Of a stretch of 64,000 nucleotides of DNA, positions 1 through 64,000 are shown in pieces. Made by a program: the position numbers and the translations under genes. How positions within the stretch are numbered: position 1 is the first letter of the stretch; each line of letters starts with the position of its first letter. The stretch covers positions 32,001 through 96,000 of the IMG/VR virus record IMGVR_UViG_2724679538_000004; one strand, given 5' to 3'. This DNA is from a virus. Taxonomy: Duplodnaviria > Heunggongvirae > Uroviricota > Caudoviricetes. The notes beneath the pieces are model-generated. The model worked only from the letters and a program-made list of their open reading frames with translations. It was not told the origin of the DNA and did no database searches.

Positions 1-53
1 AGAACGGATACGACGACTTTAAGGCAAAACTACTGACAGTTGGAGATCTGCGC

Positions 54-386
54 ATGGGCGATCTTTATGTCACGGGTGTTTGTAAGAAGGTTAAGGACAA
101 AGAGAAAGACTATACCAAAGACGAGATAGGCCAGTTCACAGACTTTATGCGGGAAGAAATTAATCTTGTACGACCAACCTACATTTTGACGTGTGGTAGT
201 CGTTCAACCGCACTATTTAACAATAAGAGTAAACCATCAGATCTGATTGGTCGTAAGGAGTACTTCCCAGAGCTTGATGCAACCGTCTTCTACGGATTTA
301 ACCCGAATATCCTGTACTTCCGACCGGAAGAAGGAGAGCGACTGGAGGCCATTCTGGCTGATATCGCGGAGACAATAAATAAGTAA
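54..386 (+). CDS. hypothetical protein; reading frame is open back to the window edge so the gene may begin upstream
   Basis: ORF with GGAG 8 nt before the ATG at 54; same frame has no stop between position 3 and 54; followed by hairpin plus T-run. Confidence 0.5.
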   Translation: MGDLYVTGVCKKVKDKEKDYTKDEIGQFTDFMREEINLVRPTYILTCGSRSTALFNNKSKPSDLIGRKEYFPELDATVFYGFNPNILYFRPEEGERLEAILADIAETINK

Positions 387-393
387 TAAAGAA

Positions 394-416
394 AACCCGC
401 CTGTTGGCGGGTTTAT
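394..416 (+). terminator. rho-independent terminator (CCCGCC-TGTT-GGCGGG followed by TTT)
   Basis: GC-rich stem-loop and T-run directly after the stop of 54..386. Confidence 0.6.
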
Positions 417-689
417 AAAGAATTATGGCGCTTGTTGAGGAAGTCACTCCTCTTACGCACTTTGTTTTGCCATGCCGGCAGTTAGCTTCTGCCTTTGACT
501 ATTCATGCGGCAACCCCGCATTTCGCCACAATGGGCAATTCACTTTAATGGAATAAACTGGCCGTTGTGTCGATTTAATTAGCATGGCCTTACCATGCTA
601 ATTTATTCAACTTGTACAATCCTACAAATCTATCCACTCAGGCTTACACCGTCTTCGTTATTGTAGAAATGAGGATCATCAGCGTTGAA

Positions 690-905
690 TCAGCTTAGAG
701 CAACGACATTTGCTGCTGCTGGGCCTTTAGCCCCATTCTCGATAGAGAATTCGACCTGCTGGCCTTCTTCCAAAGTGCGGAAATTATTACTCTGAATTGC
801 CGAAAAATGTACAAAAACATCTTTACTGCCATCAGCAGGAGAAATAAAGCCAAAGCCTTTATCAGAGTTAAACCATTTTACTAAACCAGTCATTTTATTA
901 GACAT
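690..905 (-). CDS. cold-shock protein, CspA family
   Basis: Product [23 protein letters not shown]...VFVHFSAIQ carries the RNP1/RNP2 motifs of the cold-shock domain; ATG at 905 preceded by AAGAAGG; the longer track ORF (to 1001) lacks an RBS. Confidence 0.85.
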
Positions 906-1209
906 AGATATTACCTTCTTAATTTTGTGAGCCACATAGTGCGGCGAGAATTTGATCTGTATAGATTGGGACTTACTTAGGCACTTAAGGAGGAGACTCA
1001 CGAAGAAGGGAAATCAGAAGATAACACTGAACTGAGACTGCTTTACTAAAACTGCTTACATAAGGTCTGTCTTGCAAACCAACGATGCTATTAACGCATA
1101 CCCTTTCTTTTCATGCAACCTTTATTTTTCAAAGATAACTAATTTTTGTCACCGTTGGTTTAGTAAACGTTAACGAACCAGACGATGACAGACACCTTTA
1201 CAGAGAACA

Positions 1210-1233
1210 GATGCCCGCCAATTGGCGGGCATC
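1210..1233. terminator. perfect 24-bp palindrome GATGCCCGCCAATTGGCGGGCATC, probable bidirectional terminator
   Basis: Perfect inverted repeat immediately after the stop of the minus-strand gene 1235..1798. Confidence 0.5.
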
Positions 1234-1234
1234 A

Positions 1235-1798
1235 TTATGCGCATTTCGCAATATCTTTGCGGCGTTTAATCAGTTTCTCAGCAATTTGCTCTATTTCGTT
1301 GAAATCTTTCGAGACGCTGTTTCGAAGCGCCAGATTCCATTTACTCAAAGTTCGGGCATTTTGGACAATCTGATCGCCCTCTTTAAGTCGTCCGTTATTC
1401 ATGAGCCATTCAGCCACATCAGCCCAATCCCACAGAGGCGACTGGCCTTTTATGCGTTGTACAGGGCAAGGGAAGTCGCCGCTTCCGCGCTTACCGTCTT
1501 TGAGCAACGCCACAGCCTGGCGAGACAGGTCTGTCAGTTCCGCGATATCGCTTAAGCCCACAAGAGCCGAGTCGACGGATTCAACAATTGCACCGATACC
1601 GGCTGATTCAATATTGTCGACCGCAGATGCGATAGCTGCATCAAGTGATTGTGCTTCGCGGTCAAATTCTACATAGACGGAGTTTCCATATGCGCAAATT
1701 AGCGCATCGTCACAGCCGTTTTGGTACAGCGCGTCTTCCAGTCCTTCCGTCTCATACGATACGCCTGAGAGCGTCAGAGTGAAGTTATAAAGCGCCAT
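1235..1798 (-). CDS. putative DNA-binding protein, possible antitoxin (C-terminal HTH-like segment SPLWDWADVAEWL)
   Basis: ATG at 1798 preceded by AAGGA; 24 nt downstream of the 74-aa gene on the same strand; HicB-like assignment is tentative. Confidence 0.4.
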   Translation of the reverse strand: MALYNFTLTLSGVSYETEGLEDALYQNGCDDALICAYGNSVYVEFDREAQSLDAAIASAVDNIESAGIGAIVESVDSALVGLSDIAELTDLSRQAVALLKDGKRGSGDFPCPVQRIKGQSPLWDWADVAEWLMNNGRLKEGDQIVQNARTLSKWNLALRNSVSKDFNEIEQIAEKLIKRRKDIAKCA

Positions 1799-1858
1799 AG
1801 TATTCCTTTGAAGATAGTTGGACAGTTTCTGCAAAAGGCGGCTATTGCCGCCTTGAAA

Positions 1859-2083
1859 TCATTTACAACGATCAACCGTTCGTTTGATCTGTTTGGCATG
1901 GTTTTCGGTATTACCCGGAGTCGACCATACGCTCATTTGGTGAGTTTTGTGTTCACCTTCTGGATTACCGCATCGCAGTCTGCAAAAACAATGCGCAGAA
2001 CCACCAGCTGCTACCCAGATCCAGCCTTTACTTAATGCATAGTCAATGGCTGCTTGAATATGCTTATTCGGATGTTGCTTCAT
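1859..2083 (-). CDS. small protein, tentatively HicA-like toxin (GW...GSAH segment)
   Basis: 74-aa ORF with GGAGG RBS, first gene of a two-gene minus-strand unit; similarity to HicA is by motif recollection only. Confidence 0.3.
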   Translation of the reverse strand: MKQHPNKHIQAAIDYALSKGWIWVAAGGSAHCFCRLRCGNPEGEHKTHQMSVWSTPGNTENHAKQIKRTVDRCK

Positions 2084-2114
2084 TCGCCTCCGATAATAGT
2101 ATTCTATTCACAGT

Positions 2115-2130
2115 GTTGACATCTGTCAAC
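2115..2130. promoter_or_regulatory. 16-bp palindrome GTTGACATCTGTCAAC, candidate operator upstream of the 2083..1235 operon
   Basis: Perfect inverted repeat about 30 bp upstream of the minus-strand start at 2083. Confidence 0.4.
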
Positions 2131-2338
2131 GGCGACTGAATTTCATCCGTTCATGCCACACCACCCATCCATCTCATGTATGTGACCTAAAGATGGTCAG
2201 CACAGCTTACCAAAATAAGACAACTACTTACCTTCGCCGATCTCAATATTTTCCCCTGAACAAAGTTGACATCACTCCATAAGCCCGTTCACTGTTTGAT
2301 ATAATTGATACAGATTTCATAAGTAGGAACCTATTAGA

Positions 2339-2770
2339 GTGAACACTGATATTTTTTCTAAAATCATGGCCGATCTGGAGTTCGACCGCGACAATCTTGA
2401 GGAAGTATGGCGTAAGCAGCCACGGCTTTTAATGGAGTATGGGTCAAAGCTAGCGCAGGCAGATCGAGATGTTGCAGAGGCTAAACTCTCACTCGAAGCA
2501 GTAGAAGCAAAGCTATATGACACAGAACGTAAGAACCTGAGTATGAACGGAATTAAATTCAATGAATCCGTTCTTGAGGCAAAGGTAAAGACTAATCCAC
2601 AGTACCTTTCTAAGCGACAAAAACTAGATGACGCCAGATACATTGCCGACATGTACAAACATGCCGTTGCTGCCTTTTCGCATCGTCGAGACATGATAGT
2701 CCAGGCGTCAAAAATGGCGATATCTGAGCTGGAACGCCTTGGCGCTGAACGCTTTATCAGCTCCCGATAA
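2339..2770 (+). CDS. hypothetical protein (possibly a recombination mediator, given position next to SSB and RecA-like genes)
   Basis: 143-aa ORF starting at GTG 2339 (alternative ATG 2366); a TATAAT hexamer lies upstream at about 2300. Confidence 0.5.
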   Translation: MNTDIFSKIMADLEFDRDNLEEVWRKQPRLLMEYGSKLAQADRDVAEAKLSLEAVEAKLYDTERKNLSMNGIKFNESVLEAKVKTNPQYLSKRQKLDDARYIADMYKHAVAAFSHRRDMIVQASKMAISELERLGAERFISSR

Positions 2771-2888
2771 AATAATCTAGATAATAAGTAAGTACTGATC
2801 TATTATTTTCGCGCTCGTGAGAGCCACGATGAAACCAACGCCCAAAGCGCTTAGCGCCATTGGCCAAAATCACAACAAGGAGAAACAC

Positions 2889-3890
2889 ATGTCAAAGTCA
2901 TTGCTTGATTTGCTTAACAAAACTCGTGAAGACATTGCCGCCAAACGTGGCAATAAAGTTGATTTAACTCGTTTAAAAGATGGTAACAACTACATTCGTA
3001 TCTTCCCGAATAAAGACGACCCAAACGGTAAGTTCTTCCAGACTTTCGGTATGCACTACGTTAAGTATCAGAACGAGGAAGGTAAAGAAGCAACCAACGC
3101 TTATATTTGTGAGCAACATACTCACGGTCGCGCTTGTCAGCTATGCGAAATGGTGATGGAAGGTCGCGCTCGTCACAAGGGTAACAAAGCAATGGAAGAA
3201 CGCATCGGTCAAATGCGTGCTACTCCTCGCTACCTGGTAAACGGCATTCTTTCAGCTCGTGAGGATTTCGCCGATGCAGAGAAATGCCAGTTAATCGAAC
3301 TGCCGTCAACTGTATTCGATGATATCTGCAAAGCAATCACCGAAGACATCGCTGACGATATCGGCAATCCACTTAGCAAAGAGGAAGGCTACGCATTCCT
3401 GATTAAGCGTACAGGGTCTAATCGTGACACCAAATATGATGTTTCACCGAAGCGGAAAGTCTTCAAAGGCGACATCGAGGATAAATTCTGGAACACCCAA
3501 CATGATCTGATCGCATACGCAAATCAGGCTGACGAAACTCGCCTTCTGTCGACTGTTCGCACTATGGGACGTCTGATTGGTATCGCAGCACCAGCCACCG
3601 CAGCATCTGCGCCAGCCATTGCATCCACGGCAAAAGCCTCTACTGCTGCATTACCAGGATTCGGCTCTGTAACTGGTCATACGGAAGGATCAGCTACTGT
3701 AGCCACCGCTCACACTCCAAAATCCGAACCTACCAGCCTGGTAGAAGAGGAAGTCATGCGTGCAGCTGAGGCTGAGTTTAAACCAGAAACCAGCGCAGTA
3801 TCTGCGGCCGTAACAGCAAGCGAAGCCGCTGAGTCTGTGCAGGAAGACGAAGGTCTGGATGACCTACTGAGAGAACTGGACTCTCTGTAA
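2889..3890 (+). CDS. single-stranded DNA-binding protein, T4 gp32-like
   Basis: AAGGAG RBS before ATG 2889; segment YIRIFPNKDDPNGKFF and Cys/His cluster CEQHTHGRACQLC resemble the gp32 core and zinc site; acidic C-terminal tail EDEGLDDLLRELDSL. Confidence 0.65.
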   Translation: MSKSLLDLLNKTREDIAAKRGNKVDLTRLKDGNNYIRIFPNKDDPNGKFFQTFGMHYVKYQNEEGKEATNAYICEQHTHGRACQLCEMVMEGRARHKGNKAMEERIGQMRATPRYLVNGILSAREDFADAEKCQLIELPSTVFDDICKAITEDIADDIGNPLSKEEGYAFLIKRTGSNRDTKYDVSPKRKVFKGDIEDKFWNTQHDLIAYANQADETRLLSTVRTMGRLIGIAAPATAASAPAIASTAKASTAALPGFGSVTGHTEGSATVATAHTPKSEPTSLVEEEVMRAAEAEFKPETSAVSAAVTASEAAESVQEDEGLDDLLRELDSL

Positions 3891-3906
3891 TCCCATTACG
3901 TGACCA

Positions 3907-3936
3907 GTAAGGCGTCTACGGACGCCTTACTTTTTG
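3907..3936 (+). terminator. rho-independent terminator (GTAAGGCGTC-TACG-GACGCCTTAC then TTTTT)
   Basis: Hairpin plus T-run after the SSB stop; overlaps the track ORF start at 3900, supporting the later GTG start for the next gene. Confidence 0.65.
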
Positions 3937-3950
3937 GAAGGAGTATACCG

Positions 3951-4895
3951 GTGAATTATCTCTTAGTTGACGGTAACAGTCTGGGCTATTACCACCAGCA
4001 ATCTGACAAGTTACATAACGGGGAAATGGAAGTACAAGCTGCGTTCGGCTTCGTTAAAAACGTTCGTCGCTATGCCTCCATCCTCCATGCCAGACCAATG
4101 ATTCTTTGGGACGGATTTAGCGACAAGCGACGCGACTTTTACCCTGATTACAAAGCAAATCGCGACGACGATCCTGATATGAAAAAGATGAAGGAAGGCT
4201 TTGCTGTCCAGAAGCCATACATCCTCAAAATGATGACCGCGCTTGGTGTTAACCAAATCATTGCAAAAGATGCAGAAGCGGATGATCTGGCTGGGATGCT
4301 GGTATCCCGTATGGCACCGCAGCCAACCGTTGAACACATCTATCTGTTAACAGGCGATAGCGACTGGCTTCAGTTAGTTCGCGAAAACGTAAGCTGGGTA
4401 AGCCTGCGTGAAGACGCCAAAAACAAGCAGGTTAATTTTGAGCAATTTGCGGAGCTGACAGGATTCGCTACACCTCGCGCATTTTTGGAAGCAAAAGCAT
4501 TACAGGGCGATAAATCGGACAACATTAGCGGTGTTGGTGGCATTGGGACTGGCGGCGCGAAAGAGCTGCTGCATGAATGGGGAAGCGTCGCAACGATGGT
4601 ACGCGGCATCAACGACGGCTCAATCGTTGTTGACAAAGGACGCCATAAAACCGCCTTCAACAAACTAGCGAAGAATGCCTTCAACGAGAAAACAGGCTGT
4701 CGAATGCTCGAAGCGTTCAAGAGAAACATCACGCTAATGAACCTGATTGAGACGAAGTTTCCGCCGACCGAAATCGAAACAATCAAAGGCAATCGTGACG
4801 TTAAAGCATTCGAACAACTGTGCTACGAGCTGAATTTTCGTTCGTTCCTTGAAGACCTTGAAGTGTTTGTTCTTCCATTCGAAAGGTATTGCTAA
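3951..4895 (+). CDS. 5'-3' exonuclease / flap endonuclease (T4 RNase H / T5 D15-like)
   Basis: GTG start at 3951 with GGAAGGAG RBS; LLVDGNSLGYY near N-terminus, acidic metal-binding cluster LTGDSDWLQL, and glycine-rich segment DNISGVGGIGTGGAKELL typical of the H3TH region. Confidence 0.8.
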   Translation: MNYLLVDGNSLGYYHQQSDKLHNGEMEVQAAFGFVKNVRRYASILHARPMILWDGFSDKRRDFYPDYKANRDDDPDMKKMKEGFAVQKPYILKMMTALGVNQIIAKDAEADDLAGMLVSRMAPQPTVEHIYLLTGDSDWLQLVRENVSWVSLREDAKNKQVNFEQFAELTGFATPRAFLEAKALQGDKSDNISGVGGIGTGGAKELLHEWGSVATMVRGINDGSIVVDKGRHKTAFNKLAKNAFNEKTGCRMLEAFKRNITLMNLIETKFPPTEIETIKGNRDVKAFEQLCYELNFRSFLEDLEVFVLPFERYC

Positions 4896-5161
4896 TGCTT
4901 AAATCAATTATTAATGGCGCTACAACCACCCCTGCCCAACTGGCAAAAGAGATTGTCTTTTATCATGGTGAGTACGCTGTCATCGCACTGCCATCAATTC
5001 TGGGAGCTGCCGGAATGAAAGCTACAGATCGCGAGTTTGGATTAGTCAGTGAGCAGGTCGTAAAAATCCTCGCTCGTGTATCCAGACTCCTTAACCATGA
5101 TGCGATTTCATTCGACGAATCCGCCGCTTTAAAACGAATCAACGAAACAAAAGGAGCCTGA
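4889..5161 (+). CDS. hypothetical protein
   Basis: 90-aa ORF overlapping the stop of the preceding gene. Confidence 0.45.
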   Translation: MLMLKSIINGATTTPAQLAKEIVFYHGEYAVIALPSILGAAGMKATDREFGLVSEQVVKILARVSRLLNHDAISFDESAALKRINETKGA

Positions 5162-5163
5162 TC

Positions 5164-6237
5164 ATGGCAAAAGGAAAATCCCCACTGGCACTTGCTCTTA
5201 AAAAGAAAATCGGTAGCAACGATGAAATTCAAAAAGTAACCCATTGGATTGATACAGGCTTTCCCCCGTTAAACAAAGCTATTTCTGGTCGTTACGATGG
5301 TGGTTTCCCATGTGGTCGTATCGTCGAAGTATTTGGTCCTCCAAGTGCAGGGAAAACGTTCCTTGCAACAGCAGCGATGATCTCCGCTCAAAAACAAGAT
5401 GGTCTGGCGGTATTCCTCGATCATGAAAACAGTTTTGACGTTGGCCTGGCTGTAGCCAATGGCCTGAACGCAGATGAGGATGACGGTCAGTGGGTATACA
5501 AGCAGCCAGATACCTTCGAAGACTCTGTAGAGTTGATCGGCACTATTCTTAAATTGGTTCGTGATGAAGAGCTTATCCCTGAATCAGCGCCTATCTGTAT
5601 CGTGGCTGACTCCCTTGCGTCTATGGTTCCGAACTCCAAAGCCGAGAAGTTCGAAAAGATGGCAGAAGGCACTGCCAAAGACAAAGATCAGCTAAACATG
5701 AACGACAATACGGCACTGGCTCGTGCGACGAGTGCGAACTTCCCTACTCTGGCTTTGTGGGCACGCAAATACAACGCCTGCATCATCTTCTTGAATCAGG
5801 TTCGCACAAAAATCGGTGTAATGTTTGGCGACCCTACTACGTCACCAGGCGGCGATTCACCGAAGTTCTACGCTTCTGTACGTATCCGTCTTGGTGCATC
5901 GGTGATGAAGGATGGTAAAGAGAAGATCGGCCAGGACGTAGGCGCAGAGTGCATCAAAAACAAAGTCGCACCACCGTATGGCAAATGTACCTGGAAATTC
6001 TACTTCGATCCTACTCGTGGCCTCGACGTTATCGAATCGCTCGTCGAGTACATGCTGGAAGAAGGATACCTGCCAAAGAACGCCAGCGGGCGAGTTGAAA
6101 TTGGTGACAAGAAATACACCAAATCGCAGATCGTCGAGATGTATCGGGAGAAGCCATTAGCAGAAATCATTTCTGCGTTACAGGCGATAGATGACCGACG
6201 AGAGAAGACATCACCAACAGAAGAACTAGAAGATTAA
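5164..6237 (+). CDS. RecA-family recombinase (UvsX/RecA-like)
   Basis: Walker A GPPSAGKT in GRIVEVFGPPSAGKTF; FLNQVRTKIGVMFGDPTTSPGGDSPKFYASVRIRL closely resembles the RecA L2 region. Confidence 0.85.
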   Translation: MAKGKSPLALALKKKIGSNDEIQKVTHWIDTGFPPLNKAISGRYDGGFPCGRIVEVFGPPSAGKTFLATAAMISAQKQDGLAVFLDHENSFDVGLAVANGLNADEDDGQWVYKQPDTFEDSVELIGTILKLVRDEELIPESAPICIVADSLASMVPNSKAEKFEKMAEGTAKDKDQLNMNDNTALARATSANFPTLALWARKYNACIIFLNQVRTKIGVMFGDPTTSPGGDSPKFYASVRIRLGASVMKDGKEKIGQDVGAECIKNKVAPPYGKCTWKFYFDPTRGLDVIESLVEYMLEEGYLPKNASGRVEIGDKKYTKSQIVEMYREKPLAEIISALQAIDDRREKTSPTEELED

Positions 6238-6242
6238 TTATC

Positions 6243-6267
6243 AGGCGTCCAAACGGACGCCTTTTTT
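6243..6267 (+). terminator. rho-independent terminator (AGGCGTCC-AAAC-GGACGCCT then TTTTTT)
   Basis: Hairpin plus T-run after the recombinase stop; same stem sequence as the terminator at 7384. Confidence 0.7.
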
Positions 6268-6330
6268 GTATGTTGAAAATGTATAAGTACTTACTTATTA
6301 TTAGCACACAATAACCACATAGGAAAACAC

Positions 6331-6531
6331 ATGATCAAACTCTATCTTATGGCAGTAGTTACAGGTCTATCTGTAGTTTTCATCTACTGTTTGCTGGTTC
6401 CGTCGCTGATCTCTGCTAAAAGCGACATTGCCGTAATGCTTGGAATCATCGTTGCTTTTGGTGCTCCTGTGATCGGGTTTATTGCAGGTCGTAAGTTTCT
6501 AAAGTCACTCATCAATTCGAAGGAGAAGTAA
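6331..6531 (+). CDS. small membrane protein (two hydrophobic segments)
   Basis: 66-aa hydrophobic ORF with AGGAAAACAC before the ATG; immediately upstream of the SPFH gene. Confidence 0.5.
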   Translation: MIKLYLMAVVTGLSVVFIYCLLVPSLISAKSDIAVMLGIIVAFGAPVIGFIAGRKFLKSLINSKEK

Positions 6532-6534
6532 GTA

Positions 6535-7365
6535 ATGAAGAAAGGTTTACTGGCAGTGATCGTGGCCGCTGTTTGCACAATGGGTCTTACTGGCTGTGAT
6601 CGCGTAGAGCCAGGATACGTTGGCATCAAGGTAAACAAATTAGGTGAAGACAAAGGGATTGGTGAAGTAGTTGGTGTTGGTCGCCAATGGACAGGTCTTA
6701 ACACCGAACTTTACGTATTCCCGACCTTCAAACAAATGAAGACCTACGACGAGCCGTTCACATTCCAGATGAGTGACGGTACTGCTATTGGTCACAAAAT
6801 TGGCGTTGCGTATCTGGTTAATCGTGACAAGGTAACGACGGTGTTCCAGACCTATCGCAAAGGCGTAGACGATATCACCGAATCAGATCTGCGTCAGAAA
6901 ATTGCCGACTCTCTAAACCGTTTGGCCAGCCGTATGACCACTGACGCATTTATCGACGGTGGTAAGGCACAATTGCTGGACAACGCACTGAAAGATATTC
7001 AGAAAGAGATGTCTCCGGTTGGTATTGAGGTACTGAGCCTGTCATGGGTTGGAAAGCCTGATTACCCAAAAACCGTCATAGAATCTATCAACGCCAAAGT
7101 AACGGCTAACCAGCGTACTCTGCAACGTCAGCAGGAAGTAGAACAACGTAAAGCTGAGGCGAATATGCTGCGTGAACAGGCTAATGGTGAAGCTGATGCT
7201 ATCCGTGCTCGTGCGCAGGCAGAAGCAGACGCCATTCGTCTGCGCGGTGAAGCTCTGCGTCAGAACCCTAACGTTATGGAACTGGAAGCCATCAATAAAT
7301 GGAATGGTCAGTTACCGCAGTACATGACTCAAGGCGCTAACACTCCTTTCATTACAGTGAAATAA
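6535..7365 (+). CDS. SPFH/band-7 domain lipoprotein (HflC/prohibitin-like)
   Basis: Signal peptide with lipobox LTGCD; long Ala/Glu/Arg-rich coiled region EQRKAEANMLREQANGEADAIRARAQAEADAIRLRGEALRQNP typical of SPFH proteins. Confidence 0.7.
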   Translation: MKKGLLAVIVAAVCTMGLTGCDRVEPGYVGIKVNKLGEDKGIGEVVGVGRQWTGLNTELYVFPTFKQMKTYDEPFTFQMSDGTAIGHKIGVAYLVNRDKVTTVFQTYRKGVDDITESDLRQKIADSLNRLASRMTTDAFIDGGKAQLLDNALKDIQKEMSPVGIEVLSLSWVGKPDYPKTVIESINAKVTANQRTLQRQQEVEQRKAEANMLREQANGEADAIRARAQAEADAIRLRGEALRQNPNVMELEAINKWNGQLPQYMTQGANTPFITVK

Positions 7366-7383
7366 CTCTACTTAAGAAGATCA

Positions 7384-7409
7384 GGCGTCCAGTTGGACGC
7401 CGTTTTTTT
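7384..7409 (+). terminator. rho-independent terminator (GGCGTCC-AGTT-GGACGCC then TTTTTTT)
   Basis: Hairpin plus T-run after the stop at 7365. Confidence 0.7.
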
Positions 7410-7461
7410 GTTGTTATTATCACCATCAAGAAAACAATTTGTTTAAAAGGAGAAGTAAACC

Positions 7462-7887
7462 GTGACAGCAATTAAGAAACTCTACGATGCCGCAAACGCA
7501 GCTCTGGATGTTATTGATGATGAAGTATCAAAAGGCTTTCCTGAACCTGATTGGGCGCATCAGCTACGAAACGCTATAGCTGAAATGAGTCCTCCAGAGC
7601 CAACGCCTGACGAGGCTGACTGGCAGCGATTCATCCGTATGTACGCTGAGGAAATCGGACCAACGCCAACGGCGGAACAAGCAATGCTACTGAAATACTT
7701 TAAAGAGGCTGGGGAAGATTTGCCAATCGACGAATCGGCACACTGGTTTCACTGCGCATGGCGCAAGTACGACGTGATCTACACCCGTGGAATGGGCAGT
7801 AAAGATATGGTTGTGTGGCATCTTCTACATATAGATAGAGCCGTTGATAACGTAATCGAAAAGTTCTTCCCTAATGAAGAAGATTGA
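7462..7887 (+). CDS. hypothetical protein
   Basis: 141-aa ORF with AAGGAGAAG RBS, GTG start. Confidence 0.55.
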   Translation: MTAIKKLYDAANAALDVIDDEVSKGFPEPDWAHQLRNAIAEMSPPEPTPDEADWQRFIRMYAEEIGPTPTAEQAMLLKYFKEAGEDLPIDESAHWFHCAWRKYDVIYTRGMGSKDMVVWHLLHIDRAVDNVIEKFFPNEED

Positions 7888-7941
7888 TGCCCTTTTTGGC
7901 GAGAAGATAATAAGTAAGTACAAATCACAAAAGGAAAGCAC

Positions 7942-8217
7942 ATGAAAACTCTGGTTCAAATTTCAGCAAGTTTAGGCTGCGCTACTCACCCAATGTTCAT
8001 CTTGAACTGCGAAGGTCTTGATGAAGGAGAGATTGACGCACTTGTCGACCGTATTCTCATTGAATACACGGGGCATGATGCGAGTAATGTTTTTGTTGAT
8101 AGTAACGGTGTCTACAGATGTAACAGTGATTGCTGGTATAGAGAAGACGTTAAAAACATTAGCGATGAAGATGCAGAGCACCTGGAGCGCATTCTTGGCA
8201 TTCCTACATTGAAGTAA
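7942..8217 (+). CDS. hypothetical protein
   Basis: 91-aa ORF with AAGGAAAGCAC before the ATG. Confidence 0.5.
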   Translation: MKTLVQISASLGCATHPMFILNCEGLDEGEIDALVDRILIEYTGHDASNVFVDSNGVYRCNSDCWYREDVKNISDEDAEHLERILGIPTLK

Positions 8218-8256
8218 ATTTACACTACGATATATATAAGTTAGCATTTACCTATC

Positions 8257-8436
8257 ATGAAGATATATTTAGAAGCCATCTTGCTTATATTATCAACAAT
8301 GTTTGTCTTGGATTGTATGTTTACAGGTGTAATCCGCAGCGTTCTTTCCCCTGTCAACGAAGTAGTAATCAATTCGTTGGCCGTTGTACTCCTCTTCAAT
8401 TCTGCTTTTAAGGTGATTTACGAGGTAGCTGCGTGA
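8257..8436 (+). CDS. small hydrophobic protein (about 59 aa; below the ORF-track size cutoff)
   Basis: ATG 8257; product MKIYLEAILLILSTMFVLDCMF... is predicted two-TM; stop overlaps the GTG start of the next gene. Confidence 0.3.
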   Translation: MKIYLEAILLILSTMFVLDCMFTGVIRSVLSPVNEVVINSLAVVLLFNSAFKVIYEVAA

Positions 8437-8768
8437 AGGCGATAACTTTCTCACTAGTGTTTCTATCATCTTTGGTAATGGCGGATACCTCTGTTTATGA
8501 GTGCGATATGTCAGTTGCCAGTATCAACAAAGGCGCGATCACCAACATCACAAAGGCGCCATATGGCGCAATGGTAGTGGACAGCGGTGACCAGTTTTAC
8601 GTCCTTCGTGATGATCGTGTTTTGTCATCTCCTCATCTTTCGGATCGGAATGGCAAACTGACCGGAGTAGGAGAAGACCACTTCACATACAACAAATACC
8701 AGGGCTTTTATGGCATTCACGCTTCTACAAAAAGCTACCTTTTCGATGACTGCAAGGAGATTGGATAA
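8433..8768 (+). CDS. secreted protein with N-terminal signal peptide
   Basis: MKAITFSLVFLSSLVMA signal-like N-terminus. Confidence 0.5.
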   Translation: MKAITFSLVFLSSLVMADTSVYECDMSVASINKGAITNITKAPYGAMVVDSGDQFYVLRDDRVLSSPHLSDRNGKLTGVGEDHFTYNKYQGFYGIHASTKSYLFDDCKEIG

Positions 8769-8980
8769 TGGCGGTGACACTGGCAGGTCTGGAAATCGAG
8801 AAAACAAGCGGATACTGGCGTTCCAAAGGATTCAAAAAAGCCAGCATACAAGATCGGCTAGAGCGTGAAGATGGATACATCATCCACCAGCGCAAGGAGT
8901 GGAGAATGGTTGATCCTGAGACTGGTAAGCTCGCAACGAAGGCTCAGACACTCTGGGGTTTATTGAAGAAAATTCACTGA
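8768..8980 (+). CDS. hypothetical protein
   Basis: 70-aa ORF coupled to the preceding gene (ATAATG overlap). Confidence 0.45.
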   Translation: MAVTLAGLEIEKTSGYWRSKGFKKASIQDRLEREDGYIIHQRKEWRMVDPETGKLATKAQTLWGLLKKIH

Positions 8981-9036
8981 TAACACCAACCACTGCGGTG
9001 AGTAGTCTGCTCACCGCATTCGTATCCAGCTCATTA

Positions 9037-9468
9037 TCCACTGTAGTCAGTAACAAAACCTTCCTACATATCTGCTAACCACTGTAGCGAGTAGACAGCC
9101 TTTCATTCGCATCAAACAACCACTATGGTGAGTATTGGAGTGAGATGTCCAGCGGGTATCCACTATGGTGAGTAAGCCTTTGCTGTTTTCAGTGGATATC
9201 CACTCGCCACAGTGGATACGCTCAAAGATGAGGGCGACAACAACCACTATAGACAGTAAATTTTCCAAGATACCCAGTGACCACTAACCTCGCAGCCCTT
9301 GTTTCATCAGTGTTAGTGATCACTAACATTTAATTCAGTATTTGCATTCTACTGCCTACAGTGGTTATCAACAGATAACGATACTCACTATAGTGGATAG
9401 CGAATTACAGATATAAGTAAGGCTCACTACAGTGGATAGTGAGCCTTACTACTAACTACAGTGGTTGG
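9037..9468. repeat. iteron array (about 10 copies, core CCACT(A/G)TAGTGG) downstream of repA; incA-like copy-control locus
   Basis: Repeated CCACTGTAG / CACTATAGTGGATA / CACTACAGTGGATAG units seen directly in the sequence. Confidence 0.75.
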
Positions 9469-9469
9469 G

Positions 9470-10525
9470 CTATTTGCGAGTCTTTGCCTTGCGCAACTCT
9501 TCGAGAAGCGCCAGTTCTTCTTTACTCAACATGACCATTTTGCCTTCTTTTTCGTCAGGCGCAACGTCGATAATGTCATCTTGATTCTCATCTGGGAGGC
9601 TATATTCCGTCTCATCATTATCGATTTTTGTTGATATTTGTGCCTGGCGTAACTTTGGCCGCCTATAGTGGATGACGAAGTAGACCGAGTTTCCGCGCTT
9701 AACTTCCGTGTAATCGAGATATCCTATCTCTCGCAGCTGTTCCATAGCCTTTCTTACCGTCGCATTCTGAGTAATAGTGCGACTTGTCAGATTAAGTCTG
9801 GCGCGTAAACGGGCTAGTGATATTGGTGCCGGATCAGGCGGCAAACTTTCAATAAAAGTATAAAGCGCCTGAGCGGATTCTTTTCTTGAGAGTTCGTTTA
9901 TAGCCCGGAGTTGCAGAAGAACCTTTTTGTCGAACTGGTAGAGTTCGAAAATCTTGGGATCTGCTTTCAGTTCGACCGTATCGTGCTTGACACTATATTT
10001 TGCCGTTTGCACAAGATGCGTTACGTAAAACTCATCAGAGCCTTTGCTACGGAACGAGATGGTATTTGTGGCAATACGGCTTAGCGAACTGTCCAGGCGT
10101 TTGCGTAACTTCGCTGATGACCTGGCGGTCGGAATGCCACACAGCCTTACAAACTCAACGAACGGCAACGTGACGGTATCGCCAACGACCTTGTGTTTGG
10201 CAAACGCGTGGATTATTCCCACCCACGTTTTAAAGTCGTTATCCATATCAAGCCGAAGGCCAGAGATCCTTATGTCTTCGTACCCTTCTGCTTTTGCCAG
10301 AGACAGCTGTTTGAGTTCAGCAGAGGCATCCATAGAGACCATTTGCCCCTTTCTTCCTCTGGATGTCGATTTCAGCGTCGGAACGAAGAGGCCCAGACGC
10401 ATCAAAGCAACAGGCTGAACAGTGTTATTAGTGTTAGGAACCAACGTAACAACTTCGCCTGTCTTTTTATCTGTTTCTGAAAATGCTTCAACGATCGCTA
10501 TGTTTTTATTGCCGTTTTCGCTCAT
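9470..10525 (-). CDS. repA: plasmid-type replication initiator RepA (iteron-binding, winged-helix)
   Basis: 351-aa protein flanked on both sides by iteron arrays; basic C-terminus; architecture matches P1/F-type replicons. Confidence 0.75.
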
Positions 10526-10570
10526 TCCAAATGTCTCTTGTTATTCGACGGCTTTGGTGGCCTTTGCTGA

Positions 10571-10695
10571 TTACAGTGGATAGTAGCACTCATCACAGCG
10601 GTTATCCTACCGTCTATAGTGGTTTTTCTCCTCTCTATAGTGGTTGCTTTGCTCCCTATAGTGGATTATTTGCTCTCTATAGTGGATATCGATCA
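10571..10695. repeat. iteron array, 4-5 direct repeats of about 21 bp (core CTCTATAGTGG) upstream of repA
   Basis: ctatagtggtttttctcctctctatagtggttgctttgctccctatagtggattatttgctctctatagtggatat. Confidence 0.8.
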
Positions 10696-10699
10696 TGTC

Positions 10700-10955
10700 T
10701 GAAGGCAGATGGCACAACGGTTTGAGGTGGGCGGGGATCTTATTGGGTCTTTATGGGTCTCTTTGGTTCTCTTTGTGATCTGAATTACTGGATCGGGCCT
10801 GTGGATAAAAATCAGAGGATTACAAGAACAGGTAACTCTACTCTTCTGTGGATATTTAAGGACATAAGAATCATGACTAAGAGTAGAGTTTAAAATATAT
10901 CTATGTGTATCAGTATGTTAATGAAGAATTAAGTCATTAAGTTATCCATAAAAGA
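10700..10955. promoter_or_regulatory. AT-rich origin spacer with DnaA-box-like 9-mers (TGTGGATAA at 10800-10808; TGTGGATAT at 10855-10863; TTATCCATA at 10942-10950) and GGGTCT(C)TTT repeats
   Basis: Matches to the DnaA box consensus TTATCCACA on either strand, lying between two iteron arrays. Confidence 0.55.
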
Positions 10956-10961
10956 CAATGT

Positions 10962-11075
10962 GCTCTACTCTCTACAGTGGATATATACAGCTCTCCAGAG
11001 TGGTTGTTTTACTCTTCATAGCGGTTATTCTGCTCTCTACAGAGGTTACTTTGCTCTCCATAGTGGATGGCAACA
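10962..11075. repeat. iteron array, about 5 direct repeats (CTCTACAGTGG / CTCCAGAGTGG / CTCCATAGTGG)
   Basis: Direct repeats at about 22-bp spacing. Confidence 0.75.
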
Positions 11076-11100
11076 CCCTTTCAGACCAGTAACCGCAACG

Positions 11101-11165
11101 CCTGGAGGCGATCGGGGATCTCTTTGGATCTTCTGTTTGATCTTACTTGGGATCTCTTATTTGGA
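11101..11165. promoter_or_regulatory. cluster of GATC (Dam) sites in short direct repeats, typical of oriC/P1 oriR-type origins
   Basis: GGGGATCTCTTTGGATCTTCTGTTTGATCTTACTTGGGATCTCTTATTTGGATCTATCC has five GATC in about 60 bp. Confidence 0.55.
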
Positions 11166-11268
11166 TCTATCCAGTGGATAACTGGGATAAGTAAAACAGG
11201 CAAATGCAGATTAAGGTATGCCTAATGAGTTATCGTAGCATCGGCTAATAACTACTGAAAAAACGATT

Positions 11269-11913
11269 ATGGATCTAAAACGCACGCGCTGGGTTCGTCG
11301 TCTTGAGGACGGCTCCTACACCATCGAATCAAATTCCAACCTGAATAAGCAGAAGTTACTTTGTGATATCTGCGGTATAGCAGCGAAGTGCCCGATCTAC
11401 GAAACCAGAATTAAACTTGATAAGGCTGGTGTGAACTTTCATTTGAATAGTTGTATCAGGTACGTTCCATTGCTCGCATTTCGTAAACCGATCATCGGAT
11501 TGGATGCGCCCTACTTCAACACACTCCGTTCAGGAGTAACGTGGCGAGATCGTTTATCACCAGACAAACTGATTTGCCTTGTATCCGCAGATACAGGAAA
11601 AATCATCCGTTTTGGGAAAGTAGACAAGGTTTACTCAGGCCCAGTTGACGAGATGTTGCGGAAACACAGCCGGTTTAATCACCTCTGCATGGGTGGTGAG
11701 AAAATCGAGAAAGTTGAAGAAGTGATCCGCAAATCCTACGGACACTTCCTGACCAAAGATAGCCTGCTCACTGCAATCTACATCAGACATGTAAAACGTG
11801 AGTTCGACCTTGAATACCATAGCGAAGAAGAACTGAACCTTGTCGATCCACGTCCTAAAGCTGGCGTCATAAACATAAACGCAGCGCGTAAAAAGCCCAC
11901 TGACGCACTGTAA
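11269..11913 (+). CDS. hypothetical protein
   Basis: 214-aa ORF; CDICG...C motif near the N-terminus; no fold recognised. Confidence 0.55.
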   Translation: MDLKRTRWVRRLEDGSYTIESNSNLNKQKLLCDICGIAAKCPIYETRIKLDKAGVNFHLNSCIRYVPLLAFRKPIIGLDAPYFNTLRSGVTWRDRLSPDKLICLVSADTGKIIRFGKVDKVYSGPVDEMLRKHSRFNHLCMGGEKIEKVEEVIRKSYGHFLTKDSLLTAIYIRHVKREFDLEYHSEEELNLVDPRPKAGVININAARKKPTDAL

Positions 11914-12167
11914 CCCTCCAGAACGCATAATGGCGTAGAGTTTAACTACGCCTCATCAAAATCGCTCTCATGACGTTCTACAGTGTCACTGTCTGATTTT
12001 TAGCCACATATAAAAGCAAAGTTACGCCATTTGGAATAGGTATATACTTACTTATAAATCTTGTATATTAAGGCGCTCGTTTCATTCCTAACATACCGTT
12101 ATGCATAGTTGTTTACCTTCTTATTACTCTTAAAATTTGTATCAAAATAACCACAAAGGAAAAACAC

Positions 12168-13253
12168 ATGACTTTGCCATACGGCGTCATTTCTGACTGC
12201 CACTACCACAAATGGGATGCGTTCTCCACGACGAACGCTGAGGGGCTTAACTCCAGACTTGAAATACAGTTGGAAGCAACGAAAGAAGCAGCCATCGCCA
12301 TGAAGAAGGCCGGTTGTAAGTACATGTTGGTTGCCGGTGATACATTTCACGTCCGAGGAACTGTGTCCCCTTCTGTTCTGCATTACGTAACTGAAACGTA
12401 CAAGTGGATTATCAATGAGCTTGATTTGACAGTAGTAATGCTGGCCGGTAATCACGATCTTGAAACTAACGATTCAGTATATAGCGCCAACGCAGCGGCA
12501 TCGCTGAGTTCTATCGGCGTGGTAATCGTATGTGGCAAGCGCCCACACTCAATCAAAATCGGTGATGTCACTGTTCATCTGATTAGCTGGCGTAACAATC
12601 ATGCGGAGCTTATCAGCGATCTGAAAGCATTACGCAAAAGCGTAGAAGGCGACAACCACGACGTGGTTATCCATACATCCATTAACAAAGCCATTCCAAC
12701 AATGCCTGACGTCGGTATCGACGCGCAGGAGCTAAAGGATATCGGTTTTCGTCTTGTACTTAGTGGGCATTACCACAATCACAAAGAAGTCATTCCTGGA
12801 GTTATCAGTGTCGGTGCACTGACTCATCAGAATTGGGGAGATGTTGGATCTCTGGCGGGATATATGATCGTAAACCCAGACGGCAGTTTCAGTCACTACG
12901 AAACCAGTGCGCCTAAATTCATTAACCTGGAAGATGATGTTGCTGATGACCAGATTCGCGGCAACTACGTGCGCTTCCGTGCCGTAATCGAGAACGACGA
13001 GGAAGGCATTAAGTACCAGAATATCCTCAAAACAATGGGTGCGAAAGGTGTTGTGTGCAACTTCATCCGTAAATCATCAATGATGGAAGGTACAGCCAGC
13101 ACAACTGAAACCAGCAAAATTGATAGCCTGGGAGAGTCTGTATCTGCTTACTGCAAAATTGTTCACGATACTGACGGTGGTTTTGAACTAAGCAAGCTGG
13201 ACACCTTGTGTCAGGAGATCCTTACCGAAGCTGAGAGTTCGGAGACCGTATGA
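12168..13253 (+). CDS. SbcD/Mre11-like nuclease (calcineurin-type phosphoesterase; T4 gp47-like)
   Basis: Metallophosphatase motifs GVISDCHYH, VAGDTFH, LAGNHD; AAAGGAAAAACAC before the ATG. Confidence 0.8.
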   Translation: MTLPYGVISDCHYHKWDAFSTTNAEGLNSRLEIQLEATKEAAIAMKKAGCKYMLVAGDTFHVRGTVSPSVLHYVTETYKWIINELDLTVVMLAGNHDLETNDSVYSANAAASLSSIGVVIVCGKRPHSIKIGDVTVHLISWRNNHAELISDLKALRKSVEGDNHDVVIHTSINKAIPTMPDVGIDAQELKDIGFRLVLSGHYHNHKEVIPGVISVGALTHQNWGDVGSLAGYMIVNPDGSFSHYETSAPKFINLEDDVADDQIRGNYVRFRAVIENDEEGIKYQNILKTMGAKGVVCNFIRKSSMMEGTASTTETSKIDSLGESVSAYCKIVHDTDGGFELSKLDTLCQEILTEAESSETV

Positions 13254-13468
13254 CCAGTAAATATTACGGAAGGATCAGATGGTGCACCGGGGCCATGACG
13301 CGTTTGCGCCGCGGCGAAGTCGTAATGGTTCAGAAATCGAACTTCAAAAATGATGCTCGTCTTTTGAAATATCTTAATAGCCTCGCCAGAAAAGGCCTGC
13401 TGGACAGCACTGATTTTCCTTCACACAAAGAATTTCGCATGACCGAAGAGCAAAAAAGTCGTTTCTGA
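13250..13468 (+). CDS. hypothetical protein
   Basis: 72-aa basic ORF between the SbcD-like and SbcC-like genes. Confidence 0.4.
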   Translation: MTSKYYGRIRWCTGAMTRLRRGEVVMVQKSNFKNDARLLKYLNSLARKGLLDSTDFPSHKEFRMTEEQKSRF

Positions 13469-13477
13469 GAGGCGTTA

Positions 13478-15394
13478 ATGAAATTTCTAAAACTCCAGGT
13501 AGAAAATTTTATGGCGCTGGCAAGCGCCGAAGTAGATTTAGACCAACGAGGCTTGGTACTCATTCAGGGTGTTAACAGCGGCGATTCTTCTGCGGCCAGC
13601 AATGGCGCTGGTAAATCTACTTTGATGAACAGCCTGATGTGGTGTCTGTATGGCGAAACTGCGCATGGAGTCAAAGGTGACGACGTGCTGTCTACAGGCT
13701 ACGAGAAAAACTGTCGTGTAATGGTGACTGTTGAGGATGAAGGCAAGAGATACGCGATCATTCGTCACCGTAAACACAAAGAGTTCAAGAACCGGCTGAT
13801 CATCCGCGGTGAAGACGGTGACATGACCAAAGGCAAGGACACGCTGACGCAGGAGTTCGTTGAACGTCTGATTGGTGCATCGAAAGAGGTGTTCATGGCG
13901 TCTATCTACGCCAGTCAGGAAGCAATGCCAGATCTACCTGGGATGTCCGACAAAAACCTCAAAACCATCGTAGAAGAGGCCGCTGGTGTAGACAGACTAA
14001 CACGCGCTTACGCCATCGCTCGTGAACGTGCTAATGCAGCTGCCGCACGAATGGATGTTGTCAAAACCAAAATAGAGTCGGCCATTTCCACTATTGAGTC
14101 CACACAGTCCGAAATTGATTCCGCAAAAGCCTCTTCTGAGTCATGGGAAAAAGAACGTTCTAAGCGCTATGACGATGCCCTGGCTGGGTTGGCCAGTGCC
14201 GAGGTCGAATTAACGGAAGTCGAGCTTGAGATCCGCACTCTTCCCGAGCAAATCCGTGATACCGAGAAGGCAATCGAAAGTGAGCGCAATAAATTGGCAT
14301 CAAAAGAAGAGCATGATGCTAAGTTGCTCAAAGTTCGAGGTGCGATAACTGACATTCGGTCCAGCATCAAAGCTACAGAAAGAAGCCAAAATGACGCGAT
14401 GAATCGTGCCCGTAGTTTCAAAAACAAAGCGGAAGAGGTCAACACTAAAGTTGGCGCTCCATGCCCAACGTGTGGCAAAGCTTACTGCGAGGAAGATTTG
14501 TCAACCGTGAAGGAAAGCTTCATCGAACAAGCGCGGCAGGAGATTGGGCAGGCGAAAACGCTGGCTGAGACTATGGCTAAGCACAAATCGCATCTTGAGA
14601 AAGCATTAGGCATCGAAGCTGCTCTCGTCAAAGCCACACCTGATGTGAGCGCCATCATTACCAGAATCGAAGAGCTTACGAAGCAACTTTCTTCTCTACG
14701 CCATCGGGAGAAAGAGGTTGCTGCTATTGAGTCGCTTGTTGCTCGTGCTCGTGCTGATGTTGAGCGGATCACCAAAGAGATTAACCCGTTTATTGCTCTT
14801 ATCGCGAGACACGAGGAAAGCCTTGCGACACGCAAATCAGCGTACAAGTCATTGAAAGACGAATTGAAGGCCATTCAGGAGCAATCATTGCTGTTAGAGA
14901 AAGCTCGTCAGGTTTATTCGCCAGCAGGGGTACGCTCTCACATTTTGACGTCAGTTACGCCCTTCCTTAATGCACGTACCGCTGAGTATCTCAATACGTT
15001 GTCTGACGGGAATATTACTGCTGAGTGGTCGACGATGGATGTCACTAAAAAAGGTGAGTATCGCGACAAATTCAACATTAGTGTGCAGAAGAAAGGTTCA
15101 AGTAAGTCGTTCCAGACCCTCTCTGGTGGTGAGAAGCGGAAGGTTCGCATTGCGTGTTCTTTGGCATTGCAAGATCTGGTCAGTAACCGGGCGAGTAAAA
15201 ACATCGATTTGTTTATCGGCGACGAAATTGACGATGCACTCGATACAGCCGGTCTTGAGCGCCTCATGGGTATTCTGGAGTCCAAAGCTCGCGAGCGGGG
15301 TACTGTGCTGATTATCTCCCATAAAGAGATGAAGTCATGGTTCCGGGAAACGATCACTGTCGAAGTTAAAGAGGGGCGCAGCTATGTCGTTTAA
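13478..15394 (+). CDS. SbcC/Rad50-like ATPase (T4 gp46-like)
   Basis: Walker A NGAGKST, central coiled coil with zinc-hook CPTCG, ABC signature LSGGEKRKV, Walker B DLFIGDEIDDALD. Confidence 0.85.
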   Translation: MKFLKLQVENFMALASAEVDLDQRGLVLIQGVNSGDSSAASNGAGKSTLMNSLMWCLYGETAHGVKGDDVLSTGYEKNCRVMVTVEDEGKRYAIIRHRKHKEFKNRLIIRGEDGDMTKGKDTLTQEFVERLIGASKEVFMASIYASQEAMPDLPGMSDKNLKTIVEEAAGVDRLTRAYAIARERANAAAARMDVVKTKIESAISTIESTQSEIDSAKASSESWEKERSKRYDDALAGLASAEVELTEVELEIRTLPEQIRDTEKAIESERNKLASKEEHDAKLLKVRGAITDIRSSIKATERSQNDAMNRARSFKNKAEEVNTKVGAPCPTCGKAYCEEDLSTVKESFIEQARQEIGQAKTLAETMAKHKSHLEKALGIEAALVKATPDVSAIITRIEELTKQLSSLRHREKEVAAIESLVARARADVERITKEINPFIALIARHEESLATRKSAYKSLKDELKAIQEQSLLLEKARQVYSPAGVRSHILTSVTPFLNARTAEYLNTLSDGNITAEWSTMDVTKKGEYRDKFNISVQKKGSSKSFQTLSGGEKRKVRIACSLALQDLVSNRASKNIDLFIGDEIDDALDTAGLERLMGILESKARERGTVLIISHKEMKSWFRETITVEVKEGRSYVV

Positions 15395-16112
15395 ATTAAG
15401 CCGCTCGCAGTTTTTGCAGGTGTTTGCGGTGATGCAGTCAATAAAACTGATCAATGAACATACCTACAATGGTGCGGCACCAGGCATTATGTGGGGCAGC
15501 AATAATATCGACAAAGCGCAATTTGCTCAGTTGATTGGCCTAATATCCGAGACACCATTGATGCAAAGTTTGAAATCCCTGCCGTCTGGATGTACTGCCC
15601 CGATCTTGATCAATCCTTTTGTTGAAGGTGGATATATTCCCGACACCGGACCTGGGTTTATTGCAACCCATGAAAATGAAGGTCTTAACATTAAAAGCGA
15701 CGCGTACTTTGGGGCAATGGATGCACATATCTGTATGGCTTTCACGAACCTTATTCGATTTGCCAATAAGCGAGCGGATAGTTTGGCATCGCCAGGTGAT
15801 GGTTTTACCGGTTTCCTTATCGAAAGAAGGGATAAAAAGTACAGTGCGGACAAACTACAGTTCATTGGGAAGTATGGAGAAAATGCAGAAATCGAACTAC
15901 AGCTACCTCATGTTTTAGCAAACAATAGCGCAGACAGTAGGCTGTTGATGGATATCATGCGTCATTTCATTCTGGAAAGCGTTAAACATGTCGACGATAA
16001 GGCCGTCGCGCACAATACCGAATCTTTTGACTTCGCAACATTGCAAACGGCAACAGTGGTCAAATCGTTAGAGACGAGATTATTGGAAAACCCTGTATGG
16101 GGAACATGGTAA
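15384..16112 (+). CDS. hypothetical protein
   Basis: 242-aa ORF overlapping the SbcC-like stop. Confidence 0.55.
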   Translation: MSFKLSRSQFLQVFAVMQSIKLINEHTYNGAAPGIMWGSNNIDKAQFAQLIGLISETPLMQSLKSLPSGCTAPILINPFVEGGYIPDTGPGFIATHENEGLNIKSDAYFGAMDAHICMAFTNLIRFANKRADSLASPGDGFTGFLIERRDKKYSADKLQFIGKYGENAEIELQLPHVLANNSADSRLLMDIMRHFILESVKHVDDKAVAHNTESFDFATLQTATVVKSLETRLLENPVWGTW

Positions 16113-16121
16113 GGAGGCCAT

Positions 16122-16691
16122 ATGAGTAAAAAAATCAGCGTAGTTGGTGTAGACCCTTCAATGAGCAACTTTGGGCTTGCTGTGGGCACTTTAGACCTTG
16201 AAACGGACGAACTTGAGATTCAAGGCCTTACTCTTGTGGAAACTAAAGCGGGAAGCAACAAAAAGACGGTCCGCGTAAACAGCGACGATCTGCGCCGCGC
16301 GAACGAAATCTGGCGTGCAGCCAAGCCCATAATCGAGAAGGCTCAGATGGTGTTTTGCGAATTGCCGGTTGGTAGCCAGTCCAGTCGTGCGCAAACTTCA
16401 TACGGCATCTGCATTGGCGTACTAGCGTGTGTGGACAAGCCATTGATACAGGTCACACCAAACGAAATCAAACATTTTGTCGGTAACAAACTTACTACGT
16501 CGAAAGAAGAAATTATCCAGTGGGCTACGAAAAAACACCCTAAAGCACCGTGGTTGCGTCGTAAGCAATCTGGACAGGATGTGCTCGTGAATAAAAACGA
16601 ACATTTGGCTGATGCTGTGGCAGCCATCCATACCGGTATGCAAACAGATCAGTTCCGTCAGGTACGTGAAATGCTCAAGTCACTTATATAA
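16122..16691 (+). CDS. RuvC-like Holliday-junction resolvase
   Basis: VVGVDPSMSNFGLAV (RuvC motif I-like), FCELPVGSQ, and C-terminal EHLADAVAAIHTG resembling the RuvC catalytic Asp region. Confidence 0.6.
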   Translation: MSKKISVVGVDPSMSNFGLAVGTLDLETDELEIQGLTLVETKAGSNKKTVRVNSDDLRRANEIWRAAKPIIEKAQMVFCELPVGSQSSRAQTSYGICIGVLACVDKPLIQVTPNEIKHFVGNKLTTSKEEIIQWATKKHPKAPWLRRKQSGQDVLVNKNEHLADAVAAIHTGMQTDQFRQVREMLKSLI

Positions 16692-16699
16692 ACCAGATT

Positions 16700-16720
16700 G
16701 ATAGGTAAGTACTTATCTAT
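16700..16720. repeat. intergenic palindrome GATAGGTAAGTACTTATCTAT (family member)
   Basis: Between the RuvC-like gene and nrdA. Confidence 0.75.
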
Positions 16721-16765
16721 TAACATGGGCCACTACATTTAGTGGCCCTTTTTATTTGGTGATAC

Positions 16766-19081
16766 ATGATAAGCATCGTAAAACGTAACGGCCAAACAGA
16801 GCCGTTATCCGAAGAAAAATACAACCGCGTCGTAATGTATGGCGTAGAAGGTATTCGTGGCGTAAGCGCATCAGCTGTAGCAATGGGAGCTGCGGCCAGT
16901 ATTTTTGATGGGATGACCACCAGCCAGTTGCATGAGGCTTTGGTTAAATCTGCTGCGGACCTAATCTCTCCAGAGACACCAAACTACTCACAAGTAGCCG
17001 CACGTCTGAACATTTTCAAAATCCGCAAGCATGCATTCGGTCAATACGACTATCCGAATTTCTATCAACACATTGTTAAAAATGTCAACAAAGGCGTTTA
17101 TGACGCAGATCTACTGAAATACTACTCGGTCGAAGAAATAGAGGAGCTTGGCATATACATTAAGCCTAAGCGTGATGAGCTTTTTGGTTATGCAGCTACT
17201 GTTCAGCTACATAGCAAATACCTTGTCCAGAATCGTGTGACTGGAGAAATCTACGAGGGGCCACAACATATTTATATGCTGGTGGGCATGTGTCTGTTCC
17301 AGAATTGGGAAGACGACTGCGCTGGCAAAACTCGTATGGAGATGGTCAAAGGCTTCTATGACATCACCAGTACGTTCAAATTGTCCTTGCCGACCCCAAT
17401 CATGGCAGGCGTTCGTACTCCTACTCGCCAGTTCTCCAGTTGTGTGCTGATTGAGTCTGGGGATAGTCTGAAAGGGATTAGTGCAGCTTCAGCCGCAATT
17501 ATCGACTACGTTTCACGTCGTGCTGGAATTGGTATTGGTTTTGGCCGCATACGTGCGCTGGGAAGTGAGATCCGCAATGGTGAAGCCACCCATACCGGAG
17601 TTCTTCCATTCCTGAAGCATTTCCAGACTGCTGTTAAATCTTGCTCGCAAGGTGGTGTTCGTGGTGGAGCAGCAACAGCGTTTTACCCGATCTGGCATCT
17701 TGAAGTTGAAAGTCTGCTGGTGGTGAAAAACAACCGAGGTATCGAGGAAAACCGTGTTCGCCATCTTGATTACGGAGTAATGATCAATCGCCTCATGTAT
17801 CGCCGACTTGTTCGAGGCGAGAACATTACTCTGTTCAGTCCGCATGATGTGCCTGATATGTACGAAGCCTTCTTTACAGATCAGGATCTGTTTGAAAAGC
17901 TGTACCATAAATACGAAGCCGATGATTCAATCCGCAAGAAGTCAGTACCTGCCGTTGAGCTGTTTTCATCTCTGATGCAGGAACGAGCGTCCACTGGCCG
18001 CATTTATATTGCGAACGTCGACCATATTAATGAGCATGGTGCTTTTATTCCTGCTCTTGCACCTGTTCGTCAGTCAAACCTGTGCATGGAGATCACCCTA
18101 CCCACTCGTCCACTGACATTTACCGACGATCCGAACGGTGAGATCGCGCTGTGCACTTTATCAGCTTTTAACCTAGGAGCCATCCGTTCACTGGAGTCTC
18201 TTAAAGAGGTTGCGTTCTATGCCGTGGCTGCACTGGATTCGCTACTGGATTATCAAGACTATCCGATGGATGCAGCGAAAGTGCCTGCCAAAGCTCGTCG
18301 TAGCCTGGGGATTGGTGTAACCAACTTTGCTTATTACCTGGCAAAGAATGGCGTTCGTTATTCTGATACCGCTGGCAATAAACTGGTGCATGAAACGTTT
18401 GAAGCTATCCAGTATTACCTTCTTGATGCCAGTTGCCGACTTGCGGAAGCAAAAGGTGAATGTGACTGGTTTGAGCAGACCAGGTACGCAATTGGCCAGT
18501 TGCCGATCGACCACTACCGTTCTTCATTAGACGAAAGTGACGAAACTAACTTTGAATTAAAGATGCCGTGGGAAGAACTGCGTGAACGAATTGCAAAACA
18601 CGGCCTTCGCAATTCCACGCTGACGGCACAAATGCCATGTGAGACTTCCAGCCAGATCACTAACTCCACCAACGGCATTGAACCGCCTCGTGGCCCGGTG
18701 TCAGTGAAATCTTCTAAGGACGGCATCGTCAAGATGGTCGTGCCTGAGTTTGAAAAATTGAAGGAACAGTATGAATACCTGTGGGATATGCCGGACAACC
18801 GCGGCTATCTGACAAAGGTGGCGATCATCCAGAAGTTCTTCGACCAGGCTATTTCAGCCAATACCAACTATGACCCTTCTCGCTTTGAAGGCGATAAAGT
18901 TCCAATGATGACGCTACTGTCAGATTTGCTTCTTGCCTACAAGATGGGAGTTAAAACGCTTTACTACCACAACACCAGAGATGGTGCAGGAAAGCGTGAT
19001 GACGACGAACCGCAGAATCCACTGGCGCAAGCTGTAGCCGTCGAGCCAGAAGATGAGTGCGACGGAGCCTGCAAAATCTGA
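16766..19081 (+). CDS. nrdA: ribonucleoside-diphosphate reductase large subunit (class Ia NrdA)
   Basis: 771 aa; N-terminal ATP-cone-like IVKRNGQTEPLSEEKYNRVV; directly upstream of the NrdB-like gene. Confidence 0.9.
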   Translation: MISIVKRNGQTEPLSEEKYNRVVMYGVEGIRGVSASAVAMGAAASIFDGMTTSQLHEALVKSAADLISPETPNYSQVAARLNIFKIRKHAFGQYDYPNFYQHIVKNVNKGVYDADLLKYYSVEEIEELGIYIKPKRDELFGYAATVQLHSKYLVQNRVTGEIYEGPQHIYMLVGMCLFQNWEDDCAGKTRMEMVKGFYDITSTFKLSLPTPIMAGVRTPTRQFSSCVLIESGDSLKGISAASAAIIDYVSRRAGIGIGFGRIRALGSEIRNGEATHTGVLPFLKHFQTAVKSCSQGGVRGGAATAFYPIWHLEVESLLVVKNNRGIEENRVRHLDYGVMINRLMYRRLVRGENITLFSPHDVPDMYEAFFTDQDLFEKLYHKYEADDSIRKKSVPAVELFSSLMQERASTGRIYIANVDHINEHGAFIPALAPVRQSNLCMEITLPTRPLTFTDDPNGEIALCTLSAFNLGAIRSLESLKEVAFYAVAALDSLLDYQDYPMDAAKVPAKARRSLGIGVTNFAYYLAKNGVRYSDTAGNKLVHETFEAIQYYLLDASCRLAEAKGECDWFEQTRYAIGQLPIDHYRSSLDESDETNFELKMPWEELRERIAKHGLRNSTLTAQMPCETSSQITNSTNGIEPPRGPVSVKSSKDGIVKMVVPEFEKLKEQYEYLWDMPDNRGYLTKVAIIQKFFDQAISANTNYDPSRFEGDKVPMMTLLSDLLLAYKMGVKTLYYHNTRDGAGKRDDDEPQNPLAQAVAVEPEDECDGACKI

Positions 19082-19142
19082 CATATGGTGGGGGATATCC
19101 CCACCTTCTCTTTGATTTGTAAGCCTTGTTTAAACACATAAG

Positions 19143-19160
19143 ATAACAACTTGTTTAAAC
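19143..19160 (+). promoter_or_regulatory. promoter/operator motif ATAACAACTTGTTTAAAC upstream of nrdB
   Basis: AAACAA-N-TTGTTT family member. Confidence 0.45.
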
Positions 19161-19186
19161 ACACCAAAAAGCAAAAGGAAAAACAC

Positions 19187-20329
19187 ATGTCATATTCAAC
19201 GTTCCGTTTGGGTGCTAATGATGCAACCAAAGAGCCTATGTTCCTCGGACAATCTGTCAACGTGGCACGTTACGATCAGCAAAAGTACCGTGATTTTGAA
19301 AAGTTGATTGAACGTCAATTGTCTTTCTTCTGGCGGCCAGAAGAAGTTGATATTTCAAGCGATCGCATCGACTTCAATACGAAGCTGCGGGACCACGAAC
19401 GTCACATTTTCCTGAGTAATCTCCGTTATCAAACGTTACTCGATTCAGTTCAGGGACGTAGCCCAAATGCAACGCTGCTGCCGCTTATCTCTATCCCTGA
19501 ACTGGAAACGTGGATTGAAACGTGGTCTTTCTCTGAGACTATCCATAGCCGCAGCTACACCCACATTATTCGTGGCATGGTGGATGACCCTAGCATTGTT
19601 TTTGACGGTATTGTTACGGATGAAGAAATCATCAACCGAGCGATCAGTATCTCTGCTGAATATGACAGGCTTTATGGGATGACCTGCGATCGCCAGTCGT
19701 TAGGTGAGAAGGAATTTGAGCGTCTGTACGTAAATGAATATGGCTGGGAGCCATACCCTTTGCAACGTCAGCTTTTCCGCACGTTGGTGTCTATTAATGC
19801 GCTTGAGGCGATCCGTTTCTACGTAAGTTTTGCATGTACGTTTGCCTTTGGCGAACGGAAGTTGCTTGAGGGTAACACCAAAATTATGCGCTTTATTGCC
19901 CGTGATGAAGCTCTGCATTGCGAGGGAACAGAACGTATGATCCGCTTCATGCGTACAGGTCGCGAAGGTTTATTGTGGAAAGAGATTGCTGCTGATGAAG
20001 AAAATGTCATTTACGACACCATGAAATCAGTCGCCGAACAAGAAATGAACTGGGCAGACTATCTCTTCAAAGATGGCTCAATGATTGGTTTAAACGCAGA
20101 GATTCTCAAAAGCTACGTAAAGTACCGCACCAATCTGGCTATGAATCGTCTTGGCCTTAAGGCGTTATTCCCAGAAGTTACCAGTGATCCGCTGGTCTGG
20201 ATGAATAAGTGGCTATTGACCGACACACTGCAAATCGCACCACAAGAGGCAGAGCAAAGCACATATCTGGTAGGTCAGATCGATTCTACCGTAGACAAAG
20301 CCTCACTGAGTCAGTTCGCGGACCTGTAA
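19187..20329 (+). CDS. nrdB: ribonucleoside-diphosphate reductase small subunit (NrdB)
   Basis: ATG 19187 with AAAAGGAAAAACAC RBS context; ferritin-like protein of NrdB size immediately downstream of the large-subunit gene. Confidence 0.9.
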
Positions 20330-20407
20330 GCCTATAAATTGCGTTATGTGGCCTGGTAACGCTGGGCCACAATGGAGCACAAGTTCTAATAAAGGAAAGA
20401 AAACGAT

Positions 20408-21283
20408 ATGAATTTTACCAAACTGAAAGACCACCTAAAGATTGCCACGGATCGTCTCGTTGGTTTCAAGGCTGAACCATATGAAATCAATGAAGGTCAC
20501 GTTATGGCGACGGAAGCTATTTACCAAATGGTCGATCAGTTTCATGAACTCTTTCAACACCCGCGTCGTGTGGTGCCAACACCGGAATTACTTCGTCTCC
20601 GTGCCAGATTGATTCATGAGGAAGCTGTAATAGAAGGCATCCCAGCCGCACAAAAAGGAGACATTGAGCAGCTGCTGGATGCAATGGCTGATTTTCTCTA
20701 TGTAGGTGTAGGCACAATGGTCGCAGTTAAAGGTGGTATTTCTACAGGTATGACTTACTACACGCAGGAACAAAGCATTGATCGCTTTATTGAGACATTC
20801 TTTGTGCCTCAGAATACTGTGTTCGATGACATGGCTATTCCATTCAAAGAAGCTCAGCAGGCGGCTGTGATGCTTGAAGAGTTGGCTGACAAACTTGAAA
20901 AGAAAACCATGAGAGATCCTGAACTGATTCAGGAGCTACGCCGTGTAATGAATAAAATTTACGTCGCGTGCATGATGACATATCGACTCGCTGATTTCTT
21001 GGGTGTCGATGTTGTTGAGCTGGTACGTGAGATTCATCGTTCCAACATGACTAAATTATGGCCTGCGGATATGGAAGAGCGCCAAAAGGCTGTAGAGAAC
21101 TGCAAATACGACAAACACGATCTAAGTTTTCGCCATGCGGACGGGACAGACATGATGATAGGCTTTCGTGTTTCAGATGGAAAAATACTCAAATCGCCAA
21201 CATACAGTGACGTTGATCTTACTGCGTTTGTAGCGCAGGCGAAGTCTTCTGCAATATATGATGAAGTTAAAAAATTATTGTAG
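20408..21283 (+). CDS. MazG-like nucleotide pyrophosphohydrolase domain protein (N-terminal), C-terminal part unknown
   Basis: EAIYQMVDQFHE and HEEAVIEGIPAAQKGDIEQLLDAMADFLYV resemble the EExxE...D helices of all-alpha NTP pyrophosphatases. Confidence 0.45.
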   Translation: MNFTKLKDHLKIATDRLVGFKAEPYEINEGHVMATEAIYQMVDQFHELFQHPRRVVPTPELLRLRARLIHEEAVIEGIPAAQKGDIEQLLDAMADFLYVGVGTMVAVKGGISTGMTYYTQEQSIDRFIETFFVPQNTVFDDMAIPFKEAQQAAVMLEELADKLEKKTMRDPELIQELRRVMNKIYVACMMTYRLADFLGVDVVELVREIHRSNMTKLWPADMEERQKAVENCKYDKHDLSFRHADGTDMMIGFRVSDGKILKSPTYSDVDLTAFVAQAKSSAIYDEVKKLL

Positions 21284-21465
21284 GTAGTTACTTATGTGTG
21301 TATATTAATTTTGTGTACTAACTACACCTGGTAAGAGAATCTTCGTATATTTTGGTGGCCATGTGCCACCATTTTTTTTGTCATCTGGTCTTGCCTGGTT
21401 TTCGCGTGTAAACTCTCACTTATGAATAATAGGTATGTACTTATCTATCTTTTTGTGGGGTTTAT

Positions 21466-22569
21466 GTGTCTCTTCTATTGAATGGTGAGCATACGAATGG
21501 CCAGGTGGCTAATACATCGTATGCAAAAGTAATTGAAACGGTACTTAAATCAGGCGTGAAAGCAGGAGATCGGACTGGTACTGGCACTACGAGTGTTTCT
21601 TACGTTCCATCCTACTACTTACTGACTGGCGGCTCTGTTCCGTTGATTTCAGGGAAGGCTGTGAATTTAAAACCGCTTCTGGTTGAGCTGGAGTGGTATC
21701 TCAAAGGAACAGGCAACATCCAGTTCCTGAAAGACAATGGCGTCAAAATTTGGGATGCCTGGGCTGATGAAAATGGCGATTTAGGACCGGTTTATGGCAA
21801 GCAATGGCGTCGGTGGGAAGACACCCGCATCGTTAGCAATAGTGAGTATTTAAAAAAAATCGACACGTTGCGTGAGCGCGGATACAAGGTCGAGGGGTAT
21901 CTGGGCATAAGTGAAGATCGCGTTGTGTTGTCCCGTGAAATCGACCAGCTACAGCGTATCGTCGACACACTGCGTACCAATCCTACCGATCGTCGTATTC
22001 TGCTTAATGCGTGGAATGTTGGCGAGTTGGAAGATATGAAGTTGCCACCTTGTCACTTTGTCTTTTCTCTGTGGAGTCGTGAGCTGGACTTTAAGACCCG
22101 GCTGACGATGGCCACCGACATAGGCATCCAACACAATCGCTACGGCCACGAATCCATTTACACCCAGATGCTGTGTCTTCTGGAACGTGATGGAGGTATT
22201 ACAGAGAACATGCTGGACGAGCTGGGCATCCCGAAACGTATTCTGAACTCCTGTCTTGTGCAGCGTAGCGTCGATACTTTCGTTGGTATGCCTTTCAATA
22301 TCGCTGGTTATGGCATTCTCACTCACTTCCTCGCAAAGATCACCGGCCATATGGCTGGCGCATTCGTACATTTTGGTTTTGACGTTCATTTATACGACAA
22401 CCATATGGAAGGCGTTGAGGAACTGCTGAATCGCGAACCGCCAAAAGAGTCCGACCCTGTTGTCATCTTCCCGCATGAGTGGGCTGAGTTAGATGACTTC
22501 AAGTGGGAAGGTGTTCAGATTCTTGGCTATTCACCACTTCCGTGGATCAAGGTTCCAGTGGCGGTGTGA
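21466..22569 (+). CDS. thyA: thymidylate synthase (ThyA family) with two insertions relative to E. coli ThyA
   Basis: DRTGTGT, IWDAWADENGDLGPVYGKQWR, RRILLNAWNVGELEDMKLPPCHFVF and QRSVDTFVGMPFNIAGY are near-identical to canonical ThyA motifs; GTG start. Confidence 0.9.
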   Translation: MSLLLNGEHTNGQVANTSYAKVIETVLKSGVKAGDRTGTGTTSVSYVPSYYLLTGGSVPLISGKAVNLKPLLVELEWYLKGTGNIQFLKDNGVKIWDAWADENGDLGPVYGKQWRRWEDTRIVSNSEYLKKIDTLRERGYKVEGYLGISEDRVVLSREIDQLQRIVDTLRTNPTDRRILLNAWNVGELEDMKLPPCHFVFSLWSRELDFKTRLTMATDIGIQHNRYGHESIYTQMLCLLERDGGITENMLDELGIPKRILNSCLVQRSVDTFVGMPFNIAGYGILTHFLAKITGHMAGAFVHFGFDVHLYDNHMEGVEELLNREPPKESDPVVIFPHEWAELDDFKWEGVQILGYSPLPWIKVPVAV

Positions 22570-22570
22570 T

Positions 22571-22984
22571 ATGGCCAGAGGGATGTATGTACTGTGTGAA
22601 ATCGATGATGTGCTGGCGAACGTCAGCCATCGTAAGTCGGTGCCTGAATCTGATGCAGGGGCTTTTATTGCAGGTGATGAACTCATCTTTCCAACCAGCC
22701 GCATGTTGCGTGGTTTTGCTCGCTCTGGTGCTGAGATCGTGCTTATCAGCCGTCGCTCCGAGTCTCTTGAAGGCCAGACAAAACGCTGGTTGAAAGACTT
22801 TGGTGTTGATTACGACTGGCTTCACCTTGTTCCTGATGGTGTCAGTTTTGAAAAGCACATCAAACGCACGCTTGCTGAGCACAAGGGTGAGTTGCTGATA
22901 GCTGCGCTGATCCACGATCCGCGATTGCGATCGACTTTAGCCAATTATCACCAACGCCCCATTATTTATGAGGTAAGCCAATGA
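22571..22984 (+). CDS. hypothetical protein (possible HAD-like 5'-nucleotidase; tentative)
   Basis: ATG 22571 overlaps the thyA stop; YVLCEIDDVLAN loosely resembles HAD motif I. Confidence 0.4.
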   Translation: MARGMYVLCEIDDVLANVSHRKSVPESDAGAFIAGDELIFPTSRMLRGFARSGAEIVLISRRSESLEGQTKRWLKDFGVDYDWLHLVPDGVSFEKHIKRTLAEHKGELLIAALIHDPRLRSTLANYHQRPIIYEVSQ

Positions 22985-23457
22985 GGATGATTGCAGCTGT
23001 AGGACGCAACTATGAAATTGGCATAGGAAACGTACTCCCCTGGCGTTGCCCAACAGACATGAAATTGTTCAAGCGGCTAACTCAAAACGCAAGTGTAGTG
23101 ATGGGGCGTAAGACGATGGAAAGTCTGAAACGCCCACTGCCTGAGCGCCACAACCTTGTATTAACGCGCTCACAAGGTCATATGCCGAATGGGTTTTACT
23201 CTGCTTGCGTGGAAGACGTGCTAAAGCTTCCAGAGCCTATCTGGGTAATTGGAGGCGGGCAGATTTATTCAACTCTTATGCCTTACGTAGAAGAAATATG
23301 GCTTTCACATATAGGTGTTGATGTGCCAAACGCAGATGCATTCTTCCCTGTAGAGCTGATGCGCACATTGGGATTTGCTCCAGTGGAGACGGCATATACG
23401 CAACGACAGAGTGAGGAAGAACCTGGATTTTTGCAGATTGTATACAGAAGGGCGTAA
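22981..23457 (+). CDS. dihydrofolate reductase
   Basis: MIAAVGRNYEIGIGNVLPW...VMGRKT...VWVIGGGQIYSTL matches the DHFR fold signature; adjacent to thyA. Confidence 0.8.
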   Translation: MRMIAAVGRNYEIGIGNVLPWRCPTDMKLFKRLTQNASVVMGRKTMESLKRPLPERHNLVLTRSQGHMPNGFYSACVEDVLKLPEPIWVIGGGQIYSTLMPYVEEIWLSHIGVDVPNADAFFPVELMRTLGFAPVETAYTQRQSEEEPGFLQIVYRRA

Positions 23458-24101
23458 TGGATTACCGAATTGGGATCACTGGTGTACAGGGCAGTGGTAA
23501 AACAACCCTGGCAAAATACATCGACAAACACTTTGGCATTCCGTATGTGGATGCCGGGGTTGGCAGACTTATGAGTAGCTTAGGTGTGAAGGTTGGCGCA
23601 AAAATGCCGCTTTACGAGCGTCTTCAAATTCAGATGGAGATTGCAAAGCACATCGAAGTGATTACCCGTGGGGTTGAAGGCTTTGTGATTGATCGAACTC
23701 CTGCTGATGTTATGGCTTACACGCTAGATCTTGTTGGGCAAACCAATGAAGAGAGGTGTATCGAGTTAGCAATCGACATTGAAAGGTTTTGCCACGATAC
23801 GGCAATTTCAAATTTCAATGCCATAGCTGGTTTACGCCCGGGAGTCACATTGACCGACGACGACTTCAAACGTGAACAGAGAGGTTCTCTTGATCGTCTC
23901 TATGTTGCTCGTATAGACGCTCTTATGTGTGGGGAATTAACCAAAATCCACCTGCATCCGCAGAGGGGAGATCTGCAAACATTTATTATTTCAGAGCGGT
24001 ATCGAACAGTCGAAGCAAGAGCCAGATCCGTGTTCAGGATGATTGATAACGCCGTTGAAAAAATTGAAAAAAGATTCAGTGGCCGCGTGACCGTTCATTG
24101 A
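23457..24101 (+). CDS. P-loop nucleotide kinase-like protein (possible dNMP kinase)
   Basis: Walker A GVQGSGKTT at the N-terminus; located in the nucleotide-metabolism cluster. Confidence 0.5.
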   Translation: MDYRIGITGVQGSGKTTLAKYIDKHFGIPYVDAGVGRLMSSLGVKVGAKMPLYERLQIQMEIAKHIEVITRGVEGFVIDRTPADVMAYTLDLVGQTNEERCIELAIDIERFCHDTAISNFNAIAGLRPGVTLTDDDFKREQRGSLDRLYVARIDALMCGELTKIHLHPQRGDLQTFIISERYRTVEARARSVFRMIDNAVEKIEKRFSGRVTVH

Positions 24102-24162
24102 AAATTGTTCGCCTCTCCAATATTGCAACAATAGAACTCTCAAAATGGATTAAGGATAAAAA

Positions 24163-24582
24163 ATGTTTACTGAAACGCTGCTGGAAGATGAGCTTGATCG
24201 GAAAACGACAGAGGCTCTTATTCGCGTGGCAGACGAACATTCCAGGTCGCTTCTAAGTGATCGAGAGGCTCGTTTGGTAATTCGCGCCATATTTGAAACG
24301 GTGCAAGGACTTGTTGGAGCGCAAGTTGGTGAAGCCGTTAATTTTGCAATGAATCAATTCAGTGGCGAAGCCAAGAAGCCACTGTTCCCTATGCATCTGA
24401 AGCTCGCGAATGGAACGGTGTTGTATGTTTCTGTTTGTCTTGATAATAACCAAATAAACGTACTCAATGTGACATCTGGCGAATGGCGCGATCCGGTTGT
24501 TTGCGAAAGTGGTGAAGAAGCATTGAAGAAAGCAGCTCAGTTTGTGCGTAGCGCATTGCTGAAAGGCGCGAAGAAGTTGTAA
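24163..24582 (+). CDS. hypothetical protein
   Basis: 139-aa ORF with AAGGATAAAAA before the ATG. Confidence 0.5.
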   Translation: MFTETLLEDELDRKTTEALIRVADEHSRSLLSDREARLVIRAIFETVQGLVGAQVGEAVNFAMNQFSGEAKKPLFPMHLKLANGTVLYVSVCLDNNQINVLNVTSGEWRDPVVCESGEEALKKAAQFVRSALLKGAKKL

Positions 24583-24591
24583 GGAGTATTA

Positions 24592-25149
24592 ATGGCTACG
24601 TTAGTCGCTGGTATCGATATTGAGTCTACAGGGCTGGATTTCAGATCTGGTCATAAAATCATTGAAATTGCCATTACTCGTTATGAACTGGAGTCGCAAT
24701 CACACATCGATAACCTTGTAATGCGTTTTAATCCGCGTCGCAGCATTGATCCAAAAGCCCAGGCGGTTCATGGCATTTCTCTCGAAGATCTGGCAACCGA
24801 ACCGTTGCTGTCTGACCATGCAAAAAAGATTGCCGATTACATGGGTACATGTAGTGCATGGGTTGCGCATAACGGCGAAGCGTTTGACATTCCATTCATT
24901 CGTCACGAGTTTTCAGGGTATGGGATTGTATTATCGGACATACCACTAATAGACACTATGCTATCAGGTTTATGGGCTACCGAAGATGGCAAGCGTCCTC
25001 GTCTGGAAGAATTGGCGTTTTCACTTGGTTTTATTTATGACCATAAAAAGGCACACAGTGCATTGTATGACACTGATCTGATGATGAAGTGTTTCTTTAA
25101 GGCAAGAGATAAATACGGTTTTTTCAAACTGCCTTTTGAATCAGTATAA
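24592..25149 (+). CDS. DnaQ-like 3'-5' exonuclease (DEDDh family)
   Basis: Exo motifs GIDIESTGLD, HNGEAFDIPFI, HSALYDTD. Confidence 0.7.
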   Translation: MATLVAGIDIESTGLDFRSGHKIIEIAITRYELESQSHIDNLVMRFNPRRSIDPKAQAVHGISLEDLATEPLLSDHAKKIADYMGTCSAWVAHNGEAFDIPFIRHEFSGYGIVLSDIPLIDTMLSGLWATEDGKRPRLEELAFSLGFIYDHKKAHSALYDTDLMMKCFFKARDKYGFFKLPFESV

Positions 25150-25157
25150 CTTTAAAC

Positions 25158-25185
25158 AAAGCCTACTTTTTACGGAGTAGGCTTT
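25158..25185 (+). terminator. hairpin AAAGCCTACT-loop-AGTAGGCTTT after the exonuclease gene
   Basis: 10-bp inverted repeat just after the stop. Confidence 0.5.
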
Positions 25186-25461
25186 GTCAATACTAAAAGT
25201 ATGCAACAAACAGCCTGGCGTATTCTACAACTGCAACAACACATTTAATTATAAAACTGCCTATGTTACCTTTTTGCGACGGGATTCCAAAAATACAGTT
25301 CTTGTGGGCCTGATGGTATATTTACAAGCCAAAAATTGCGAACAGGACCAACAATGCGCCTTCTATTTATTTCCTGCCTGTAATTAACACTTTTCCGCCT
25401 GATAGGTTTCATCAAAATATACACAGTGACGAAACAACTTAACAACTGACAGGAGCACGAA

Positions 25462-26253
25462 ATGAGTGTCGTTGAAAATGCAGTATTGAAAGATGACCTT
25501 GATGAACTGACAGCAATGCTTCAAGCGCTTGATGAACCAGTGCAAAAGGCGTCGCGGGTAGAAAATACAGATGAAATTGACAACTTACTTGAAGGACTGG
25601 ATTCAGGTATTGCAGTAAGTTCCGATGACATTGTAGGGGAAGTGATAGACGCTGAGGTCTCTGGTGATTTTAGCTTTGCGTTAAATGAGTTAGAAATTGA
25701 ACATGAGTCATTAAATGTAAACGATAAAGAAGAAGAGGAAAAAATTGAGTCTGATATATCTCAAAATAAAATAATTTCTGTTTCAGAGGAACAAATTAGC
25801 AGGTCAGATAAAGGAAAAAATAACAACAAAAAAATCCGTTCCACAAGAGGTCCACGCTTTACACTGGACGACAAAGAACAGTCATTTTTTGAAAATGCAG
25901 GCCTCGATAAAGAATCATTCCTTGCAGCTTATGAAAAAGCACCAGTTAAGGCAAAGGATAAGGTTTTGAATTTATTAAACTGGTTTAGTGGTGGTCCAGA
26001 TATTAGTGTTTATACAGTAATATCATTGCGTCACATTATTGAGGCTAATGTGGCTACAAGTAACAGTATTAAAATTGCTTTGATGAGCAATCCTGAAAAA
26101 CCTTATCCACTCAACACAGCATCAACGCAGGCCGGTCAGATGATGGCTGTTTTTCCTGCTACTGGAGTCGCTTTACGAGAAGGTGGAAATCTTACACTGA
26201 ATGTGGAGTCGCCGATCATTAAGAAGTTTAAAGCGGAGTACACTATTGGATGA
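25462..26253 (+). CDS. hypothetical acidic protein
   Basis: 263-aa ORF with CAGGAGCACGAA RBS; highly acidic N-terminal half. Confidence 0.5.
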   Translation: MSVVENAVLKDDLDELTAMLQALDEPVQKASRVENTDEIDNLLEGLDSGIAVSSDDIVGEVIDAEVSGDFSFALNELEIEHESLNVNDKEEEEKIESDISQNKIISVSEEQISRSDKGKNNNKKIRSTRGPRFTLDDKEQSFFENAGLDKESFLAAYEKAPVKAKDKVLNLLNWFSGGPDISVYTVISLRHIIEANVATSNSIKIALMSNPEKPYPLNTASTQAGQMMAVFPATGVALREGGNLTLNVESPIIKKFKAEYTIG

Positions 26254-26405
26254 AGTTCCCCTACTCAAAATAAAGCCCATAGAGAGCATTTTGTTGCTGG
26301 GTAAGCCAATCGCATACCCAGCACTAAAAAAACGCGTCAGAAAGCTTCTCGTGCACGTTCTGACGCGTTTTTTATTGGTTGATATGCATTTGAGGAAATG
26401 AAAAA

Positions 26406-26425
26406 ATAGGTAAGTAGTTACCTAT
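26406..26425. repeat. intergenic palindrome ATAGGTAAGTAGTTACCTAT (family member)
   Basis: Immediately upstream of the Dam-like gene. Confidence 0.75.
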
Positions 26426-26438
26426 ACGGAGTGATTCA

Positions 26439-27032
26439 ATGATAGCGGCTGAGAAAATTAAAAAACGAGAGCGTGACCCTTCTCTTAGAGATCTATGGCG
26501 CACACCTCAATGGTTGTTTAACGCTATCCAGAAATACTTAGGTGTTCAATTCGATGTGGACGTTGCCTGCAACAAAGACAACGCTCTTCTTGCAAATTAC
26601 ATAGGCGTGGAGCGTGATGCTTTGAAAAGCAACTGGGGAGAACCGGGCACTATAGCATTCCTAAACCCGCCCTACTCGAAAATTTCCCCGTGGATCGAGG
26701 CCGCAATACGCGAACAAGCACGAGGTGTCACTACAGTTATGCTTATACCACAATCCCTTGATACAAAATGGTATGAGCGGGCCACTGAGCACGCAAACGA
26801 AACGGTTATTCTGTCTGGAGGTCGTGTGGCTTTCGTGGAACCAGACGTTAATTTGGGATTTGTGGAGGTAAACATTAACCCTGGTGGAAGTATGCTTCTG
26901 ATTTTTAGAGGCTTTTGTCAGGGAGCTGGACACACGATTAGAAAAATTCCTCTGGCGGTGTTGAAACAGCTGGGGGGTTATGATCCTGCCAATGTTTCCA
27001 GAAAGAAAAGAACATACAAGAAGGCAGCTTAA
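26439..27032 (+). CDS. DNA N6-adenine methyltransferase (phage Dam-like)
   Basis: Catalytic motif IV NPPYS within FLNPPYSKISPWIE; small size typical of phage orphan Dam enzymes. Confidence 0.8.
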   Translation: MIAAEKIKKRERDPSLRDLWRTPQWLFNAIQKYLGVQFDVDVACNKDNALLANYIGVERDALKSNWGEPGTIAFLNPPYSKISPWIEAAIREQARGVTTVMLIPQSLDTKWYERATEHANETVILSGGRVAFVEPDVNLGFVEVNINPGGSMLLIFRGFCQGAGHTIRKIPLAVLKQLGGYDPANVSRKKRTYKKAA

Positions 27033-27056
27033 GTTCTGTCTGGGAGTGTTCTTGGA

Positions 27057-27114
27057 CCTGCTTCTGTATAAATAAATACATACTAATATATTAATATACA
27101 GATGCAGGTTTTTT
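27057..27114 (+). terminator. long hairpin CCTGCTTCTGTATA-(AT-rich loop)-TATACAGATGCAGG followed by T6
   Basis: 14-bp inverted repeat plus T-run after the Dam stop; a related element occurs at 56601-56703. Confidence 0.55.
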
Positions 27115-27214
27115 GTAGCAAACGTGCCAGACCTTGACAACATCCCAGAACCCACTAGAAACCCTCCCCAGACGCTCTAGAATCAATTTTGAGTAGCAAA
27201 GTAAGGAAACACAC

Positions 27215-27445
27215 ATGGTCTATCAAACAAACGTTGTAGCGCTCGTTGAGAGCGATTTTCTAGCCCAGGCGCGTGAAATGCTTAAAGATCGCGAGCGGGC
27301 GTTTAATTTGTATGAATGGGCACTCAAATGCCTACATCTTGGCGAGCATAAAGAACTTGTTGAACAGCTGTTAGGTGAGTTGATTAATGAGGTGTTTGCC
27401 TTAAACGTCCAGCTACATGGGCGAGAAAGTAACCAACCCCAATAA
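27215..27445 (+). CDS. hypothetical protein
   Basis: 76-aa ORF with AAGGAAACACAC RBS context. Confidence 0.45.
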   Translation: MVYQTNVVALVESDFLAQAREMLKDRERAFNLYEWALKCLHLGEHKELVEQLLGELINEVFALNVQLHGRESNQPQ

Positions 27446-27469
27446 TAGATAAGTACCTACTATTCATAT

Positions 27470-27990
27470 TATTTATCTTAAGTGATAGGATACTATAGTT
27501 TTCAGTCCATGTACTGGAGACTCGACCTGATGGGTGGAGGGTAGCGTCACTGGCGTCAGGTTTAAAAAAAAGCTCACTACCAGCGTAGAACCGGTGCCGT
27601 TTAGGCGCTGGGGAAGGGGGAACCAGAGTGAGCAGAGACAAGGGTCACTTTATGATTGTCGAGTCTGGGAAGTTCGAGAGGTTGAATCCAGTACTCCCCT
27701 TCATAAAGTGTGGGAAGATCTCGGTTCTGGGATGCTGTCATCCATAACTTCCCAAGCTTAAGCTGGCAGTAGACTTAAGCCATAACTTTTCAGGTTATGA
27801 AACGACCAGGTTGGTGAGGAACTTTTGTACTCACCTCCCTGGGAGGATATTACCTGAAAAGACAACCTCTCACTTCGTTCGAGGTGAACTTCACTCACTT
27901 CGTTCGTTCAGTTCAGATTAATTAAAAACCTCTTCTGGGAAGTAAGGTTTTAAAAAATAAATTTATTATTAATAAGTTATAACACGCACG
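27470..27990 (+). ncRNA. candidate structured non-coding region (consecutive hairpins, short repeats, alternating purine-pyrimidine GC tract)
   Basis: About 520 bp without a convincing ORF; hairpins GCTTAAG...CTTAAGC, CATAAC...GTTATG, GGTGAG...CTCACC; repeats CTGGGAAG x3 and CACTTCGTTCG x2; CACGCACGCGTGTGCGCACGCGCG at 27975-27998. Confidence 0.3.
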
Positions 27991-28044
27991 CGTGTGCGCA
28001 CGCGCGAGGAAAAAATCGGCGCGGCGCTTGATTCAGGAGTTTAT

Positions 28045-28641
28045 ATGACGACGAAGACACCAGCCCGATCGCAAGCAAAAACTCTCAAAAAAGCCAAAAA
28101 CAAAAATTCTCCCCGCACCAATCACACAACGCCTGTCGTAGAGTTCAATCCCCAGCTTAAAACCGTGAAAATCTTTAGTGATGGCTCTTGCCTTAAAAAT
28201 CCGGGTGGTCCTGGCGGTTACGGTATCGTTCTCCAGTATCGTGGTGAGGAACGCGAGTTCTCAGATGGTTTTCATAGCACCACTAATAACCGCATGGAGA
28301 TGATGGGCGCACTCATCGGGCTGGAGCGTTTGAAATATCCATGCAACGTTATTTTGTACTCTGATAGCCAGTATCTGAAAAACGGCATGACACAGTGGAT
28401 GAAATGGTGGAAACGAAATGGATGGATGACTTCTGATAAAAAACCGGTAAAGAATGTTGATCTGTGGAAGCGTCTGGATGAGGCCGCAAGTCGACATAAT
28501 GTTCGCTGGAAGTGGGTTAAAGGCCATGCGGGACATCGTGAAAACGAGATCTGTGATCGTCTTGCTAAGATTGCAGCATTCACTGCCGCTGATACTCCAT
28601 TTAAAAAAGATTTAGGTTTTTTGAATCAAAATAGTAAGTAA
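28045..28641 (+). CDS. rnhA: ribonuclease HI with basic N-terminal extension
   Basis: [71 protein letters not shown] closely match E. coli RNase HI; ATG 28045 with GGAG RBS (track ORF starts at GTG 27994). Confidence 0.9.
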
Positions 28642-28783
28642 GTATTTACCTATTATTTAGATTAAGGTATTCTGATCACCGTCAGGATGACAATGTGTCG
28701 GTGAGACACAGTTCCAGGATGGAACGGGAAAGGCGGCTGGTTAATGCCAGCCGCAACTCTTTCTGACACTGGATGGAGTCCTA

Positions 28784-29281
28784 ATGGCACGTCAAACCTA
28801 TTTCACTTCTGCAACTAAAAGCAAACGCCCACGCTCTTTACGTCAAATTTTGGCCGAGCTATTTAGCGGTCGCGCTTTGTCACGCCTTGATGAACTGGAG
28901 TCTACCGTTCAGTTGCTGACGAAACGTTTAGATGATCAAGCATCAGTCGTTGCGAATATGGGGGCGATTGTTACCTCTCGTTCTTCACGCGAGGCGAAAA
29001 AAGTACGTCCTTTAGTGAAGGAGAAAAATAACAAGGACAGTTCGAATGGAAAATTTTCAAAGAAAGAGGCTGAAACCAATGGCCTACGCTCTCATTTTGC
29101 TTTCACTGGCGACGGTAGCCGTCCCAGCAGGCCAGAGCCTTTTGATGCAGGATTCTTCCACCACACGTCAGCCGACGACAATTTCCACCGCTCCAGTGGA
29201 GCGTCCTGTCTCTCTGGATGGGATGTCGGTGGATGCGATACCTCAAGTTCATCCAGTTACTCTGGATCATGCTGCGATTAA
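28784..29281 (+). CDS. hypothetical protein (C-terminal third is Ser-rich low complexity and overlaps the next ORF; true 3' end uncertain)
   Basis: 165-aa ORF; N-terminal 90 aa look protein-like. Confidence 0.3.
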   Translation: MARQTYFTSATKSKRPRSLRQILAELFSGRALSRLDELESTVQLLTKRLDDQASVVANMGAIVTSRSSREAKKVRPLVKEKNNKDSSNGKFSKKEAETNGLRSHFAFTGDGSRPSRPEPFDAGFFHHTSADDNFHRSSGASCLSGWDVGGCDTSSSSSYSGSCCD

Positions 29282-29294
29282 GGCTGTTGCATGA
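29046..29294 (+). CDS. putative membrane-anchored or secreted small protein
   Basis: Hydrophobic N-terminus MAYALILLSLATVAVPAGQS; overlaps 28784..29281 in another frame. Confidence 0.3.
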   Translation: MENFQRKRLKPMAYALILLSLATVAVPAGQSLLMQDSSTTRQPTTISTAPVERPVSLDGMSVDAIPQVHPVTLDHAAIKAVA

Positions 29295-29479
29295 ACTGGC
29301 TTTCAAATCACTTTGGAAAAATTTGGCTGGTTATTGTGGCTCTCATGGCCGCAGGTTGGGTGTCAAACATTGTAAAACTCGTTTGCTCTGGGGATCTCCA
29401 GTTTCAGGCTGGAATGACTCTGGCTCGTGTAGTTGGGATTTTTATGTTTCCAGTCGGTTCGGTGCTTGGCTATTTCTAA
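29291..29479 (+). CDS. small membrane protein
   Basis: 62-aa ORF with two hydrophobic segments. Confidence 0.4.
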   Translation: MNWLSNHFGKIWLVIVALMAAGWVSNIVKLVCSGDLQFQAGMTLARVVGIFMFPVGSVLGYF

Positions 29480-29580
29480 TGCGTGTCGGAGTTGAGGCTT
29501 TAGAAGCCATAGTTCATGTAATTCTGTTTACTTCACTTAGAAAACAACTTGTTTTGACAAATAACATATAGGAAAAACAC

Positions 29581-30006
29581 ATGTTAGGTTTCTTTAAAAA
29601 GAAAACTCGTAAAGCTGTTATCGAAGTCAAAAAAATGGAGAACCGTGATGCGGTTGAAGCCACTGTGTGGGGCGCGTATATGATCTCCTATTCCGATGGC
29701 ACATGCGATGCAAAAGAAATTTCCATTCTTGAGAAAACAATTGCAGCTCTGCCTGCGTTTTCTCCGTTTGCTGCTGAGATAGCCCAGATGAGTGCCAATA
29801 TCCGCGCTCAATACGAAGCCTCACCACGCCGAGCTAATGCTCAAGCTTTACGTGAACTGGCTGATGTGGCCGGGACTAATGATGCAGTAGATGTTCTGTG
29901 TCTGTGTATTGATATTGCCGATCAGGACGGTATTGGCGAGGAGGAAGAGTTGGTGTTGAAAAAAATCGCTCAGGCGCTCCAGCTTTCACTGGATGCTTAT
30001 CTCTAA
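29581..30006 (+). CDS. hypothetical protein (TerB-like fold suspected)
   Basis: 141-aa ORF with GGAAAAACAC RBS context; acidic C-terminus. Confidence 0.4.
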   Translation: MLGFFKKKTRKAVIEVKKMENRDAVEATVWGAYMISYSDGTCDAKEISILEKTIAALPAFSPFAAEIAQMSANIRAQYEASPRRANAQALRELADVAGTNDAVDVLCLCIDIADQDGIGEEEELVLKKIAQALQLSLDAYL

Positions 30007-30164
30007 TGCTTGAGAGATTCCGGCTTGTGATCGTCATTGCTCTTTTGGTGATGGCGGTGCTGGTGGATTTTACGGGAAAGATCATGTCTGTCATTTCTGA
30101 TGGCGTTCTTGTTGGTCTGGCGATCTACTTCGCTCGCCCTCTAATCCGTAATGCAAAGTGTTAA
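30006..30164 (+). CDS. small hydrophobic protein (about 52 aa; below the ORF-track cutoff)
   Basis: ATG overlaps the preceding stop; product MLERFRLVIVIALLVMAVLVDF...; followed by a terminator. Confidence 0.3.
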   Translation: MLERFRLVIVIALLVMAVLVDFTGKIMSVISDGVLVGLAIYFARPLIRNAKC

Positions 30165-30170
30165 TAACAA

Positions 30171-30190
30171 GGGCCGACTATGGCCCTTTT
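30171..30190 (+). terminator. rho-independent terminator (GGGCC-loop-GGCCC then TTTT)
   Basis: Hairpin plus T-run; overlaps the track ORF start at 30180, supporting ATG 30207 for the next gene. Confidence 0.6.
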
Positions 30191-30206
30191 GTTTCATGGA
30201 GCGCGT

Positions 30207-31022
30207 ATGTTTGAGATTTCAACACTCACTTCTACTACCAAAGGTTTTCACGATAAGCCTTCAATGACCAGTCAGGAGATTGCCGAGTTGGTTGGCAGTC
30301 GTCACGACAGCGTTAAACGCACCATAGAACGGCTGGTAAAAACTGGCGTCATTACTTTTCCACCAATGGTGGAAAAGCCCACCGCAGGTCGCCCTTCGAC
30401 GATGTACCTGTTTGAAGGCGATCAGGGCAAACGAGACAGCATTGTCGTAGTTGCGCAGCTGTCGCCGGAATTTACGGCACGTTTAGTTGATCGCTGGAGA
30501 GAGTTGGAGTCCATATATGGCGCAGCTGTGACTCCAGCGATACCTCGTACCTACAAAGAAGCTCTTGTTCATTTGCTTCATCAGGTTGAAGAAAACGAGC
30601 GCCTTGAAAAGAAAAATGAGGCTTTGGAAGTAGCGCTGTCAAATGCAAAGCCAAAAGCCATTCTGATGGATACGATTTGCGGAACCGCAAATGAACTTTA
30701 CGGGCTTAATGAAGCTGGGCGCATTCTCGGTACATCTGGTGTTGTTATGGGGGAATTTCTGGATTCTCTTGGCGACGTTTATGTAAAGCGCAAATACACA
30801 ACTATCAATCGTCAGTTCTTGAAGGCTTTCATTGACCGTGGCTATGGGAAAAATGTCGTGATCGGAACTGGACGTAACCAGGCAAAATTCACCTTTAAGG
30901 GGCTTTGCTTTGCGGCTGTGAAGCTGATTGCCGCAGGAAAAATAACCGTCAACTCCATCGAATATGAACCGTGCCGGGAACATGTTGAGCGTGAATTGAA
31001 GGGCGCAAAAAGTCTTCATTGA
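30207..31022 (+). CDS. phage antirepressor-like regulatory protein (Rha N-terminal domain plus KilA-C-like C-terminal domain)
   Basis: MTSQEIAELVGSRHDSVKRTIERL matches the Rha family N-terminus; GGAG RBS before ATG 30207. Confidence 0.65.
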   Translation: MFEISTLTSTTKGFHDKPSMTSQEIAELVGSRHDSVKRTIERLVKTGVITFPPMVEKPTAGRPSTMYLFEGDQGKRDSIVVVAQLSPEFTARLVDRWRELESIYGAAVTPAIPRTYKEALVHLLHQVEENERLEKKNEALEVALSNAKPKAILMDTICGTANELYGLNEAGRILGTSGVVMGEFLDSLGDVYVKRKYTTINRQFLKAFIDRGYGKNVVIGTGRNQAKFTFKGLCFAAVKLIAAGKITVNSIEYEPCREHVERELKGAKSLH

Positions 31023-31093
31023 TTTTCAACGTGGACACTCACCTTTTCATTGCGATTGTTCCCCTCTCCTAATCAGACACAATAAAGCCAATA

Positions 31094-31110
31094 AGAAAAC
31101 AACTTGTTTA
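31094..31110 (+). promoter_or_regulatory. promoter/operator motif AGAAAACAACTTGTTTA
   Basis: AAACAA-N-TTGTTT family member upstream of 31129. Confidence 0.45.
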
Positions 31111-31128
31111 ATCATCAAGGAAAAACAC

Positions 31129-31698
31129 ATGTGCGAGAAATGCAAAGCGATAGCTGATGAACAAAATGCCCTATTTGAAGAAATGGGTGCTAATGAGCTG
31201 GTAAAAATGTTAGCCATTCTTCGGGGAATAGAAGACGTTTCCATATTTGAGAGAGTGCTAACAGCACATAGTTTTAAGTCTACCTTTGAAGAGCCAATTC
31301 AGGTTGTCGCTTTGGCGCACCATTTTGGTGTTCATTATCTTGCTGAAAAAGAGCGAGCTAAAAAGTTGCAGGCGACTTTGGATATGGTGAGCGAGCCTCA
31401 ACGAACTCATGACGATAACAAGAGTGAGACGATTATTGCTGACAAAGATCGTGAAATTGCCGGACTCAAATCCTCTCTAACAATGTTGATGTCCGCAATG
31501 AACCTGGTGTCATCTCAGGCTGGCTTAAAAATGCCATCACTAAATAGCTATGATCCGATGGCAGTGCGCCAGCTGCTTGGTGCAATGGCTGATCAGCTTG
31601 ACGACACGAAAAATCGTATTGAAGATATGATGCGGGAACTTAGTCATCGTCATAATCTGACAACTCAGCCACATAAAGCTTTTCAAGTATCACATTAA
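31129..31698 (+). CDS. hypothetical protein
   Basis: 189-aa ORF with AAGGAAAAACAC RBS context. Confidence 0.55.
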   Translation: MCEKCKAIADEQNALFEEMGANELVKMLAILRGIEDVSIFERVLTAHSFKSTFEEPIQVVALAHHFGVHYLAEKERAKKLQATLDMVSEPQRTHDDNKSETIIADKDREIAGLKSSLTMLMSAMNLVSSQAGLKMPSLNSYDPMAVRQLLGAMADQLDDTKNRIEDMMRELSHRHNLTTQPHKAFQVSH

Positions 31699-31700
31699 TA

Positions 31701-31725
31701 AAAGGGGATTCGTCCCCTTTTTCCT
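31701..31725. terminator. hairpin AAAGGGGA-TTCG-TCCCCTTT with T-run, probably bidirectional
   Basis: Lies between convergent genes 31129..31698 (+) and 31769..32212 (-). Confidence 0.6.
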
Positions 31726-31768
31726 TACCTAAGTGAAATTTTAAAAATATTATTCTTTTTATATTATT

Positions 31769-32212
31769 TTAAATACCAGGATTAGATAAATTGTCTATGA
31801 ATGTGCGGGTGGTATTGACAAATCCAGACCCAGAAAAGCGCATAATGAAGCCGTTTTCATCAAAAGTTACGCTCTTTTTATTCATAAATTCATTAAAAAT
31901 ATGATTTGTGCCTGCTCTTGTTGAGGGATACCAATATATTCCCATATCACTGTCGCAGTCCTGATGCATGCGAACCTTTACACCGTTTATTTGCATGGGG
32001 ACTGACTCGCCTGTTGTAGTGCATTTTTGTGATCTGTATGGTGTTAAGTATAAACCAGGTTCATTACCCTTTGATCTGGCAATAAAAATATACCAATTGC
32101 CGTCATCTGACAGTACTGCCGGAAGACTGTTCTTGGCTATATACCATCCTTCGGCGTTTGCCACAGATATTGAGCCGAATGTCAGAAGCATTGCGGCGAT
32201 AAATTTATGCAT
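31769..32212 (-). CDS. secreted protein with signal peptide (isolated reverse-strand gene)
   Basis: MHKFIAAMLLTFGSISVANA signal peptide; AAAGAGG RBS. Confidence 0.55.
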   Translation of the reverse strand: MHKFIAAMLLTFGSISVANAEGWYIAKNSLPAVLSDDGNWYIFIARSKGNEPGLYLTPYRSQKCTTTGESVPMQINGVKVRMHQDCDSDMGIYWYPSTRAGTNHIFNEFMNKKSVTFDENGFIMRFSGSGFVNTTRTFIDNLSNPGI

Positions 32213-32461
32213 CGTTTTACCTCTTTAAAGAAAGGCTATTAATTTAATGGTTAAGGTGCAGTCACAGGCATTCAATTGAAGTGTAGAAAAAATTGAAGGC
32301 GCTAAGCGATAAGCGCTAATCAATGTAGCATAATACGTTGTTGTTGTAACAATAAAACAACATGTAATTTTGACGTCCATCGCCTTAATAACATCTTTAT
32401 CCCCTTTTTAACTTATTCATAATTAAACCAATTAGAAAATAATTTGTTTACTGGTTTGATT

Positions 32462-34147
32462 ATGACAACTGCCCTTTCAATCACTGACACCTTCAAAACA
32501 AGTTCAGAAGTTGACTATCGAAAAGAGCTTAACCTCATCCATAAAATCGTTGCAGAGTGCGAACGCGAGATCGCTTTCATGCGCCAGGTACATGATTACG
32601 TATATGGCGATGAACGCCATAAGATGATTAATCGTTTGTTACGACTTAACTACCGTCCAGATGATGAGAACGCTCGTTTTAATAACATTGTACTGGACAA
32701 GGCTGATCTCGAATGGGTGAAGCAGAACATCTGGGCTGAATACTGGAAAAAGGTCACTGATATGACTAACGTTCTGCTGATCATGCCAGCTTCCCGTCGC
32801 GAGGAGTGGCGTGAGCAATTTATCGAGGGCAAGCAGGAAATCACCAAAACTGACAGAACTGGCTACCAGATGAAGGTTAAGGAGTTCGTTGGAGTACCCG
32901 AGTTCAAGGTAGAAACTGTCATACCAACGATGATTAGCCTTCTAAATGACAGACATAAATATCTTTCTGAGCGCGTGTACGGTTTGTTTAAGGTGCTGAG
33001 TCCTGCACATAAGACCAACAAAACGAACGGCTTTAGCGAACGTTTGATCATTGCCAATTGCATTACTGATTTTTGGCGGGATAGCGTAAGTGTTAATTAT
33101 AAGCTTGAGGACTACATTGACGATCTGCGGGTATTGCTGCATTTCTTCGCGCACAAAGAGTTCATTACTATTAATCGCAGTTCGCAGATGCTATCCCTGG
33201 CATACAGAGCTAATGGCTGCAACACCGGTGAGTGGGTGAGCGTCGACGGCAATTTAATGCGTGTGAAGATGTTCAAGAACGGTAACGTTCACTTCGAAAT
33301 CCACCCTGACGTGGCCTGGAAGTTGAATGAAGTTCTGGCGCACAGTATGCCATCAGCCATACCTGCACCATGTCGTACCGCGCCAAAAACGCGAGCGCCA
33401 AAAGAGTTTGGCACTATTCATAAGATTATTTCAGACCCTGTACGAATCGCTTTGCGAGACGGACGACGTACCCGTAATCAAGAAGCCTGGTACTTTTCTG
33501 ATTCATGTTTGCAGAAAAATCAGGTGGAAGAGTTGGAGCGTACATTAAGTTTTATTGGAGGAGTACGGGAGAACAGTCAGTGGACGTTCCCCTATGATGC
33601 GACACAAACAATAAACAGTATCGTTGATACGGGGCTAGTTCCAGAAGCGAAATCACACCAGTTCTATCCAACACCGCATGTAATCGCTGAGTATGTGGCG
33701 AGAGCGATCGATCATAAGCCTGGAGAAACTCTTTTGGAACCGGAAGCCGGGCGTGGTGATTTGTTGTCCTGTATTGACGCTAACCGGGAAGATATTACCT
33801 GCATAGAATTAGCTCCCCTTTTTGCGGATATCCTCCGTTCAAAGGGGTACGCGAATACGATTTGTTGCGACTTCTTGAAATGGTCAGAGAGTAATGCAGG
33901 CTATCAATTCGACAAAATCGTTATGAATCCCCCCTACTCTTTTAATCGCTATAAAGAGCACACGCTATCTGCTCTTGGGCATCTGAAAGTTGGAGGCAGG
34001 CTGGTGGCCGTGTTGCCGGGAAACTCGCCTTCGCTTAATTGGATGACTTTGGATAATTACGTTTATGCAAAGGGGAAATCTTTCACTGGTGAGTTCGCTG
34101 ATACGGGGGTTACTGTCAGCGTGTATGTCTTCAAACGCGTAAAATAA
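32462..34147 (+). CDS. DNA methyltransferase with large N-terminal domain of unknown function
   Basis: C-terminal region has AdoMet motif I LEPEAGRGDLL followed by catalytic motif IV MNPPYS; ATG at 32462 (track ORF begins at TTG 32444). Confidence 0.75.
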   Translation: MTTALSITDTFKTSSEVDYRKELNLIHKIVAECEREIAFMRQVHDYVYGDERHKMINRLLRLNYRPDDENARFNNIVLDKADLEWVKQNIWAEYWKKVTDMTNVLLIMPASRREEWREQFIEGKQEITKTDRTGYQMKVKEFVGVPEFKVETVIPTMISLLNDRHKYLSERVYGLFKVLSPAHKTNKTNGFSERLIIANCITDFWRDSVSVNYKLEDYIDDLRVLLHFFAHKEFITINRSSQMLSLAYRANGCNTGEWVSVDGNLMRVKMFKNGNVHFEIHPDVAWKLNEVLAHSMPSAIPAPCRTAPKTRAPKEFGTIHKIISDPVRIALRDGRRTRNQEAWYFSDSCLQKNQVEELERTLSFIGGVRENSQWTFPYDATQTINSIVDTGLVPEAKSHQFYPTPHVIAEYVARAIDHKPGETLLEPEAGRGDLLSCIDANREDITCIELAPLFADILRSKGYANTICCDFLKWSESNAGYQFDKIVMNPPYSFNRYKEHTLSALGHLKVGGRLVAVLPGNSPSLNWMTLDNYVYAKGKSFTGEFADTGVTVSVYVFKRVK

Positions 34148-34208
34148 TAGGTAAATACTTACTTAAAATATGTAAGAATGTAGTTAGTTGAAGACGAGAG
34201 AAAAGCAC

Positions 34209-34904
34209 ATGACAAATTACAGATTTACGGCATGGGATGATTCACGGCCCCCCTTCAAATTCTGTATGAGAGGAGAACTTGATCAGCCTGCTGGAGCAAT
34301 CATCATCGATAAAGATGTTGTTAAGTTTGAGGGTGACTTTGATACATCAGCAAAGCTTTTCGTTGAACATGTTGCCAAACGCTGGAGTAAGCAGTGGAAA
34401 AGCCTTGAAAAACGCGCTCTTGGATTTGATGTATTTATGGCTGGCATTGATACAGCAAAAAAGGCTCTGGCTGCCGGAAATCCATTAGATCTTGAATCAC
34501 TTTTCAAAGGTGAAATGGCCTCAGCCATGTTCGCCACTATGTTCGCGGGTGAGTTCGTCCGTAGCGGTGCCAGAAACTATCTGGAGCTGTTGTACAACGT
34601 TCCTGAAATGGGTGATTTTACCGTCACTATTCAACGCAAAGAAGGTAAGACTCCAGGCGAACGTATCGCTGAACTTGAGGCTGTGGTGGACCAGCGTAAC
34701 GGAGAATGTGATCGTTTGGTCAACGAACTTAATGCTCTCCGGGAAGAAAAAATTGGAACGGGTAGCAATACACGCAATGCTGCGGATATCTACTTCCAGT
34801 TAGTCGAGGAATGCCAGATTCCACCAGGCGGATCTCTTGTCGATTACGTCAGACATTTAATGGAGCAAGTGGATTCCAAAGATAAAGATAGTGAGGGACG
34901 CTAA
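34209..34904 (+). CDS. hypothetical protein
   Basis: ATG 34209 after purine-rich GAGAGAAAAGCAC. Confidence 0.5.
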   Translation: MTNYRFTAWDDSRPPFKFCMRGELDQPAGAIIIDKDVVKFEGDFDTSAKLFVEHVAKRWSKQWKSLEKRALGFDVFMAGIDTAKKALAAGNPLDLESLFKGEMASAMFATMFAGEFVRSGARNYLELLYNVPEMGDFTVTIQRKEGKTPGERIAELEAVVDQRNGECDRLVNELNALREEKIGTGSNTRNAADIYFQLVEECQIPPGGSLVDYVRHLMEQVDSKDKDSEGR

Positions 34905-35182
34905 TGTTTGGCGTTGATGCAGGTCGTATTGCTGCTTTTGTACAAAAGCCACTTGAAAACCCACTGTCTCGCAGTGAGCAAATGGAACTTGCAAGGCTGT
35001 TTCTGCATATCAAGGAACAGATGGATTCCTTCAACAGTCTTCCAGAACGGCCTATTTCTGACGTTCATGTTCAGATGGTCATTGATAGCCACGAAAAGGG
35101 TTGGGCGACGATTGTTCCCTGCAAAATCACTTATGAACTTGCAAAAGAAGTAAAGGAATTACGAGGTAGTAAAAATGACTGA
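34904..35182 (+). CDS. hypothetical protein
   Basis: 92-aa ORF, start overlaps preceding stop. Confidence 0.4.
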   Translation: MFGVDAGRIAAFVQKPLENPLSRSEQMELARLFLHIKEQMDSFNSLPERPISDVHVQMVIDSHEKGWATIVPCKITYELAKEVKELRGSKND

Positions 35183-35495
35183 TCGAAAACGATTTGAGGC
35201 ATGGTGTTGTAAGAATTTAAGGAAGTGCAATCTTTTAAAAATTGGCGGATCAAATGGTGAGTACATTTCGCCAACAATGCAGGCTCGTTGGGAGATTTGG
35301 AAGGCAGCCTCGCAGGAAATGCGTCGAGTAGCCTCCGCATTCAAAACAGGTGAAGCTGTGTCCGCTAAAGCTGCAATAGATACGCTTGATCGCATGGGGT
35401 TTACGTGGGAAGGGGGTGTCTACTGGAAGCCTCCGGTTGGATTAATTCCCTCATATCTCATCCAGCAGCTTAATGCCGAGCACAACCCATCGTAA
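35175..35495 (+). CDS. hypothetical protein
   Basis: 106-aa ORF, start overlaps preceding stop. Confidence 0.45.
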   Translation: MTDRKRFEAWCCKNLRKCNLLKIGGSNGEYISPTMQARWEIWKAASQEMRRVASAFKTGEAVSAKAAIDTLDRMGFTWEGGVYWKPPVGLIPSYLIQQLNAEHNPS

Positions 35496-35523
35496 ATAAA
35501 TAAAGGCCATAAGTTATGGCCTT

Positions 35524-35580
35524 AAATAAATTGTTTTCTACCTTTTCTTATTTGTGAAAATAACCACAACTAGAAAACAA
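35524..35580 (+). promoter_or_regulatory. conserved ~55-bp promoter/operator block (AAATAAATTGTTTTCTACCTTTTCTTATTTGTGAAAATAACCACAACTAGAAAACAA); near-identical copy at 41449-41514
   Basis: Two near-identical copies upstream of different genes; related shorter versions at 44260, 45200, 45920, 46745. Confidence 0.5.
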
Positions 35581-35591
35581 TGGAGTTAAGA

Positions 35592-36233
35592 ATGTCTCGC
35601 ATTTCCGAAGCACACATGTTCGCCGCTGGCGCTCATGGTGGCGTTGGCCAGAAAAGAAAATATACCGGTGAAGATTATATCAATCACCCGGTTGCTGTCC
35701 GAGAGATTGTTGCATTGCATGACGGAACCGTGGAGATGCAGATCGCGGCGCTTCTGCATGATGTGGTCGAAGACACCAATGTAACCACAGAGATGGTACG
35801 TGATCACTTCGGTGAGCGCGTAGCTGAAATGGTTCAGGCTCTGACCAATATTGCAAGGCCAGAAGACGGCAATCGAATACAGCGTTTCATCATCAATGTC
35901 CGGGAGCTGGAGCAAAATCTCGACATGCAGACGCGCATGATCAAGCTGGCTGACCTGCTCGACAATACCTCTTCTATCGTGAGTCGCGATCCTGAGTTTT
36001 CAGCTATCTACCTTGCAGAGAAAGAGCTGATGCTGGACGTACTTTTTAACGGGAAGGAGATTGGTACCAACGCTGATGTTGTCGAGTACATGGAGAGGAT
36101 AGGTATAGAACACCCGTTGCTATTAAGCGCAATGGCGAAAGTCACTGAAGGTATTGCGCTTCTGAAACCGGTACTCATCAAACGTTATGAAAAACACAAA
36201 TCGCTGATCTGGAGCGCGTGGGAGGCTGCATGA
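35592..36233 (+). CDS. HD-domain phosphohydrolase, RelA/SpoT hydrolase-like (small alarmone hydrolase-like)
   Basis: AALLHDVVEDT matches the HD motif of (p)ppGpp hydrolase domains; GGAG RBS before ATG 35592. Confidence 0.65.
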   Translation: MSRISEAHMFAAGAHGGVGQKRKYTGEDYINHPVAVREIVALHDGTVEMQIAALLHDVVEDTNVTTEMVRDHFGERVAEMVQALTNIARPEDGNRIQRFIINVRELEQNLDMQTRMIKLADLLDNTSSIVSRDPEFSAIYLAEKELMLDVLFNGKEIGTNADVVEYMERIGIEHPLLLSAMAKVTEGIALLKPVLIKRYEKHKSLIWSAWEAA

Positions 36234-36772
36234 AGGTCGAAAAAATAGATGTTCTTTCCTTTGTGTTGACAGATCTGGAACGTCTCGATCCGGTTCGAGT
36301 GATGATTGAAAACTACGAATCTGGTAAGGGAAGAATCACCATCACCTGCTACGGAAAAGCGTGGACTGCGGCTTGGTTTGCTATGGGCGGTGATGATGTG
36401 CAGACGTTCATCAAGCGAGTCAGCAACGACTATCTAATCGACAATTTCGACCCTCAACTGCCAAGAACGGTCGACGATGACAACGATGCAAATCTGCTTT
36501 TCGTGAAGTCAGAAATAATAAAGTTACGAAGAGAGAGAGAAATCGACGCCGTACTGGCTCGTGAAATGTGGGACGAGGCGGAAAACGCCGATGACGTAAA
36601 AGAAAGCTGCTGTTGTTTCGGCGTCGGTAACAAACTGCTGAATCTCTTTGGCGATGATCCGTGGTATGCCTCCTGGCCAACGATACCAAACCCGAAATAC
36701 CAGTATCTTGAACGCATTGTGAACGCGGTACGTGAAGGGTTGAAAGAGTTAGACAAGTTAGAGGCATCGTAA
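36230..36772 (+). CDS. hypothetical protein
   Basis: GGGAGG RBS before ATG 36230; overlaps preceding stop. Confidence 0.5.
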   Translation: MKVEKIDVLSFVLTDLERLDPVRVMIENYESGKGRITITCYGKAWTAAWFAMGGDDVQTFIKRVSNDYLIDNFDPQLPRTVDDDNDANLLFVKSEIIKLRREREIDAVLAREMWDEAENADDVKESCCCFGVGNKLLNLFGDDPWYASWPTIPNPKYQYLERIVNAVREGLKELDKLEAS

Positions 36773-37266
36773 TGAGAGAGAAAATCAAGAACCCGGTCGT
36801 CGTATTGTATAAACGGGAAAACAGCGATTCTTATGCGGTATCCATCACTGATGGAAGCCAGAACATGCACGATGGCCTGCTAATGGCCTCAGTGTCTCCT
36901 GATGAGTCGGACTATCCCTTCGCCACCTTCGCTATGGTTGGTTACTACATGGCTGCCGAAATTGAGAAGTTACGGGCGCAGAGAGACGCATTGGCGGCGG
37001 AGAATGTGGCATTGAGGTCTAAGGCTGAGGAACTGGCAAATGAAGCGTCAAAAATTTACTCGGCATACAACGCCACTATCACAGAGCCTGACGGGGATTT
37101 TATAGACATGCAGACACTGCATGAAATGCAGTGCATAGAAACTCCAGCTACCGACGCTTTCCTAGTTGAAGTACGAGCGCAGGGCGTAGAGGTGTTTGCT
37201 GAGTGCGCATACACACTTGAACATCATGATCACGCAGTGGCCTTCGCATCAAAGGAGAGTGAGTGA
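36772..37266 (+). CDS. hypothetical protein
   Basis: 164-aa ORF. Confidence 0.5.
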   Translation: MREKIKNPVVVLYKRENSDSYAVSITDGSQNMHDGLLMASVSPDESDYPFATFAMVGYYMAAEIEKLRAQRDALAAENVALRSKAEELANEASKIYSAYNATITEPDGDFIDMQTLHEMQCIETPATDAFLVEVRAQGVEVFAECAYTLEHHDHAVAFASKESE

Positions 37267-37267
37267 T

Positions 37268-37465
37268 ATGGATAAAAATACCCCTGCTTACTGGAGTCTA
37301 TCACTTGATACCGAATGCCCGAAATGCGGTATCAATTTCGATCTACTTTGTGATGCTGATTTCTGGGAGTTTTCTGGAGCAAAACAGGCATGTGAAGAAA
37401 TAACAGGTTACGAAACATGCTGTCCAGAATGCAACCATGAATTTAAAACAGATTTTGTGTATTGA
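37268..37465 (+). CDS. small zinc-ribbon protein
   Basis: CPKCG ... CPECN pair of CxxC motifs; AAGGAGAGTGAG RBS before ATG 37268. Confidence 0.5.
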   Translation: MDKNTPAYWSLSLDTECPKCGINFDLLCDADFWEFSGAKQACEEITGYETCCPECNHEFKTDFVY

Positions 37466-37475
37466 AGCATAGCAA

Positions 37476-38105
37476 ATGACCACCTTTACTAAAGAACAAC
37501 TAATTGATCATATTAATGATCGCAAAGATGTCCGTCAGAGAATGTTGGAAACTGCGACGATTTCTTCTGGATTCAGAGAATATCTTGAAAGAGAGCTTGC
37601 CACCGATCGGATTGCCCTGGCGTCGCTGGAAGCAAAACCAATAGGTGCATTCCACATTGCAGAACAGCAAGTTGAAGGCACAAGTGACTATCTCAAGGAT
37701 GGAGAATGGCCTATTGATAATGGAATTATTGAGGTCTACGCCGCTCCACCCGTTCCAGTAGTACCGGAAGAAAAACCAATGCCTAATCCTCTTAGCATGT
37801 ACGCGGTTGATGCTGTTGCCGCTATTGCAGAGGTGAGAGGATGGAACGCCTGCCGCGCAGCCATACTTCAGAGTCAAGATAGGGGCATTAAGGATGCATG
37901 GATAAGCTGTAGTGAGCGAATGCCAGATGATGGTCAGCACGTAATTATTTTATGTGATGGCGCATTTGTTCTTTATGCGCAATATCGAGACGGTGAGTTT
38001 TTTGATGTCGTCCGTGATGGTGATGAATTTTTCGAAACGCAGAGCCGCAACGTCACACACTGGATGCAGCTACCAGAACCGCCGCAGGAGTCGAAGAGTG
38101 AATAA
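37476..38105 (+). CDS. hypothetical protein
   Basis: 209-aa ORF. Confidence 0.5.
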   Translation: MTTFTKEQLIDHINDRKDVRQRMLETATISSGFREYLERELATDRIALASLEAKPIGAFHIAEQQVEGTSDYLKDGEWPIDNGIIEVYAAPPVPVVPEEKPMPNPLSMYAVDAVAAIAEVRGWNACRAAILQSQDRGIKDAWISCSERMPDDGQHVIILCDGAFVLYAQYRDGEFFDVVRDGDEFFETQSRNVTHWMQLPEPPQESKSE

Positions 38106-38319
38106 AGCAGAGTTATTTCAGAAAATATCGGCTCTCGCGGCTGAATGCCACGCTATAGCATCTGAGCTTGATGTTGGCGACGAACGAACCGAGATGTTCG
38201 AAATATACAGTGTACTGCGCAATCTCTCTCGGCGTGGCTACGCCATTCAGGTAGGGCGAGTGACTAATCCACTACTCACATCATGTGATGAGGATGACCC
38301 GGATGAGGATGACGAATGA
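38098..38319 (+). CDS. hypothetical protein with acidic C-terminus
   Basis: GTG 38098 with GGAG 7 nt upstream; the longer track ORF would overlap the previous gene by 150 nt. Confidence 0.4.
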   Translation: MNKAELFQKISALAAECHAIASELDVGDERTEMFEIYSVLRNLSRRGYAIQVGRVTNPLLTSCDEDDPDEDDE

Positions 38320-38699
38320 TGAATAAATCAGTAGCCGGTGAGTTTCAGAAGGAAGTCGATAATACCACTGTTCTATTGGACGATATTTTAAGCATTCTCG
38401 CGCTGCTTGAGGCTGGAGAATGGTCAGAACATTGCACCAAAACAGAGCTAGGCGGTCGGCTTGAAAGAGAGATTACACGGCTGATTAGCGATGCCCAAAA
38501 TTATTTGTCACCTGAGAACCTCCCTTGCGATGTAGTCCTTGTGCCAGGGATGAGGATACACGAAGGTGTCAGAACGAAAACATTATTGACCGCATTACAG
38601 AGAAGAGCCGAATTAAAGTCGCGGGTTAAGTTGATGCCATCGAAAATGCTTGATGCCATCAAATTTACGCAATCGCAACATACTGAGAGAGATAAATGA
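38316..38699 (+). CDS. hypothetical protein
   Basis: 127-aa ORF, ATGA overlap with previous gene. Confidence 0.5.
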   Translation: MMNKSVAGEFQKEVDNTTVLLDDILSILALLEAGEWSEHCTKTELGGRLEREITRLISDAQNYLSPENLPCDVVLVPGMRIHEGVRTKTLLTALQRRAELKSRVKLMPSKMLDAIKFTQSQHTERDK

Positions 38700-39325
38700 G
38701 CACGGTAGCGAAAGATCTCACAGAAGATATTCTCAATGAAATTATTGCTGGCGCGAATACCTCGCTTGAACAATATCTTGCGTTGGCGCTAAGAGCCGAA
38801 CGTCGAGACAGAAAGCATTTTTATGAGCGATTACCAGGGAAGCGACCAGATAGATCAGATGAAGAAGGTAGCGATATAGACTACATGGAACCTTTAGATG
38901 TTTATCAACTTGGTAAAGATGATGGCTGGAACGCTTATCACGATGCTGTGTTGAAGTTGGATGAAAAAGTGAAACCTCTTTCGCGACCAGTAGATCACGG
39001 TTTTCGCGATAACTGCGAGTGCTCTAGTTGTCAGATCACGGCTCGTATTTGTTCCGAATTAACAGATAAGTCCACCCTAATCTACGAAGTTAATGTAGGC
39101 GGTAATACATGGGTCGAATGCACAAGAGCTGCATACGTAAGAGCAAAAGACAACGGCGAATTGACCAGAGTTGTTACCCATCACCCAAATAATGTGCTTA
39201 AAGATCACCAGATTCGAGAACTAGTGAATGAATTGCGGGATATTGCGGTTACGTATCACGGAACGCAGCAATTGCGGGAGAAGATTGCCAGAGCAGTGAA
39301 CAACTCAATCCGTCCAGAAAAATAA
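38696..39325 (+). CDS. hypothetical protein
   Basis: 209-aa ORF, ATGA overlap with previous gene. Confidence 0.5.
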   Translation: MSTVAKDLTEDILNEIIAGANTSLEQYLALALRAERRDRKHFYERLPGKRPDRSDEEGSDIDYMEPLDVYQLGKDDGWNAYHDAVLKLDEKVKPLSRPVDHGFRDNCECSSCQITARICSELTDKSTLIYEVNVGGNTWVECTRAAYVRAKDNGELTRVVTHHPNNVLKDHQIRELVNELRDIAVTYHGTQQLREKIARAVNNSIRPEK

Positions 39326-39329
39326 GTAA

Positions 39330-39795
39330 TAGTACGATAAAGAGGCCCCATGCTCTTGATGGGGCCTGTAGCAACAAGCGTTATGGACGTTGGTTTACGT
39401 ACTCAATGATCGCTTTGATAATCGCGAACATCGGCGGCACGATTTTGAAAAGTAAGTTAAGCATAACAGGCCTCACTTAGTTTTATCGCGCCTAGCTGCA
39501 AATACCTTTGAGCTTGCCTTTGCAGTTGCAATATCTGTAGTCGCCAGATACTTACGGCACGATTTCGAGTTAAGGTAAGGTTTGAGAGTCACCAAAAACC
39601 TGGACTTAAATCTTCTTTGAGAACAATGATGTTTAGTAAATGGTCATTGTTACTAGGTATGACCACTCTACGTTTCTTGATGAATCCAGTACATTCGGTT
39701 AATCTTAACTCAGTCGCCAGATACTTATGGCTCAGGAACAGAGACGCAAACTCCGTTTCCTTTTAAAAAGCCCGGTCTAGTCAACTGGGCTTTTT
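39330..39795 (+). ncRNA. candidate non-coding RNA locus ending at a rho-independent terminator (hairpin 39769-39791 plus T-run)
   Basis: No ORF of 60 aa or more in any frame; direct repeats AGTCGCCAGATACTTA(C/T)GG at about 39537 and 39712; hairpins at 39341-39367 and 39495-39526. Confidence 0.3.
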
Positions 39796-40090
39796 AATGT
39801 CTGCTTTTTAACCAAACATACCCTCAATACTGCAACATCAGTGTCTTGCGAATCAAGATAGTGTGTATAGATTTTTCATGCAAGTGCATAAGTCTGTGGA
39901 TAACTCAGGAAGGAAAAAGTGACTTCCGCGCACTTTAGGCCGGACAAGGCCTTCGAAAAAGTCAATGGGAAGAAAAAATTTGTTAAAAATAACGTTTGTT
40001 TGAATTGTATATTTTATACCTGTCAATAGTTAGCATCTTATTAACATCTTTTTTAAGAGACAGAGTTTAAAAACATGTCGCTCCAACATA

Positions 40091-40110
40091 TACTGTATGT
40101 ACATACAGTA
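40091..40110 (+). promoter_or_regulatory. LexA operator (SOS box) TACTGTATGTACATACAGTA
   Basis: Perfect CTGT-N8-ACAG palindrome 17 bp upstream of the humD-like start. Confidence 0.85.
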
Positions 40111-40126
40111 TTAAGAGGCGAGTATT

Positions 40127-40516
40127 ATGGGATTCCCATCTCCTGCAGCGGATTATGTTGAAAGCCGTATTTCTCTTGATCGGCAGATAATTAGACATCC
40201 TTCAGCGACCTACTTCCTGCGAGCGGCTGATAGCCATCACCGCGAAGGAATATTGCAGGGGGCGCTGCTGGTGGTCGATTCTTCACTAACTCCGGTTGAT
40301 GGTTCACTGCTTGTATGTGCTATTGATGGGGAATTTCGTGTAAAAAAATACCGTAAGTATCCGCGTCAGTACCTGGAGGATTTAAGAACTGGCAAGAAGG
40401 AAGCATTGCCAAAGGATGACGATGGATGCACTGGCAGTACTGCCGTGTTTGGTGTCATCACTCACATTATCAACGACGCAAGAAGTGGCGAATTTGATGA
40501 TTGTCCTGTGATGTAG
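40127..40516 (+). CDS. humD: UmuD'-like protein (P1 HumD-like; begins at the position equivalent to the UmuD cleavage site)
   Basis: N-terminus MGFPSPAADYVE matches UmuD residues immediately after the Cys24-Gly25 cleavage site; conserved VDGEF(R/T)VKK; preceded by a LexA box; no umuC neighbour. Confidence 0.8.
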   Translation: MGFPSPAADYVESRISLDRQIIRHPSATYFLRAADSHHREGILQGALLVVDSSLTPVDGSLLVCAIDGEFRVKKYRKYPRQYLEDLRTGKKEALPKDDDGCTGSTAVFGVITHIINDARSGEFDDCPVM

Positions 40517-40560
40517 ATAGAAAGCCCTCGTTTGTATGAGGGCTTCTAGGTAAACACAAA

Positions 40561-41304
40561 TCACTGCATGTTGCCGAATTTTTTGTTAAGGCTTTTTCGT
40601 ATTGTCTCTATGGTTTTCTCCCTATCTGAATATAGTTCGCTAACTACATAGTCCATAATCTCAAAAGCACCTTCGATATCTTTGATCCGAACTTCATCAA
40701 ACGTATGACTGCCTGCATTCCCCAAGAACTTTATCGCCAAAAGATTTTGAGCAAGTTTGCTGCCCTCTTCCGGGATTTTTTCGATACGATGGTGCAATCG
40801 GATTGTCTTACCTTTATCATTTTGCGTAGGTATCCCCATAGAGGTAAGGATATTTTCTACAGCGATTCTGATTAGGTTTGCTGCGGCACCTTGCTGCATT
40901 AAAAAAATGGAAAAAGCAGCTTTCAGGGGGCCACTTACTTCATCCGGGCAGTTCTCTGGAATTTGAAAAACATTCAAGGAAGGAACAAAGCAAAGAGGTT
41001 TGTACCATTGATAATATTCGTCTGCCATTTCCTCTGGTTGGTAATCTCTATCCCATCCTGCCTTTCCTACGCAGGCAACCGCTTCGCCACATTTTGCTCG
41101 TGAACATTTGGCCATACAGCTGAAATAGGACTCAGACATATCGTAATCAAACCAATCTTCATTTTGTGCTTTCCTGGTACCTAAAGACTCCTCTTCAACA
41201 AAACTATCTTGCATGATTTCCAGAGTCTTTTGTCCGCAGACCGGACAAGGCCAGTCCACATGTTTATCGCTGTAAAATCGATGGGAAATTTTATGAATAG
41301 CCAT
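40561..41304 (-). CDS. zinc-ribbon protein with C-terminal HEPN/DUF4145-like segment (tentative)
   Basis: N-terminal CPVCG ... CMAKCSRAKCGEAVAC zinc-ribbon pattern; C-terminal LLAIKFLGNAGSHTFDEV resembles the R/K-x-x-G-N-x-x-x-H helix pair of DUF4145-type HEPN domains; only reverse-strand gene in its neighbourhood. Confidence 0.5.
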   Translation of the reverse strand: MAIHKISHRFYSDKHVDWPCPVCGQKTLEIMQDSFVEEESLGTRKAQNEDWFDYDMSESYFSCMAKCSRAKCGEAVACVGKAGWDRDYQPEEMADEYYQWYKPLCFVPSLNVFQIPENCPDEVSGPLKAAFSIFLMQQGAAANLIRIAVENILTSMGIPTQNDKGKTIRLHHRIEKIPEEGSKLAQNLLAIKFLGNAGSHTFDEVRIKDIEGAFEIMDYVVSELYSDREKTIETIRKSLNKKFGNMQ

Positions 41305-41448
41305 TTATTTCGCTCCATGCATATTGGCCGAAATGAGTTCAAACGATACCAATATGAATAATAGATGCGTTACTTTAAGACACTGTGGATTAAATACAAA
41401 GCATGGCTACCAACAGAAGGAACAAAAGATACTGGTTACAAATACCCG

Positions 41449-41514
41449 TAAATAAATTGTTTTCTACCTTTTCTTAATTGTGATAATAAACCACACAAGA
41501 AAACAAATTGTTTA
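41449..41514 (+). promoter_or_regulatory. conserved promoter/operator block (second copy of the 35524-35580 element, ending in AGAAAACAAATTGTTTA)
   Basis: Near-identical to 35524-35580. Confidence 0.5.
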
Positions 41515-41526
41515 GGAGTGGCAAAA

Positions 41527-41826
41527 ATGCTGAACATTACCCAAGCCTACCAGGTGGCATTGATTAGTGCATCTCATACATCAGAGGAAGATGCTCGCCG
41601 ATTCATGATCGCAAGCAATGAGCTGGATTGGGTTTCACAAATTGACGGCGGTTGTATTGTCCACGCCTGGTTACAGGATGATGTCTGGAAAGACAACTTG
41701 CGTCGATATGGTATATCCGAAGGCGCAATTGCTAACATTCAGAAAGTACTTGATGTAGGCTTTGACTCTGTACATTTCGATTGTGGCGCACCGGTCGTTG
41801 AAGGGCTTGAGTGCTGGAACTGGTAA
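41527..41826 (+). CDS. hypothetical protein
   Basis: AGGAG 8 nt before ATG 41527. Confidence 0.5.
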   Translation: MLNITQAYQVALISASHTSEEDARRFMIASNELDWVSQIDGGCIVHAWLQDDVWKDNLRRYGISEGAIANIQKVLDVGFDSVHFDCGAPVVEGLECWNW

Positions 41827-41862
41827 TCCGGCAAACGTTCCATACTATGTAACGGAGAATTT

Positions 41863-42048
41863 ATGCTTAAAGAGGACTCATATCTACTAAAGGCGCTTGA
41901 AATGCGTGGCGTTGAACCTACAGTGAAAAACGCTCACGATATCTACCTTCAGTTTTCACCGGAGCTGAAACGGCTCATAAATCAATACGGGGTTAATGAC
42001 TCAAGTGTTAAAGCAATGATAGATGATGAATTAGACCATCTCATCTAA
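41863..42048 (+). CDS. hypothetical small protein
   Basis: GGAG 6 nt before the ATG; 61 aa. Confidence 0.45.
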   Translation: MLKEDSYLLKALEMRGVEPTVKNAHDIYLQFSPELKRLINQYGVNDSSVKAMIDDELDHLI

Positions 42049-42200
42049 TCGTTTCCTATGATAATGGTTTTCACTTTGAGATTGTTATTTTTCATAGCCA
42101 AAGCTGATGTTTGTGGAAGGTGGATTGATAAACGGATGCGTATTTAGGTTATACAAGTGAGAAAATTGATAATATATAAACGCGATTTTTATGTGATGGA

Positions 42201-42770
42201 ATGGATGTAATGGAAACCCAGAACCAACAAACAAAACCTCTGAATAACATTTATGCGTGGATTCTAGCGTTCATGCCTTTCTTCTTTGCAGTATCGCCGG
42301 AAGAGTATACCAATTACGCTATTATAATTGGGGGTGTAACTACCATCGGTTTGTTAGTAGCTGACAGAATGGCTCTATCGGAGTCTGGCTGTGAACCACC
42401 TTCAATTCTATGGGGGGTATTCCTCCTGCCTGTCTATCTCTGGAAGCGCGCGACTATTACAAAAGGCAGCAGAGTGCCATTTATCATAATCGTTGCGTCG
42501 CTGGCTTGGGTTATCTTCATCGGCATCCCACACAAGGACGAGGTTGCTCTTGAAGAAGCAGCCTGCCCTCTCGTGACAACTATTCTGAAAGAGAATAACG
42601 GTTCGACTGCACCAAAATGTATGAAGGTGACAATAGAGGACAAGGTGACGGATAAGTTCTATAGAGCAACGGCTACACTAGACAATGGTAATGACATTAA
42701 CATTACTCTGGAACTTACCGGCGACAGGAACTTCTACGTCCGTGTTCCAAATGTTTATCTGAACAACTAA
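42201..42770 (+). CDS. integral membrane protein (about 3 TM segments) with C-terminal soluble domain
   Basis: Hydrophobic segments IYAWILAFMPFFFAV, AIIIGGVTTIGLLV, FIIIVASLAWVIFIG. Confidence 0.5.
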   Translation: MDVMETQNQQTKPLNNIYAWILAFMPFFFAVSPEEYTNYAIIIGGVTTIGLLVADRMALSESGCEPPSILWGVFLLPVYLWKRATITKGSRVPFIIIVASLAWVIFIGIPHKDEVALEEAACPLVTTILKENNGSTAPKCMKVTIEDKVTDKFYRATATLDNGNDINITLELTGDRNFYVRVPNVYLNN

Positions 42771-42889
42771 CGGTTGCAACTTATTGATAATGGCGGTCAC
42801 AATTTGATTCTTTTCTATAAGAATCCGTTGATCGCCACTACTCCCCTTCCATACCTGCAACCACATCCTTAAATATCAATTAGTTATAG

Positions 42890-43766
42890 TTGTTTATACC
42901 AATAAGAAAACAACTAAATAACAGATCAACGAAATGTCAATGCTTTCGCCCGATTTGGTCTATAAAATTGACGTTTTCACACATCACTTCTTATACCCGC
43001 AATCCTACGCAGCAGACAGCGCCACAGCGTCCAATTTTCACCACAGATGACCCAACAACTACCAATAAAAACACACGCTCAAAATCGCTCCCGTTGCGTT
43101 ACACAACCATATAAACAACTTGTTTTCAGGCATAACAAAACAACTAAATAACACATATGCCATTCCCCAAAACAACCAACCTCTTTATGGCAGGCTACCG
43201 AAAAGACCCACCTCTTCTTCCCAGGCTACCGGACAACCAACCTAACTTTCACAGGCAATTCGAAACCTCCATACGCGCGATACCCACGACACGCCATTCC
43301 CCAAATAGCGAAGAACCACCGAAACCCCAACGAAGCTTGTAACCGCAAGGATTTCCTCAATCCCAAAAGACACGAAACAGAACATTCGAGGGAAACGCCA
43401 TTACCCAATACACGAATAACTACAAAAGCCTTTCACGCACTCCATACAAGCAACTCAAACACAATAACGAAAGGAATCGCCCACCTGCCATTACTCCATA
43501 CACGGAGAAGAACAATCACCAAAACGTCGAGAACAACCCAGAGAAGAACCACCGCAAAACGAACGAAACCATATAAACCGACAGAGAGAACTACACACCC
43601 AATTCACCAACAGAAATAGTCGCCGTATAGAACGTTCAGGGAGGAGTGAGTATTAACGCCTATAGAGAGCTTGAGACAGATAAAACACGAAGAAAACACA
43701 ACATGTATAACGGAGAAGCCAGGTATGTATAAGTGGGGAGTGGAGGAGGGGTGTCGCCTCCTTTTT
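42890..43766 (+). ncRNA. A+C-rich, G/T-poor tract with ~100-bp-spaced GCCATT(A/C)CCCAA-type repeats; candidate long non-coding RNA(s) ending at hairpin GGAGG-loop-CCTCC plus T5 (43742-43766)
   Basis: Strong strand-asymmetric composition; promoter-like AAAACAACTAAATAACA at about 42913 and 43138; only low-complexity ORFs without RBS. Confidence 0.3.
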
Positions 43767-43830
43767 CGTATTTATTCAACTCCTGATTTTATCCCCCCGT
43801 AAAACCCCTACGGTCAGCCTTCGGTCCATA

Positions 43831-43970
43831 CAGGGAAAAGGTTGCATCCCGCTACAGAAACGGCTGGGTTGCCTTCGGGGAACGGCTGGAGGTTTTCAGG
43901 GAAACGGTCGAGTTGCCTGTGTGGGTTTCGGGAAAAGGCTCGATGCCGGTTCAGGAACGGTGGCGTACCG
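43831..43970 (+). repeat. array of about six ~21-bp direct repeats with core (C)AGGGAAA(A/C)GG / GGGAACGGCT (GGA-rich)
   Basis: cagggaaaaggttgcatccc, cagaaacggctgggttgcc, ggggaacggctggagg, cagggaaacggtcgagttgcc, cgggaaaaggctcgatgcc, caggaacggtggcgtaccgg. Confidence 0.6.
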
Positions 43971-44295
43971 GTATAGCGAGAGGGAGAGTTGCGGCTACCC
44001 ACCTGTAATGTGCGGGAAGAAGGGAGACTCTCACGTATAGGCGAACCTACTTCCCGCTGGATTCCCTCTGAATGCCCAGCTACAGCGTAATTGTGCCAGA
44101 CAGTCCGCGGGTCACAATCGATTTCAGTAGGTTTTCGGGGAGAGGATTATTCTGCCCACCAGCTCCCTGCGGCCAGTAAATCAGAATAATGTAAAAAGTG
44201 CCCACGGTACTGAACCTGAAAAGTCACTACTAAAACTGCATTTACCGGAATAAAACTCTTTTTCACCTATGTGTTATTGCGATAATAACACCAAC

Positions 44296-44313
44296 GAGAA
44301 AACAAGTTGTTTA
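44296..44313 (+). promoter_or_regulatory. promoter/operator motif GAGAAAACAAGTTGTTTA
   Basis: Palindromic AAACAA-N-TTGTTT core immediately upstream of RBS GGAG. Confidence 0.45.
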
Positions 44314-44323
44314 CGGAGTGGTA

Positions 44324-44635
44324 ATGAATACCTCATTGGTTCTTGGTCTTGCAGAAGGTCAGGACAGAAAAGAAAAGCCAACTTTGATGGGACACCTCAC
44401 ATTGTTGGATATCGTAGCGAACGGAACTTCTATTCGACTGTTTCGTGAAAAAGCTATTACCTTCGACAAAGTGAATTTAACGCGCTATGTGATGGTTGTT
44501 CGTCGCCAGCGAGGAAGAGGGTGGATGTCAGTTCAGAAAATGTGGCCAGAGGACCAGCTTGAACTGGCACTGATGGAAGTGAACCGCGTAGCCCAGCAAG
44601 AAATCCAACGAGCTTCTGTTCAGGCAGTGGCTTAA
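44324..44635 (+). CDS. hypothetical protein
   Basis: GGAG 5 nt before ATG 44324. Confidence 0.5.
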   Translation: MNTSLVLGLAEGQDRKEKPTLMGHLTLLDIVANGTSIRLFREKAITFDKVNLTRYVMVVRRQRGRGWMSVQKMWPEDQLELALMEVNRVAQQEIQRASVQAVA

Positions 44636-44761
44636 GCATGTGCAAGCAGTAGTTAGTCGAGTGTACGACAGCCCTGATTCCTTACAGGGCTTTTTTGTAT
44701 TGTAAGTAACTACTTACAATAATAGAATTACCTCGTTCGTTAACTTACATACAGGGAGAGT

Positions 44762-45160
44762 ATGATGAGCGTAAAACGCGAAAACCTGACAATCGATATG
44801 TACTATGCCTCTGAAAAAGCAGAAGACGAAGCGGTTGCAAAAATTACCGTGATGATTCGTGACAATGAATCTGGTGCAGAGGTACAAACAAGCACTCTTG
44901 TACGCACAGGAACAGGCGAAGAGGCGACTTATGCCGTCGGCTATCAGAATATCAACGATGCCACGGACCCGCTGTTACTTAAACTGGAAAACCACTTCCG
45001 CAGTGTCGATAAGGTGCTTTTTGAGAAGCTGATGGAAGCCGTGGATGAGGTGTATACCTCAAACCTCAACAGCAATACTACCTGGATGGGACAGTATGGC
45101 CTGCGAATTACCACCGGCGCTCAAGTAGAAACCGTCATCCCCGAAAGCGTATTCGCTTAA
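44762..45160 (+). CDS. hypothetical protein
   Basis: GGGAGAG RBS; 132 aa. Confidence 0.5.
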   Translation: MMSVKRENLTIDMYYASEKAEDEAVAKITVMIRDNESGAEVQTSTLVRTGTGEEATYAVGYQNINDATDPLLLKLENHFRSVDKVLFEKLMEAVDEVYTSNLNSNTTWMGQYGLRITTGAQVETVIPESVFA

Positions 45161-45277
45161 TCCTCTTTGAATGGCGCGTAAACCGCGCCATTTTCTTATG
45201 CCCGATAACAATTTGTTTTCTGCCTTATCTGATTTGTGAAAATGATTTCACTGAAGCAACTTAATAAGGAAACCATC

Positions 45278-45652
45278 ATGGAACTTGATATCTATATCGA
45301 GACGCAGCCTAAAAACGATCTGAATAACGAGGAATCCAGAAGACAGGTTGCTTACTTCCGCAAGTTCAATGCGCTCGTTGGGTGGATGGAGCGCAACGTA
45401 GGTGAAGTCGAAAATTGTGAGCTTTTAGAATTAACGATGAATGACATTTGTTTTCTGAAAGCTCATTTGATGCACATAAACGAAAGTAATTGCGAAGAGT
45501 ACTTACCTACACAGGAAGGGTTTTTCTTCGGCAGTCAGGAGTACGATGAAGGTTACTGGCATGACGTGGATAAGCTGAAAAAACTGGTGGAAGACCTGAT
45601 TAGGAACCACGACTTCCACAATAACAGACTGACATTTTGCGCCTGGTGGTAA
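45278..45652 (+). CDS. hypothetical acidic protein
   Basis: AAGGAAA RBS before ATG 45278. Confidence 0.5.
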   Translation: MELDIYIETQPKNDLNNEESRRQVAYFRKFNALVGWMERNVGEVENCELLELTMNDICFLKAHLMHINESNCEEYLPTQEGFFFGSQEYDEGYWHDVDKLKKLVEDLIRNHDFHNNRLTFCAWW

Positions 45653-45989
45653 ATATGGGGGATTTTAGAAAGCGTCTTAAGGAAAGAACTGAGCAGGCCA
45701 GGAGGCAAAACGCGTTTTCTGTTATCCGGTACGCGAAACAATTCAGTCGGAACAACAAGTCAGTTGAGGAAAAGATCCTCAGCGTAATAGGACGATAATT
45801 ATTGAGGCTACCAGCATGGATAGCCTCACTGACTTTTCTTATAACCGAAGGTTAGTTTTGAAACCTGGCTAATGACTTCCAGTACCTGTCTTGATAATTC
45901 AGCCTGCATTAACTTCTTTTCTGCCTTATCTACACTGCGATAATTACACCAACAAGAAAACAACATGTTTACGCAGTGAGGATATGCAC

Positions 45990-46271
45990 ATGACTGATTT
46001 CACCATTACTACCAAAGCACAAAATGTATTCCTTGAATCATGGCTGGACTTGCCGGAAACAGAACAGCAAGAAATGGATCATGTGGAATATGACGAGCAG
46101 GTAAGCACGCGATTCTTCCACTTTGAGGGCTGCGTTTACGATATTGCCGACTTCATGCGAGATGACCGCTTCCCTGAATGGCACGCAAGCTATCCACTTA
46201 ACGCCTTCGCCATGCTGATGATCCGTGTGGATGACTCAGGGGATACCATCGATGTCGGTTTGCTCCACTAA
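45990..46271 (+). CDS. hypothetical acidic small protein
   Basis: GAGGA RBS 8 nt before ATG 45990; 93 aa. Confidence 0.5.
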   Translation: MTDFTITTKAQNVFLESWLDLPETEQQEMDHVEYDEQVSTRFFHFEGCVYDIADFMRDDRFPEWHASYPLNAFAMLMIRVDDSGDTIDVGLLH

Positions 46272-46301
46272 ATAATAAGGGACCACCAGCATTGGTGGCT
46301 C

Positions 46302-46574
46302 TTATATCATTTTTGCGAGCTTATTCATTTTGGTGAAGTCAATTGGCAATTCGGCCAAAGGTATCAAATAGTCTTTTTGTGCCCAGAAGTTTGGAGATCT
46401 GCCCACTACATACGAAAGCCGATAAGCGTCTTCATCGGTAATCGGCTTTCTTTGTTCTAGTATAGCTTCAGCATAGTCGATACTAACCGCCATGCTGCGA
46501 GCCAATAATTCAACCCCAATACCGTAATCGTCATAAATGGCATCAAGAAATTTTTTCACATCAAGTTGGGACAT
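46302..46574 (-). CDS. XRE/HigA-like helix-turn-helix regulator (tentative)
   Basis: GRSPNFWAQKDY resembles the G-x-S-P-x-F-W motif of HigA/VapI-type HTH proteins. Confidence 0.45.
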   Translation of the reverse strand: MSQLDVKKFLDAIYDDYGIGVELLARSMAVSIDYAEAILEQRKPITDEDAYRLSYVVGRSPNFWAQKDYLIPLAELPIDFTKMNKLAKMI

Positions 46575-46769
46575 ATGATTATCTCCTCAAATAAGCCAAG
46601 TTTTTATTATATAACGATATTTTTCGATTGTGGGTAATATGATTACACCCGCAGGCTAAAAACACCAACCTCTTACCTCCAGGCTACCGATTAACCCACC
46701 TGTTCCCGTCCGGCTACCGCAACTTTCCACTTTGACGCCTTATTCGTACAACGATAATTAACACCAACA

Positions 46770-46786
46770 AGAAAACAATTTGTTAT
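46770..46786 (+). promoter_or_regulatory. promoter/operator motif AGAAAACAATTTGTTAT
   Basis: Same element family as 44296, 45204, 45954. Confidence 0.45.
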
Positions 46787-46805
46787 TTACGATAAGGAAT
46801 TAATC

Positions 46806-47288
46806 ATGAATTTTATCGTTACTGTAAACGCACCCGCACATGGCAATATCGCTGTAACGTTCTCTGACATTGAAAAACGAGTACTTGGTGCATGGCGCGA
46901 CAATGAGACGGTAGAACTGTCAGCACAAGAAAAATGCATTATTGCACGCGACATCATTGGTAATCGTCGTTACTCGCGGGTATTTGAGAAAGCGTATGTG
47001 GTAAATTCTGGATTCGGAACGTTCGTCTTTCCGGTGCGCTCCGGGCGATTCTGCCAGTCCAAGCTGATTGAGTTCGCTACGCAGATTTCTGTCTGGATTA
47101 AAACTCAATCGTCGTTCAAATTTTCCGACGATGAAGCAGTATCGCAGGGGATGCGGATCGCCAACAATGCGATAAAATGCAAAAACATTACGTATGCCGC
47201 TGGCGTTGACACATGGAAACTGTTTTGCGCTAACTTTATGCTGAATGTATACGCAAGCAACCGCATCCACATCCTTGATGGCGTGTAA
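46806..47288 (+). CDS. hypothetical protein
   Basis: AAGGAAT RBS; 160 aa. Confidence 0.5.
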   Translation: MNFIVTVNAPAHGNIAVTFSDIEKRVLGAWRDNETVELSAQEKCIIARDIIGNRRYSRVFEKAYVVNSGFGTFVFPVRSGRFCQSKLIEFATQISVWIKTQSSFKFSDDEAVSQGMRIANNAIKCKNITYAAGVDTWKLFCANFMLNVYASNRIHILDGV

Positions 47289-47294
47289 CTGAGA

Positions 47295-47320
47295 AGAGGG
47301 CCAGAAACGGCCCTTTCTCT
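47295..47320 (+). terminator. rho-independent terminator (AGAGGGCC-AGAAAC-GGCCCTTT)
   Basis: Hairpin with T-rich tail after the stop at 47288. Confidence 0.6.
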
Positions 47321-47324
47321 ATAG

Positions 47325-47455
47325 CCACCAGCTGCCGCAGGGAAATTTTCAGAAACGGCGAGGAACGCATTCATGAACCGACGGGAAACGGCCAAGATTT
47401 TTTCGGGAAACGGCTGCATTCGCCTTTATGTAGAAAAACATCGGGAAGCTGGTGG
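47325..47455 (+). repeat. second GGA-rich repeat array (GGGAAATTTTC, AGAAACGGCG, GGGAAACGGCC, GGGAAACGGCT) enclosed by 9-bp inverted repeat CCACCAGCT / AGCTGGTGG
   Basis: Same core motif as the 43831-43970 array; flanking inverted repeat about 110 nt apart. Confidence 0.6.
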
Positions 47456-47880
47456 AATCCAACCAGCGGTTGTCGGACAGGTGAGCGCGGAAAATAATGA
47501 TGACTTTCGTCGCCTGAGACATACAGATTTCTTTCATAGCGTAATCACATACGTGATTAAGTAGTGTGATTATGTGAAAAATCACGCGCACATAATACGC
47601 GAGCGGATAAAGAACAACACAAAATGCCGATCCGCGCCGACAAATAAACGCGGATCACATAGCAAGACTAATAACCAATGATTAGCCATACATTATAACG
47701 CAATATAACGCGATTTAAGCGCGTTAATGTGTTAAGTAATGGGTATGTACTGGTAAGGATGTAAAAGCGCGTCTATGGTGTTATTTTGGCGCTTATTTTT
47801 ATGTTGTTGGAGTGAGTCAAAGACAATAAAAAAACGCGCCATTGATGGCGCGTTATTGTGGAAGTATTGGAAACGAAAAA

Positions 47881-47899
47881 AGCGCCCATAGTGGGCGCT
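47881..47899. terminator. hairpin AGCGCCCATAGTGGGCGCT flanked by A-run and T-run (bidirectional)
   Basis: Identical copy at 48151-48168; lies at the 3' end of the minus-strand gene 47904..48134. Confidence 0.6.
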
Positions 47900-47903
47900 C
47901 GAT

Positions 47904-48134
47904 TTATTTATGTAAACTGATTTCAAATCCCATTTCTACAAACGCTTTCAGCATTAAAAATATATCAGCGTCGTTCACCTCAGCTTTTTTGCGCTCCTGG
48001 TCGCTCAATAAGTCAATTTTGCGCGTCGTTTCATCTATAAGCTCGACTGCGCGCCCAGCGTAACCAGCGATCCCAGCGATCCGATTTACATAATATTCAT
48101 TGTGGACGTTAACGCCAGCGATAAGAATAAACAT
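47904..48134 (-). CDS. hypothetical protein
   Basis: 76-aa ORF bracketed by two copies of the same terminator hairpin. Confidence 0.4.
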   Translation of the reverse strand: MFILIAGVNVHNEYYVNRIAGIAGYAGRAVELIDETTRKIDLLSDQERKKAEVNDADIFLMLKAFVEMGFEISLHK

Positions 48135-48150
48135 GATTAAGCTCCTTAAA

Positions 48151-48168
48151 AGCGCCCATAGTGGGCGC
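48151..48168. terminator. hairpin AGCGCCCATAGTGGGCGC (second copy)
   Basis: Between minus-strand genes 48182..48832 and 47904..48134. Confidence 0.55.
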
Positions 48169-48181
48169 CAGATTCCATTAA

Positions 48182-48832
48182 TTACGCTTTGAAAGCATCA
48201 GCCAGATAGTTATAGAAATCATTTTTAATAAAGCGATATTGCTGCGTACCAGCTTTTGCGCTTCCCATTCCTTTGACTTTCTCAACAAGTCCAAGACGTT
48301 CACAAAGATTAATTAGCTGATTAGCTTGAGTATAGCCAGCGTCAAGTTTAATCTCACACGCTTTTTTAGCTTCATTCATTAAATCGAAAACAGCGCCATT
48401 TGTGAACGTCTCGATCTCGTCGTTAATCATATCGATTAAAGCGAATACACGAGATCCTGACATATCAGCGACGGAATATACACATGTTCCAGCTTTAATA
48501 GATTTAACAAGATAAACCAGCTTTTCCAGTGAATAACTATTAGTCATAGCGTCACGGAAAAATACTTCTGGGGCTTGTTTACTTGCTTTAATCGCATAGT
48601 AGAAAACAGAACATAATTTATCGTCTTCTACTGCGTTAACCACGTTGTTGATGAAGTAAGCAAGCTTAGTGGTCGCAGCTTGCATATTTGCTTTGTCTGC
48701 TTTAGTGTGCGTACCATTTTTATAATGTTCGTTATATGTTTGAGTTGCCAGATCTGCTTTTTCGCGCAGCTCATCGGATACAATGGAAGCAGCTTCAATG
48801 ATGGATTTTTTAGAAATGATAATGTTAGCCAT
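48182..48832 (-). CDS. hypothetical protein (AT-rich codon usage)
   Basis: 216-aa ORF with GGAAAATTATC RBS context. Confidence 0.55.
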   Translation of the reverse strand: MANIIISKKSIIEAASIVSDELREKADLATQTYNEHYKNGTHTKADKANMQAATTKLAYFINNVVNAVEDDKLCSVFYYAIKASKQAPEVFFRDAMTNSYSLEKLVYLVKSIKAGTCVYSVADMSGSRVFALIDMINDEIETFTNGAVFDLMNEAKKACEIKLDAGYTQANQLINLCERLGLVEKVKGMGSAKAGTQQYRFIKNDFYNYLADAFKA

Positions 48833-49115
48833 GATAATTTTCCTTATGTAAATTTAAAATTTATTGTCGTTAGCGTCTTCGCTTTCGACGAGTTCAATTA
48901 TCGATACGCGAAAAAAGATTTCAAGTGTTTTTTTAAATTTTTTTGCAGGGACGAAAGTCCTAGAAATAAAAGCGAGATCGTCGAAGGTGTTCCCTAAATA
49001 AATAATCGATTCCGGCTTTTGACCTTATATATATTTAGGTTATTTAATTTATAGAATATAAAGAAGTGACATGAAAAATAATAACCGGACTTAGCCGGTT
49101 ATTAACCTTATAGAT

Positions 49116-49424
49116 TTATTGGACAGACTCTACAGCCTTACGATTGGTGTCAAATAGCGCATCAACGAACTGTGCCGATGACTCGCTAGATTCGCAATCC
49201 AACATTGCCCGTTCTTCATTTGCCACTTTCTTACACAGTTCCACATTCTCACCTATCGCTTTTCCTGCTTTTACGGCTGCCGAAAATTGATACATGCAAA
49301 CTGATACATTCTGAGACGTTGAGCACACGTCATTCATCAGCGACTGAATGACAGGCTTATAGTCCATTGCATTTGCCGCAACTGAGCAAAGTAAAAATAA
49401 TGGTGGTAACAATATCGATTTCAT
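49116..49424 (-). CDS. small secreted Cys-containing protein
   Basis: Signal peptide MKSILLPPLFLLCSVAANA. Confidence 0.5.
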   Translation of the reverse strand: MKSILLPPLFLLCSVAANAMDYKPVIQSLMNDVCSTSQNVSVCMYQFSAAVKAGKAIGENVELCKKVANEERAMLDCESSESSAQFVDALFDTNRKAVESVQ

Positions 49425-49427
49425 AAC

Positions 49428-49952
49428 TCAAAAAGGCAAAATTCGTTCAACCCAATCGAACAAAACAACTATTTTTCTACCGTTCTCGACACGTAGTGTA
49501 ACCTGACAAGCATCTGCGCCTGCTGACACCCCCTCAATTTCACGGCCATCCGCCATGTACACCCTTATAGATTTGTTTGCTTTATGGGCCTGGTTGCAAA
49601 TTGCAAAAAAATCACGGCGTGATGGCCGATTGTCAACATAATCAGGGTGAACTGTTAATCGACCTTTGAAATCGTGAGCGATACCGTCAACCACACCTGA
49701 TTCAATTGTACTAATGCGTTCAAGTGGAAGCCTTATACGATTTTCTTTGTCAAAAGGGGCTGGGCAAAGATCAACTTTGTTACGAGATGGCATGAGACCA
49801 TAAACGTACATGCAAAACGCCTGGCCATCTTCGAGAGTGGCCCTTACAGGAATTTGTTCTCTGCGCCAGAACATCAGGAGGTTTTCAATATTCTTATAAT
49901 CTCGCGGCCAGACCTCCGCTGGCACGCCGTAGGTGATGTCTTTAGTCGTCAT
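49428..49952 (-). CDS. hypothetical protein
   Basis: ATG at 49952, 4 nt after the lipoprotein stop; the longer track ORF would overlap the upstream gene. Confidence 0.5.
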   Translation of the reverse strand: MTTKDITYGVPAEVWPRDYKNIENLLMFWRREQIPVRATLEDGQAFCMYVYGLMPSRNKVDLCPAPFDKENRIRLPLERISTIESGVVDGIAHDFKGRLTVHPDYVDNRPSRRDFFAICNQAHKANKSIRVYMADGREIEGVSAGADACQVTLRVENGRKIVVLFDWVERILPF

Positions 49953-49956
49953 GTCA

Positions 49957-50376
49957 TTATAAAGTTGTTGGCAATATATCCATTGTACCATCCCAGGTTG
50001 TGAAGACCCGATATGTTTTAGCATCGTTTTGTTTTAGCCTTATTTCTCGCTCCATCCGAGAAGGGTTAAATGCGCAAAGCCCTGAGCTTTCAATTGATGT
50101 GCCAACTATCCACTCACCTTCATTAAGAAAGAAGGTGACTTTTTCTCCTGGTTTCAACTTGGCGGATGTCTCACCATTGATAAAAATGGAGGCATAACAG
50201 CCTGAGCCTACAAGACCTTTGTCTCGAACAATCGTTAATGTTGATACATTTGGCGTCTGGTATTTGAAGATTCTTTCTTGAGGCGCAACTTTCGCTTTTG
50301 AAACTGAGATAGAGGAGGATGAACACCCAATTAGAGAGGCCCCAAACATTAAAATAATGAATTTTGTAGCTTTCAT
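49957..50376 (-). CDS. lipoprotein
   Basis: MKATKFIILMFGASLIGCSSS is a signal peptide with lipobox LIGC. Confidence 0.6.
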   Translation of the reverse strand: MKATKFIILMFGASLIGCSSSSISVSKAKVAPQERIFKYQTPNVSTLTIVRDKGLVGSGCYASIFINGETSAKLKPGEKVTFFLNEGEWIVGTSIESSGLCAFNPSRMEREIRLKQNDAKTYRVFTTWDGTMDILPTTL

Positions 50377-50400
50377 AGTACCTAACATATTAATTCATCG

Positions 50401-50943
50401 TTATTTATTGATTAGTGTTCTCTTGTAAATATCTACCAGAAGATCGTCTCTTTTAATATCGGTGCAGATATCATCGAATGTCAATGTTTTCGATAATATG
50501 CTTGCATTGTACTTTTCTATGAAACATTTTAGCGCCAGGTGGTCCTTGAAAATGAATGAAAAACCATATGATGAATCGCTATCATCTATGTATCTTTTGG
50601 CTTTAGGATAACCGTATAAATTTGAATGTAATTCTAATTTACCAGGCGACACACCATCACATGAATTCATAATCGAGAACAAACACGATAAATTGTATGG
50701 GTAAAATACAATACCGCAATTGGTTTTTACCCCCTCAATATCTTTAACATATATATAGTGTTCATAATCGTCTTTATATGAAGCCTTAAGCTTATATCTG
50801 ATTAGTTTATGTTCGCCATTTTGTATTGGAGATAGATATGCCTGTTTTGCTAAACAAGATTTTTTTGACTTATAATATGTATGAATGCATTCTTTAATCT
50901 GCCTTGCACTCAAATAGTTATTGTCAATATTTAGCTTTCCCAT
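50401..50943 (-). CDS. hypothetical protein (Lys/Asn/Tyr/Ile-rich, AT-rich codon usage)
   Basis: 180-aa ORF, first gene of a four-gene reverse-strand cluster. Confidence 0.5.
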   Translation of the reverse strand: MGKLNIDNNYLSARQIKECIHTYYKSKKSCLAKQAYLSPIQNGEHKLIRYKLKASYKDDYEHYIYVKDIEGVKTNCGIVFYPYNLSCLFSIMNSCDGVSPGKLELHSNLYGYPKAKRYIDDSDSSYGFSFIFKDHLALKCFIEKYNASILSKTLTFDDICTDIKRDDLLVDIYKRTLINK

Positions 50944-51043
50944 ATAGCTCTATAAACTGAAACCAAAACGCTTGTTAATAGCCTACAAACCTCGTTCAGC
51001 CAATCAAGTTTTTTTCTCAGCCGGAGGCTTGCGCTTATAAAAA

Positions 51044-51059
51044 TGTGATCAATATCACG
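51044..51059. promoter_or_regulatory. CRP-like site TGTGATCAATATCACG upstream of the reverse-strand cluster
   Basis: Matches TGTGA-N6-TCACA at 9 of 10 positions; about 100 bp upstream of the start at 50943. Confidence 0.35.
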
Positions 51060-51262
51060 CATTGTCGCTCACTACATACACGTGAACTCTCACAATCTTC
51101 TAGTTACGCCTGATTGATTTATAGCCTTTTTGGTGAAAACAAGAGCAAATTGTGAATTTTATTTAATATCAGAGGATAATTACTTCAACAACATCATTGA
51201 TGTGCCTCTTTTGACAAGTAAGCACATCATAATCTTAGTAATTAGAGGAAGAAGATAGAACG

Positions 51263-51559
51263 TTACGGTAGCCTGCTAAGGATTTCGTCCAGATCTTCCT
51301 TAGTCAAATTTGAGTTTTCATAAATCTGCATAATCCTTTCGCGAGCTTTAGCAGAAGCTTTTGCAGTTGCGCCCAAAGAAGAAGCAATTTTGTCAAACTC
51401 GGCCATCGGCATCTTTTCAAGTACAACATTGATGATTTCAGACTTTGACAGTTTTAGGTTTTTGTCTTTCAGTTTGGCTTTAAATTTTGTTAGTTTGTTG
51501 TTCGCCTGTTCAGTTAATGCGACCTGACAATACGTTGTTTTTTTCTCGCTCATAGTCAA
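51263..51559 (-). CDS. hypothetical protein
   Basis: 98-aa ORF immediately downstream of the helicase gene on the same strand. Confidence 0.45.
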   Translation of the reverse strand: MTMSEKKTTYCQVALTEQANNKLTKFKAKLKDKNLKLSKSEIINVVLEKMPMAEFDKIASSLGATAKASAKARERIMQIYENSNLTKEDLDEILSRLP

Positions 51560-53115
51560 TCTCGTTTCAAAATCCCAAAATCAAAAGTACCACCTACTGG
51601 CAAAACGCCTTCCGCAAAACCTGGTGTTGTATCGATAATATGCTTCCGTTCGTAAGAATGAGACAGTAAGTATTTATTACTAACGTCAATAAAATCACTG
51701 ATAAAGCACACATTGGCTTGATTTTTCTTGGCTCGAAGGCCGCGACCAACACGTTGCCTCATCTCAACTTCGGCCTTTCCACCACCAGCCAGAATCACTG
51801 CCCCAACACTCGGTACATCAACACCAACATCCAGAATAGTCGACCCTATTAAAACATCTATTTCGCCGGACGCTAAACTATTCAATTTTGCTTGCCTTGT
51901 CGATTGGTTGGACTCGCCATAAATGAAGTCAACTTTCAGACCGGACTCCTTCATCATTTCCATTAAGATCTGCCCGTGGCGCTTAAGGCGAACTAGAGTC
52001 ATACAGTTCAGAGAATGCTTTTTATACATTAACGCTTCTCGAACTATGGCCTCGTTACGACTTAGATTATATACGATCCCCAACTGATAAGCCTTTTGGT
52101 AGGCGGTACTCATGCCAACCCTAAAATTTAGATGCTTATTAGCGAGTTCAGCCTTGATTCGTGCCTCGTCTGGAATGTAGGCAATTTTATGATAGAGGAA
52201 GTATGGTTTGGCCAAAATACCTTTATCAATTAGATATTTTTCTGTGACCTTGATTTCTATGCGACCAGCCACGGCCATCAGGCGCATGTTGGCTTCGGTA
52301 GAGTCCTTCATGAAAGGGGTTGCAGTCAGCGCAAGACGATAATCTGCGTTCACACAAAGACGGGCGATATCATAGAAGTTGGAGCCGGAAGACTCATGGG
52401 CTTCTTCAAGAATGAGAAGAGAAACGCTAGAAAGAAAGCGCTTTACCAAATCTCGGCGTTTTAGATGGTAGTTTTTCTTATCTGCCGATGCGTCTCGTGG
52501 CGGCTCTTCAAGGAAGCTTGCCAATGTCTGTACCGTGGCGACGTTGATATGACGTGAAACCTGAAACTCACCAGATCCAATTACTCCAACTTTCTGACCT
52601 TTTAGCCATGATTCGCCATTTTCTGCACGGTAATCGATAGATTTCTGAAAGTTTTCTGCCATTTGATACATCAGAACAGAACGAGTGGTTAAAAATAGCG
52701 TCATGCGGCCAATTCTTGCAGCTGCTTTACATGCAACGTTAGATTTCCCGCCACCAGTTGCGATCTGCGCAATCATCATCCCTTCTCGTACTAGAGTTTC
52801 TACCGTCTGATCCTGATATGCATAATCTGGGTTATATGGGAAAGGGTTAACAACTGGGTTTGGTTTCCCAAGTGCAGGGGCTTTGTCCTTTCGAATATGT
52901 AAGCATTTGATGCCTGCTTTATTCAGATTCGAGGCTACAGGCTTCGCGAATCCAGCGGGGAACGAGTTTTTGCTCCAGTTGAACATGGTGCTTGTGCCTT
53001 TCCAATCACCAGCTTCAACTTCATAGCTCAGCATCTCTTGCACGAGTCGTTTTACATTGTCATCAGCGCCAGAAATCAGTGCGTTTACAGCATTAGATAC
53101 AATCCGAACTGTCAT
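51556..53115 (-). CDS. superfamily 2 DNA helicase (DEAD/DEAH-box, type III restriction res-like)
   Basis: Walker A TGGGKS (motif I), motif II LLILEEAHE, C-terminal helicase domain. Confidence 0.75.
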   Translation of the reverse strand: MTVRIVSNAVNALISGADDNVKRLVQEMLSYEVEAGDWKGTSTMFNWSKNSFPAGFAKPVASNLNKAGIKCLHIRKDKAPALGKPNPVVNPFPYNPDYAYQDQTVETLVREGMMIAQIATGGGKSNVACKAAARIGRMTLFLTTRSVLMYQMAENFQKSIDYRAENGESWLKGQKVGVIGSGEFQVSRHINVATVQTLASFLEEPPRDASADKKNYHLKRRDLVKRFLSSVSLLILEEAHESSGSNFYDIARLCVNADYRLALTATPFMKDSTEANMRLMAVAGRIEIKVTEKYLIDKGILAKPYFLYHKIAYIPDEARIKAELANKHLNFRVGMSTAYQKAYQLGIVYNLSRNEAIVREALMYKKHSLNCMTLVRLKRHGQILMEMMKESGLKVDFIYGESNQSTRQAKLNSLASGEIDVLIGSTILDVGVDVPSVGAVILAGGGKAEVEMRQRVGRGLRAKKNQANVCFISDFIDVSNKYLLSHSYERKHIIDTTPGFAEGVLPVGGTFDFGILKRD

Positions 53116-53179
53116 AAATCTCTTTCCTTCGTGCCTTTTGTGTGTTATTTGGCTATCATAATAAGTAAGTGCTTATCTA

Positions 53180-53878
53180 ATGGATTGTATCAGCAAAATG
53201 GATGTGAAAATCACGATTTTGCAGGTTGAAGTGGCCAACCTGCGTCCAAATTCATGGAACACCAACTCAGTAGGTGCTCAAAACTTCGAAAAACTGAAAG
53301 GATCTATCGAAAAATTGGGCTTTTTTAAGCCTATTTTGGCGCGTGAGCTTAATGACGGCATTTATGAAATCCTCGGCGGCGAACATCGCTGGCGTGCGGC
53401 CATTGAACAAGGAATTTCAACGGTTCCAGTGCTATCGGTTGGCAAAATTAGCGACTTAGTAGCGAAACAGATGTCACTCGTGGACAACGAACGCTACGGC
53501 GAAGACGATCAGATTGCTTTGCAGCGCTTTATTGAAGAAATTCAGTCTGAACTCGATTACCAGTTGTCAGAAATTGCCCCTTATGACGATGAAATTTCTA
53601 TGGTTCTTGCAAAAGAGGCTGCAATTGACCTCGAAGCTCTTGAGGCACTGTCGCGTGGGGAGGATGAGCCTGTAGATACTGACAAGCGTGAAAAAATCGA
53701 ACGCGCCGGAACAGATCATCAGACCATGCGTTTCAAAGTTACCTTTGATGCGTCAGATCGTGTTGCCGACACAATAAAAAACATCATCAAAGAACAAGCA
53801 ATTAACACTGGCAATGAAATGGAGAACGCTGGTGAGGCTTTGGTGTGGCTGGTCGACTACTACAAGGAGCGTATGTAA
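53180..53878 (+). CDS. ParB N-terminal domain (ParB/sulfiredoxin-fold) protein
   Basis: ILGGEHRWRAA resembles the ParB box II GxxRxxA motif. Confidence 0.6.
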   Translation: MDCISKMDVKITILQVEVANLRPNSWNTNSVGAQNFEKLKGSIEKLGFFKPILARELNDGIYEILGGEHRWRAAIEQGISTVPVLSVGKISDLVAKQMSLVDNERYGEDDQIALQRFIEEIQSELDYQLSEIAPYDDEISMVLAKEAAIDLEALEALSRGEDEPVDTDKREKIERAGTDHQTMRFKVTFDASDRVADTIKNIIKEQAINTGNEMENAGEALVWLVDYYKERM

Positions 53879-54546
53879 TGACCAAAAAGTTTGAAATCGT
53901 ATATCGCAATCCGGCAGATCTCATTCCTTACGAGATGAATGCCAAAAAGCATGATGAACAGCAGATCCGAGATCTGGCCGCAGCCATTAAAAAGCGCGGA
54001 TTTGACCAGCCAATTACGGTCGATAAGAACGACGTAATTATTACTGGCCACGGCCGCCGTGAGGCTGCAATTTTTGCTGGGCTTGAGCGCGTACCAGTTA
54101 TTGTTCGCGATGATCTGAGTGATGACGAGGTTCGTGCGAAGCGCCTTGAAGATAACCGACTCGCCAGCATTGATTACGATGCAATTAAGCTACAGAAAGA
54201 GCTTGAGTCGCTTGTTCTGGACGATATCGAGGTTTTCGGCTTTGAAGAGCGAGAGTTGAATGTTCTCGTTGGCAGCATGACTGAGGAAATGGATACCGAC
54301 TCGTTAGTTATCGATCTGGGCGAAGAAACCAAACGACAGAAGGATGAGCACACCGAAATCAGTCGTGAAGTTGCAGCGGAAGAAGTGCGCGTTGTCGACG
54401 TATTGGGCTTTAAAACGCTCCCTGCTGGCTCTGCCATTGTTGTTGGTGATTTGCTTGCCCACATGGAAGAAATGACTGGAGAAAGCGGGGTAGACGCATT
54501 TGTGGCATATGCGGAGAAGATCTCTTCCGGGGAGATGACTGCATGA
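53878..54546 (+). CDS. second ParB N-terminal domain protein
   Basis: ITGHGRREAAIFAGL ParB-box-like motif; AGGAG RBS before ATG 53878 (TAATG overlap with previous stop). Confidence 0.6.
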   Translation: MTKKFEIVYRNPADLIPYEMNAKKHDEQQIRDLAAAIKKRGFDQPITVDKNDVIITGHGRREAAIFAGLERVPVIVRDDLSDDEVRAKRLEDNRLASIDYDAIKLQKELESLVLDDIEVFGFEERELNVLVGSMTEEMDTDSLVIDLGEETKRQKDEHTEISREVAAEEVRVVDVLGFKTLPAGSAIVVGDLLAHMEEMTGESGVDAFVAYAEKISSGEMTA

Positions 54547-55181
54547 GCAAATACATCATCAACGTATCGTTTCAGACTCGCGTAAATAAAACCACGCGCA
54601 CGTTGGAAATCGCCGAGTCGTTCGGGCTTGGCCTTGACGAAAAAGAGTGGACGCTTTACGACAATCTGGAGCTGGAAGTTAAGCAGGGCGATGTAGTGTA
54701 CATCACCGGCCAATCCGGTTCAGGCAAATCAGTTGTGCTGCGCGAACTGCAACGCCAGATGAAAGATGAAGGGCTTTCTGTGGCCTCCATCGATGATTTT
54801 ACATTCGACAATGATGTTAACGTCATCGACCAGCTAGGGAAAACAACCAGCGAAGCGCTGGGGCTGCTGTCTATGGCCGGATTGAATGACGCCTATCTCT
54901 TTGTGCGCAAACCTTCCGAAATGTCTGACGGTCAGAAATATCGTCTCAAGATCGCCAAGCTAATTGAGTCAGGCGCAAAAGTGTGGGCTGCGGACGAGTT
55001 CGGTGCTGTTCTTGATCGTGTAACGGCGCAGGTCGTGGCGTCCAATCTACAGCGTGCAGCCCGTAAAGTTGGGGCGACGGTGATGGTTGCGACAACTCAT
55101 GAGGACCTTAAAAACGCTCTTCGTCCTGATATGCAGATCACTAAGCACTATAAAGAGCGAGTGAAGGTGGAATATGCCTGA
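54543..55181 (+). CDS. stand-alone ABC-type ATPase
   Basis: Walker A GQSGSGKS, signature-like MSDGQKYR, Walker B VWAADEFGAVLD, H-loop TTHE. Confidence 0.7.
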   Translation: MSKYIINVSFQTRVNKTTRTLEIAESFGLGLDEKEWTLYDNLELEVKQGDVVYITGQSGSGKSVVLRELQRQMKDEGLSVASIDDFTFDNDVNVIDQLGKTTSEALGLLSMAGLNDAYLFVRKPSEMSDGQKYRLKIAKLIESGAKVWAADEFGAVLDRVTAQVVASNLQRAARKVGATVMVATTHEDLKNALRPDMQITKHYKERVKVEYA

Positions 55182-55428
55182 TTTGAAGATTGTAGAGCTG
55201 AAGCCATCGAAAGAGGATGACAATAACAATGTTGAGGTCATCCGCTTGCTGGAAGAAGCACTCCAGTACGCCAGAGAAGGCAAATCCCAGAGTCTGGCGC
55301 TGCTGATGATCAATAACGACGGCAGTGTCATGGATTGCTGGCATAACGGTGGGCGTCCTTACGTCATGGTTGGGGCGATGGAATCGCTTCGCCTGGACTT
55401 CATCAATGCCAATATAGAGCGCAGGTGA
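55174..55428 (+). CDS. hypothetical small protein
   Basis: 84-aa ORF overlapping both neighbours. Confidence 0.45.
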   Translation: MPDLKIVELKPSKEDDNNNVEVIRLLEEALQYAREGKSQSLALLMINNDGSVMDCWHNGGRPYVMVGAMESLRLDFINANIERR

Positions 55429-56324
55429 TCGACATGACAGACATCATCATCAAACGCTACCGCCTTGAAGAGTTTCCGCGTCATCTGGACTTTCTGGAGC
55501 GAATGACTGTCACAAAGGGGACTGTAGAGGACTGGCACGCTCTTAAGTCGCTTCACTACAAAACTGACGGCAAACCTTTCGCACCAACTTATTATCGCTG
55601 CGAACTGGATGGCCGTCTGGTGGGCGTCGTGGTAATGGCTTACCCGAAACTTTTGCTGGCACCTCGCCATCGCATGTTTCCTAAGTTGAAACCAACCACT
55701 AACACCACCGTGGCGAACCAGTACTGGGGGCGATACGTGAATAACAACTTTGCGGTGATCAGTCGCTCAGTTGTGGATACTCAGTACCGTGGCGTTGGCG
55801 TCTCTTATCGAATGATTAACCTGGTTAGCAGGATGCATGATCGGCCAATAATTGAGATCCAGTCCTCAATGAGCAAATACAATCCCTTCGCCATGAAAGC
55901 AGGGTTCAAGTTCATCCGCCCTGAGCGACCGAAGAGCTATGAAAGTGCACTGCGTGTGTTCCAGCGCCATTTCCGCTCCGACCCGGGAGATAACGAGGCG
56001 ATCGTCAAAGAGTTGTTCGCAATGAGCGAGTCCCGTCGTCGCCGTGCACTGCGTGATCTGGTGGCGGACTACCACAAGAACAGTTCCCTGGCAAAAGCTG
56101 GGCGGAATCGTGGCACGACGATTCAGGACATTGCCGACAGTCTCGTGGACGAGGCCAGCATAGTGAAGCTGCTCAAGGACATTCACAACCTGAGCTTTAC
56201 GTCTCCGTTGTATGGTGTGTACCGAAACCCTGACTTTGGCCGTCGACTGCCTGATTCGCTGCCACTGCTGGCATTCGACAAACAACCTTTGGATAAACCG
56301 TTAGAAATTGCTTTACCGGCATAA
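55425..56324 (+). CDS. GNAT-like acetyltransferase-fold protein with C-terminal extension (tentative)
   Basis: VVDTQYRGVGVSYRMINLV fits GNAT motif A (R-G-x-G); GTG start 55425 or ATG 55434. Confidence 0.45.
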   Translation: MIDMTDIIIKRYRLEEFPRHLDFLERMTVTKGTVEDWHALKSLHYKTDGKPFAPTYYRCELDGRLVGVVVMAYPKLLLAPRHRMFPKLKPTTNTTVANQYWGRYVNNNFAVISRSVVDTQYRGVGVSYRMINLVSRMHDRPIIEIQSSMSKYNPFAMKAGFKFIRPERPKSYESALRVFQRHFRSDPGDNEAIVKELFAMSESRRRRALRDLVADYHKNSSLAKAGRNRGTTIQDIADSLVDEASIVKLLKDIHNLSFTSPLYGVYRNPDFGRRLPDSLPLLAFDKQPLDKPLEIALPA

Positions 56325-56333
56325 GGATTTGCC

Positions 56334-56600
56334 ATGACGTTAACCGATAAACAAAAGGACATTATCAAAACGCTCAATCTCGGTTATGAACGAGGACATC
56401 TACTTGATCTGGACGAATTGCTTGAAGTTTTGCCCTACAAAACATCTAAGCAAAGTATCCAGTTCTCTATTCGCGCACTGATCAAAAAAGGGCTGGTGGA
56501 GAAAGGAAACACTCGCCAGCGCAGTGATACTCGATATCACCGTCGTACTCTTGGGTTAACTACTTTAGGTCGAGCACGAGCCAAATTACTGGTGATGTAA
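56334..56600 (+). CDS. small basic protein, probable winged-helix DNA-binding protein
   Basis: 88-aa ORF with GGAT RBS; basic C-terminus. Confidence 0.4.
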   Translation: MTLTDKQKDIIKTLNLGYERGHLLDLDELLEVLPYKTSKQSIQFSIRALIKKGLVEKGNTRQRSDTRYHRRTLGLTTLGRARAKLLVM

Positions 56601-56703
56601 TAGGTCTGGGGTGCTTATTTAAAGCCTGCGTCTGTATATATAAATAATAAATAACTTATTAAATATATACGGAAGCAGGTTCAATAAGACACGCCCAGAC
56701 CTA
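56601..56703. other. nested inverted-repeat element (outer TAGGTCTGGG / CCCAGACCTA; inner CCTGCGTCTGTATATAT / ATATATACGGAAGCAGG) around an AT-rich core, directly upstream of terS; candidate packaging or terminase-binding site
   Basis: Inverted repeats seen directly; position between the ParB-like operon and the small terminase subunit. Confidence 0.35.
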
Positions 56704-56716
56704 ATTTGACACCCCA

Positions 56717-56758
56717 GAAAACAAGTTGGTTAGTGAATGCAATAAACAAGTTGTTTTA
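56717..56758 (+). promoter_or_regulatory. two copies of the AAACAAGTTG(T/G)TT promoter/operator motif upstream of terS
   Basis: AGAAAACAAGTTGGTTA and AATAAACAAGTTGTTTTA. Confidence 0.45.
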
Positions 56759-56796
56759 GAGCGCATGGACGCGCTCTGTGTGTTTTAGAGGGATCT

Positions 56797-57429
56797 ATGA
56801 CTGTCGAAAAAGACGAGGGAAAAACTCGCCTGACACCAGCGGAGTGGGCCGAAGCAGAAGCCAAATGGACGTCAGGCGAATATACACTCTCAAAGCTGGA
56901 GGAAGAGTACGGCATTCGCCGTGAAACACTCTCCAGACATTTCAAAAAGCGAGGATTGGAGAAAGGCGCAGACTCTGTTGGGAAGATGGTTCGCGAGTCT
57001 CTCAAATCTGACGCAGAGCTTCGTGCTAAAGCCCGTGCAGAAAAGATAGAAGAACGTCGTACACGTTATGACGGCTGGGCATATGCCTTGGGGCAGATGG
57101 TGATGGTCGAAGTCACTACTGCTAAACGTGAGGGAAAACCTTTAGGGGGGATTGAGGATTCTCTTAAGAGCTTACAGAGAGCAAGTAATACCCTTGCAAA
57201 ATGCTTTGAAATTTCGTCCAAAGCGTTGGGCATGGATCATGCGGAAAATGACGAGGAAGAAATTCCTAACCTGGTATTTGGCGAACTTACGCCTTCTCAG
57301 GTGGCGAAATTACGTCAGGAAGACGATGAGCCTGAAATCATCGATGACGAATTGCTTGAGGCACTAGAGGAAGAAGCTCTTAGCGAACTGGACGCCAGTG
57401 AGGAGGAGAGCGAAGGGGGAGATAAGTAA
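56797..57429 (+). CDS. terminase small subunit (putative)
   Basis: N-terminal HTH-like TLSKLEEEYGIRRETLSRHF, acidic C-terminus; immediately upstream of the large terminase. Confidence 0.6.
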   Translation: MTVEKDEGKTRLTPAEWAEAEAKWTSGEYTLSKLEEEYGIRRETLSRHFKKRGLEKGADSVGKMVRESLKSDAELRAKARAEKIEERRTRYDGWAYALGQMVMVEVTTAKREGKPLGGIEDSLKSLQRASNTLAKCFEISSKALGMDHAENDEEEIPNLVFGELTPSQVAKLRQEDDEPEIIDDELLEALEEEALSELDASEEESEGGDK

Positions 57430-58685
57430 TGTCGATCCCGTCTTCTCTGAGTCTTGTGCAGCTGCATTCTGGGCAGATGAAGGTGTTCCAGTCGCCACAT
57501 CGATTTAAGGTGGTATGCGCAGGTCGTCGCTGGGGTAAGTCCAGGTTGTCGATCTCAACCATAATTCGTGCGGCAGCAAAGAGCAAAAAGCAAAGAGTCT
57601 GGTACGTAGCGCCGACCTATCAAATGGCACGCCAGATTCTGTGGGATGACCTACAGGAAGTTCTGCCTCGCAAGTGGGTTCGTAAAAAGAACGACACCAC
57701 GATGACAATCGTGTTGAAGAACGGTTCTGAGATCGCCCTCAAAGGTGCTGATAAACCTGACACTCTGCGCGGCGTAGCGTTGCATTTTGTAGTGCTTGAT
57801 GAATTTCAGGATATGAAGGCTGATACCTGGTACAAGGTATTACGACCTACTCTTTCATCGACACGAGGCGGTGCACTGATCATTGGTACGCCAAAAGGAT
57901 TCTCGGAATTTCACAAACTGTGGACCATCGGCCAGAACATTGAGCTGCAAAGAAAAGGACAGTGGAAGAGTTGGCAGTTTGTTACCGCTGATTCTCCGTT
58001 TGTGCCTACTGCCGAAATCGAAGCGGCAAAGAACGATATGGACCCGAAGTCCTTTGCGCAGGAATACCTGGCCAGCTTCGAAAACATGTCAGGTCGTGTT
58101 TATTACCCGTTTGATCGTAACGTGCATGTGAAGCCACTCCAGTTCAATCCGAAACTACCTATTTGGGTTGGGCAGGATTTCAACATAGACCCGATGTCTT
58201 CTGTAATTTTGCAACCACAGCCAAACGGTGAACTATGGGCAGTTGATGAGTTGGTACTCTTCTCATCAAACACGGCAGAAGTGTGTGACGAACTGGAACG
58301 ACGCTATTGGCGATGGAAATCGCAGGTGACGATTTTTCCTGACCCCGCTGGGGCATATCGTCAGCACGCGCGAGGTGAATCAGATGTCGATATCTTTAAA
58401 GAAAAGGGATTCTTACGTGTTGACTATTCGAAGAAGCACCCGCCGATTGCAGATCGTGTGAATGCTGTAAACCGTATGCTGATGAGCGCATCAGGTGAAG
58501 TTCGTCTCTATGTCGATCCTAAGTGCAAGCACCTCATAGATTCTCTTGAAAAGGTTATCTACAAGCCCGGATCTCGTGACATGGATAAGTCAGGTGGGGT
58601 TGAGCACAGCGCAGACGCATTGGGCTACCCAGTTCATCGTAGGTATCCGGTGAAAAATCGTGTTATTCTTGGTGGATCTAGATAG
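57429..58685 (+). CDS. terminase large subunit
   Basis: Walker A-like VCAGRRWGKS, Walker B VVLDEF, C-terminal nuclease-like region; ATG overlaps terS stop. Confidence 0.8.
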   Translation: MSIPSSLSLVQLHSGQMKVFQSPHRFKVVCAGRRWGKSRLSISTIIRAAAKSKKQRVWYVAPTYQMARQILWDDLQEVLPRKWVRKKNDTTMTIVLKNGSEIALKGADKPDTLRGVALHFVVLDEFQDMKADTWYKVLRPTLSSTRGGALIIGTPKGFSEFHKLWTIGQNIELQRKGQWKSWQFVTADSPFVPTAEIEAAKNDMDPKSFAQEYLASFENMSGRVYYPFDRNVHVKPLQFNPKLPIWVGQDFNIDPMSSVILQPQPNGELWAVDELVLFSSNTAEVCDELERRYWRWKSQVTIFPDPAGAYRQHARGESDVDIFKEKGFLRVDYSKKHPPIADRVNAVNRMLMSASGEVRLYVDPKCKHLIDSLEKVIYKPGSRDMDKSGGVEHSADALGYPVHRRYPVKNRVILGGSR

Positions 58686-58701
58686 GTAAGTACTTACCTA
58701 T
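58682..58701. repeat. intergenic palindrome ATAGGTAAGTACTTACCTAT (perfect copy of a dispersed family)
   Basis: Family members also at about 2785, 6283, 7906, 12035, 16700, 21283, 21425, 26406, 27443, 28631, 34146, 44701, 53161, 62118. Confidence 0.8.
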
Positions 58702-58719
58702 GAATATGGAGAAATTCAA

Positions 58720-60294
58720 ATGGAATTGGATGACAAACAAATTAAAGATTTAGTGGCAAGACGCCACCCTGAATACGAAAAGAAAAAGACACATTGGGAC
58801 TTCCTCGCCAGCACTTACGCTGGTGGGCGTGGTTGGTTCGCTGACAACATCTTTCGTTATTTCAAAGAAGGCGATCAGGAGTTTAAGGAACGTCTTGAGC
58901 GTGCTTACCGCTTCAATCACACCCGTGAAGTAGTAAACCTCATTAATAAATACCTGTTTAAAGAAGATATCCATCGAAACACAGAGGAAGCGCCTGAGCA
59001 GATCCGTAACTTCTGGAAAAGAGCGACACGCCAGAATGCATCTATCGACTCATTTATGGCTGCTATCGATTTGCAATCGTCAATCTATGGCCGTATTTGG
59101 GTTGTTGTAGATAGCACAATGAATGGTGATGTGGAGTCAGTCGCTGATGAGAAGAGGAAGAATGCACGTGCCTATGCCTACTGGATTTCCCCTCAACAAA
59201 TGCTGGATGTGGCATGGGATGATGACGGCAATATGTTATGGGCGTTAATTGTGGAAGTTGCTCGTGATGATGCAGATCCATTTACTTCAACCGGTCAGGA
59301 ATACCAACGTTATCGTCTGTGGACACAAAACGAGTGGTATCTGTTCCGTGAAGAAGTTAAGAAGAGCGCTGGCGGAGCCGGTCGCCGTCAGGCAAAAGTT
59401 ATTTTAGAGGATAGCGGTGAACATAATCTCGGCGTAGTTCCCGTGTTTCCTGTTGATTGTATTGGAGAAAGCGAATCACCGTATTTCAGTCCATCGTTAA
59501 TCGATGACATCGCATATCTTGATCGTGCTGTAGCCAACTATTTGTCTAACCTTGATGCCATTATTCAGGATCAAACTTTCAGTCAGTTGGCTATCCCCGT
59601 GCAGTCGATGATGCCTGGTGATGAAAGCCATAGCAAGGTGCTGGAAATGGGCACAAAACGAGTTTTCACCTACGATTCTGAAGGTGGAAACCAGCCGTTT
59701 TATCTTTCTCCAGATCCAAAACAAGCTCAGATGATCATCACTACGATTAAGACGGTGATTAATGAAATCTACCATTCAGTTGGTGTTGCTGGCGAACGAA
59801 CGAAGCAGGATAACGCACAGGGAATCGATAACTCTTCTGGTGCCGCTAAGATGTATGACTTCCAGCGAGTTAACAGTCTGCTGGTCACAAAAGCAGAGCG
59901 TCTTGAAAGGGCAGAGCGACAAATTATGCAACTTGTCGCTAAATGGATGGGAGTCGAGCTGGATGAAGACCATTCTCTAATTGCTTACCCTGAGAGTTTT
60001 GATATTCGCGGTCTTACTGACGAATTTGCTGTTGCTGAGAAGCTGTCAATGCTTCAAGCGCCTGATTCTGTACGTCGTCGTCAGATGGAAATGCTCATCG
60101 AGAAGATTTTCCCGAATATCACTGAGGCGATGAAAAAGGAATTTGATAAAGATCTCTTGAATTTTCCGCCAAAAAATGATCTAAATACCCTTGAAAATAA
60201 GTCAGTACTTACTTATCATCGAGATACAGCTCAAGAAACCGAGCAAGATCAACCCCGAGGGAGTGGGGACTCATCTACTCAAGAAACCGAGTGA
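58720..60294 (+). CDS. portal protein (putative, by position and size)
   Basis: 524-aa protein between the terminase and scaffold genes. Confidence 0.6.
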   Translation: MELDDKQIKDLVARRHPEYEKKKTHWDFLASTYAGGRGWFADNIFRYFKEGDQEFKERLERAYRFNHTREVVNLINKYLFKEDIHRNTEEAPEQIRNFWKRATRQNASIDSFMAAIDLQSSIYGRIWVVVDSTMNGDVESVADEKRKNARAYAYWISPQQMLDVAWDDDGNMLWALIVEVARDDADPFTSTGQEYQRYRLWTQNEWYLFREEVKKSAGGAGRRQAKVILEDSGEHNLGVVPVFPVDCIGESESPYFSPSLIDDIAYLDRAVANYLSNLDAIIQDQTFSQLAIPVQSMMPGDESHSKVLEMGTKRVFTYDSEGGNQPFYLSPDPKQAQMIITTIKTVINEIYHSVGVAGERTKQDNAQGIDNSSGAAKMYDFQRVNSLLVTKAERLERAERQIMQLVAKWMGVELDEDHSLIAYPESFDIRGLTDEFAVAEKLSMLQAPDSVRRRQMEMLIEKIFPNITEAMKKEFDKDLLNFPPKNDLNTLENKSVLTYHRDTAQETEQDQPRGSGDSSTQETE

Positions 60295-60316
60295 TAAGTA
60301 ACTGAAAGGAATTTTT

Positions 60317-61204
60317 ATGTATCTGTGGCAAATGCTTATGGCCCAACGTGGGCTTATGAATGTGGCCGAAGCGCATGAGCGTGGAGGTGCAGGCGTTGCT
60401 CCTGCTGAGAATGATCAGGGTGCACAAGTCCTTGACAATCAGAATGAGCAAAAAGAGCAGCCGAAGGGCGATGACGAGTTTGCTGGCATGACTCAGGAAG
60501 AGTTGGTGGCCGAGCTTCGTAAGTCCAAAAAAGCTGGTGCTGAACTACTGAAAGAGAACATGAAGCGCAAAGAGAAAGAGCGCACATTGGCCGATCAGCT
60601 TGCTCAGTACGGCGATATTGATCCGGCGCGTGCTCGTCAGCTTTTAGAAGCTGAACAGGCCGCAGAAAACGCACGTCGTGAGGCGGAGCAGGCTGAGCTT
60701 GAGCGTCGTGGTGAGTTCGATGCTGTTAAGAAGCAGATGATCGAAGCACATCAGGCAGAGCTGGCACAACGTGACGAACGCTATGCCGCACTGGAGAGTG
60801 AGAACACCGCACTGAAATCTCAATTAGTTGAGATGACAATAGGCGCTTCTTTCAGCAACTCAACATTCCTACGTGACAAAGTTCTGATGACTCCGGCAAA
60901 AGCTCGCGTTGTCTACGGTTCTCATTTCGAAGTTGGTGAAGACGGTAGTGTTGTGGGCTATGACAAACCGGCAGGTCATAAGGAACGAACTGTTCTGGTT
61001 GACGGTGAAGGTAAACCGTTGCCGTTTGAATCCGCGATTGAACGCATTGTGCGGGCAGATCCGGAAGCTGACGCATTGATGCGCAGCGAAGCCAAGCAGG
61101 GTGCTGGTTCTAATACTAAACCAACCCATAAAGTTACCCAGCCGAAGAATAAGTCAACTATGGATAAGTTGGCGTCAGGTCTGGGGAAAATCGGACTTAA
61201 GTAA
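60317..61204 (+). CDS. head scaffolding protein (putative)
   Basis: Ala/Glu/Arg/Gln-rich predicted coiled coil; immediately upstream of the major capsid gene. Confidence 0.55.
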   Translation: MYLWQMLMAQRGLMNVAEAHERGGAGVAPAENDQGAQVLDNQNEQKEQPKGDDEFAGMTQEELVAELRKSKKAGAELLKENMKRKEKERTLADQLAQYGDIDPARARQLLEAEQAAENARREAEQAELERRGEFDAVKKQMIEAHQAELAQRDERYAALESENTALKSQLVEMTIGASFSNSTFLRDKVLMTPAKARVVYGSHFEVGEDGSVVGYDKPAGHKERTVLVDGEGKPLPFESAIERIVRADPEADALMRSEAKQGAGSNTKPTHKVTQPKNKSTMDKLASGLGKIGLK

Positions 61205-61229
61205 CATCTTAATCAAAGGGAATTGATAG

Positions 61230-62111
61230 ATGCCATTACTGCGTGAAGAAGCTGAAAAGCTGTCTAATAACGAACTTGAACAGGGCGTGATTGAAACCAT
61301 CATCGATCGCGATGACTTGTTCGCAATCCTGCCGTTCATGAAGATTAATTCCAAGGCGTACCTGTACAATCGTGAGGCTACCCTGAGCGAAGCAGAGTTC
61401 ATCGACGTGAACGACACCATCACCGAAGGTGCAGCAACCTTCACTGAACATGTAGCGAAGCTGCGTATTCTGGCGGGTGATGTAGACGTCGACAAATTCC
61501 TGGCAACCACGATGGCAGATACCAACAACCAGCTGGCTATCCAGGTTCGTCAGAAAGTAAAAGGTCTGGCTCGCGCATTCCGTCGTAATCTGATTCTGGG
61601 GGACTCCAGTTCCAACAATAAGGCGTTTGATGGCATTCCTCGCCTGATGCACGCCGATCAGAAGATCGATATCGCAAAAGCCGCTATGACCTTCTCAATG
61701 TTCGACGAACTGGTCGATGCGGTTAAAGATCTTGGTGCTGACTGCATCATGATGCGCTCAGAACATCTGCGTGCATATCGTGCACTGCTGCGTACCGTTA
61801 ACGTTGGTCCGTCTGAAATTATGATGGAGAATTTCGGTCGTCCGATGCTGTGCCATAACGGTGTGCCGTTCATCGTAAACGACTTTATTCCGCTGACCAC
61901 CGAGAAGGATGCAGCAGACATCTACTGCCTGCACCTGTCGGAAGAAAATGGTGTAACTGGTCTGTATGGCGGCGACAACGCAGGTATTGTCGTAGAGAAT
62001 ATTGGTACTGTTCAGAACAAAGACGCTACGCGTACTCGTGTGAAATGGTACTGCTCTCTGGCGAACAAGCACGACAAGGCTATCGCTGCGCTGACCAATG
62101 TAAAAATTTAA
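61230..62111 (+). CDS. major capsid protein (putative)
   Basis: 293-aa protein following the scaffold gene; GGGAATTGATAG RBS region; followed by a strong terminator. Confidence 0.65.
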   Translation: MPLLREEAEKLSNNELEQGVIETIIDRDDLFAILPFMKINSKAYLYNREATLSEAEFIDVNDTITEGAATFTEHVAKLRILAGDVDVDKFLATTMADTNNQLAIQVRQKVKGLARAFRRNLILGDSSSNNKAFDGIPRLMHADQKIDIAKAAMTFSMFDELVDAVKDLGADCIMMRSEHLRAYRALLRTVNVGPSEIMMENFGRPMLCHNGVPFIVNDFIPLTTEKDAADIYCLHLSEENGVTGLYGGDNAGIVVENIGTVQNKDATRTRVKWYCSLANKHDKAIAALTNVKI

Positions 62112-62117
62112 CCTAAA

Positions 62118-62139
62118 TAATAGGTAAGCACTTACCTAT
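62118..62139. repeat. intergenic palindrome AATAGGTAAGCACTTACCTAT (family member)
   Basis: Immediately after the capsid gene stop. Confidence 0.75.
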
Positions 62140-62148
62140 GCTTTCAAG

Positions 62149-62175
62149 GGGTGGGCTTTGCGCCCACCTTTTTTC
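62149..62175 (+). terminator. rho-independent terminator (GGGTGGGC-TTTGC-GCCCACC then TTTTTT)
   Basis: Hairpin plus T-run after the capsid gene. Confidence 0.7.
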
Positions 62176-62200
62176 AAGGTGGAAACGGAGAGAGCGAACG

Positions 62201-62632
62201 ATGAAACCAGCGAAAATACGCCTAATTGAACCATCCTTCATCGGCTATACAGGTGTCTTATGTGGAGTGCAGTTCAAAGACGGTATTTCTGTAAAAGATC
62301 TGCCTTTTATTGATCAGCAACGAATTTGCGCTTCAATGCGTGCCATGACCCTTGAAGGTGAGAACGCATCTCCCTCTGCTGCTTATGGTGCTCGTCACAC
62401 ATTATCTGCCGATAAAGTCGTTGAAAAAGAAGCCCCAGAAATTGTGCCGTTGAAGCGCGGTAAGTCAGAGGAAGAAAAGAAAGTTCAGCATTTTTCTCGT
62501 GAAGAATTGGAGTCAATTGCTGACAGTGAAGGAATTGCAGGTCTTCGTATCATTGGCAATCAGTTTGGCGTGAAAGCGAAAGGTATTGTTGAAATGATCG
62601 AAGGAATCCTGAAAGCGCAAGGCGGTGAGTAA
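62201..62632 (+). CDS. hypothetical head-module protein
   Basis: ATG 62201 with GGAGAGAG RBS; the track ORF start at 62138 would run through the terminator. Confidence 0.5.
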   Translation: MKPAKIRLIEPSFIGYTGVLCGVQFKDGISVKDLPFIDQQRICASMRAMTLEGENASPSAAYGARHTLSADKVVEKEAPEIVPLKRGKSEEEKKVQHFSREELESIADSEGIAGLRIIGNQFGVKAKGIVEMIEGILKAQGGE

Positions 62633-63465
62633 TGGCGCAGATCGACACCTACCGAGGCGGGGAGACGGTTTCCCTGTCATTTGCATTTAATGTGCTGGAT
62701 ATCCAGTCGGCCACATATACAGTTCGAGATGGAGCCGGGACTGCACTCGTTGAAGACGAGCCGATTGATATTACAGAAGGTCAGATGGCAATTCCGGTCG
62801 TCGTGTCGGCTGAACATAACCAACTTGCGGATAAAGAGCGCGATCTGCGTTACGTCATCGTCAAAGCGGTGGCATCAGGACTCACGCATGAAGAGCGTAG
62901 AATGTATGTTCTGCTAAACAGCTTTGAGCTGGCAATACCAGAACAATCATTTGCAACCATCGCTGATGCACAGATGCAGGCCATTGATATGTTGAATGGT
63001 GACACTTTGCTGGCAGATGGTGAAGGTTTGATGCGTAAACGTCTCATAGAAGCCACCAGACGAATAAAAACATTGCCATTCTCAGTTCGTAAAATTCTTC
63101 GAATCGACTTCGACAGATATGACCGTCCTCAGAACATGTTAAACGTGTACGACATCCCGTGGGGTGCTGATGGGGCATATCGACATGATTTGGTCGATTG
63201 GGAGCAAATGACGCATGAGAAGTTTGAAGAATTTCCTGAATACTTCAAAGAAGCGTTAATGCTGGCCGTTATCAACGAAGCGTGCGAAATCGCTAATGGT
63301 AATGATGTAGCAGCAGCTCGCGAAGACGGTATTTTGTCTGAATCAATTGGTGAAACAACCAACATGTACCGAACAGGTAAAGCGGCAAATACCCATGTTG
63401 CTCGTAGCACCTGGAGGCTGCTAGTTAGTTATATCAACAATCGGATGATTATCCGTCGTGCGTAA
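62632..63465 (+). CDS. hypothetical head-module protein
   Basis: 277-aa ORF, TAATG overlap with previous gene. Confidence 0.5.
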   Translation: MAQIDTYRGGETVSLSFAFNVLDIQSATYTVRDGAGTALVEDEPIDITEGQMAIPVVVSAEHNQLADKERDLRYVIVKAVASGLTHEERRMYVLLNSFELAIPEQSFATIADAQMQAIDMLNGDTLLADGEGLMRKRLIEATRRIKTLPFSVRKILRIDFDRYDRPQNMLNVYDIPWGADGAYRHDLVDWEQMTHEKFEEFPEYFKEALMLAVINEACEIANGNDVAAAREDGILSESIGETTNMYRTGKAANTHVARSTWRLLVSYINNRMIIRRA

Positions 63466-63907
63466 CTCTCGTCGCACCATTTACTTCTGGTCGAATGGCT
63501 TAAGACGTGAACACGCGCCTTCGCCTGGTAATGCGTGCGGCGATCTTCACGAGGGAGAGTGGATGAACGTTTCATGGCAAACAGAAATTTCAATATACCG
63601 TTTTGGCGTAAAAAACGTTTACGGTGAGGCTCAGCTGCAATTTGTCAGGAAGACAAATGTTGGTGTTGTTAAGTTCGAGCAGAGCAATGAAAAGTCTTCT
63701 GTTCGTGCAGATAGCTCTGGTAGCCGTGGTAAAGCCAATCTGGAGTTGTTTGACGCGGTATTAGTAATACCACTTGAAGCGGCGGTGCAGCTCGACGATG
63801 TACTGATACTTGAAGGGCAGAAATTAAAAGTCTCAAGTGTGCATCGTAGATGGGGATTGCGTGGTCGACCTGGGCATCTTGAGGTTGGTGCAAATATATG
63901 GGTCTGA
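63458..63907 (+). CDS. hypothetical head-module protein
   Basis: 149-aa ORF overlapping the previous stop. Confidence 0.5.
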   Translation: MRNSRRTIYFWSNGLRREHAPSPGNACGDLHEGEWMNVSWQTEISIYRFGVKNVYGEAQLQFVRKTNVGVVKFEQSNEKSSVRADSSGSRGKANLELFDAVLVIPLEAAVQLDDVLILEGQKLKVSSVHRRWGLRGRPGHLEVGANIWV

Positions 63908-63910
63908 AAT

Positions 63911-64000
63911 ATGATGCGCACCAATTCAAACGTGCAGGAGAGAGACTTAACAACAGTCAGAAAGCCTTTAAGCGCTATCTCATCAGAGATATGGAAAGAC
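63911..64000 (+). CDS. hypothetical protein, 5' fragment running off the window end
   Basis: ATG 63911 opens a frame with no stop before the window end. Confidence 0.3.
   Translation, partial: MMRTNSNVQERDLTTVRKPLSAISSEIWKD

What the first reader, a model, noticed from the sequence alone, without database searches (positions are those of the whole stretch)
43831..43970. Array of six ~21-bp GGA-rich direct repeats (core GGGAAACGG) downstream of the A+C-rich tract
Six tandem units each carry CAGGGAAA, GGGGAAC or CAGGAAC followed by CGGCT/CGGTC, on the same strand as the upstream candidate RNA, in a purine-rich context that continues to about 44180. Repeated GGA motifs are the hallmark of CsrA/RsmA-titrating sRNAs (CsrB/RsmZ type); alternatively this is an iteron-like DNA array bound by a plasmid or phage protein (partition or replication control) distinct from the repA iterons.
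Basis: partly seen in the sequence, partly recalled or inferred. Interest (0 to 1): 0.65.

Follow-up and report, generated by a model that had tools for sequence, protein, structure and literature searches.

The report
Conserved iteron-like repeat arrays, phage-plasmid
Six copies of a 9-base motif spaced exactly two or three DNA turns apart, plus a second smaller cluster 3.4 kb away, are conserved across SSU5-type phage-plasmids and look like docking sites for an unidentified DNA-binding protein, not a CsrA-sponge RNA.

Summary
Window 43833-43960 holds six same-strand copies of SRGRAAMGG (core GRAAMGG) with start-to-start spacing 22-22-22-31-22.

A second array sits at 47302-47413. In a 111-kb relative, 10 of 13 motif copies lie in these two arrays.

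The window is an SSU5/pHCM2-type phage-plasmid. Motif and register are kept in E. coli, Salmonella and Enterobacter lineages at about 50-70% identity. Klebsiella-type lineages keep 3-4 units at about 22. The 13-nt spacers diverge freely: 78% of motif columns are invariant against 35% of spacer columns.

The CsrA/RsmA-sponge reading is not supported:
- There is no Rfam hit.
- Predicted folding is no better than shuffled sequence.
- There is no robust covariation.
- GGA is not the invariant part of the motif.
- RNA-seq of a 93%-identical lysogen shows only background signal.

A protein-coding reading is also rejected.

Its geometry matches the phage P1 iterons. The last unit lies a fixed 11 nt from a conserved TATAG element.

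The binder and function remain inferred. The best candidate is a conserved winged-helix protein encoded at 48182-48832. I file it as a new member of a known kind, of moderate interest.

The parts
43833..43960 (+). Array A: six units of SRGRAAMGG at 43833-41 (GGGAAAAGG), 43855-63 (CAGAAACGG), 43877-85 (GGGGAACGG), 43899-907 (GGGAAACGG), 43930-38 (GGGAAAAGG) and 43952-60 (CAGGAACGG). Spacing is 22, 22, 22, 31, 22.
   Evidence: The register is conserved across lineages. Motif columns are 78% invariant against 35% for spacers.
43968..43979 (+). CCGGTATAGCGA: a conserved YCGG-TATAG element. TATAG (43972-43976) starts 11 nt after the last unit and is followed by a purine-rich stretch.
   Evidence: The 11-nt distance is kept in the E. 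coli, SSU5, Klebsiella, K. quasipneumoniae (L212) and Serratia (L213) lineages. In the distant relative L218 the motif lies 5 nt from TATAG or TATAAG three times.
43728..43769 (+). Conserved TATAAG (43728-33), then a G-rich hairpin (43742-43764) and a T-run. It resembles a terminator in the E. coli lineage. Its many G-U pairs only work in + strand RNA.
   Evidence: terminator scan., helix 1: 10 pairs, one compensatory (AU:6 GC:5 GU:3), several GC/GU switches.
42950..43650 (+). A+C-rich, G-poor tract upstream of array A. It belongs to the same conserved gap of about 1.5 kb without annotated genes (42771-44317).
   Evidence: GC skew is -0.3 to -0.57. A+C is 0.60-0.78 from -900 to -100 of the TATAAG anchor in all 10 lineages tested, although the sequence is poorly conserved.
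47298..47319 (+). Intrinsic terminator after the 160-aa gene: GGGCC-AGAAAC-GGCCC followed by TTTCTC. The loop and 3' arm carry a motif copy (47302-47310, CAGAAACGG).
   Evidence: The stem covaries between lineages (GGGCC/GGCCC against GGGGC/GCCCC).
47339..47413 (+). Array B: a partial unit CAGGGAAA (47339-46), then CAGAAACGG (47350-58), GGGAAACGG (47383-91) and GGGAAACGG (47405-13). Spacing is 33 then 22. TATGTAG follows at 47427-33.
   Evidence: Conserved in SSU5 and five other relatives, with spacing 33/34 then 22.
44318..47288 (+). Cassette of small genes of unknown function bracketed by the two arrays. The 105-aa gene (44318-44635) and the 160-aa gene (46806-47288) are present in the closer lineages. 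The others vary. One HTH gene lies on the - strand (46302-46574).
   Evidence: All are at or near background in LF82 lysogens.
48182..48832 (-). 216-aa protein and candidate binder (inferred only): an N-terminal coiled coil plus a C-terminal winged-helix domain. Its operon ends just beyond array B.
   Evidence: AF2 model with pLDDT 83 and alpha1-beta1-alpha2-alpha3-beta2-beta3 topology at residues 126-201. Foldseek hits are weak (E 3e-3 to 0.1) but give probability 0.99-1.0 to the winged-helix domains of Orc1/Cdc6, RTP and TubR. It is 83-87% identical across lineages, against 55-68% for its neighbours. It is the only tested neighbour still present in L216 and L218, which keep motif clusters.

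Best explanation
The two arrays are most likely double-stranded DNA elements, not RNA. They are clusters of same-orientation binding sites (iterons) for a sequence-specific DNA-binding protein encoded by the phage-plasmid.

Proposed mechanism:
- Sites spaced at 22 or 31 bp (two or three helical turns) would place bound protein on roughly one face of the helix and favour cooperative binding.
- The last site sits at a fixed distance from a conserved TATAG element followed by purines. I read that element as an initiation site.
- My leaning is that the arrays control rightward transcription of the early-gene cassette they bracket. The cassette is silent in lysogeny.
- The two arrays, 3.4 kb apart, could also pair with each other.
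- A role as the lytic replication origin is the close second (see rivals).
- The best candidate binder is the winged-helix protein at 48182-48832.

What is shown: the motif, the register, the conservation pattern, the restriction to two sites in the genome, the absence of RNA or coding signatures, and the lack of expression in lysogens.

What is inferred: that a protein binds, which protein it is, and what is initiated.
For: - Same-strand copies have spacing 22-22-22-31-22 and 33-22. Annotated P1 RepA iterons show the same geometry: 22, 21, 21, 21 in oriR and 31, 30, 31, 31, 31, 40, 41, 31 in incA.
- The register is identical in lineages only about 50-70% identical overall. Two relatives (L167, L169) lack one whole unit. 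The Klebsiella type turns the 31 spacing into 22.
- Conservation is punctate. Motif columns are 78% invariant (entropy 0.18 bit), spacers 35% (0.59) and flanks 45% (0.48).
- The 22-nt period puts the motif in all three reading frames, so the constraint acts on nucleotides.
- In a whole relative plasmid, 10 of 13 motif copies lie in the two arrays.
- There is no RNA-structure signal and no Rfam hit.
- Expression in lysogens is at background.
- The motif-to-TATAG distance of 11 nt is conserved.
- The array-cassette-array layout is conserved.
- A motif cluster next to a homologue of the 216-aa protein persists in L218, where the protein is 36% identical. In L216 (34%) the cluster is replaced by a palindromic variant, GGGAAAACGTTCCC.
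Against: - No binding has been shown.
- The fold evidence for the winged-helix domain of the 216-aa protein is weak (best E = 3e-3).
- A Serratia lineage keeps that protein at 63% identity but has only one motif unit and no array B.
- Spacing is irregular in the distant lineages: 24, 10, 26 in L212 and 19, 39, 16, 49 in L218. Helical phasing is therefore not universal.
- The TATAG hexamers (TATAGC, TACAGA, TATAGA) lack the T at -7 of a sigma-70 -10 box. No sigma-70 promoter was predicted there.
- No Rep-type gene, AT-rich unwinding element or DnaA box lies beside the arrays.
- All motif copies share the orientation of the flanking genes, which an RNA role would also explain.
- The expression data cover lysogens only, not the lytic cycle.
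Confidence: 0.55

Rival explanations
1. The arrays are the iterons of the phage (lytic) replication origin and its control locus. An initiator binds array A and/or B, as in the P4 ori/crr pair or P1 oriR/incA. Replication, not transcription, starts near the TATAG element.
For: - The iteron geometry equals that of P1.
- Two arrays lie 3.4 kb apart and are distinct from the plasmid repA iterons.
- The element carries its own dnaE, a DnaB-like helicase and a ligase, but no lytic origin is annotated.
- Chi sites at 47325 (-) and 47448 (+) flank array B with the polarity seen around an origin.
- The fold of the 216-aa protein weakly resembles initiator and terminator winged-helix domains.
Against: - No AT-rich unwinding region or DnaA box is adjacent.
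- No recognisable initiator or helicase-loader gene is next to the arrays.
- Array B sits at a convergent gene junction.
- GC skew shows no inflection there.
- A Serratia relative has almost no array.
Confidence: 0.2
2. The repeats act in RNA during the lytic cycle. They would be single-stranded binding sites for an RNA-binding protein of the phage or host, serving as a sponge or as a cis-acting leader or antitermination element. They follow an unstructured A/C-rich, Rho-prone leader. One candidate is the FljA-like RNA-binding repressor encoded at 49428-50024.
For: - All copies are on the sense strand of the flanking genes.
- The upstream hairpin uses G-U pairs that work only in + strand RNA.
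- The central A-run of the motif is predicted to be unpaired, with probability 0.7-0.98.
- Spacing is irregular in distant lineages.
- A FljA-family gene (Pfam PF03614, E = 2.5e-83) lies about 2 kb away. FljA-type proteins block fliC mRNA translation (PMC2652032).
- The E. coli fliC leader shares TGAGCCGACGGG with array B in 11 of 12 positions.
Against: - The fliC match is not significant (p = 0.054 for array B, 0.79 for array A).
- There is no stable or covarying structure.
- The array A region stays at log2 2.6-4.7 where the FljA-like gene reaches 7-8.
- tblastn finds no FljA-like gene in the 10-13 kb held around the arrays of L216 and L218, which keep the motif clusters.
- Both arrays lie just downstream of terminator-like hairpins.
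Confidence: 0.17
3. It is a CsrB/RsmZ-type sRNA that titrates CsrA.
For: Several units contain CAGGGA or CAGGA, which resemble the CsrA consensus. Multiple copies on one strand are typical of CsrB-type sRNAs (the consensus is from my own knowledge).
Against: - No hit to any Rfam family, including the Csr/Rsm families, at E<=10.
- CAGAAACGG units lack GGA, and the invariant core is RAAMGG.
- GGA is not consistently in loops.
- No promoter and terminator pair delimits an sRNA.
- Expression in LF82 is at background, whereas sponge RNAs are abundant.
Confidence: 0.03
4. It is part of a protein-coding gene, as annotated in phage Cyrano (CYRAN_104, 134 aa).
For: The G/A-rich + strand has few stop codons, so long open frames exist. 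Cyrano carries an annotated ORF there.
Against: - Variable sites show no codon periodicity: 30, 33 and 34 of 64, 65 and 65 (p = 0.90).
- The Cyrano ORF depends on a 1-nt difference in a C-run. The window has no start codon in that frame.
- Close relatives differ by 1-nt indels.
- The 22-nt period is not a multiple of 3.
- The plasmid records listed show no annotated gene under the match.
Confidence: 0.01

Closest known systems
Plasmid and phage iterons, for example the P1 RepA iterons in oriR (incC) and incA
   Same: Both are short direct repeats in one orientation. Spacing is about 21-22 bp within a tight array and about 31 bp elsewhere (P1; here). Cores are conserved and spacers variable. 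There are two separate arrays a few kb apart. Unit number varies by whole units.
   Different: The sequence is unrelated to the P1 iteron GATGTGTGCTGGAGGGAAA and to this element's own repA iterons. No Rep-family gene lies between or beside the arrays. No DnaA box, Dam-site cluster or AT-rich region is present. The conserved core is only 9 bp.
Tandem activator sites abutting a -10 element, as in PhoB pho boxes or OmpR sites, and T4 MotA-dependent middle promoters (from my own knowledge)
   Same: Direct repeats have a 22-bp period. The last repeat sits a fixed 11 nt upstream of a TATA-type element and there is no -35 hexamer. The downstream genes are silent until a factor is made.
P4 ori and crr
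   Same: Both have two clusters of the same short direct repeat several kb apart in a phage-plasmid type element (from my own knowledge).
   Different: P4 repeats are bound by the alpha primase-helicase. No such gene is near these arrays.
CsrB/RsmZ family of CsrA-sequestering sRNAs
   Same: Both have many GGA-containing purine-rich repeats on one strand.
   Different: There is no Rfam match. GGA is not invariant and not placed in loops. There is no discrete abundant transcript. The strict 22-nt register is not a Csr feature.

Membership tests
CsrB/RsmZ-type CsrA-titrating sRNA | Sequence and structure match to a curated family model (CsrB, CsrC, RsmX/Y/Z) | tested here: not met
   cmscan of 41500-45500 at E<=10 gave only three chance-level hits to unrelated families.
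CsrB/RsmZ-type CsrA-titrating sRNA | GGA is the invariant element of each repeat and lies in hairpin loops or single-stranded linkers | tested here: not met
   Units at 43855, 47302 and 47350 are CAGAAACGG, without GGA. The invariant positions are G3 and A5-G9. The 5' G's are paired with probability of about 0.5, and the MFE structures put some GGA in stems.
CsrB/RsmZ-type CsrA-titrating sRNA | Abundant discrete transcript with its own promoter and terminator | tested here: not met
   No promoter or terminator pair brackets the array. In LF82/Cyrano RNA-seq the covering ORF reads FPKM+5 of 17 and 11.5, which is background. These data are from lysogens only.
CsrB/RsmZ-type CsrA-titrating sRNA | Binding of CsrA | not testable with these tools
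   Needs a gel shift or CLIP.
Iteron arrays (replication or copy-control repeats) | Three or more direct repeats in one orientation, spaced at about integral helical turns | tested here: met
   Spacing is 22, 22, 22, 31, 22 and 33, 22. P1 reference: 21-22 and 30-31/40-41. Spacing is irregular in two distant lineages.
Iteron arrays (replication or copy-control repeats) | Conserved core with variable spacer, conserved across relatives | tested here: met
   78% of motif columns are invariant against 35% of spacer columns over 14 sequences. The register is kept across lineages.
Iteron arrays (replication or copy-control repeats) | Cognate initiator (Rep) gene adjacent | tested here: not met
   Neighbours have no Pfam Rep domain. 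Only a generic winged-helix candidate lies about 770 bp away. The repA gene is 35 kb away and has different iterons.
Iteron arrays (replication or copy-control repeats) | Adjacent AT-rich unwinding element and host-factor boxes (DnaA, IHF) | tested here: inconclusive
   GC is 56-60% across array A. No DnaA box was seen on reading the sequence. No formal scan was made.
Iteron arrays (replication or copy-control repeats) | Protein binding and origin or incompatibility activity | not testable with these tools
   Needs EMSA, ChIP and replication assays.
Type III toxin-antitoxin RNA repeats (ToxI-like) | Near-identical tandem repeats of about 34-45 nt directly upstream of a toxin gene | tested here: not met
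   Tandem Repeats Finder reports no array. Only 9 of every 22 nt repeat.
Protein-coding gene (CYRAN_104) | Conserved reading frame with third-position bias | tested here: not met
   (p = 0.90 for codon periodicity; the frame is broken in the window).
Activator-dependent promoter with tandem sites | Binding sites at a fixed distance from a -10 element, with no -35 | tested here: inconclusive
   The 11-nt distance to TATAG is conserved. The hexamer lacks the -7 T, and the sigma-70 scan finds nothing there. The transcription start site is unknown.

The most novel reading that the evidence does not exclude
The whole conserved gap of about 1.5 kb would be one uncharacterised control module of SSU5-type phage-plasmids, working partly through RNA. 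Its parts are an A/C-only tract of about 700 nt, a G-rich hairpin, array A and the TATAG element, with array B as a partner. One version is a Rho-sensitive, structure-free leader followed by repeated protein-binding RNA sites that decide whether the early cassette is expressed. Another is a new type of transcription-coupled lytic origin. In either case the GRAAMGG repeats would be read by a protein family with no described relatives.
Probability: 0.12. Interest if true: 0.75.

Novelty: new member of a known kind. Interest (0 to 1): 0.45.

Why it matters
SSU5/pHCM2-type phage-plasmids are common in clinical E. coli, Klebsiella, Enterobacter and Salmonella; 716 plasmid records match this region. 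Some carry resistance genes.

The papers I could search describe neither their lytic origin nor their early-gene switch. This pair of arrays, together with the A/C-rich tract, is the most conspicuous conserved non-coding feature of the early region.

It gives a concrete target for finding that switch or origin. It could also help explain how these elements change copy number or enter lytic growth.

It corrects an ORF call in phage Cyrano as well.

Tried and rejected
- **Rfam scan:** nothing found.
- **Tandem Repeats Finder:** no array, because only 9 of every 22 nt repeat.
- **Loose three-motif pattern on viral contigs:** mostly chance hits.
- **Stricter pattern on genome contigs:** 33 hits, all in unrelated MAGs.
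- **GC skew of a whole relative plasmid:** it follows gene orientation and gives no origin signal.
- **Literature searches:** searches for SSU5/pHCM2 non-coding features, for iterons and for the motif string found nothing relevant. The FljA operator papers were not held.
- **P1 RepA iteron decoy idea:** rejected. Only GCTGGAGG and GGGAAA are shared, and the P1 core ATGTGTGCTGG is absent.
- **FljA decoy idea:** similarity to the fliC leader is not significant, and the held loci L216 and L218 keep motif clusters without a detectable FljA-like gene.
- **T7-like promoter idea:** raised by CTCACTATAGGG next to the motif in L218. No ORF in the window is large enough to be a single-subunit RNA polymerase apart from genes of known function, and there is only one such site.
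- **GGTATARVG as a dispersed promoter motif:** 2 hits, at chance level.

Full report
**Context.** The window is an SSU5/pHCM2-type phage-plasmid.
- The region 42700-44400 is 93% identical to Escherichia phage Cyrano (the plasmid of E. coli LF82). It is up to 94% identical to many E. coli plasmids of about 110 kb.
- The finding lies in a gap of about 1.5 kb without credible ORFs (42771-44317).
- On its left are + strand genes, among them metG and a 189-aa gene. On its right is a run of small + strand genes of unknown function.
- The RefSeq-derived plasmid records I inspected annotate no gene under the region. A distant blastn search found it in 716 plasmid records from Klebsiella, Escherichia, Enterobacter, Salmonella, Citrobacter and Cronobacter.

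**The observation.**
- The repeated element is the 9-mer SRGRAAMGG.
- It occurs 12 times on both strands of the window. Six copies are at 43833, 43855, 43877, 43899, 43930 and 43952, all on the + strand, with start spacing 22-22-22-31-22.
- Tandem Repeats Finder sees no array, because only 9 of every 22 nt repeat.
It has a copy in the loop of the terminator after the 160-aa gene, then copies at 47350, 47383 and 47405.
- In a 111-kb relative assembled from three fetched pieces, 10 of the 13 copies in the whole element lie in these two arrays.

**Conservation.** I collected about 50 relatives through a motif pattern on viral contigs and through plasmid hits. I reduced them to 23 representatives with pairwise identity down to about 35%.
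- The six-unit register 22-22-22-31-22 is the same in the E. coli lineage and the SSU5/Salmonella/Enterobacter lineage, although the spacers differ.
- The Klebsiella-type lineages keep 3-4 units at about 22. Two relatives lack one whole unit.
- Over 14 aligned sequences, motif columns are 78% invariant (0.18 bit), spacers 35% (0.59 bit) and flanks 45%.
- Array B is conserved likewise, with spacing 33/34 then 22.
- The layout array A, 105-aa gene, variable genes, 160-aa gene, array B, then the convergent 216-aa and FljA-like genes is kept in the lineages that extend far enough.

**Not a CsrA sponge or structured RNA.**
- No Rfam family matches.
- The + strand RNA of 43727-44000 folds less well than its shuffles (z = +1.21). 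The array alone gives z = -0.07, array B gives +1.58, and the - strand gives +0.18.
- RNAalifold assigns a covariation term of only -2.6 kcal/mol.
- The two robust measures of the pair count are at shuffle level. Pairs with change on both sides are 6 against 4.9 (137 of 500 shuffles). Pair types are 25 against 24.7 (277 of 500).
- Only the hairpin upstream of the array (43742-43764) has some support. It relies on G-U pairs, so it works only in + strand RNA.
- The invariant part of the motif is G-R-A-A-M-G-G, not GGA, and three units have no GGA.
- In published LF82 RNA-seq (PMC9928086, S1 Table), the ORF called over the A/C tract is at the floor. The ORF covering the hairpin and array A reads FPKM+5 of 17 and 11.5, the level of silent prophage genes. 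The upstream gene reads 57 and a highly expressed Cyrano gene about 7000.
- These data are from lysogens only.

**Not coding.**
- Variable sites show no codon periodicity (p = 0.90).
- The Cyrano ORF arises from a 1-nt difference in a C-run and has no start codon in the window.
- Close relatives differ by single-base indels.
- A 22-nt period cannot encode a peptide repeat.

**What it resembles.**
- The geometry is that of iterons. The annotated P1 record gives RepA iterons at 22, 21, 21, 21 in oriR and at 31, 30, 31, 31, 31, 40, 41, 31 in incA.
- The sequence differs from the P1 iterons and from this element's own repA iterons at 8985-9680.
- In array A the last unit lies exactly 11 nt before a conserved YCGG-TATAG element in the E. 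coli, SSU5, Klebsiella, K. quasipneumoniae and Serratia lineages.
- In a distant relative (L218) the motif lies 5 nt before TATAG or TATAAG three times.
- This syntax suggests an initiation site controlled by the bound factor. The hexamer is not a good sigma-70 -10 box, and no start site is known.

**Who might bind.** Every neighbouring gene is of unknown function.
- **160-aa protein:** it gives a confident model with no fold match.
- **216-aa protein (48182-48832, - strand):** it models as a coiled coil plus a C-terminal winged helix. Foldseek matches to the DNA-binding winged helices of Orc1/Cdc6, RTP and TubR are weak but consistent. It is the most conserved protein of the neighbourhood.
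- **In distant relatives:** it is also the only tested neighbour still present in L218 and L216 (36% and 34% identity). L218 keeps motif clusters. L216 has instead a palindromic variant, GGGAAAACGTTCCC.
- **Against it:** a Serratia lineage keeps the protein at 63% identity with only one motif unit.
- **FljA-family gene (49428-50024, Pfam E = 2.5e-83):** this raised the idea of an RNA decoy. The similarity to the fliC leader is not significant. The gene is expressed where the array region is not. tblastn finds no such gene in the 10-13 kb held for L216 and L218.

**Verdict.**
- The repeats are real, conserved and almost certainly functional.
- The best-supported reading is a pair of iteron-like DNA binding-site arrays. 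They bracket an early-gene cassette that is silent in lysogeny and act at an adjacent TATAG-type site.
- I lean towards transcriptional control, with a lytic origin as the close second.
- An RNA-level role in the lytic cycle is not excluded. The specific CsrA-sponge idea is not supported.

Noticed in passing
window 44298-44313, 45204-45219, 45956-45971, 46771-46786, 41499-41514, 31095-31110, 29540-29555, 43112-43127 (-) and others: The near-palindromic 16-mer GAAAACAAGTTGTTTA occurs 23 times at up to 3 mismatches, against 0.96 expected. Most copies lie 5-30 nt upstream of the start codons of small + strand genes. One perfect inverted copy lies inside the A/C-rich tract. It is probably an operator (DNA) or a translational operator (RNA) of the early region.
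   Followed up: partly
window, 16 sites; for example 44156-44163 (-), 46283-46290 (-), 47325-47332 (-), 47448-47455 (+): Chi sites (GCTGGTGG) occur 16 times in 64 kb, against 1.36 expected from shuffles. That is about the density I recall for the E. coli chromosome. Four lie in intergenic DNA around the arrays. The pair at 47325 and 47448 flanks array B and faces outward-in. A relative plasmid has 20 Chi sites.
   Followed up: partly
window about 42950-43650: This tract of about 700 nt is A+C-rich and G-poor on the + strand (A+C 0.6-0.78). The composition is conserved in all 10 lineages examined, including a very distant one, while the sequence mostly is not. As RNA it could not base-pair and would be an ideal Rho substrate. 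It reads zero in LF82 lysogen RNA-seq.
   Followed up: partly
window 49428-50024 (-): A 198-aa homologue of FljA, the repressor of phase-1 flagellin (Pfam PF03614, E = 2.5e-83), with a faint Hfq/Sm-like hit. Its Cyrano counterpart is expressed in lysogens (log2 7-8 in four of five conditions). The phage-plasmid may silence host flagellin.
   Followed up: partly
window 47545-47600: Four AATCAC/GTGATT heptads in inverted arrangement (AATCACATACGTGATT ... GTGATTATGTGAAAAATCAC) lie between array B and the terminator of the convergent operon. They look like an operator.
   Followed up: no
L218:7016-7027 (-): In a distant relative, the last motif of the array B equivalent is followed by CTCACTATAGGG. 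As I recall it, this is identical to the core of the T7 class III promoter (-8 to +3). No single-subunit RNA polymerase gene is evident in the window or its close relative.
   Followed up: partly
L167 and L169 (IMG/VR contigs), array A equivalent: Two E. coli-lineage relatives carry five instead of six units. The missing stretch is one whole unit (22 nt), as expected from recombination between repeats.
   Followed up: no
window about 38200-41300; relative plasmid locus L009:14949-18666: By annotation of close relatives, the phage-plasmid carries a full-length methionine-tRNA ligase (metG), an ApbC/MinD-like ATPase, a UmuD-like S24 peptidase and a DNA polymerase III theta subunit just upstream of the gap.
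   Followed up: no
L001:6954-7358 (Cyrano CYRAN_104) and L001:6108-6464 (CYRAN_103): The two Cyrano ORFs annotated over the non-coding gap are very likely false gene calls. They lack frame conservation and codon periodicity, and their expression is at floor or background level.
   Followed up: yes

Follow-up and report, generated by a model that had tools for sequence, protein, structure and literature searches.

The C1 immunity regulon of phage P1 comprises many C1 operators scattered over the phage-plasmid genome, with an asymmetric 17-mer (ATTGCTCTAATAAATTT) as the operator sequence. Omega of pSM19035 and KorA/KorB of RK2 are partition-linked global regulators, and RK2 contains twelve 13-bp palindromic OB sites. 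Morons, as described by Hendrix and colleagues, are promoter-gene-terminator units which are defined by expression in the repressed prophage and by a patchy distribution. The CUP repeats, reportedly described by Delver and Belogurov in 1997, are said to lie in the leading region of the IncN plasmids pKM101/R46 and to control ardA, ardB and other genes. The genes controlled by CUP include some anti-restriction genes. Phage-plasmids of the SSU5 type are frequent in E. coli, Klebsiella, Shigella and Salmonella Typhi (pHCM2), and part of Yersinia pestis pMT1 descends from this family; so far, neither their regulation nor the majority of their small genes has been characterised.

In our study, a cassette of small genes has been analysed in a window of 64,000 nucleotides (the whole stretch of viral DNA under analysis), which is a SSU5/pHCM2-like phage-plasmid of siphovirus type. 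Its closest matches were found to be non-mobilizable IncFIB (pHCM2-type) plasmids of ~100-110 kb along with the phages SSU5 and Cyrano, the latter being an 87% identical relative of the window's element. The initial annotation had assigned the cassette to an early or leading-type region. However, 632 of the 658 relatives were typed as non-mobilizable and no ssb, psiB or ardA was found in the cassette neighbourhood; the element is not a conjugative plasmid and hence has no leading region. Iteron-like arrays are present on the flanks of the cassette, a PD-T7-4-like candidate defence gene and a FljA-family protein are among its neighbours, and an Rfam scan of positions 40000-51500 gave a single sub-threshold chance match only. 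The features called in the cassette are as follows.

44278..44323, plus strand: promoter/operator module of G1, with extended -10 TGCGATAAT (44278-44286), type-1 palindrome AAACAAGTTGTTT (44300-44312) and SD GGAG
44324..44635, plus strand: G1, 103 aa, basic (pI 10.0), PHROG 5125 ("unknown function")
44660..44697, plus strand: predicted intrinsic terminator of G1, hairpin and T-run from the terminator scan, fold -15.8 kcal/mol, z -4.2
44700..44728, plus strand: predicted G2 promoter TTGTAA-17-TAGAAT from the promoter scan, overlapped by the next feature
44701-44718: type-2-like palindrome of G2, TGTAAGT-AACT-ACTTACA, from the palindrome scan
44762..45160, plus strand: G2, 132 aa, acidic (pI 4.5), PHROG 2473
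45169..45196, plus strand: G2 terminator hairpin, fold -15.6 kcal/mol, z -5.3
45206..45243, plus strand: partial module of G3, with inverted type-1 copy TAACAATTTGTTT (45206-45218) and extended -10 TGTGAAAAT (45235-45243)
45278..45652, plus strand: G3, 124 aa, acidic (pI 4.7), PHROG 7971
45655..45798, plus strand: G3b, 47 aa, basic (pI 11.3), starting 2 nt past the G3 stop
45799..45832, plus strand: terminator hairpin of the G3-G3b unit, fold -15.1 kcal/mol, z -4.1
45936..45989, plus strand: module of G4, with extended -10 TGCGATAAT (45936-45944), type-1 palindrome AAACAACATGTTT (45958-45970) and SD GAGG
45990..46271, plus strand: G4, 93 aa, very acidic (pI 4.1, net -15), PHROG 1845
46275..46305, both strands: bidirectional G4/G5 terminator hairpin, fold -17.0 kcal/mol (plus) and -12.8 (minus)
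46302..46574, minus strand: G5, 90 aa, HigA/XRE-like HTH protein, orphan
46753..46805, plus strand: module of G6, with -10 GATAAT (46753-46758), type-1 palindrome AAACAATTTGTTA (46773-46785) and SD AAGGA
46806..47288, plus strand: G6, 160 aa, basic (pI 9.2), PHROG 1641
47291..47319, plus strand: G6 terminator hairpin, fold -17.7 kcal/mol, z -4.3

The five plus-strand genes of the initial annotation are present, with the stated lengths of 132, 124, 93 and 160 aa for G2, G3, G4 and G6, whereas G1 has 103 and not 104 aa and G3b, annotated in Cyrano as CYRAN_109, had been overlooked. The description of the products as mostly acidic applies to G2, G3 and G4 (pI 4.1-4.7) but not to the basic G1 and G6. 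As proposed, the genes appear to be individually promoted: a stable hairpin closes every unit (-15 to -18 kcal/mol, z -4 to -5) and a promoter-like -10 or extended -10 precedes each of them at the sequence level. These promoters are consensus-level calls, and a generic scan yielded 7 sigma-70 matches here, below the 12.3 obtained from shuffled sequence. G1, G2, G4 and G6 form the core of the cassette, and their order is kept across the whole SSU5 group including pHCM2; Y. pestis pMT1 retains G4 and G6. G1 orthologues show 56-95% identity, and G2 is the most divergent gene, with 62% identity to close relatives in comparison to 94-98% for G3, G4 and G6. G6 is found in SSU5-like elements only, and G4 is frequently mis-annotated as 'ABC transporter'.

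The HigA/XRE-like gene on the opposite strand was correctly recognised as an insertion. The best PDB sequence match of G5 is E. coli HigA (2icp, E 2.2e-5); it also matches PHROG 1381 'plasmid antitoxin with HTH' (9.4e-8) and scores 32 bits against TIGR02607, under the cut-off of 47.7. G5 is a lineage-specific insertion: Cyrano, pYLPI6a and almost all of the ~660 related plasmids lack it, and a 77.5% identical homologue, likewise solitary, occupies the same slot in E. hormaechei pD-CRECL423. Neither HigB nor another toxin adjoins G5, with no ORF up to the G6 promoter or the G4 terminator, and no conserved toxin partner or other origin was found for it in plasmids and E. coli genomes.

The repeated element noticed at first is real, as its longer form ACACCAACAAGAAAACAA has 7 matches at up to 3 mismatches where 0.13 are expected. 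It had been claimed before each of the five genes. The full type-1 module (an extended -10, then AAACAA-N-TTGTTT, then the ribosome-binding site) precedes G1, G4 and G6; G3 has a partial module without the downstream palindrome, its Klebsiella orthologue having the full one, and G2 has none but carries a different palindrome. Nor is the element specific to the cassette: it is genome-wide and also fronts nrdB, terS and a TciA-like gene, and in Cyrano parA, a helicase gene and cobT as well. The 13-bp type-1 palindrome occurs in 15 copies in the window at up to one mismatch. Fourteen of these lie outside mechanically called ORFs (P ~3e-11), and the fifteenth lies only within a TTG-start extension of the G4 ORF. 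Every copy in the window is upstream of plus-strand genes. Where a copy follows the -10, 11-30 nt separate its end from the curated start codon, and inverted copies are found upstream of the -10, right past the preceding terminator, at 41450 (51 bp from its downstream partner), 35524 and 45206.

In five relatives the G1 orthologue is preceded by a module of the same layout with diverged sequence around it, and the G4 module is kept in Cyrano, pYLPI6a, pHCM2, pMT1 and Enterobacter. At orthologous promoters of E. coli, Klebsiella, S. Typhi pHCM2, Enterobacter and Y. pestis pMT1 the type-1 site is near-invariant amid diverging flanks. A distant metagenomic relative, with a G4 homologue of 40-41% identity, carries the site as well. 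An operator scan of viral contigs returned mostly contigs of ~100 kb. A literature search with the motif strings found no paper, and we know of no consensus of IHF, PurR, PhoP, RcsB, CRP, DnaA or LexA that fits AAACAA-N-TTGTTT. The type-2 palindrome, GTAAGT..ACTTAC, has at least 12 sites in the window; its canonical form GTAAGTACTTAC occupies the matching position of the G2 promoter in relatives. It also fronts replication and structural operons, and in Cyrano one copy lies 32 nt upstream of the CI-like repressor gene CYRAN_45. As the two palindromes are distinct, two regulators are probably involved. A repeated, conserved site overlapping the promoters of several operons is the arrangement of a temperate-phage repressor-operator regulon.

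The cassette is real and appears to be repressor-controlled, and it probably consists of early or establishment genes. The explanation which best accounts for the whole, with a probability of roughly 50%, is a SSU5/pHCM2-family cassette of independent units, placed under two dispersed operators and encoding establishment effectors. Each unit would be a small ORF with a ribosome-binding site, read from a sigma-70 promoter (mostly extended -10) and closed by an intrinsic terminator, and the two operator systems would hold the units off in the plasmid-prophage state. The type-1 operator, a palindrome of 15-17 bp (G-AAAACAA-N-TTGTTT-AC) between the -10 and the ribosome-binding site, would act at G1, G4 and G6, and through a truncated derivative at G3; at some promoters a second, inverted copy 51 bp off would cover the -35 region. 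G2 would be controlled by the type-2 palindrome inside its promoter spacer, a motif which also lies at the promoter of the CI-like master repressor gene of Cyrano. The type-1 sites may be bound by a dimeric repressor whose gene lies in another part of the element, and the cassette may fire in a burst, either at cell entry before the repressor has built up or early after induction. The products would most likely be small protein- or nucleic-acid-binding effectors acting against host or competitor functions at establishment (host takeover, possibly anti-defence). What the data show is the anatomy of the cassette, its statistics and conservation and, in a relative, its low expression in lysogens; which protein represses it, when it acts in an actual infection and what each product does are inferred.

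The parA promoter is followed by a perfect type-1 site in Cyrano and in S. Typhi and Klebsiella plasmids, and the second gene of the parA operon looks, by its sequence, like one for a ParG-like ribbon-helix-helix protein. This protein is the best lead for the type-1 repressor. In 736 of its 797 PLSDB records its conservation is 90-100%, and its gene has 89 counts in the Cyrano lysogen; the window does not encode it, and it is missing in Y. pestis pMT1, where type-1 promoters are retained. As parA carries a type-1 site and is yet expressed in the lysogen, the type-1 operator is not simply 'off'. Further leads are a second RHH protein, a winged-helix protein at 56334-56600 and the FljA-family protein (Pfam Flag1_repress, E 2.5e-83, with a weak Hfq-like match), whose gene is labelled 'transcriptional regulator' by PGAP. 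A 180-aa ORF at 50401-50943 was considered as the 'transcriptional regulator' of the relatives and set aside, the label belonging to the FljA-family gene. The type-1 element as a FljA target was not supported, its likeness to the fliC leader not being significant by weight matrix.

The function searches agree with the initial statement that no family is recognisable. For all seven products, Pfam, NCBIfam, PHROGs and PADLOC gave only 'unknown function' PHROGs and the HigA-like match of G5. PDB sequence searches with single sequences and family profiles gave nothing of note for function, Pfam assigned no family to 59 G3-family and 69 G4-family members, and G1-G6 had no match to the anti-restriction families ArdA, Ocr, gp5.9 and KlcA at E <=1 (Pfam/NCBIfam). 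G3 belongs to a broad unnamed family with the motifs YWRKxN, DNCE and PTQEGFFFGSQEYD, and these strictly conserved polar motifs look like a defined functional site. Its fold resembles YfbM and DMP12, with no Foldseek match in the PDB at E <=0.001, and the beta fold of G4 has no structural neighbour in the PDB. A pI below 5.5 is found in 56 of the 59 G3-family and 62 of the 69 G4-family members. Distant G3 homologues lie in long same-strand arrays of small uncharacterised genes, which also hold DUF932, DUF6876, GP88 and methyltransferase genes, whereas several distant G4 homologues were on contigs of insufficient length to show a neighbourhood.

The products may instead serve ordinary accessory or housekeeping roles, as small regulators, in support of replication or recombination, or in maintenance, the cassette being a core early or middle regulon; we regard this as possible, if doubtful. 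The conserved gene order with the retention of G4 and G6 in pMT1, the sharing of the type-1 operator with nrdB, terS and the Cyrano genes named above, the polar motifs of the G3 family and the iteron-like arrays beside the cassette are in its favour, and the basic G1, G3b and G6 could bind nucleic acid. The basic nature of G1 and G6 and the core status of G1, G2, G4 and G6, unlike fast-turnover anti-defence cargo, also argue against the effector reading. On the other hand, Pfam, NCBIfam, PHROGs and PDB searches gave no confident match to housekeeping phage proteins, which had been named initially as the finding that would overturn the proposal, and no similarity to known replication, recombination or regulatory families. 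Moreover, G3 and G3b are lineage-restricted, G5 is nearly absent elsewhere and G2 diverges far faster than its neighbours.

The promoter-gene-terminator architecture and the nearby PD-T7-4-like and FljA-family genes would also suit classical morons or lysogenic-conversion genes, expressed from the plasmid-prophage for host benefit or phage exclusion. The expression data make this unlikely. In LB lysogens of Cyrano, the orthologues of G1, G2, G3, G4 and G6 have 5.7-25 normalised counts against a background median of 9.8 (PMC9928086 supplementary table), values which come from bulk cultures of an 87% identical relative, not from synchronous infection, and are near the detection floor. Only the G3b orthologue CYRAN_109, with 58 counts (~6x background), exceeds 5x among the cassette genes; the moron cut-off in these data is 49 counts and CYRAN_109 is among the listed morons (PMC9928086). 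Transcription above this cut-off in the repressed prophage is seen in Cyrano for G3b alone. Further, every promoter is overlapped by operators, no cassette product matches a PADLOC defence model, and G3, G3b and G5 are patchy whereas G1, G2, G4 and G6 are found in all intact relatives examined. In macrophages at 1 h the Cyrano cassette orthologues are up by about 1.9-4 log2, whereas terminase, portal and capsid change by <=1.2 and structural genes are up only at 6 h (PMC9928086). Late expression, the other result which was to count against the proposal, was therefore sought and not observed in Cyrano.

The downstream type-1 copy might act at the RNA level, which we consider very unlikely. Its position is invariably within the predicted 5'-UTR, in fixed orientation and just 5' of the ribosome-binding site, the FljA-family gene is kept in 4 of 5 relatives examined and in Cyrano, and the Salmonella fliC 5'-UTR (from genomes) has CCAATAA, CAAGTTGT and AAGGAAAA in common with type-1 sites. 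However, in an ungapped weight-matrix scan the fliC leader did not rank first in Salmonella loci and did so in one Citrobacter locus only, with a score of ~0. As RNA, the type-1 element would fold into no more than a weak A-U-rich hairpin of 5 bp. It is a near-perfect palindrome of 15-17 bp, the kind of site that a dimeric DNA binder is expected to use, and the three inverted copies upstream of the -10 would escape transcription. That the repeats are chance likeness or duplication remnants with no regulatory role may be taken as effectively refuted by the match statistics, the almost exclusive location outside ORFs and the cross-genus conservation amid diverging flanks, even though the partial copy at G3 looks like a by-product of G3-G3b insertion into an ancestral G4 promoter.

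Hence, the interpretation in the initial annotation is partly supported, and an anti-defence role of the cassette is plausible. The most specific form of the establishment-effector reading is that host-takeover or anti-defence effectors from at least the broad and unnamed acidic families of G3 and G4 are expressed in a burst on entry, and that a partition-linked ribbon-helix-helix protein is the global repressor acting via AAACAA-N-TTGTTT, in a circuit previously undescribed; it is tentative and rather unlikely to hold in all its parts. In SSU5-group elements, screens that use known anti-defence models have turned up very few systems (bioRxiv 10.1101/2025.09.12.675607), and the effector reading, if true, would fill this near-absence in the clinically widespread SSU5/pHCM2/pMT1 plasmids. 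The cassette provides a short candidate list for anti-defence or establishment functions missed by known-model screens, and the two dispersed operators provide a testable map of the gene regulons of the element. As the G3 and G4 families extend well beyond SSU5 plasmids, any function found would annotate many metagenomic and phage genes.

In comparison to the known systems, the cassette products were set against the DNA-mimic and anti-restriction proteins Ocr, ArdA, Arn, T7 gp5.9 and Neisseria DMP12, with no Pfam or NCBIfam match to Ocr, ArdA or gp5.9, and the locus lacks the oriT-adjacent ssb/psiB/ardA setting of a leading-region anti-defence island. G5 is, like HigA antitoxins, a ~90-aa XRE-type HTH protein, but is without a toxin gene and below the NCBIfam HigA cut-off. 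The units resemble morons in the apparent own promoter and own terminator of each, and differ from them in the silence of most genes in the Cyrano lysogen and in the core status of four within the group. CUP is found in the leading region of conjugative plasmids, whereas the present module belongs to a non-mobilizable phage element, is shorter (~50 bp) and unrelated in sequence, and no ArdA, ArdB or ArdK homologues were found in Pfam/NCBIfam searches; the two have in common a repeated promoter module ahead of individually transcribed small genes, which in CUP is shut off by plasmid-encoded repressors. As with omega and KorB, a short palindrome lies at many promoters of one replicon including the partition operon, whose product may repress; the candidate here is ParG-like ribbon-helix-helix and not a ParB/KorB CTPase, its binding is putative and the site sequence is unrelated. 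The P1 C1 regulon differs in that two distinct palindromes are present here, with no sequence relation to C1 and with candidates only for the repressor. Like P1, this element is a plasmid-prophage with operators (15 type-1 and at least 12 type-2) dispersed over the promoters of separate operons.

The small-gene cassette at 44324-47288 was read in the initial annotation as five + strand genes and one HTH gene on the opposite strand, with a repeated promoter element ahead of each + strand gene. Our analysis confirms this in part: both the cassette and its element are real and look functional, but the element belongs to a pair of operators used genome-wide and is found in full at three of the genes. 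The evidence best supports reading the region as an early or establishment cassette under repressor control, built of independent transcription units, whose products would be small effectors. The genes are as follows.

Genes of the cassette (window positions)
44324-44635, + strand: G1, 103 aa, pI 10.0
44762-45160, + strand: G2, 132 aa, pI 4.5
45278-45652, + strand: G3, 124 aa, pI 4.7
45655-45798, + strand: G3b, 47 aa, pI 11.3
45990-46271, + strand: G4, 93 aa, pI 4.1
46302-46574, - strand: G5, the HTH gene, 90 aa
46806-47288, + strand: G6, 160 aa, pI 9.2

G3b, which starts 2 nt past the G3 stop, was overlooked at first and is included in the annotation of Cyrano (OV696614), a related phage-plasmid with published RNA-seq. 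The products had been described as mostly acidic, which is correct for three of the five + strand genes then listed, but G1 and G6 are basic. G5 is HigA/XRE-like (PDB 2icp, E 2.2e-5; PHROG 1381; TIGR02607 below its cut-off), and its status as an insertion is borne out by the G4-G6 spacer, 534 nt here versus about 205 nt in Cyrano and pYLPI6a. The G5 DNA was not found in any PLSDB plasmid or complete E. coli genome; a 77.5% identical G5 protein is encoded in the same slot of one Enterobacter plasmid, likewise without a toxin gene.

Sequence comparison places the window in an SSU5/pHCM2-type phage-plasmid. The 3.2-kb cassette region matches 658 plasmids (best identity about 89%), most of them non-mobilizable IncFIB replicons of about 100-110 kb from Klebsiella, Escherichia, Yersinia, Enterobacter and Salmonella. 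Among phages it matches Cyrano, CMS-2020a and PhiR41_1, and SSU5 at the protein level. According to the curated Cyrano annotation, the window holds replication/recombination genes (UvsY, gp32-like SSB, RepA, SbcCD, NrdAB and ThyX), an accessory region and the first part of the structural module. Upstream of the RepA gene (9470-10525, - strand) lie two clusters of 21-bp direct repeats containing CTATAGTGG, at 10593-10685 and 10995-11066, which would be the expected replication iterons.

A -10-like hexamer, called at the sequence level, is present ahead of every unit of the cassette, and every unit has a stable hairpin at its end, 3' of G1, G2, G3-G3b and G6, with a bidirectional one between G4 and G5 (energies of -15 to -18 kcal/mol; z-scores of -4 to -5.3). 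The TG of an extended -10 occurs in most units, as TGCGATAAT ahead of G1 and G4 and TGTGAAAAT ahead of G3, and the predicted extended -10 of G1 in relatives is TGGTATTAT. The predicted -10 of G6 is GATAAT only, and the predicted promoter of G2 is TTGTAA-17-TAGAAT.

The repeated element is highly non-random (7 matches against 0.13 expected), but within the cassette a full downstream copy is present only at G1, G4 and G6; G3 is partial, with an upstream copy and the -10 only, and G2 has none. Its core, named type-1, is the palindrome AAACAA-N-TTGTTT, with the extended form G-AAAACAA-N-TTGTTT-AC. There are 15 copies in the window at no more than one mismatch, each upstream of a + strand gene, and 14 lie outside mechanically called ORFs (P about 3e-11), the fifteenth being scored as coding solely because the G4 ORF is extended to a TTG start. 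Those copies that follow the -10 stop 11-30 nt ahead of curated start codons. The element is present beyond the cassette and is thus not specific to it: in the window it also precedes a 141-aa ORF at 7462, nrdB, a TciA-like gene, ORFs at 31129, 32444 and 35580, a DUF5983 gene at 41527 and terS (two sites), and in Cyrano additionally parA, a helicase gene and cobT. At some promoters a second, inverted copy covers the -35 region (41450, 35524 and 45206). The 41450/41501 pair, 51 bp apart, forms a double module before the DUF5983 protein gene (41527-41826). Behind this gene lies an acidic ORF of 61 aa (41863-42048), whose match to the T7 gp5.9 RecBCD inhibitor (E 0.005) is below the cut-off.

When the 130 nt upstream of each orthologue were aligned among Cyrano, pYLPI6a, a Klebsiella plasmid, S. 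Typhi pHCM2, Y. pestis pMT1 and an Enterobacter plasmid, three features were nearly invariant, namely the -10, operator and ribosome-binding site, and the sequence further upstream was freely divergent. Gene order G1-G2-(G3)-G4-G6 is kept among relatives, G3 and G3b being restricted to the E. coli and Klebsiella lineages. In Klebsiella the full module is found at G3, with G4 directly behind and without its own promoter; in E. coli, G3-G3b seems to have inserted into an ancestral G4 promoter. Further, homologues of G2 (32% identity) and G4 (40-41%) lie side by side on a 7-kb metagenomic contig, on which type-1 motifs precede three other small genes.

The promoter spacer of G2 holds TGTAAGT-AACT-ACTTACA, and the relatives carry the canonical GTAAGTACTTAC at the same position. 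This second palindrome (type-2), GGTAAGTACTTACC, usually directly follows a (G/A)ATAAT hexamer and occurs at 12 or more sites in the window.

Type-2 sites (window positions)
2787, 6282, 12039, 16704, 21432, 26409, 28637, 34150, 53164, 58685, 60200, 62123

These sites front replication and structural genes, and the genes behind them include SSB, nrdA, thyX, dam, ParB-like and portal genes. The CI-like repressor gene of Cyrano, CYRAN_45, is preceded at a distance of 32 nt by one copy, and type-2 is on this ground probably the operator of the master repressor.

A clear type-1 repressor gene was not found within the window, which encodes none of the ParG-like protein, the CI-like CYRAN_45 and the small winged-helix CYRAN_37 of Cyrano. 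The best lead to the type-1 regulator is the partition operon, whose promoter in Cyrano, S. Typhi pTy004_01 and K. pneumoniae pKp1604-pro includes a perfect type-1 site. From its sequence, the product of its second gene looks like a ParG-type ribbon-helix-helix protein, partner of the adjacent small ParA.

ParG-like gene
Cyrano (OV696614) 29975-30334, outside the window: annotated 'RelE/ParE putative toxin'

This label is probably a mis-annotation repeated across many records. The gene has 89 counts in the Cyrano lysogen and is missing from pMT1; among its 797 PLSDB records, 736 show 90-100% conservation, in keeping with the near-invariant type-1 operator. Other candidates were also identified, the first two of them encoding small putative DNA-binding proteins. 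A second RHH-like gene (51263-51550, - strand), downstream of a UvsW-like helicase gene, is present in 788 plasmids including those of Yersinia, and its Cyrano orthologue is expressed at 12x background in the lysogen. An 88-aa winged-helix gene (56334-56600, + strand) lies directly upstream of the paired type-1 sites 56719 and 56744 before terS. The third candidate is a FljA-family protein (49428-50024, - strand, likely start near 49949; Pfam Flag1_repress, E 2.5e-83; weak Hfq-like match), kept in four of the five SSU5-like relatives examined and in Cyrano, and labelled 'transcriptional regulator' by PGAP where annotated. Its targets could be host flagellin, which it would repress, or mRNAs of the element itself. 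The Salmonella fliC leader, as read from genomes, and the type-1 sites have CCAATAA, CAAGTTGT and AAGGAAAA in common; type-1 as a fliC-leader-like FljA target was not supported by a weight-matrix scan, which did not single out the fliC leader. We favour type-1 as a DNA operator, since it is palindromic and its upstream copies would be untranscribed.

Expression was taken from the Cyrano study (PMC9928086, supplementary table S1; normalised counts, median background 9.8). In LB-grown LF82 lysogens the orthologues reached 12 (G1), 17 (G2), 5.7 (G3), 58 (G3b), 6.7 (G4) and 25 (G6), and the authors' 5-fold "moron" cut-off was passed by G3b only (PMC9928086). After 1 h in macrophages the five orthologues of the initially listed genes were up 1.9-3.1 log2 and G3b 1.0, CYRAN_105, adjoining the cassette, was up 4.3 log2 and the element's SOS-boxed UmuD-like gene about 4 log2; the terminase, portal and capsid genes changed by no more than 1.2 log2 at 1 h and increased only at 6 h (PMC9928086). 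These bulk data, near the detection floor and from another strain, fit genes that are repressed in the plasmid state and not expressed late. The roughly 10-fold excess of G3b over the gene directly upstream (58 vs 5.7 counts), despite the 2-nt gap, may reflect one of three things at this place: an internal promoter, a stable 3' fragment, or an RNA that is antisense or small.

The surroundings of the cassette also carry several features. A canonical LexA box, CTGTATGTACATACAG, at 40093-40108 lies just upstream of the UmuD-like S24 peptidase gene (40127-40516), whose product is without a DNA-binding domain and whose Cyrano orthologue is highly expressed, reaching about 12 log2 in macrophages. 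The gene at 40561-41304 (- strand), standing where Cyrano has a MinD/ParA-like gene, encodes a DUF4145 protein matching the PADLOC model PD-T7-4 (E 3.9e-5), a candidate single-gene anti-phage defence carried by the phage-plasmid. The 42890-44100 region comprises about 900 nt of ORF-free, G-poor, C/A-rich sequence followed by six copies of cAGGGAAACGGc with a 22-nt period (43835-43975); four more lie directly past G6 (47304-47430), and GGCTACCG repeats occur at 43193, 43224, 46682 and 46712. Iteron-like arrays thus lie on both sides of the cassette, with similar motifs in relatives and in the distant contig L007, and are possible centromere, second origin or incompatibility sites.

G1-G6 gave no Pfam or NCBIfam match above noise and no PADLOC match, and all match PHROGs of "unknown function". 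The G3 family is broad (65 matches, down to 31% identity, with near-invariant motifs) and has no Pfam model. The AlphaFold model of G3 is confident (pLDDT 92) and gave no significant Foldseek match; at the fold level it may resemble small protein-binding proteins (DMP12/YfbM-like), a resemblance and not a functional assignment. Distant G3 homologues lie within long same-strand arrays of small unknown genes, together with DUF932, DUF6876, GP88, DUF1281_C and methyltransferase genes; neighbourhoods of this kind occur in phage early regions and plasmid establishment regions. For G4, a word-indexed search returned 35 matches, all SSU5-like and frequently mis-named "ABC transporter", and exhaustive HMMER 86 representative sequences at E<=0.001, most of about 90 aa and 28-47% identical; the family has no Pfam or PDB sequence match. 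A pI below 5.5 was calculated for 56 of 59 G3-family and 62 of 69 G4-family members, and acidity is a trait of both families. G2 (14 matches) and G6 are confined to SSU5-like elements, and G2 diverges fastest, with 62% identity to close relatives versus 94-98% for G3, G4 and G6.

The anti-defence role initially proposed for these products is unproven, but neither confident structural matches to housekeeping phage proteins nor late expression was found, and the conserved acidity of the G3 and G4 families, the DMP12/YfbM-like fold of G3 and the fast evolution of G2 weakly support it. Since the greater part of the cassette belongs to the core of the SSU5 group, a housekeeping or accessory role must be taken seriously as a rival. 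These particular operators and protein families are undescribed, and the type of system, dispersed operators in a phage-plasmid with small early gene arrays, is already known.

What the first reader, a model, noticed from the sequence alone, without database searches (positions are those of the whole stretch)
47325..47455. Second GGA-rich repeat array enclosed by a 9-bp inverted repeat
A second locus about 3.4 kb to the right carries the same GGGAAACGGC-type units three to four times (about 47341, 47352, 47384, 47408), bracketed by CCACCAGCT (47325) and AGCTGGTGG (47447), which could close a long stem around the repeats. The terminator hairpin of the upstream gene (47295-47320) even contains AGAAACGGCC in its loop. 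Two dispersed copies of one repeat family flank the small-gene cassette 44324-47288, suggesting a shared binding protein or a pair of related structured RNAs.
Basis: seen in the sequence. Interest (0 to 1): 0.6.

Follow-up and report, generated by a model that had tools for sequence, protein, structure and literature searches.

The report
Phased repeat array in phage-plasmid spacer
A short G-rich motif repeated every two turns of the DNA helix, found at two places in a pHCM2/pMT1/SSU5-type phage-plasmid and kept in hundreds of relatives, is most likely a docking array for a still unidentified protein, and the "stem" around it is a pair of Chi recombination signals.

Summary
The repeats are real, non-random and conserved. 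The core [C/G][A/G]G[A/G]AA[A/C]GG occurs 12 times on the + strand of the window and never on the - strand. Ten of the 12 lie in two clusters, 43833-43960 and 47302-47413. Both clusters recur in about 40 related SSU5/pHCM2/pMT1 phage-plasmid loci.

- **Spacing:** spacer sequence drifts but spacer length is fixed (22 nt in 137 of 217 intervals), and gains or losses remove whole units.
- **Inverted repeat:** the 9-bp arms are two opposed Chi octamers (GCTGGTGG), in a genome with 16 Chi sites against 1.4 expected. The right arm sits at three different positions in different clades, so it is not a conserved stem.
- **RNA structure:** I found no evidence for one beyond the upstream terminator hairpin. 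The array lies in about 510 nt of conserved non-coding DNA between convergent terminators.
- **Best reading (about 0.45):** an iteron-like array of DNA sites on one helix face for a sequence-specific protein. The best candidate is the adjacent conserved winged-helix ORF 48182-48832. It is not the RepA origin, whose iterons differ.
- **Main rival (about 0.22):** RNA sites for the nearby FljA homologue, which models as a tandem Sm/Hfq-like protein.

The binder and the function remain untested.

The parts
47295..47320 (+). Terminator-like hairpin of the 160-aa ORF (46806-47288). Its loop and 3' stem carry a repeat-like AGAAACGG, here called unit 0.
   Evidence: The hairpin is seen in the sequence and in the RNA fold. 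It is the only helix supported in 28 relatives, and three of its pairs keep pairing through changes on both sides. The loop reads GGAAAC-like in most clades but not in L014.
47325..47332 (-). Left arm of the 'inverted repeat'. It is a Chi octamer (GCTGGTGG read on the - strand).
   Evidence: It is present 75-78 nt upstream of the last unit in 35 of 49 distinct contexts.
47338..47414 (+). Array 2 proper. Cores G[A/G]AA[A/C]GG start at 47352, 47385 and 47407. Degenerate units start at 47342 (GAAATTT) and 47363 (GGAACGC). Core-to-core distances are 10, 11, 22 and 22 nt.
   Evidence: The last unit TTTCGGGAAACGGC is invariant in all 28 aligned relatives.
47448..47455 (+). Right arm of the 'inverted repeat'. 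It is a Chi octamer on the + strand.
   Evidence: It was created by substitutions inside a segment that reads GAAGCCCAGAATC in other clades.
47456..47832 (.). Conserved non-coding DNA continuing from the array. It has no conserved ORF, holds short repeats and GATC sites, and is AT-rich in the window.
   Evidence: The alignment of 11 relatives has 82% mean column identity, with indels that are not multiples of 3.
47833..47900 (-). Two - strand intrinsic terminators (47854-47833 and 47900-47880) ending the ORF216-ORF76 operon. Together with the + strand hairpin they insulate the array region from flanking transcription.
43833..43960 (+). Array 1, the sister array. It has six cores at 43835, 43857, 43879, 43901, 43932 and 43954 (spacing 22, 22, 22, 31, 22) and follows the + strand terminator 43740-43769.
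48182..48832 (-). ORF216, a conserved protein with an N-terminal helical bundle and a C-terminal winged helix. It is the best candidate DNA binder.
49428..49949 (-). FljA homologue (Pfam PF03614), modelled as two tandem Sm/Hfq-like domains. It is the candidate RNA binder. The ORF is open up to 50024, and homologues start at the Met at 49949.

Best explanation
Array 2 is one of two sister arrays of ~10-bp direct-repeat DNA sites in an SSU5/pHCM2/pMT1-type phage-plasmid.

**Proposed mechanism**
- The sites are spaced in whole helical turns, mostly 22 bp, so all of them face the same side of the double helix.
- A sequence-specific DNA-binding protein loads head-to-tail on that face and builds a nucleoprotein complex, as initiators do on iterons or centromere-binding proteins do on parC/tubC repeats.
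- The best candidate binder is the conserved winged-helix protein ORF216, encoded about 770 bp to the right.
- The complex sits in non-coding DNA shielded from transcription by convergent terminators.
- With array 1, 3.4 kb away, it could pair or loop the intervening cassette of small genes. It could also mark an accessory or lytic replication or maintenance site.
- The 9-bp inverted repeat is not part of this structure. It is a pair of Chi sites oriented to stop RecBCD approaching from either side.

**Shown:** motif, phasing, conservation, insulation, the Chi identity of the arms, and the winged-helix fold of the neighbouring protein.

**Inferred:** that the element acts as DNA, who binds it, and what the complex does.
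For: - **Information pattern.** Information is confined to a ~10-nt core, while the 12-nt spacers vary freely in sequence (logo from 104 distinct unit contexts).
- **Fixed spacer length.** Over 73 arrays the intervals are 22 nt x137, 21 x4, 23 x4, 31 x18, 33 x13, 34 x26 and 44 x3. The pattern 22,22,22,31,22 is identical in Escherichia-, Salmonella- and Enterobacter-type elements.
- **Whole-unit indels.** Gains and losses remove whole units, as in CP128732, L041 and L100.
- **Genome-wide distribution.** All units share one orientation, and the only clusters in the genome are these two arrays.
- **Insulated setting.** The array lies between a + strand terminator hairpin and two - strand terminators, in 510 nt of conserved non-coding DNA.
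- **No RNA-level signal.**
- **Candidate binder.** The adjacent ORF216 has a winged-helix fold. The conserved segment I read as its recognition helix (by eye) is invariant across the same divergent relatives (L014, L047, L091) in which the core motif is invariant.
- **Purifying selection.** In 533 more distant plasmid records from Klebsiella, Enterobacter, Yersinia, Salmonella and Citrobacter, blastn retains little more than the terminator hairpin plus array (window 47295-47446), at 75-80% identity.
Against: - No binding has been shown for any protein.
- No Rep_3 initiator is adjacent. The element's RepA (9470-10525) has different 21-bp iterons. I saw no DnaA box next to the array.
- Genome-wide Chi orientation and GC skew do not mark the array as an origin.
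- Constant spacing can also result simply from tandem duplication of a 22-nt unit.
- An RNA-binding FljA homologue lies 2 kb away, and its known target class shares GGAAAC with the units.
Confidence: 0.45

Rival explanations
1. The arrays act as RNA. Read-through or locally initiated + strand transcripts would carry 4-6 copies of GGGAAAC-type sites. These would be bound by the phage-plasmid's FljA homologue, a tandem Sm/Hfq-like protein related to the Salmonella repressor that binds the fliC mRNA leader. The arrays would then titrate the protein, or be regulated by it.
For: - ORF 49428-49949(-) matches PF03614 at E 2.5e-83 and is 38-40% identical to chromosomal FljA.
- FljA is reported to block fliC mRNA translation (PMC2652032, citing Bonifield & Hughes 2003 and Yamamoto & Kutsukake 2006).
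- The E. coli fliC leader contains GGGUGGAAACCC. This shares UGGAAAC with the terminator loop GGGGC-UGGAAAC-GCCCC found in most clades.
- The homologue is kept intact in plasmids of Klebsiella and Y. pestis. From general knowledge these hosts make no flagella, so it should have a target inside the element.
- All units are on one strand.
Against: - Both arrays start right after terminator hairpins, and no promoter is recognisable in between.
- Strict conservation of a 22-nt spacing is not expected for independent single-stranded sites.
- The cores are not kept accessible in RNA folds (z from -3.2 to +1.3).
- The shared motif is only 6-7 nt. The composite fliC-like pattern GAAAC..CCCAAWA occurs once against 0.27 expected, which is not significant.
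- Chromosomal fljBA loci have no arrays.
- A Y. pestis small-RNA survey lists no RNA at these sites (PMC3770706, Table S1).
- Co-occurrence of gene and arrays is confined to one syntenic family, so it is not independent evidence.
Confidence: 0.22
2. The arrays are G-rich recombination or R-loop zones rather than protein sites. Purine-rich, G-clustered + strand repeats flanked by Chi would favour R-loop-primed or recombination-dependent replication by the element's T4-like UvsX/UvsY/UvsW/gp32/gp46-47 set. Alternatively they would serve as crossover points for exchange of the variable small-gene cassette.
For: - The element encodes gp32-like, RecA/UvsX-like and SbcCD-like proteins and a helicase that Cyrano's authors annotate as UvsW.
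- Chi sites flank array 2 in 33 of 49 contexts, and the right one lies at three non-homologous positions.
- Cassette content between the arrays varies. The arrays are 3.4 kb apart here and 1.5 kb apart in L106/L122.
Against: - A specific 10-nt core under strong conservation, with free spacers, points to sequence-specific recognition rather than to base composition.
- No promoter is evident upstream.
- The Chi sites face inward, so they would not act on breaks made inside the array.
Confidence: 0.08
3. Each array would be a structured RNA whose repeats are enclosed by a long stem formed by the 9-nt inverted repeat, in the style of CsrB/RsmZ GGA-loop sponges.
For: In the window the fold closes CCACCAGCU with AGCUGGUGG, and the z-score is -2.3.
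Against: - The arms are Chi sites. The right arm is at other positions or missing elsewhere.
- In another clade the z-score is +0.6, and for array 1 it is +1.4.
- There is no covariation inside the array.
- Rfam gives no hit even at E up to 10.
- Several units lack GGA, and GGA is not placed in hairpin loops.
Confidence: 0.03
4. The arrays are neutral tandem repeats with no function, kept only by shared descent.
For: Tandem duplication of a 22-nt unit would by itself give regular spacing and one orientation.
Against: - The cores stay invariant while the spacers diverge, even in relatives whose flanking proteins are only 31-53% identical.
- Two separate arrays keep the same core.
- In the more distant plasmid matches blastn retains little more than the hairpin-plus-array block.
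Confidence: 0.05

Closest known systems
Iteron arrays of theta-replicating plasmids and phage-plasmids (P1 oriR/incA, F, R6K, pPS10; lambda ori iterons)
   Same: Both consist of three to six direct repeats in one orientation with a ~22-bp period and a short conserved core plus a free spacer. Both sit in non-coding DNA and have a second, separate array a few kb away, as with P1 incC/incA or P4 ori/crr. Both have a neighbouring gene for a winged-helix protein.
   Different: The neighbouring protein is not a Rep_3 or lambda-O family member. The element's real RepA origin is 37 kb away with unrelated iterons CTCTCTATAGTGGATA. No DnaA box was seen, and replication activity is untested.
Centromere repeat arrays bound by small DNA-binding proteins (R1 parC-ParR, tubC-TubR)
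   Different: No partner NTPase (ParM, TubZ or ParA) is encoded next to the arrays. In Cyrano, ParA lies about 40 kb away on the circular map.
FljA and its fliC mRNA leader target (Salmonella flagellar phase variation)
   Same: A true FljA homologue is encoded 2 kb away. The units share GGAAAC with the 5' hairpin of the E. coli fliC leader.
   Different: The target here would be a multi-copy array downstream of terminators, not a single site in a 5' UTR next to a ribosome-binding site. The hosts include bacteria without flagella, and no binding data exist.
CsrB/RsmZ-type protein-sponge RNAs
   Same: Both have many copies of a short purine-rich motif at roughly 20-nt intervals.
   Different: There is no Rfam match, no promoter-terminator unit of its own, the motif is not GGA in hairpin loops, and there is no structural signal.
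Chi (crossover hotspot instigator) sites
   Same: The two arms of the bracket are exact GCTGGTGG octamers. The genome is about 12-fold enriched for Chi.
   Different: Nothing differs. The arms are Chi sites. Only the meaning of the conserved inward-facing pair around the array is unknown.

Membership tests
Iteron-type replication origin | Tandem direct repeats of 17-22 bp at about two helical turns, in one orientation | tested here: met
   Spacing is 22 nt in 137 of 217 intervals, and the rest are near multiples of 10.5-11.
Iteron-type replication origin | A cognate Rep initiator (Rep_3 / WH1-WH2) encoded beside the repeats and binding them | tested here: not met
   The adjacent ORFs have no Pfam or NCBIfam match. 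The only Rep_3 protein is at 9470-10525, with different iterons. ORF216 has a single winged helix of generic type.
Iteron-type replication origin | Adjacent AT-rich unwinding element and DnaA boxes | tested here: inconclusive
   The downstream non-coding DNA is AT-rich in the window but GC-richer in other clades. I saw no TTATCCACA-type box by eye, and I did not run a formal scan.
Iteron-type replication origin | Supports initiation of replication | not testable with these tools
   This needs marker-frequency analysis, 2D gels or a mini-replicon test.
Partition centromere (parC/tubC type) | Phased repeats next to an operon for a centromere-binding protein and its NTPase | tested here: not met
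   The repeats are phased, but no ParA, ParM or TubZ is adjacent. In Cyrano, ParA is at 29.3 kb.
FljA operator (fliC leader type) | An FljA-family protein is present in the same element | tested here: met
   PF03614 matches at E 2.5e-83.
FljA operator (fliC leader type) | The site lies in the 5' untranslated leader of the repressed mRNA | tested here: not met
   The arrays follow terminators and precede no start codon.
FljA operator (fliC leader type) | Sequence match to the natural operator | tested here: inconclusive
   Only GGAAAC/UGGAAAC is shared with the E. coli fliC leader. The exact FljA binding site could not be read, because the two primary papers are not held.
CsrB/RsmZ-type sponge RNA or any Rfam family | Match to a covariance model; GGA motifs in hairpin loops; own promoter and terminator | tested here: not met
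   Rfam gives no hit at gathering score or at E up to 10. There is no conserved hairpin inside the array.
Chi site | Exact octamer 5'-GCTGGTGG-3' | tested here: met
   The octamer lies at 47325-47332 (-) and 47448-47455 (+). The window has 16 sites against 1.36 expected.
Intrinsic terminator (47295-47320) | GC-rich hairpin followed by a T-run directly after a stop codon, with the hairpin conserved | tested here: met
   The hairpin is kept in 28 relatives, with compensatory changes at 3 pairs. The tail is TTTCTCT here and TTTCTTTT elsewhere. The simple scanner did not list it, perhaps because the T-run can pair into an extended stem.

The most novel reading that the evidence does not exclude
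The two arrays are multi-site RNA targets or decoys for a phage-plasmid FljA homologue. That protein is not a classical transcriptional repressor but a tandem Sm/Hfq-like RNA-binding protein. Under this reading, the SSU5/pHCM2/pMT1 family has recruited the flagellar phase-variation repressor into an internal RNA-protein control circuit, which would explain why it also persists in hosts without flagella.
Probability: 0.2. Interest if true: 0.8.

Novelty: new variant of a known kind. Interest (0 to 1): 0.5.

Why it matters
SSU5/pHCM2/pMT1-type phage-plasmids are widespread in clinical Enterobacterales. They occur in S. Typhi, Y. pestis, Klebsiella and E. coli, and some carry resistance genes. 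Apart from the RepA replicon, their maintenance and lysis-lysogeny control are almost unmapped.

- **A new cis element.** Two strongly conserved, helically phased binding-site arrays in insulated non-coding DNA are good candidates for a cis-acting control, replication or maintenance element of this family. They give a concrete, short target (TTTTCGGGAAACGGCTGG) for pull-downs and footprinting.
- **A new view of FljA.** The modelling also suggests that FljA-family 'transcriptional regulators' have an Sm/Hfq-like fold. That fits their reported mRNA binding and would be worth testing in its own right.

Tried and rejected
- **RepA iterons.** Rejected. RepA's own iterons at 8985-9470 and 10560-11090 have the consensus CTCTCTATAGTGGATA and are unrelated.
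- **Known RNA family.** Rejected. Rfam finds only a cspA thermoregulator elsewhere in the window, and no tRNA is present.
- **Closing stem.** Rejected. The arms are Chi sites and the right one moves between clades.
- **Large duplication of the two loci.** Rejected at array level by the dot-plot.
- **Coding sequence.** Rejected. The overlapping ORFs 47349-47591(-) and 47105-47419(-) are broken by 1-, 2- and 22-nt indels in relatives.
- **Sigma-70 promoter formed by the last unit plus TAYAGR 11 nt downstream.** Considered, but the hexamers lack the conserved final T and differ between the two arrays. The scanner finds no promoter there. Left as unsupported.
- **fliC-leader mimicry in the A/C-rich region (GAAAC..CCCAAUA at 43392).** Not significant: one hit against 0.27 expected.
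- **Origin marked by Chi orientation or GC skew.** Not supported.
- **Published transcripts.** A Y. pestis sRNA-seq table lists none at the arrays. The LF82/Cyrano paper gives gene-level expression only.
- **Primary FljA papers and a 2026 preprint on phage-plasmid copy number.** These could not be read.
- **Independent co-occurrence of FljA homologues and arrays outside the family.** The search found only syntenic relatives and chromosomal fljBA loci without arrays.

Full report
**What the window is.**
- The region matches SSU5-type phage-plasmids. Escherichia phage Cyrano (pLF82) is 96.7% identical over 46700-47900, with weaker matches to Klebsiella and Salmonella SSU5-like elements.
- In the plasmid collection, 766 records match 47280-47620.
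- In 533 of them (Klebsiella, Enterobacter, Yersinia pestis pMT1, Salmonella pHCM2, Citrobacter), blastn retains little more than query positions 16-167, at 75-80% identity. These positions correspond to window 47295-47446, the terminator hairpin plus the array.
- Gene order around the array is constant. A 160-aa ORF on the + strand is followed by the array and about 450 nt of non-coding DNA. Then, on the - strand, come a 76-aa ORF, a 216-aa ORF, a 'transcriptional regulator' and a DEAD-box helicase.

**The observation.**
- The core [C/G][A/G]G[A/G]AA[A/C]GG occurs 12 times on the + strand of the 64-kb window and never on the - strand. Ten of the 12 occurrences are in 43833-43960 or 47302-47413.
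- In the almost complete Cyrano genome, 10 of 11 + strand hits are in the two arrays, with one hit on the - strand.
- Shuffles give 2.8-2.9 matches for related patterns, against 7 observed.
- Array 1 has six cores spaced 22, 22, 22, 31, 22 nt.
- Array 2 has strict cores at 47352, 47385 and 47407, degenerate ones at 47342 and 47363 (spacing 10, 11, 22, 22), and a repeat-like AGAAACGG in the loop of the upstream hairpin.

**Conservation.**
- I collected relatives by scanning viral contigs for the invariant 14-mer TTTCGGGAAACGGC, from plasmid hits, and from a genome scan.
- About 40 loci carry both arrays, or the part of them that the locus covers.
- A logo built from 104 distinct unit contexts shows that information is confined to about 10 nt. 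The spacer is nearly free in sequence.
- Spacer length is fixed all the same. Over 73 arrays the intervals are 22 nt x137, 21 x4, 23 x4, 31 x18, 33 x13, 34 x26, 44 x3 and 48 x12.
- Copy-number differences remove whole units: 22 nt in CP128732, similar losses in L041 and L100, and a larger block in L086.
- Divergent relatives keep the array and its last unit unchanged. In L091, L014 and L047 the flanking proteins are only 31-62% identical.
- This is selection on a short sequence-specific site and on its spacing.

**The inverted repeat.**
- CCACCAGC and GCTGGTGG are the Chi octamer in the two orientations. The window has 16 Chi sites against 1.36 expected, and Cyrano has 24.
- Among 49 distinct array-2 contexts, 33 have a - strand Chi 75-78 nt upstream of the last unit together with a + strand Chi downstream.
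- The downstream site lies at +48 (Escherichia clade), +69 (one Klebsiella clade) or +92-94 (Enterobacter, Salmonella and other Klebsiella). In the Escherichia clade it arose by substitutions within a segment that reads GAAGCCCAGAATC elsewhere.
- The pair therefore does not form a conserved stem. It may be selected as a pair of Chi sites, each active against RecBCD approaching the array from outside. That orientation rule comes from established knowledge of Chi. Why such a pair would be favoured is unexplained.

**RNA or DNA?** The evidence against a structured RNA is as follows.
- Rfam gives nothing at the gathering score or at E up to 10.
- The window's array-2 RNA folds with z = -2.3, but only through the Chi arms.
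- The same region of another clade gives z = +0.6, and array 1 gives +1.4.
- RNAalifold on 28 diverse sequences supports the terminator hairpin. Inside the array it finds only invariant 3-4-bp helices, with a covariation term of -1.8.

The evidence against selection for an unstructured, accessible RNA is that the unpaired probability of the cores, compared with spacer-shuffled controls, scatters from z = -3.2 to +1.3.

The setting argues for DNA.
- Both arrays begin just after + strand terminator hairpins, with no recognisable promoter in between.
- Array 2 lies in 510 nt of conserved non-coding DNA closed on the right by two - strand terminators.
- Spacing in whole helical turns, held constant while spacer sequence drifts, is the classic signature of proteins bound on one face of the helix.

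**Candidate binders.**
- FljA is reported to act on fliC mRNA translation (PMC2652032).
- I verified the E. coli fliC leader as ...GAGCCGACGGGUGGAAACCC.... It shares GGAAAC/UGGAAAC with the units and with the hairpin loop. This is a 6-7-nt resemblance only, and a longer fliC-like pattern is not significant.
- The homologue is intact in plasmids of Klebsiella and Y. pestis. These hosts make no flagella (general knowledge). So an internal target is plausible, but nothing further ties the protein to the arrays.

**What the arrays are not.**
- They are not the RepA origin. The Rep3 initiator at 9470-10525 is flanked by its own 21-bp iterons, with GATC and DnaA-box-like sequences.
- They are not a recent duplication. 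Array-to-array similarity does not exceed shuffles.
- They are not coding.
- Chi orientation and GC skew do not single out array 2 as an origin.
- No paper in the searchable library describes these repeats.
- A Y. pestis small-RNA survey lists none there.

**Verdict.**
- The repeat arrays are a real, conserved, unannotated cis element of the SSU5/pHCM2/pMT1 family.
- The best-supported reading is an iteron-like, helically phased array of DNA sites for a sequence-specific protein, probably ORF216. It would form a nucleoprotein complex in insulated non-coding DNA, possibly pairing with the sister array 3.4 kb away (confidence about 0.45).
- The specific output (cassette regulation, accessory or lytic origin, or maintenance) is inferred, not shown.
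- The main rival is binding of array RNA by the Sm-like FljA homologue (about 0.22). It is the more novel possibility and is directly testable.

Noticed in passing
[not shown]
   Followed up: partly
window 43100-43700 (+): About 600 nt of extremely A/C-rich non-coding sequence. It carries internal ~100-nt modules (GCCATTCCCCAAA at 43159, 43293 and 43397) and ends at terminator 43740-43769. It is preceded by an operator-like palindrome at 43112. It looks like a long non-coding transcript, and part of it is conserved in SSU5.
   Followed up: partly
window 43174, 43205, 43233 and 46663, 46693: A second repeat family, AACCAACCTCTTnnnnnCAGGCTACCG (30-31-nt period), also occurs at both loci upstream of the arrays. 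This is the only significant similarity in the dot-plot between them (40 bits).
   Followed up: no
window 44278-44320, 45936-45978, 46751-46793; palindrome also at 43112 and 45207: A 43-nt direct repeat containing the palindrome AAACAAnTTGTTT sits in front of several small ORFs of the cassette. It is probably a repeated promoter/operator unit, reminiscent of the mobile regulatory cassettes of T4-type phages. A possible cognate HTH protein is the 90-aa ORF 46302-46574 (-).
   Followed up: no
whole window; Cyrano genome: Chi (GCTGGTGG) is about 12-fold over-represented: 16 against 1.4 expected in the window, and 24 in 107.5 kb of Cyrano. In Cyrano the orientation runs in broad domains that switch a few kb to the right of the RepA origin.
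   Followed up: partly
array-2 homologues in about 49 loci: The + strand Chi to the right of array 2 lies at three non-homologous positions (+48, +69, +93) in different clades. The - strand Chi on the left is fixed. This suggests selection for a Chi pair facing outward-approaching RecBCD.
   Followed up: partly
window 8985-9470 and 10560-11090: Classic iteron arrays (CTCTCTATAGTGGATA, 21-nt period) lie on both sides of the Rep3 repA gene (9470-10525, -). GATC clusters and TGTGGATAA-type boxes lie at 10745-10808 and 11116-11181. This is the plasmid origin.
   Followed up: yes
window 665-1083 (-): A full-length match to the cspA thermoregulator (RF01766, 185.7 bits) shows that the element carries a cold-shock gene leader.
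   Followed up: no
window 47878-47904 and 48148-48174: The terminator hairpin AAAAGCGCCCATAGTGGGCGC occurs twice (93% identical), after ORF216 and after ORF76. The same hairpin recurs two or three times in divergent relatives (L014, L047, L091).
   Followed up: no
window about 40500-43000, compared with Cyrano 89.7-94.7 kb: Cyrano carries a MinD/Mrp-like ATPase and a methionyl-tRNA synthetase to the left of array 1. The window lacks these and has DUF4145 and DUF5983 proteins instead. A Y. pestis sRNA (sR083) maps next to the DUF4145 gene of pMT1.
   Followed up: no
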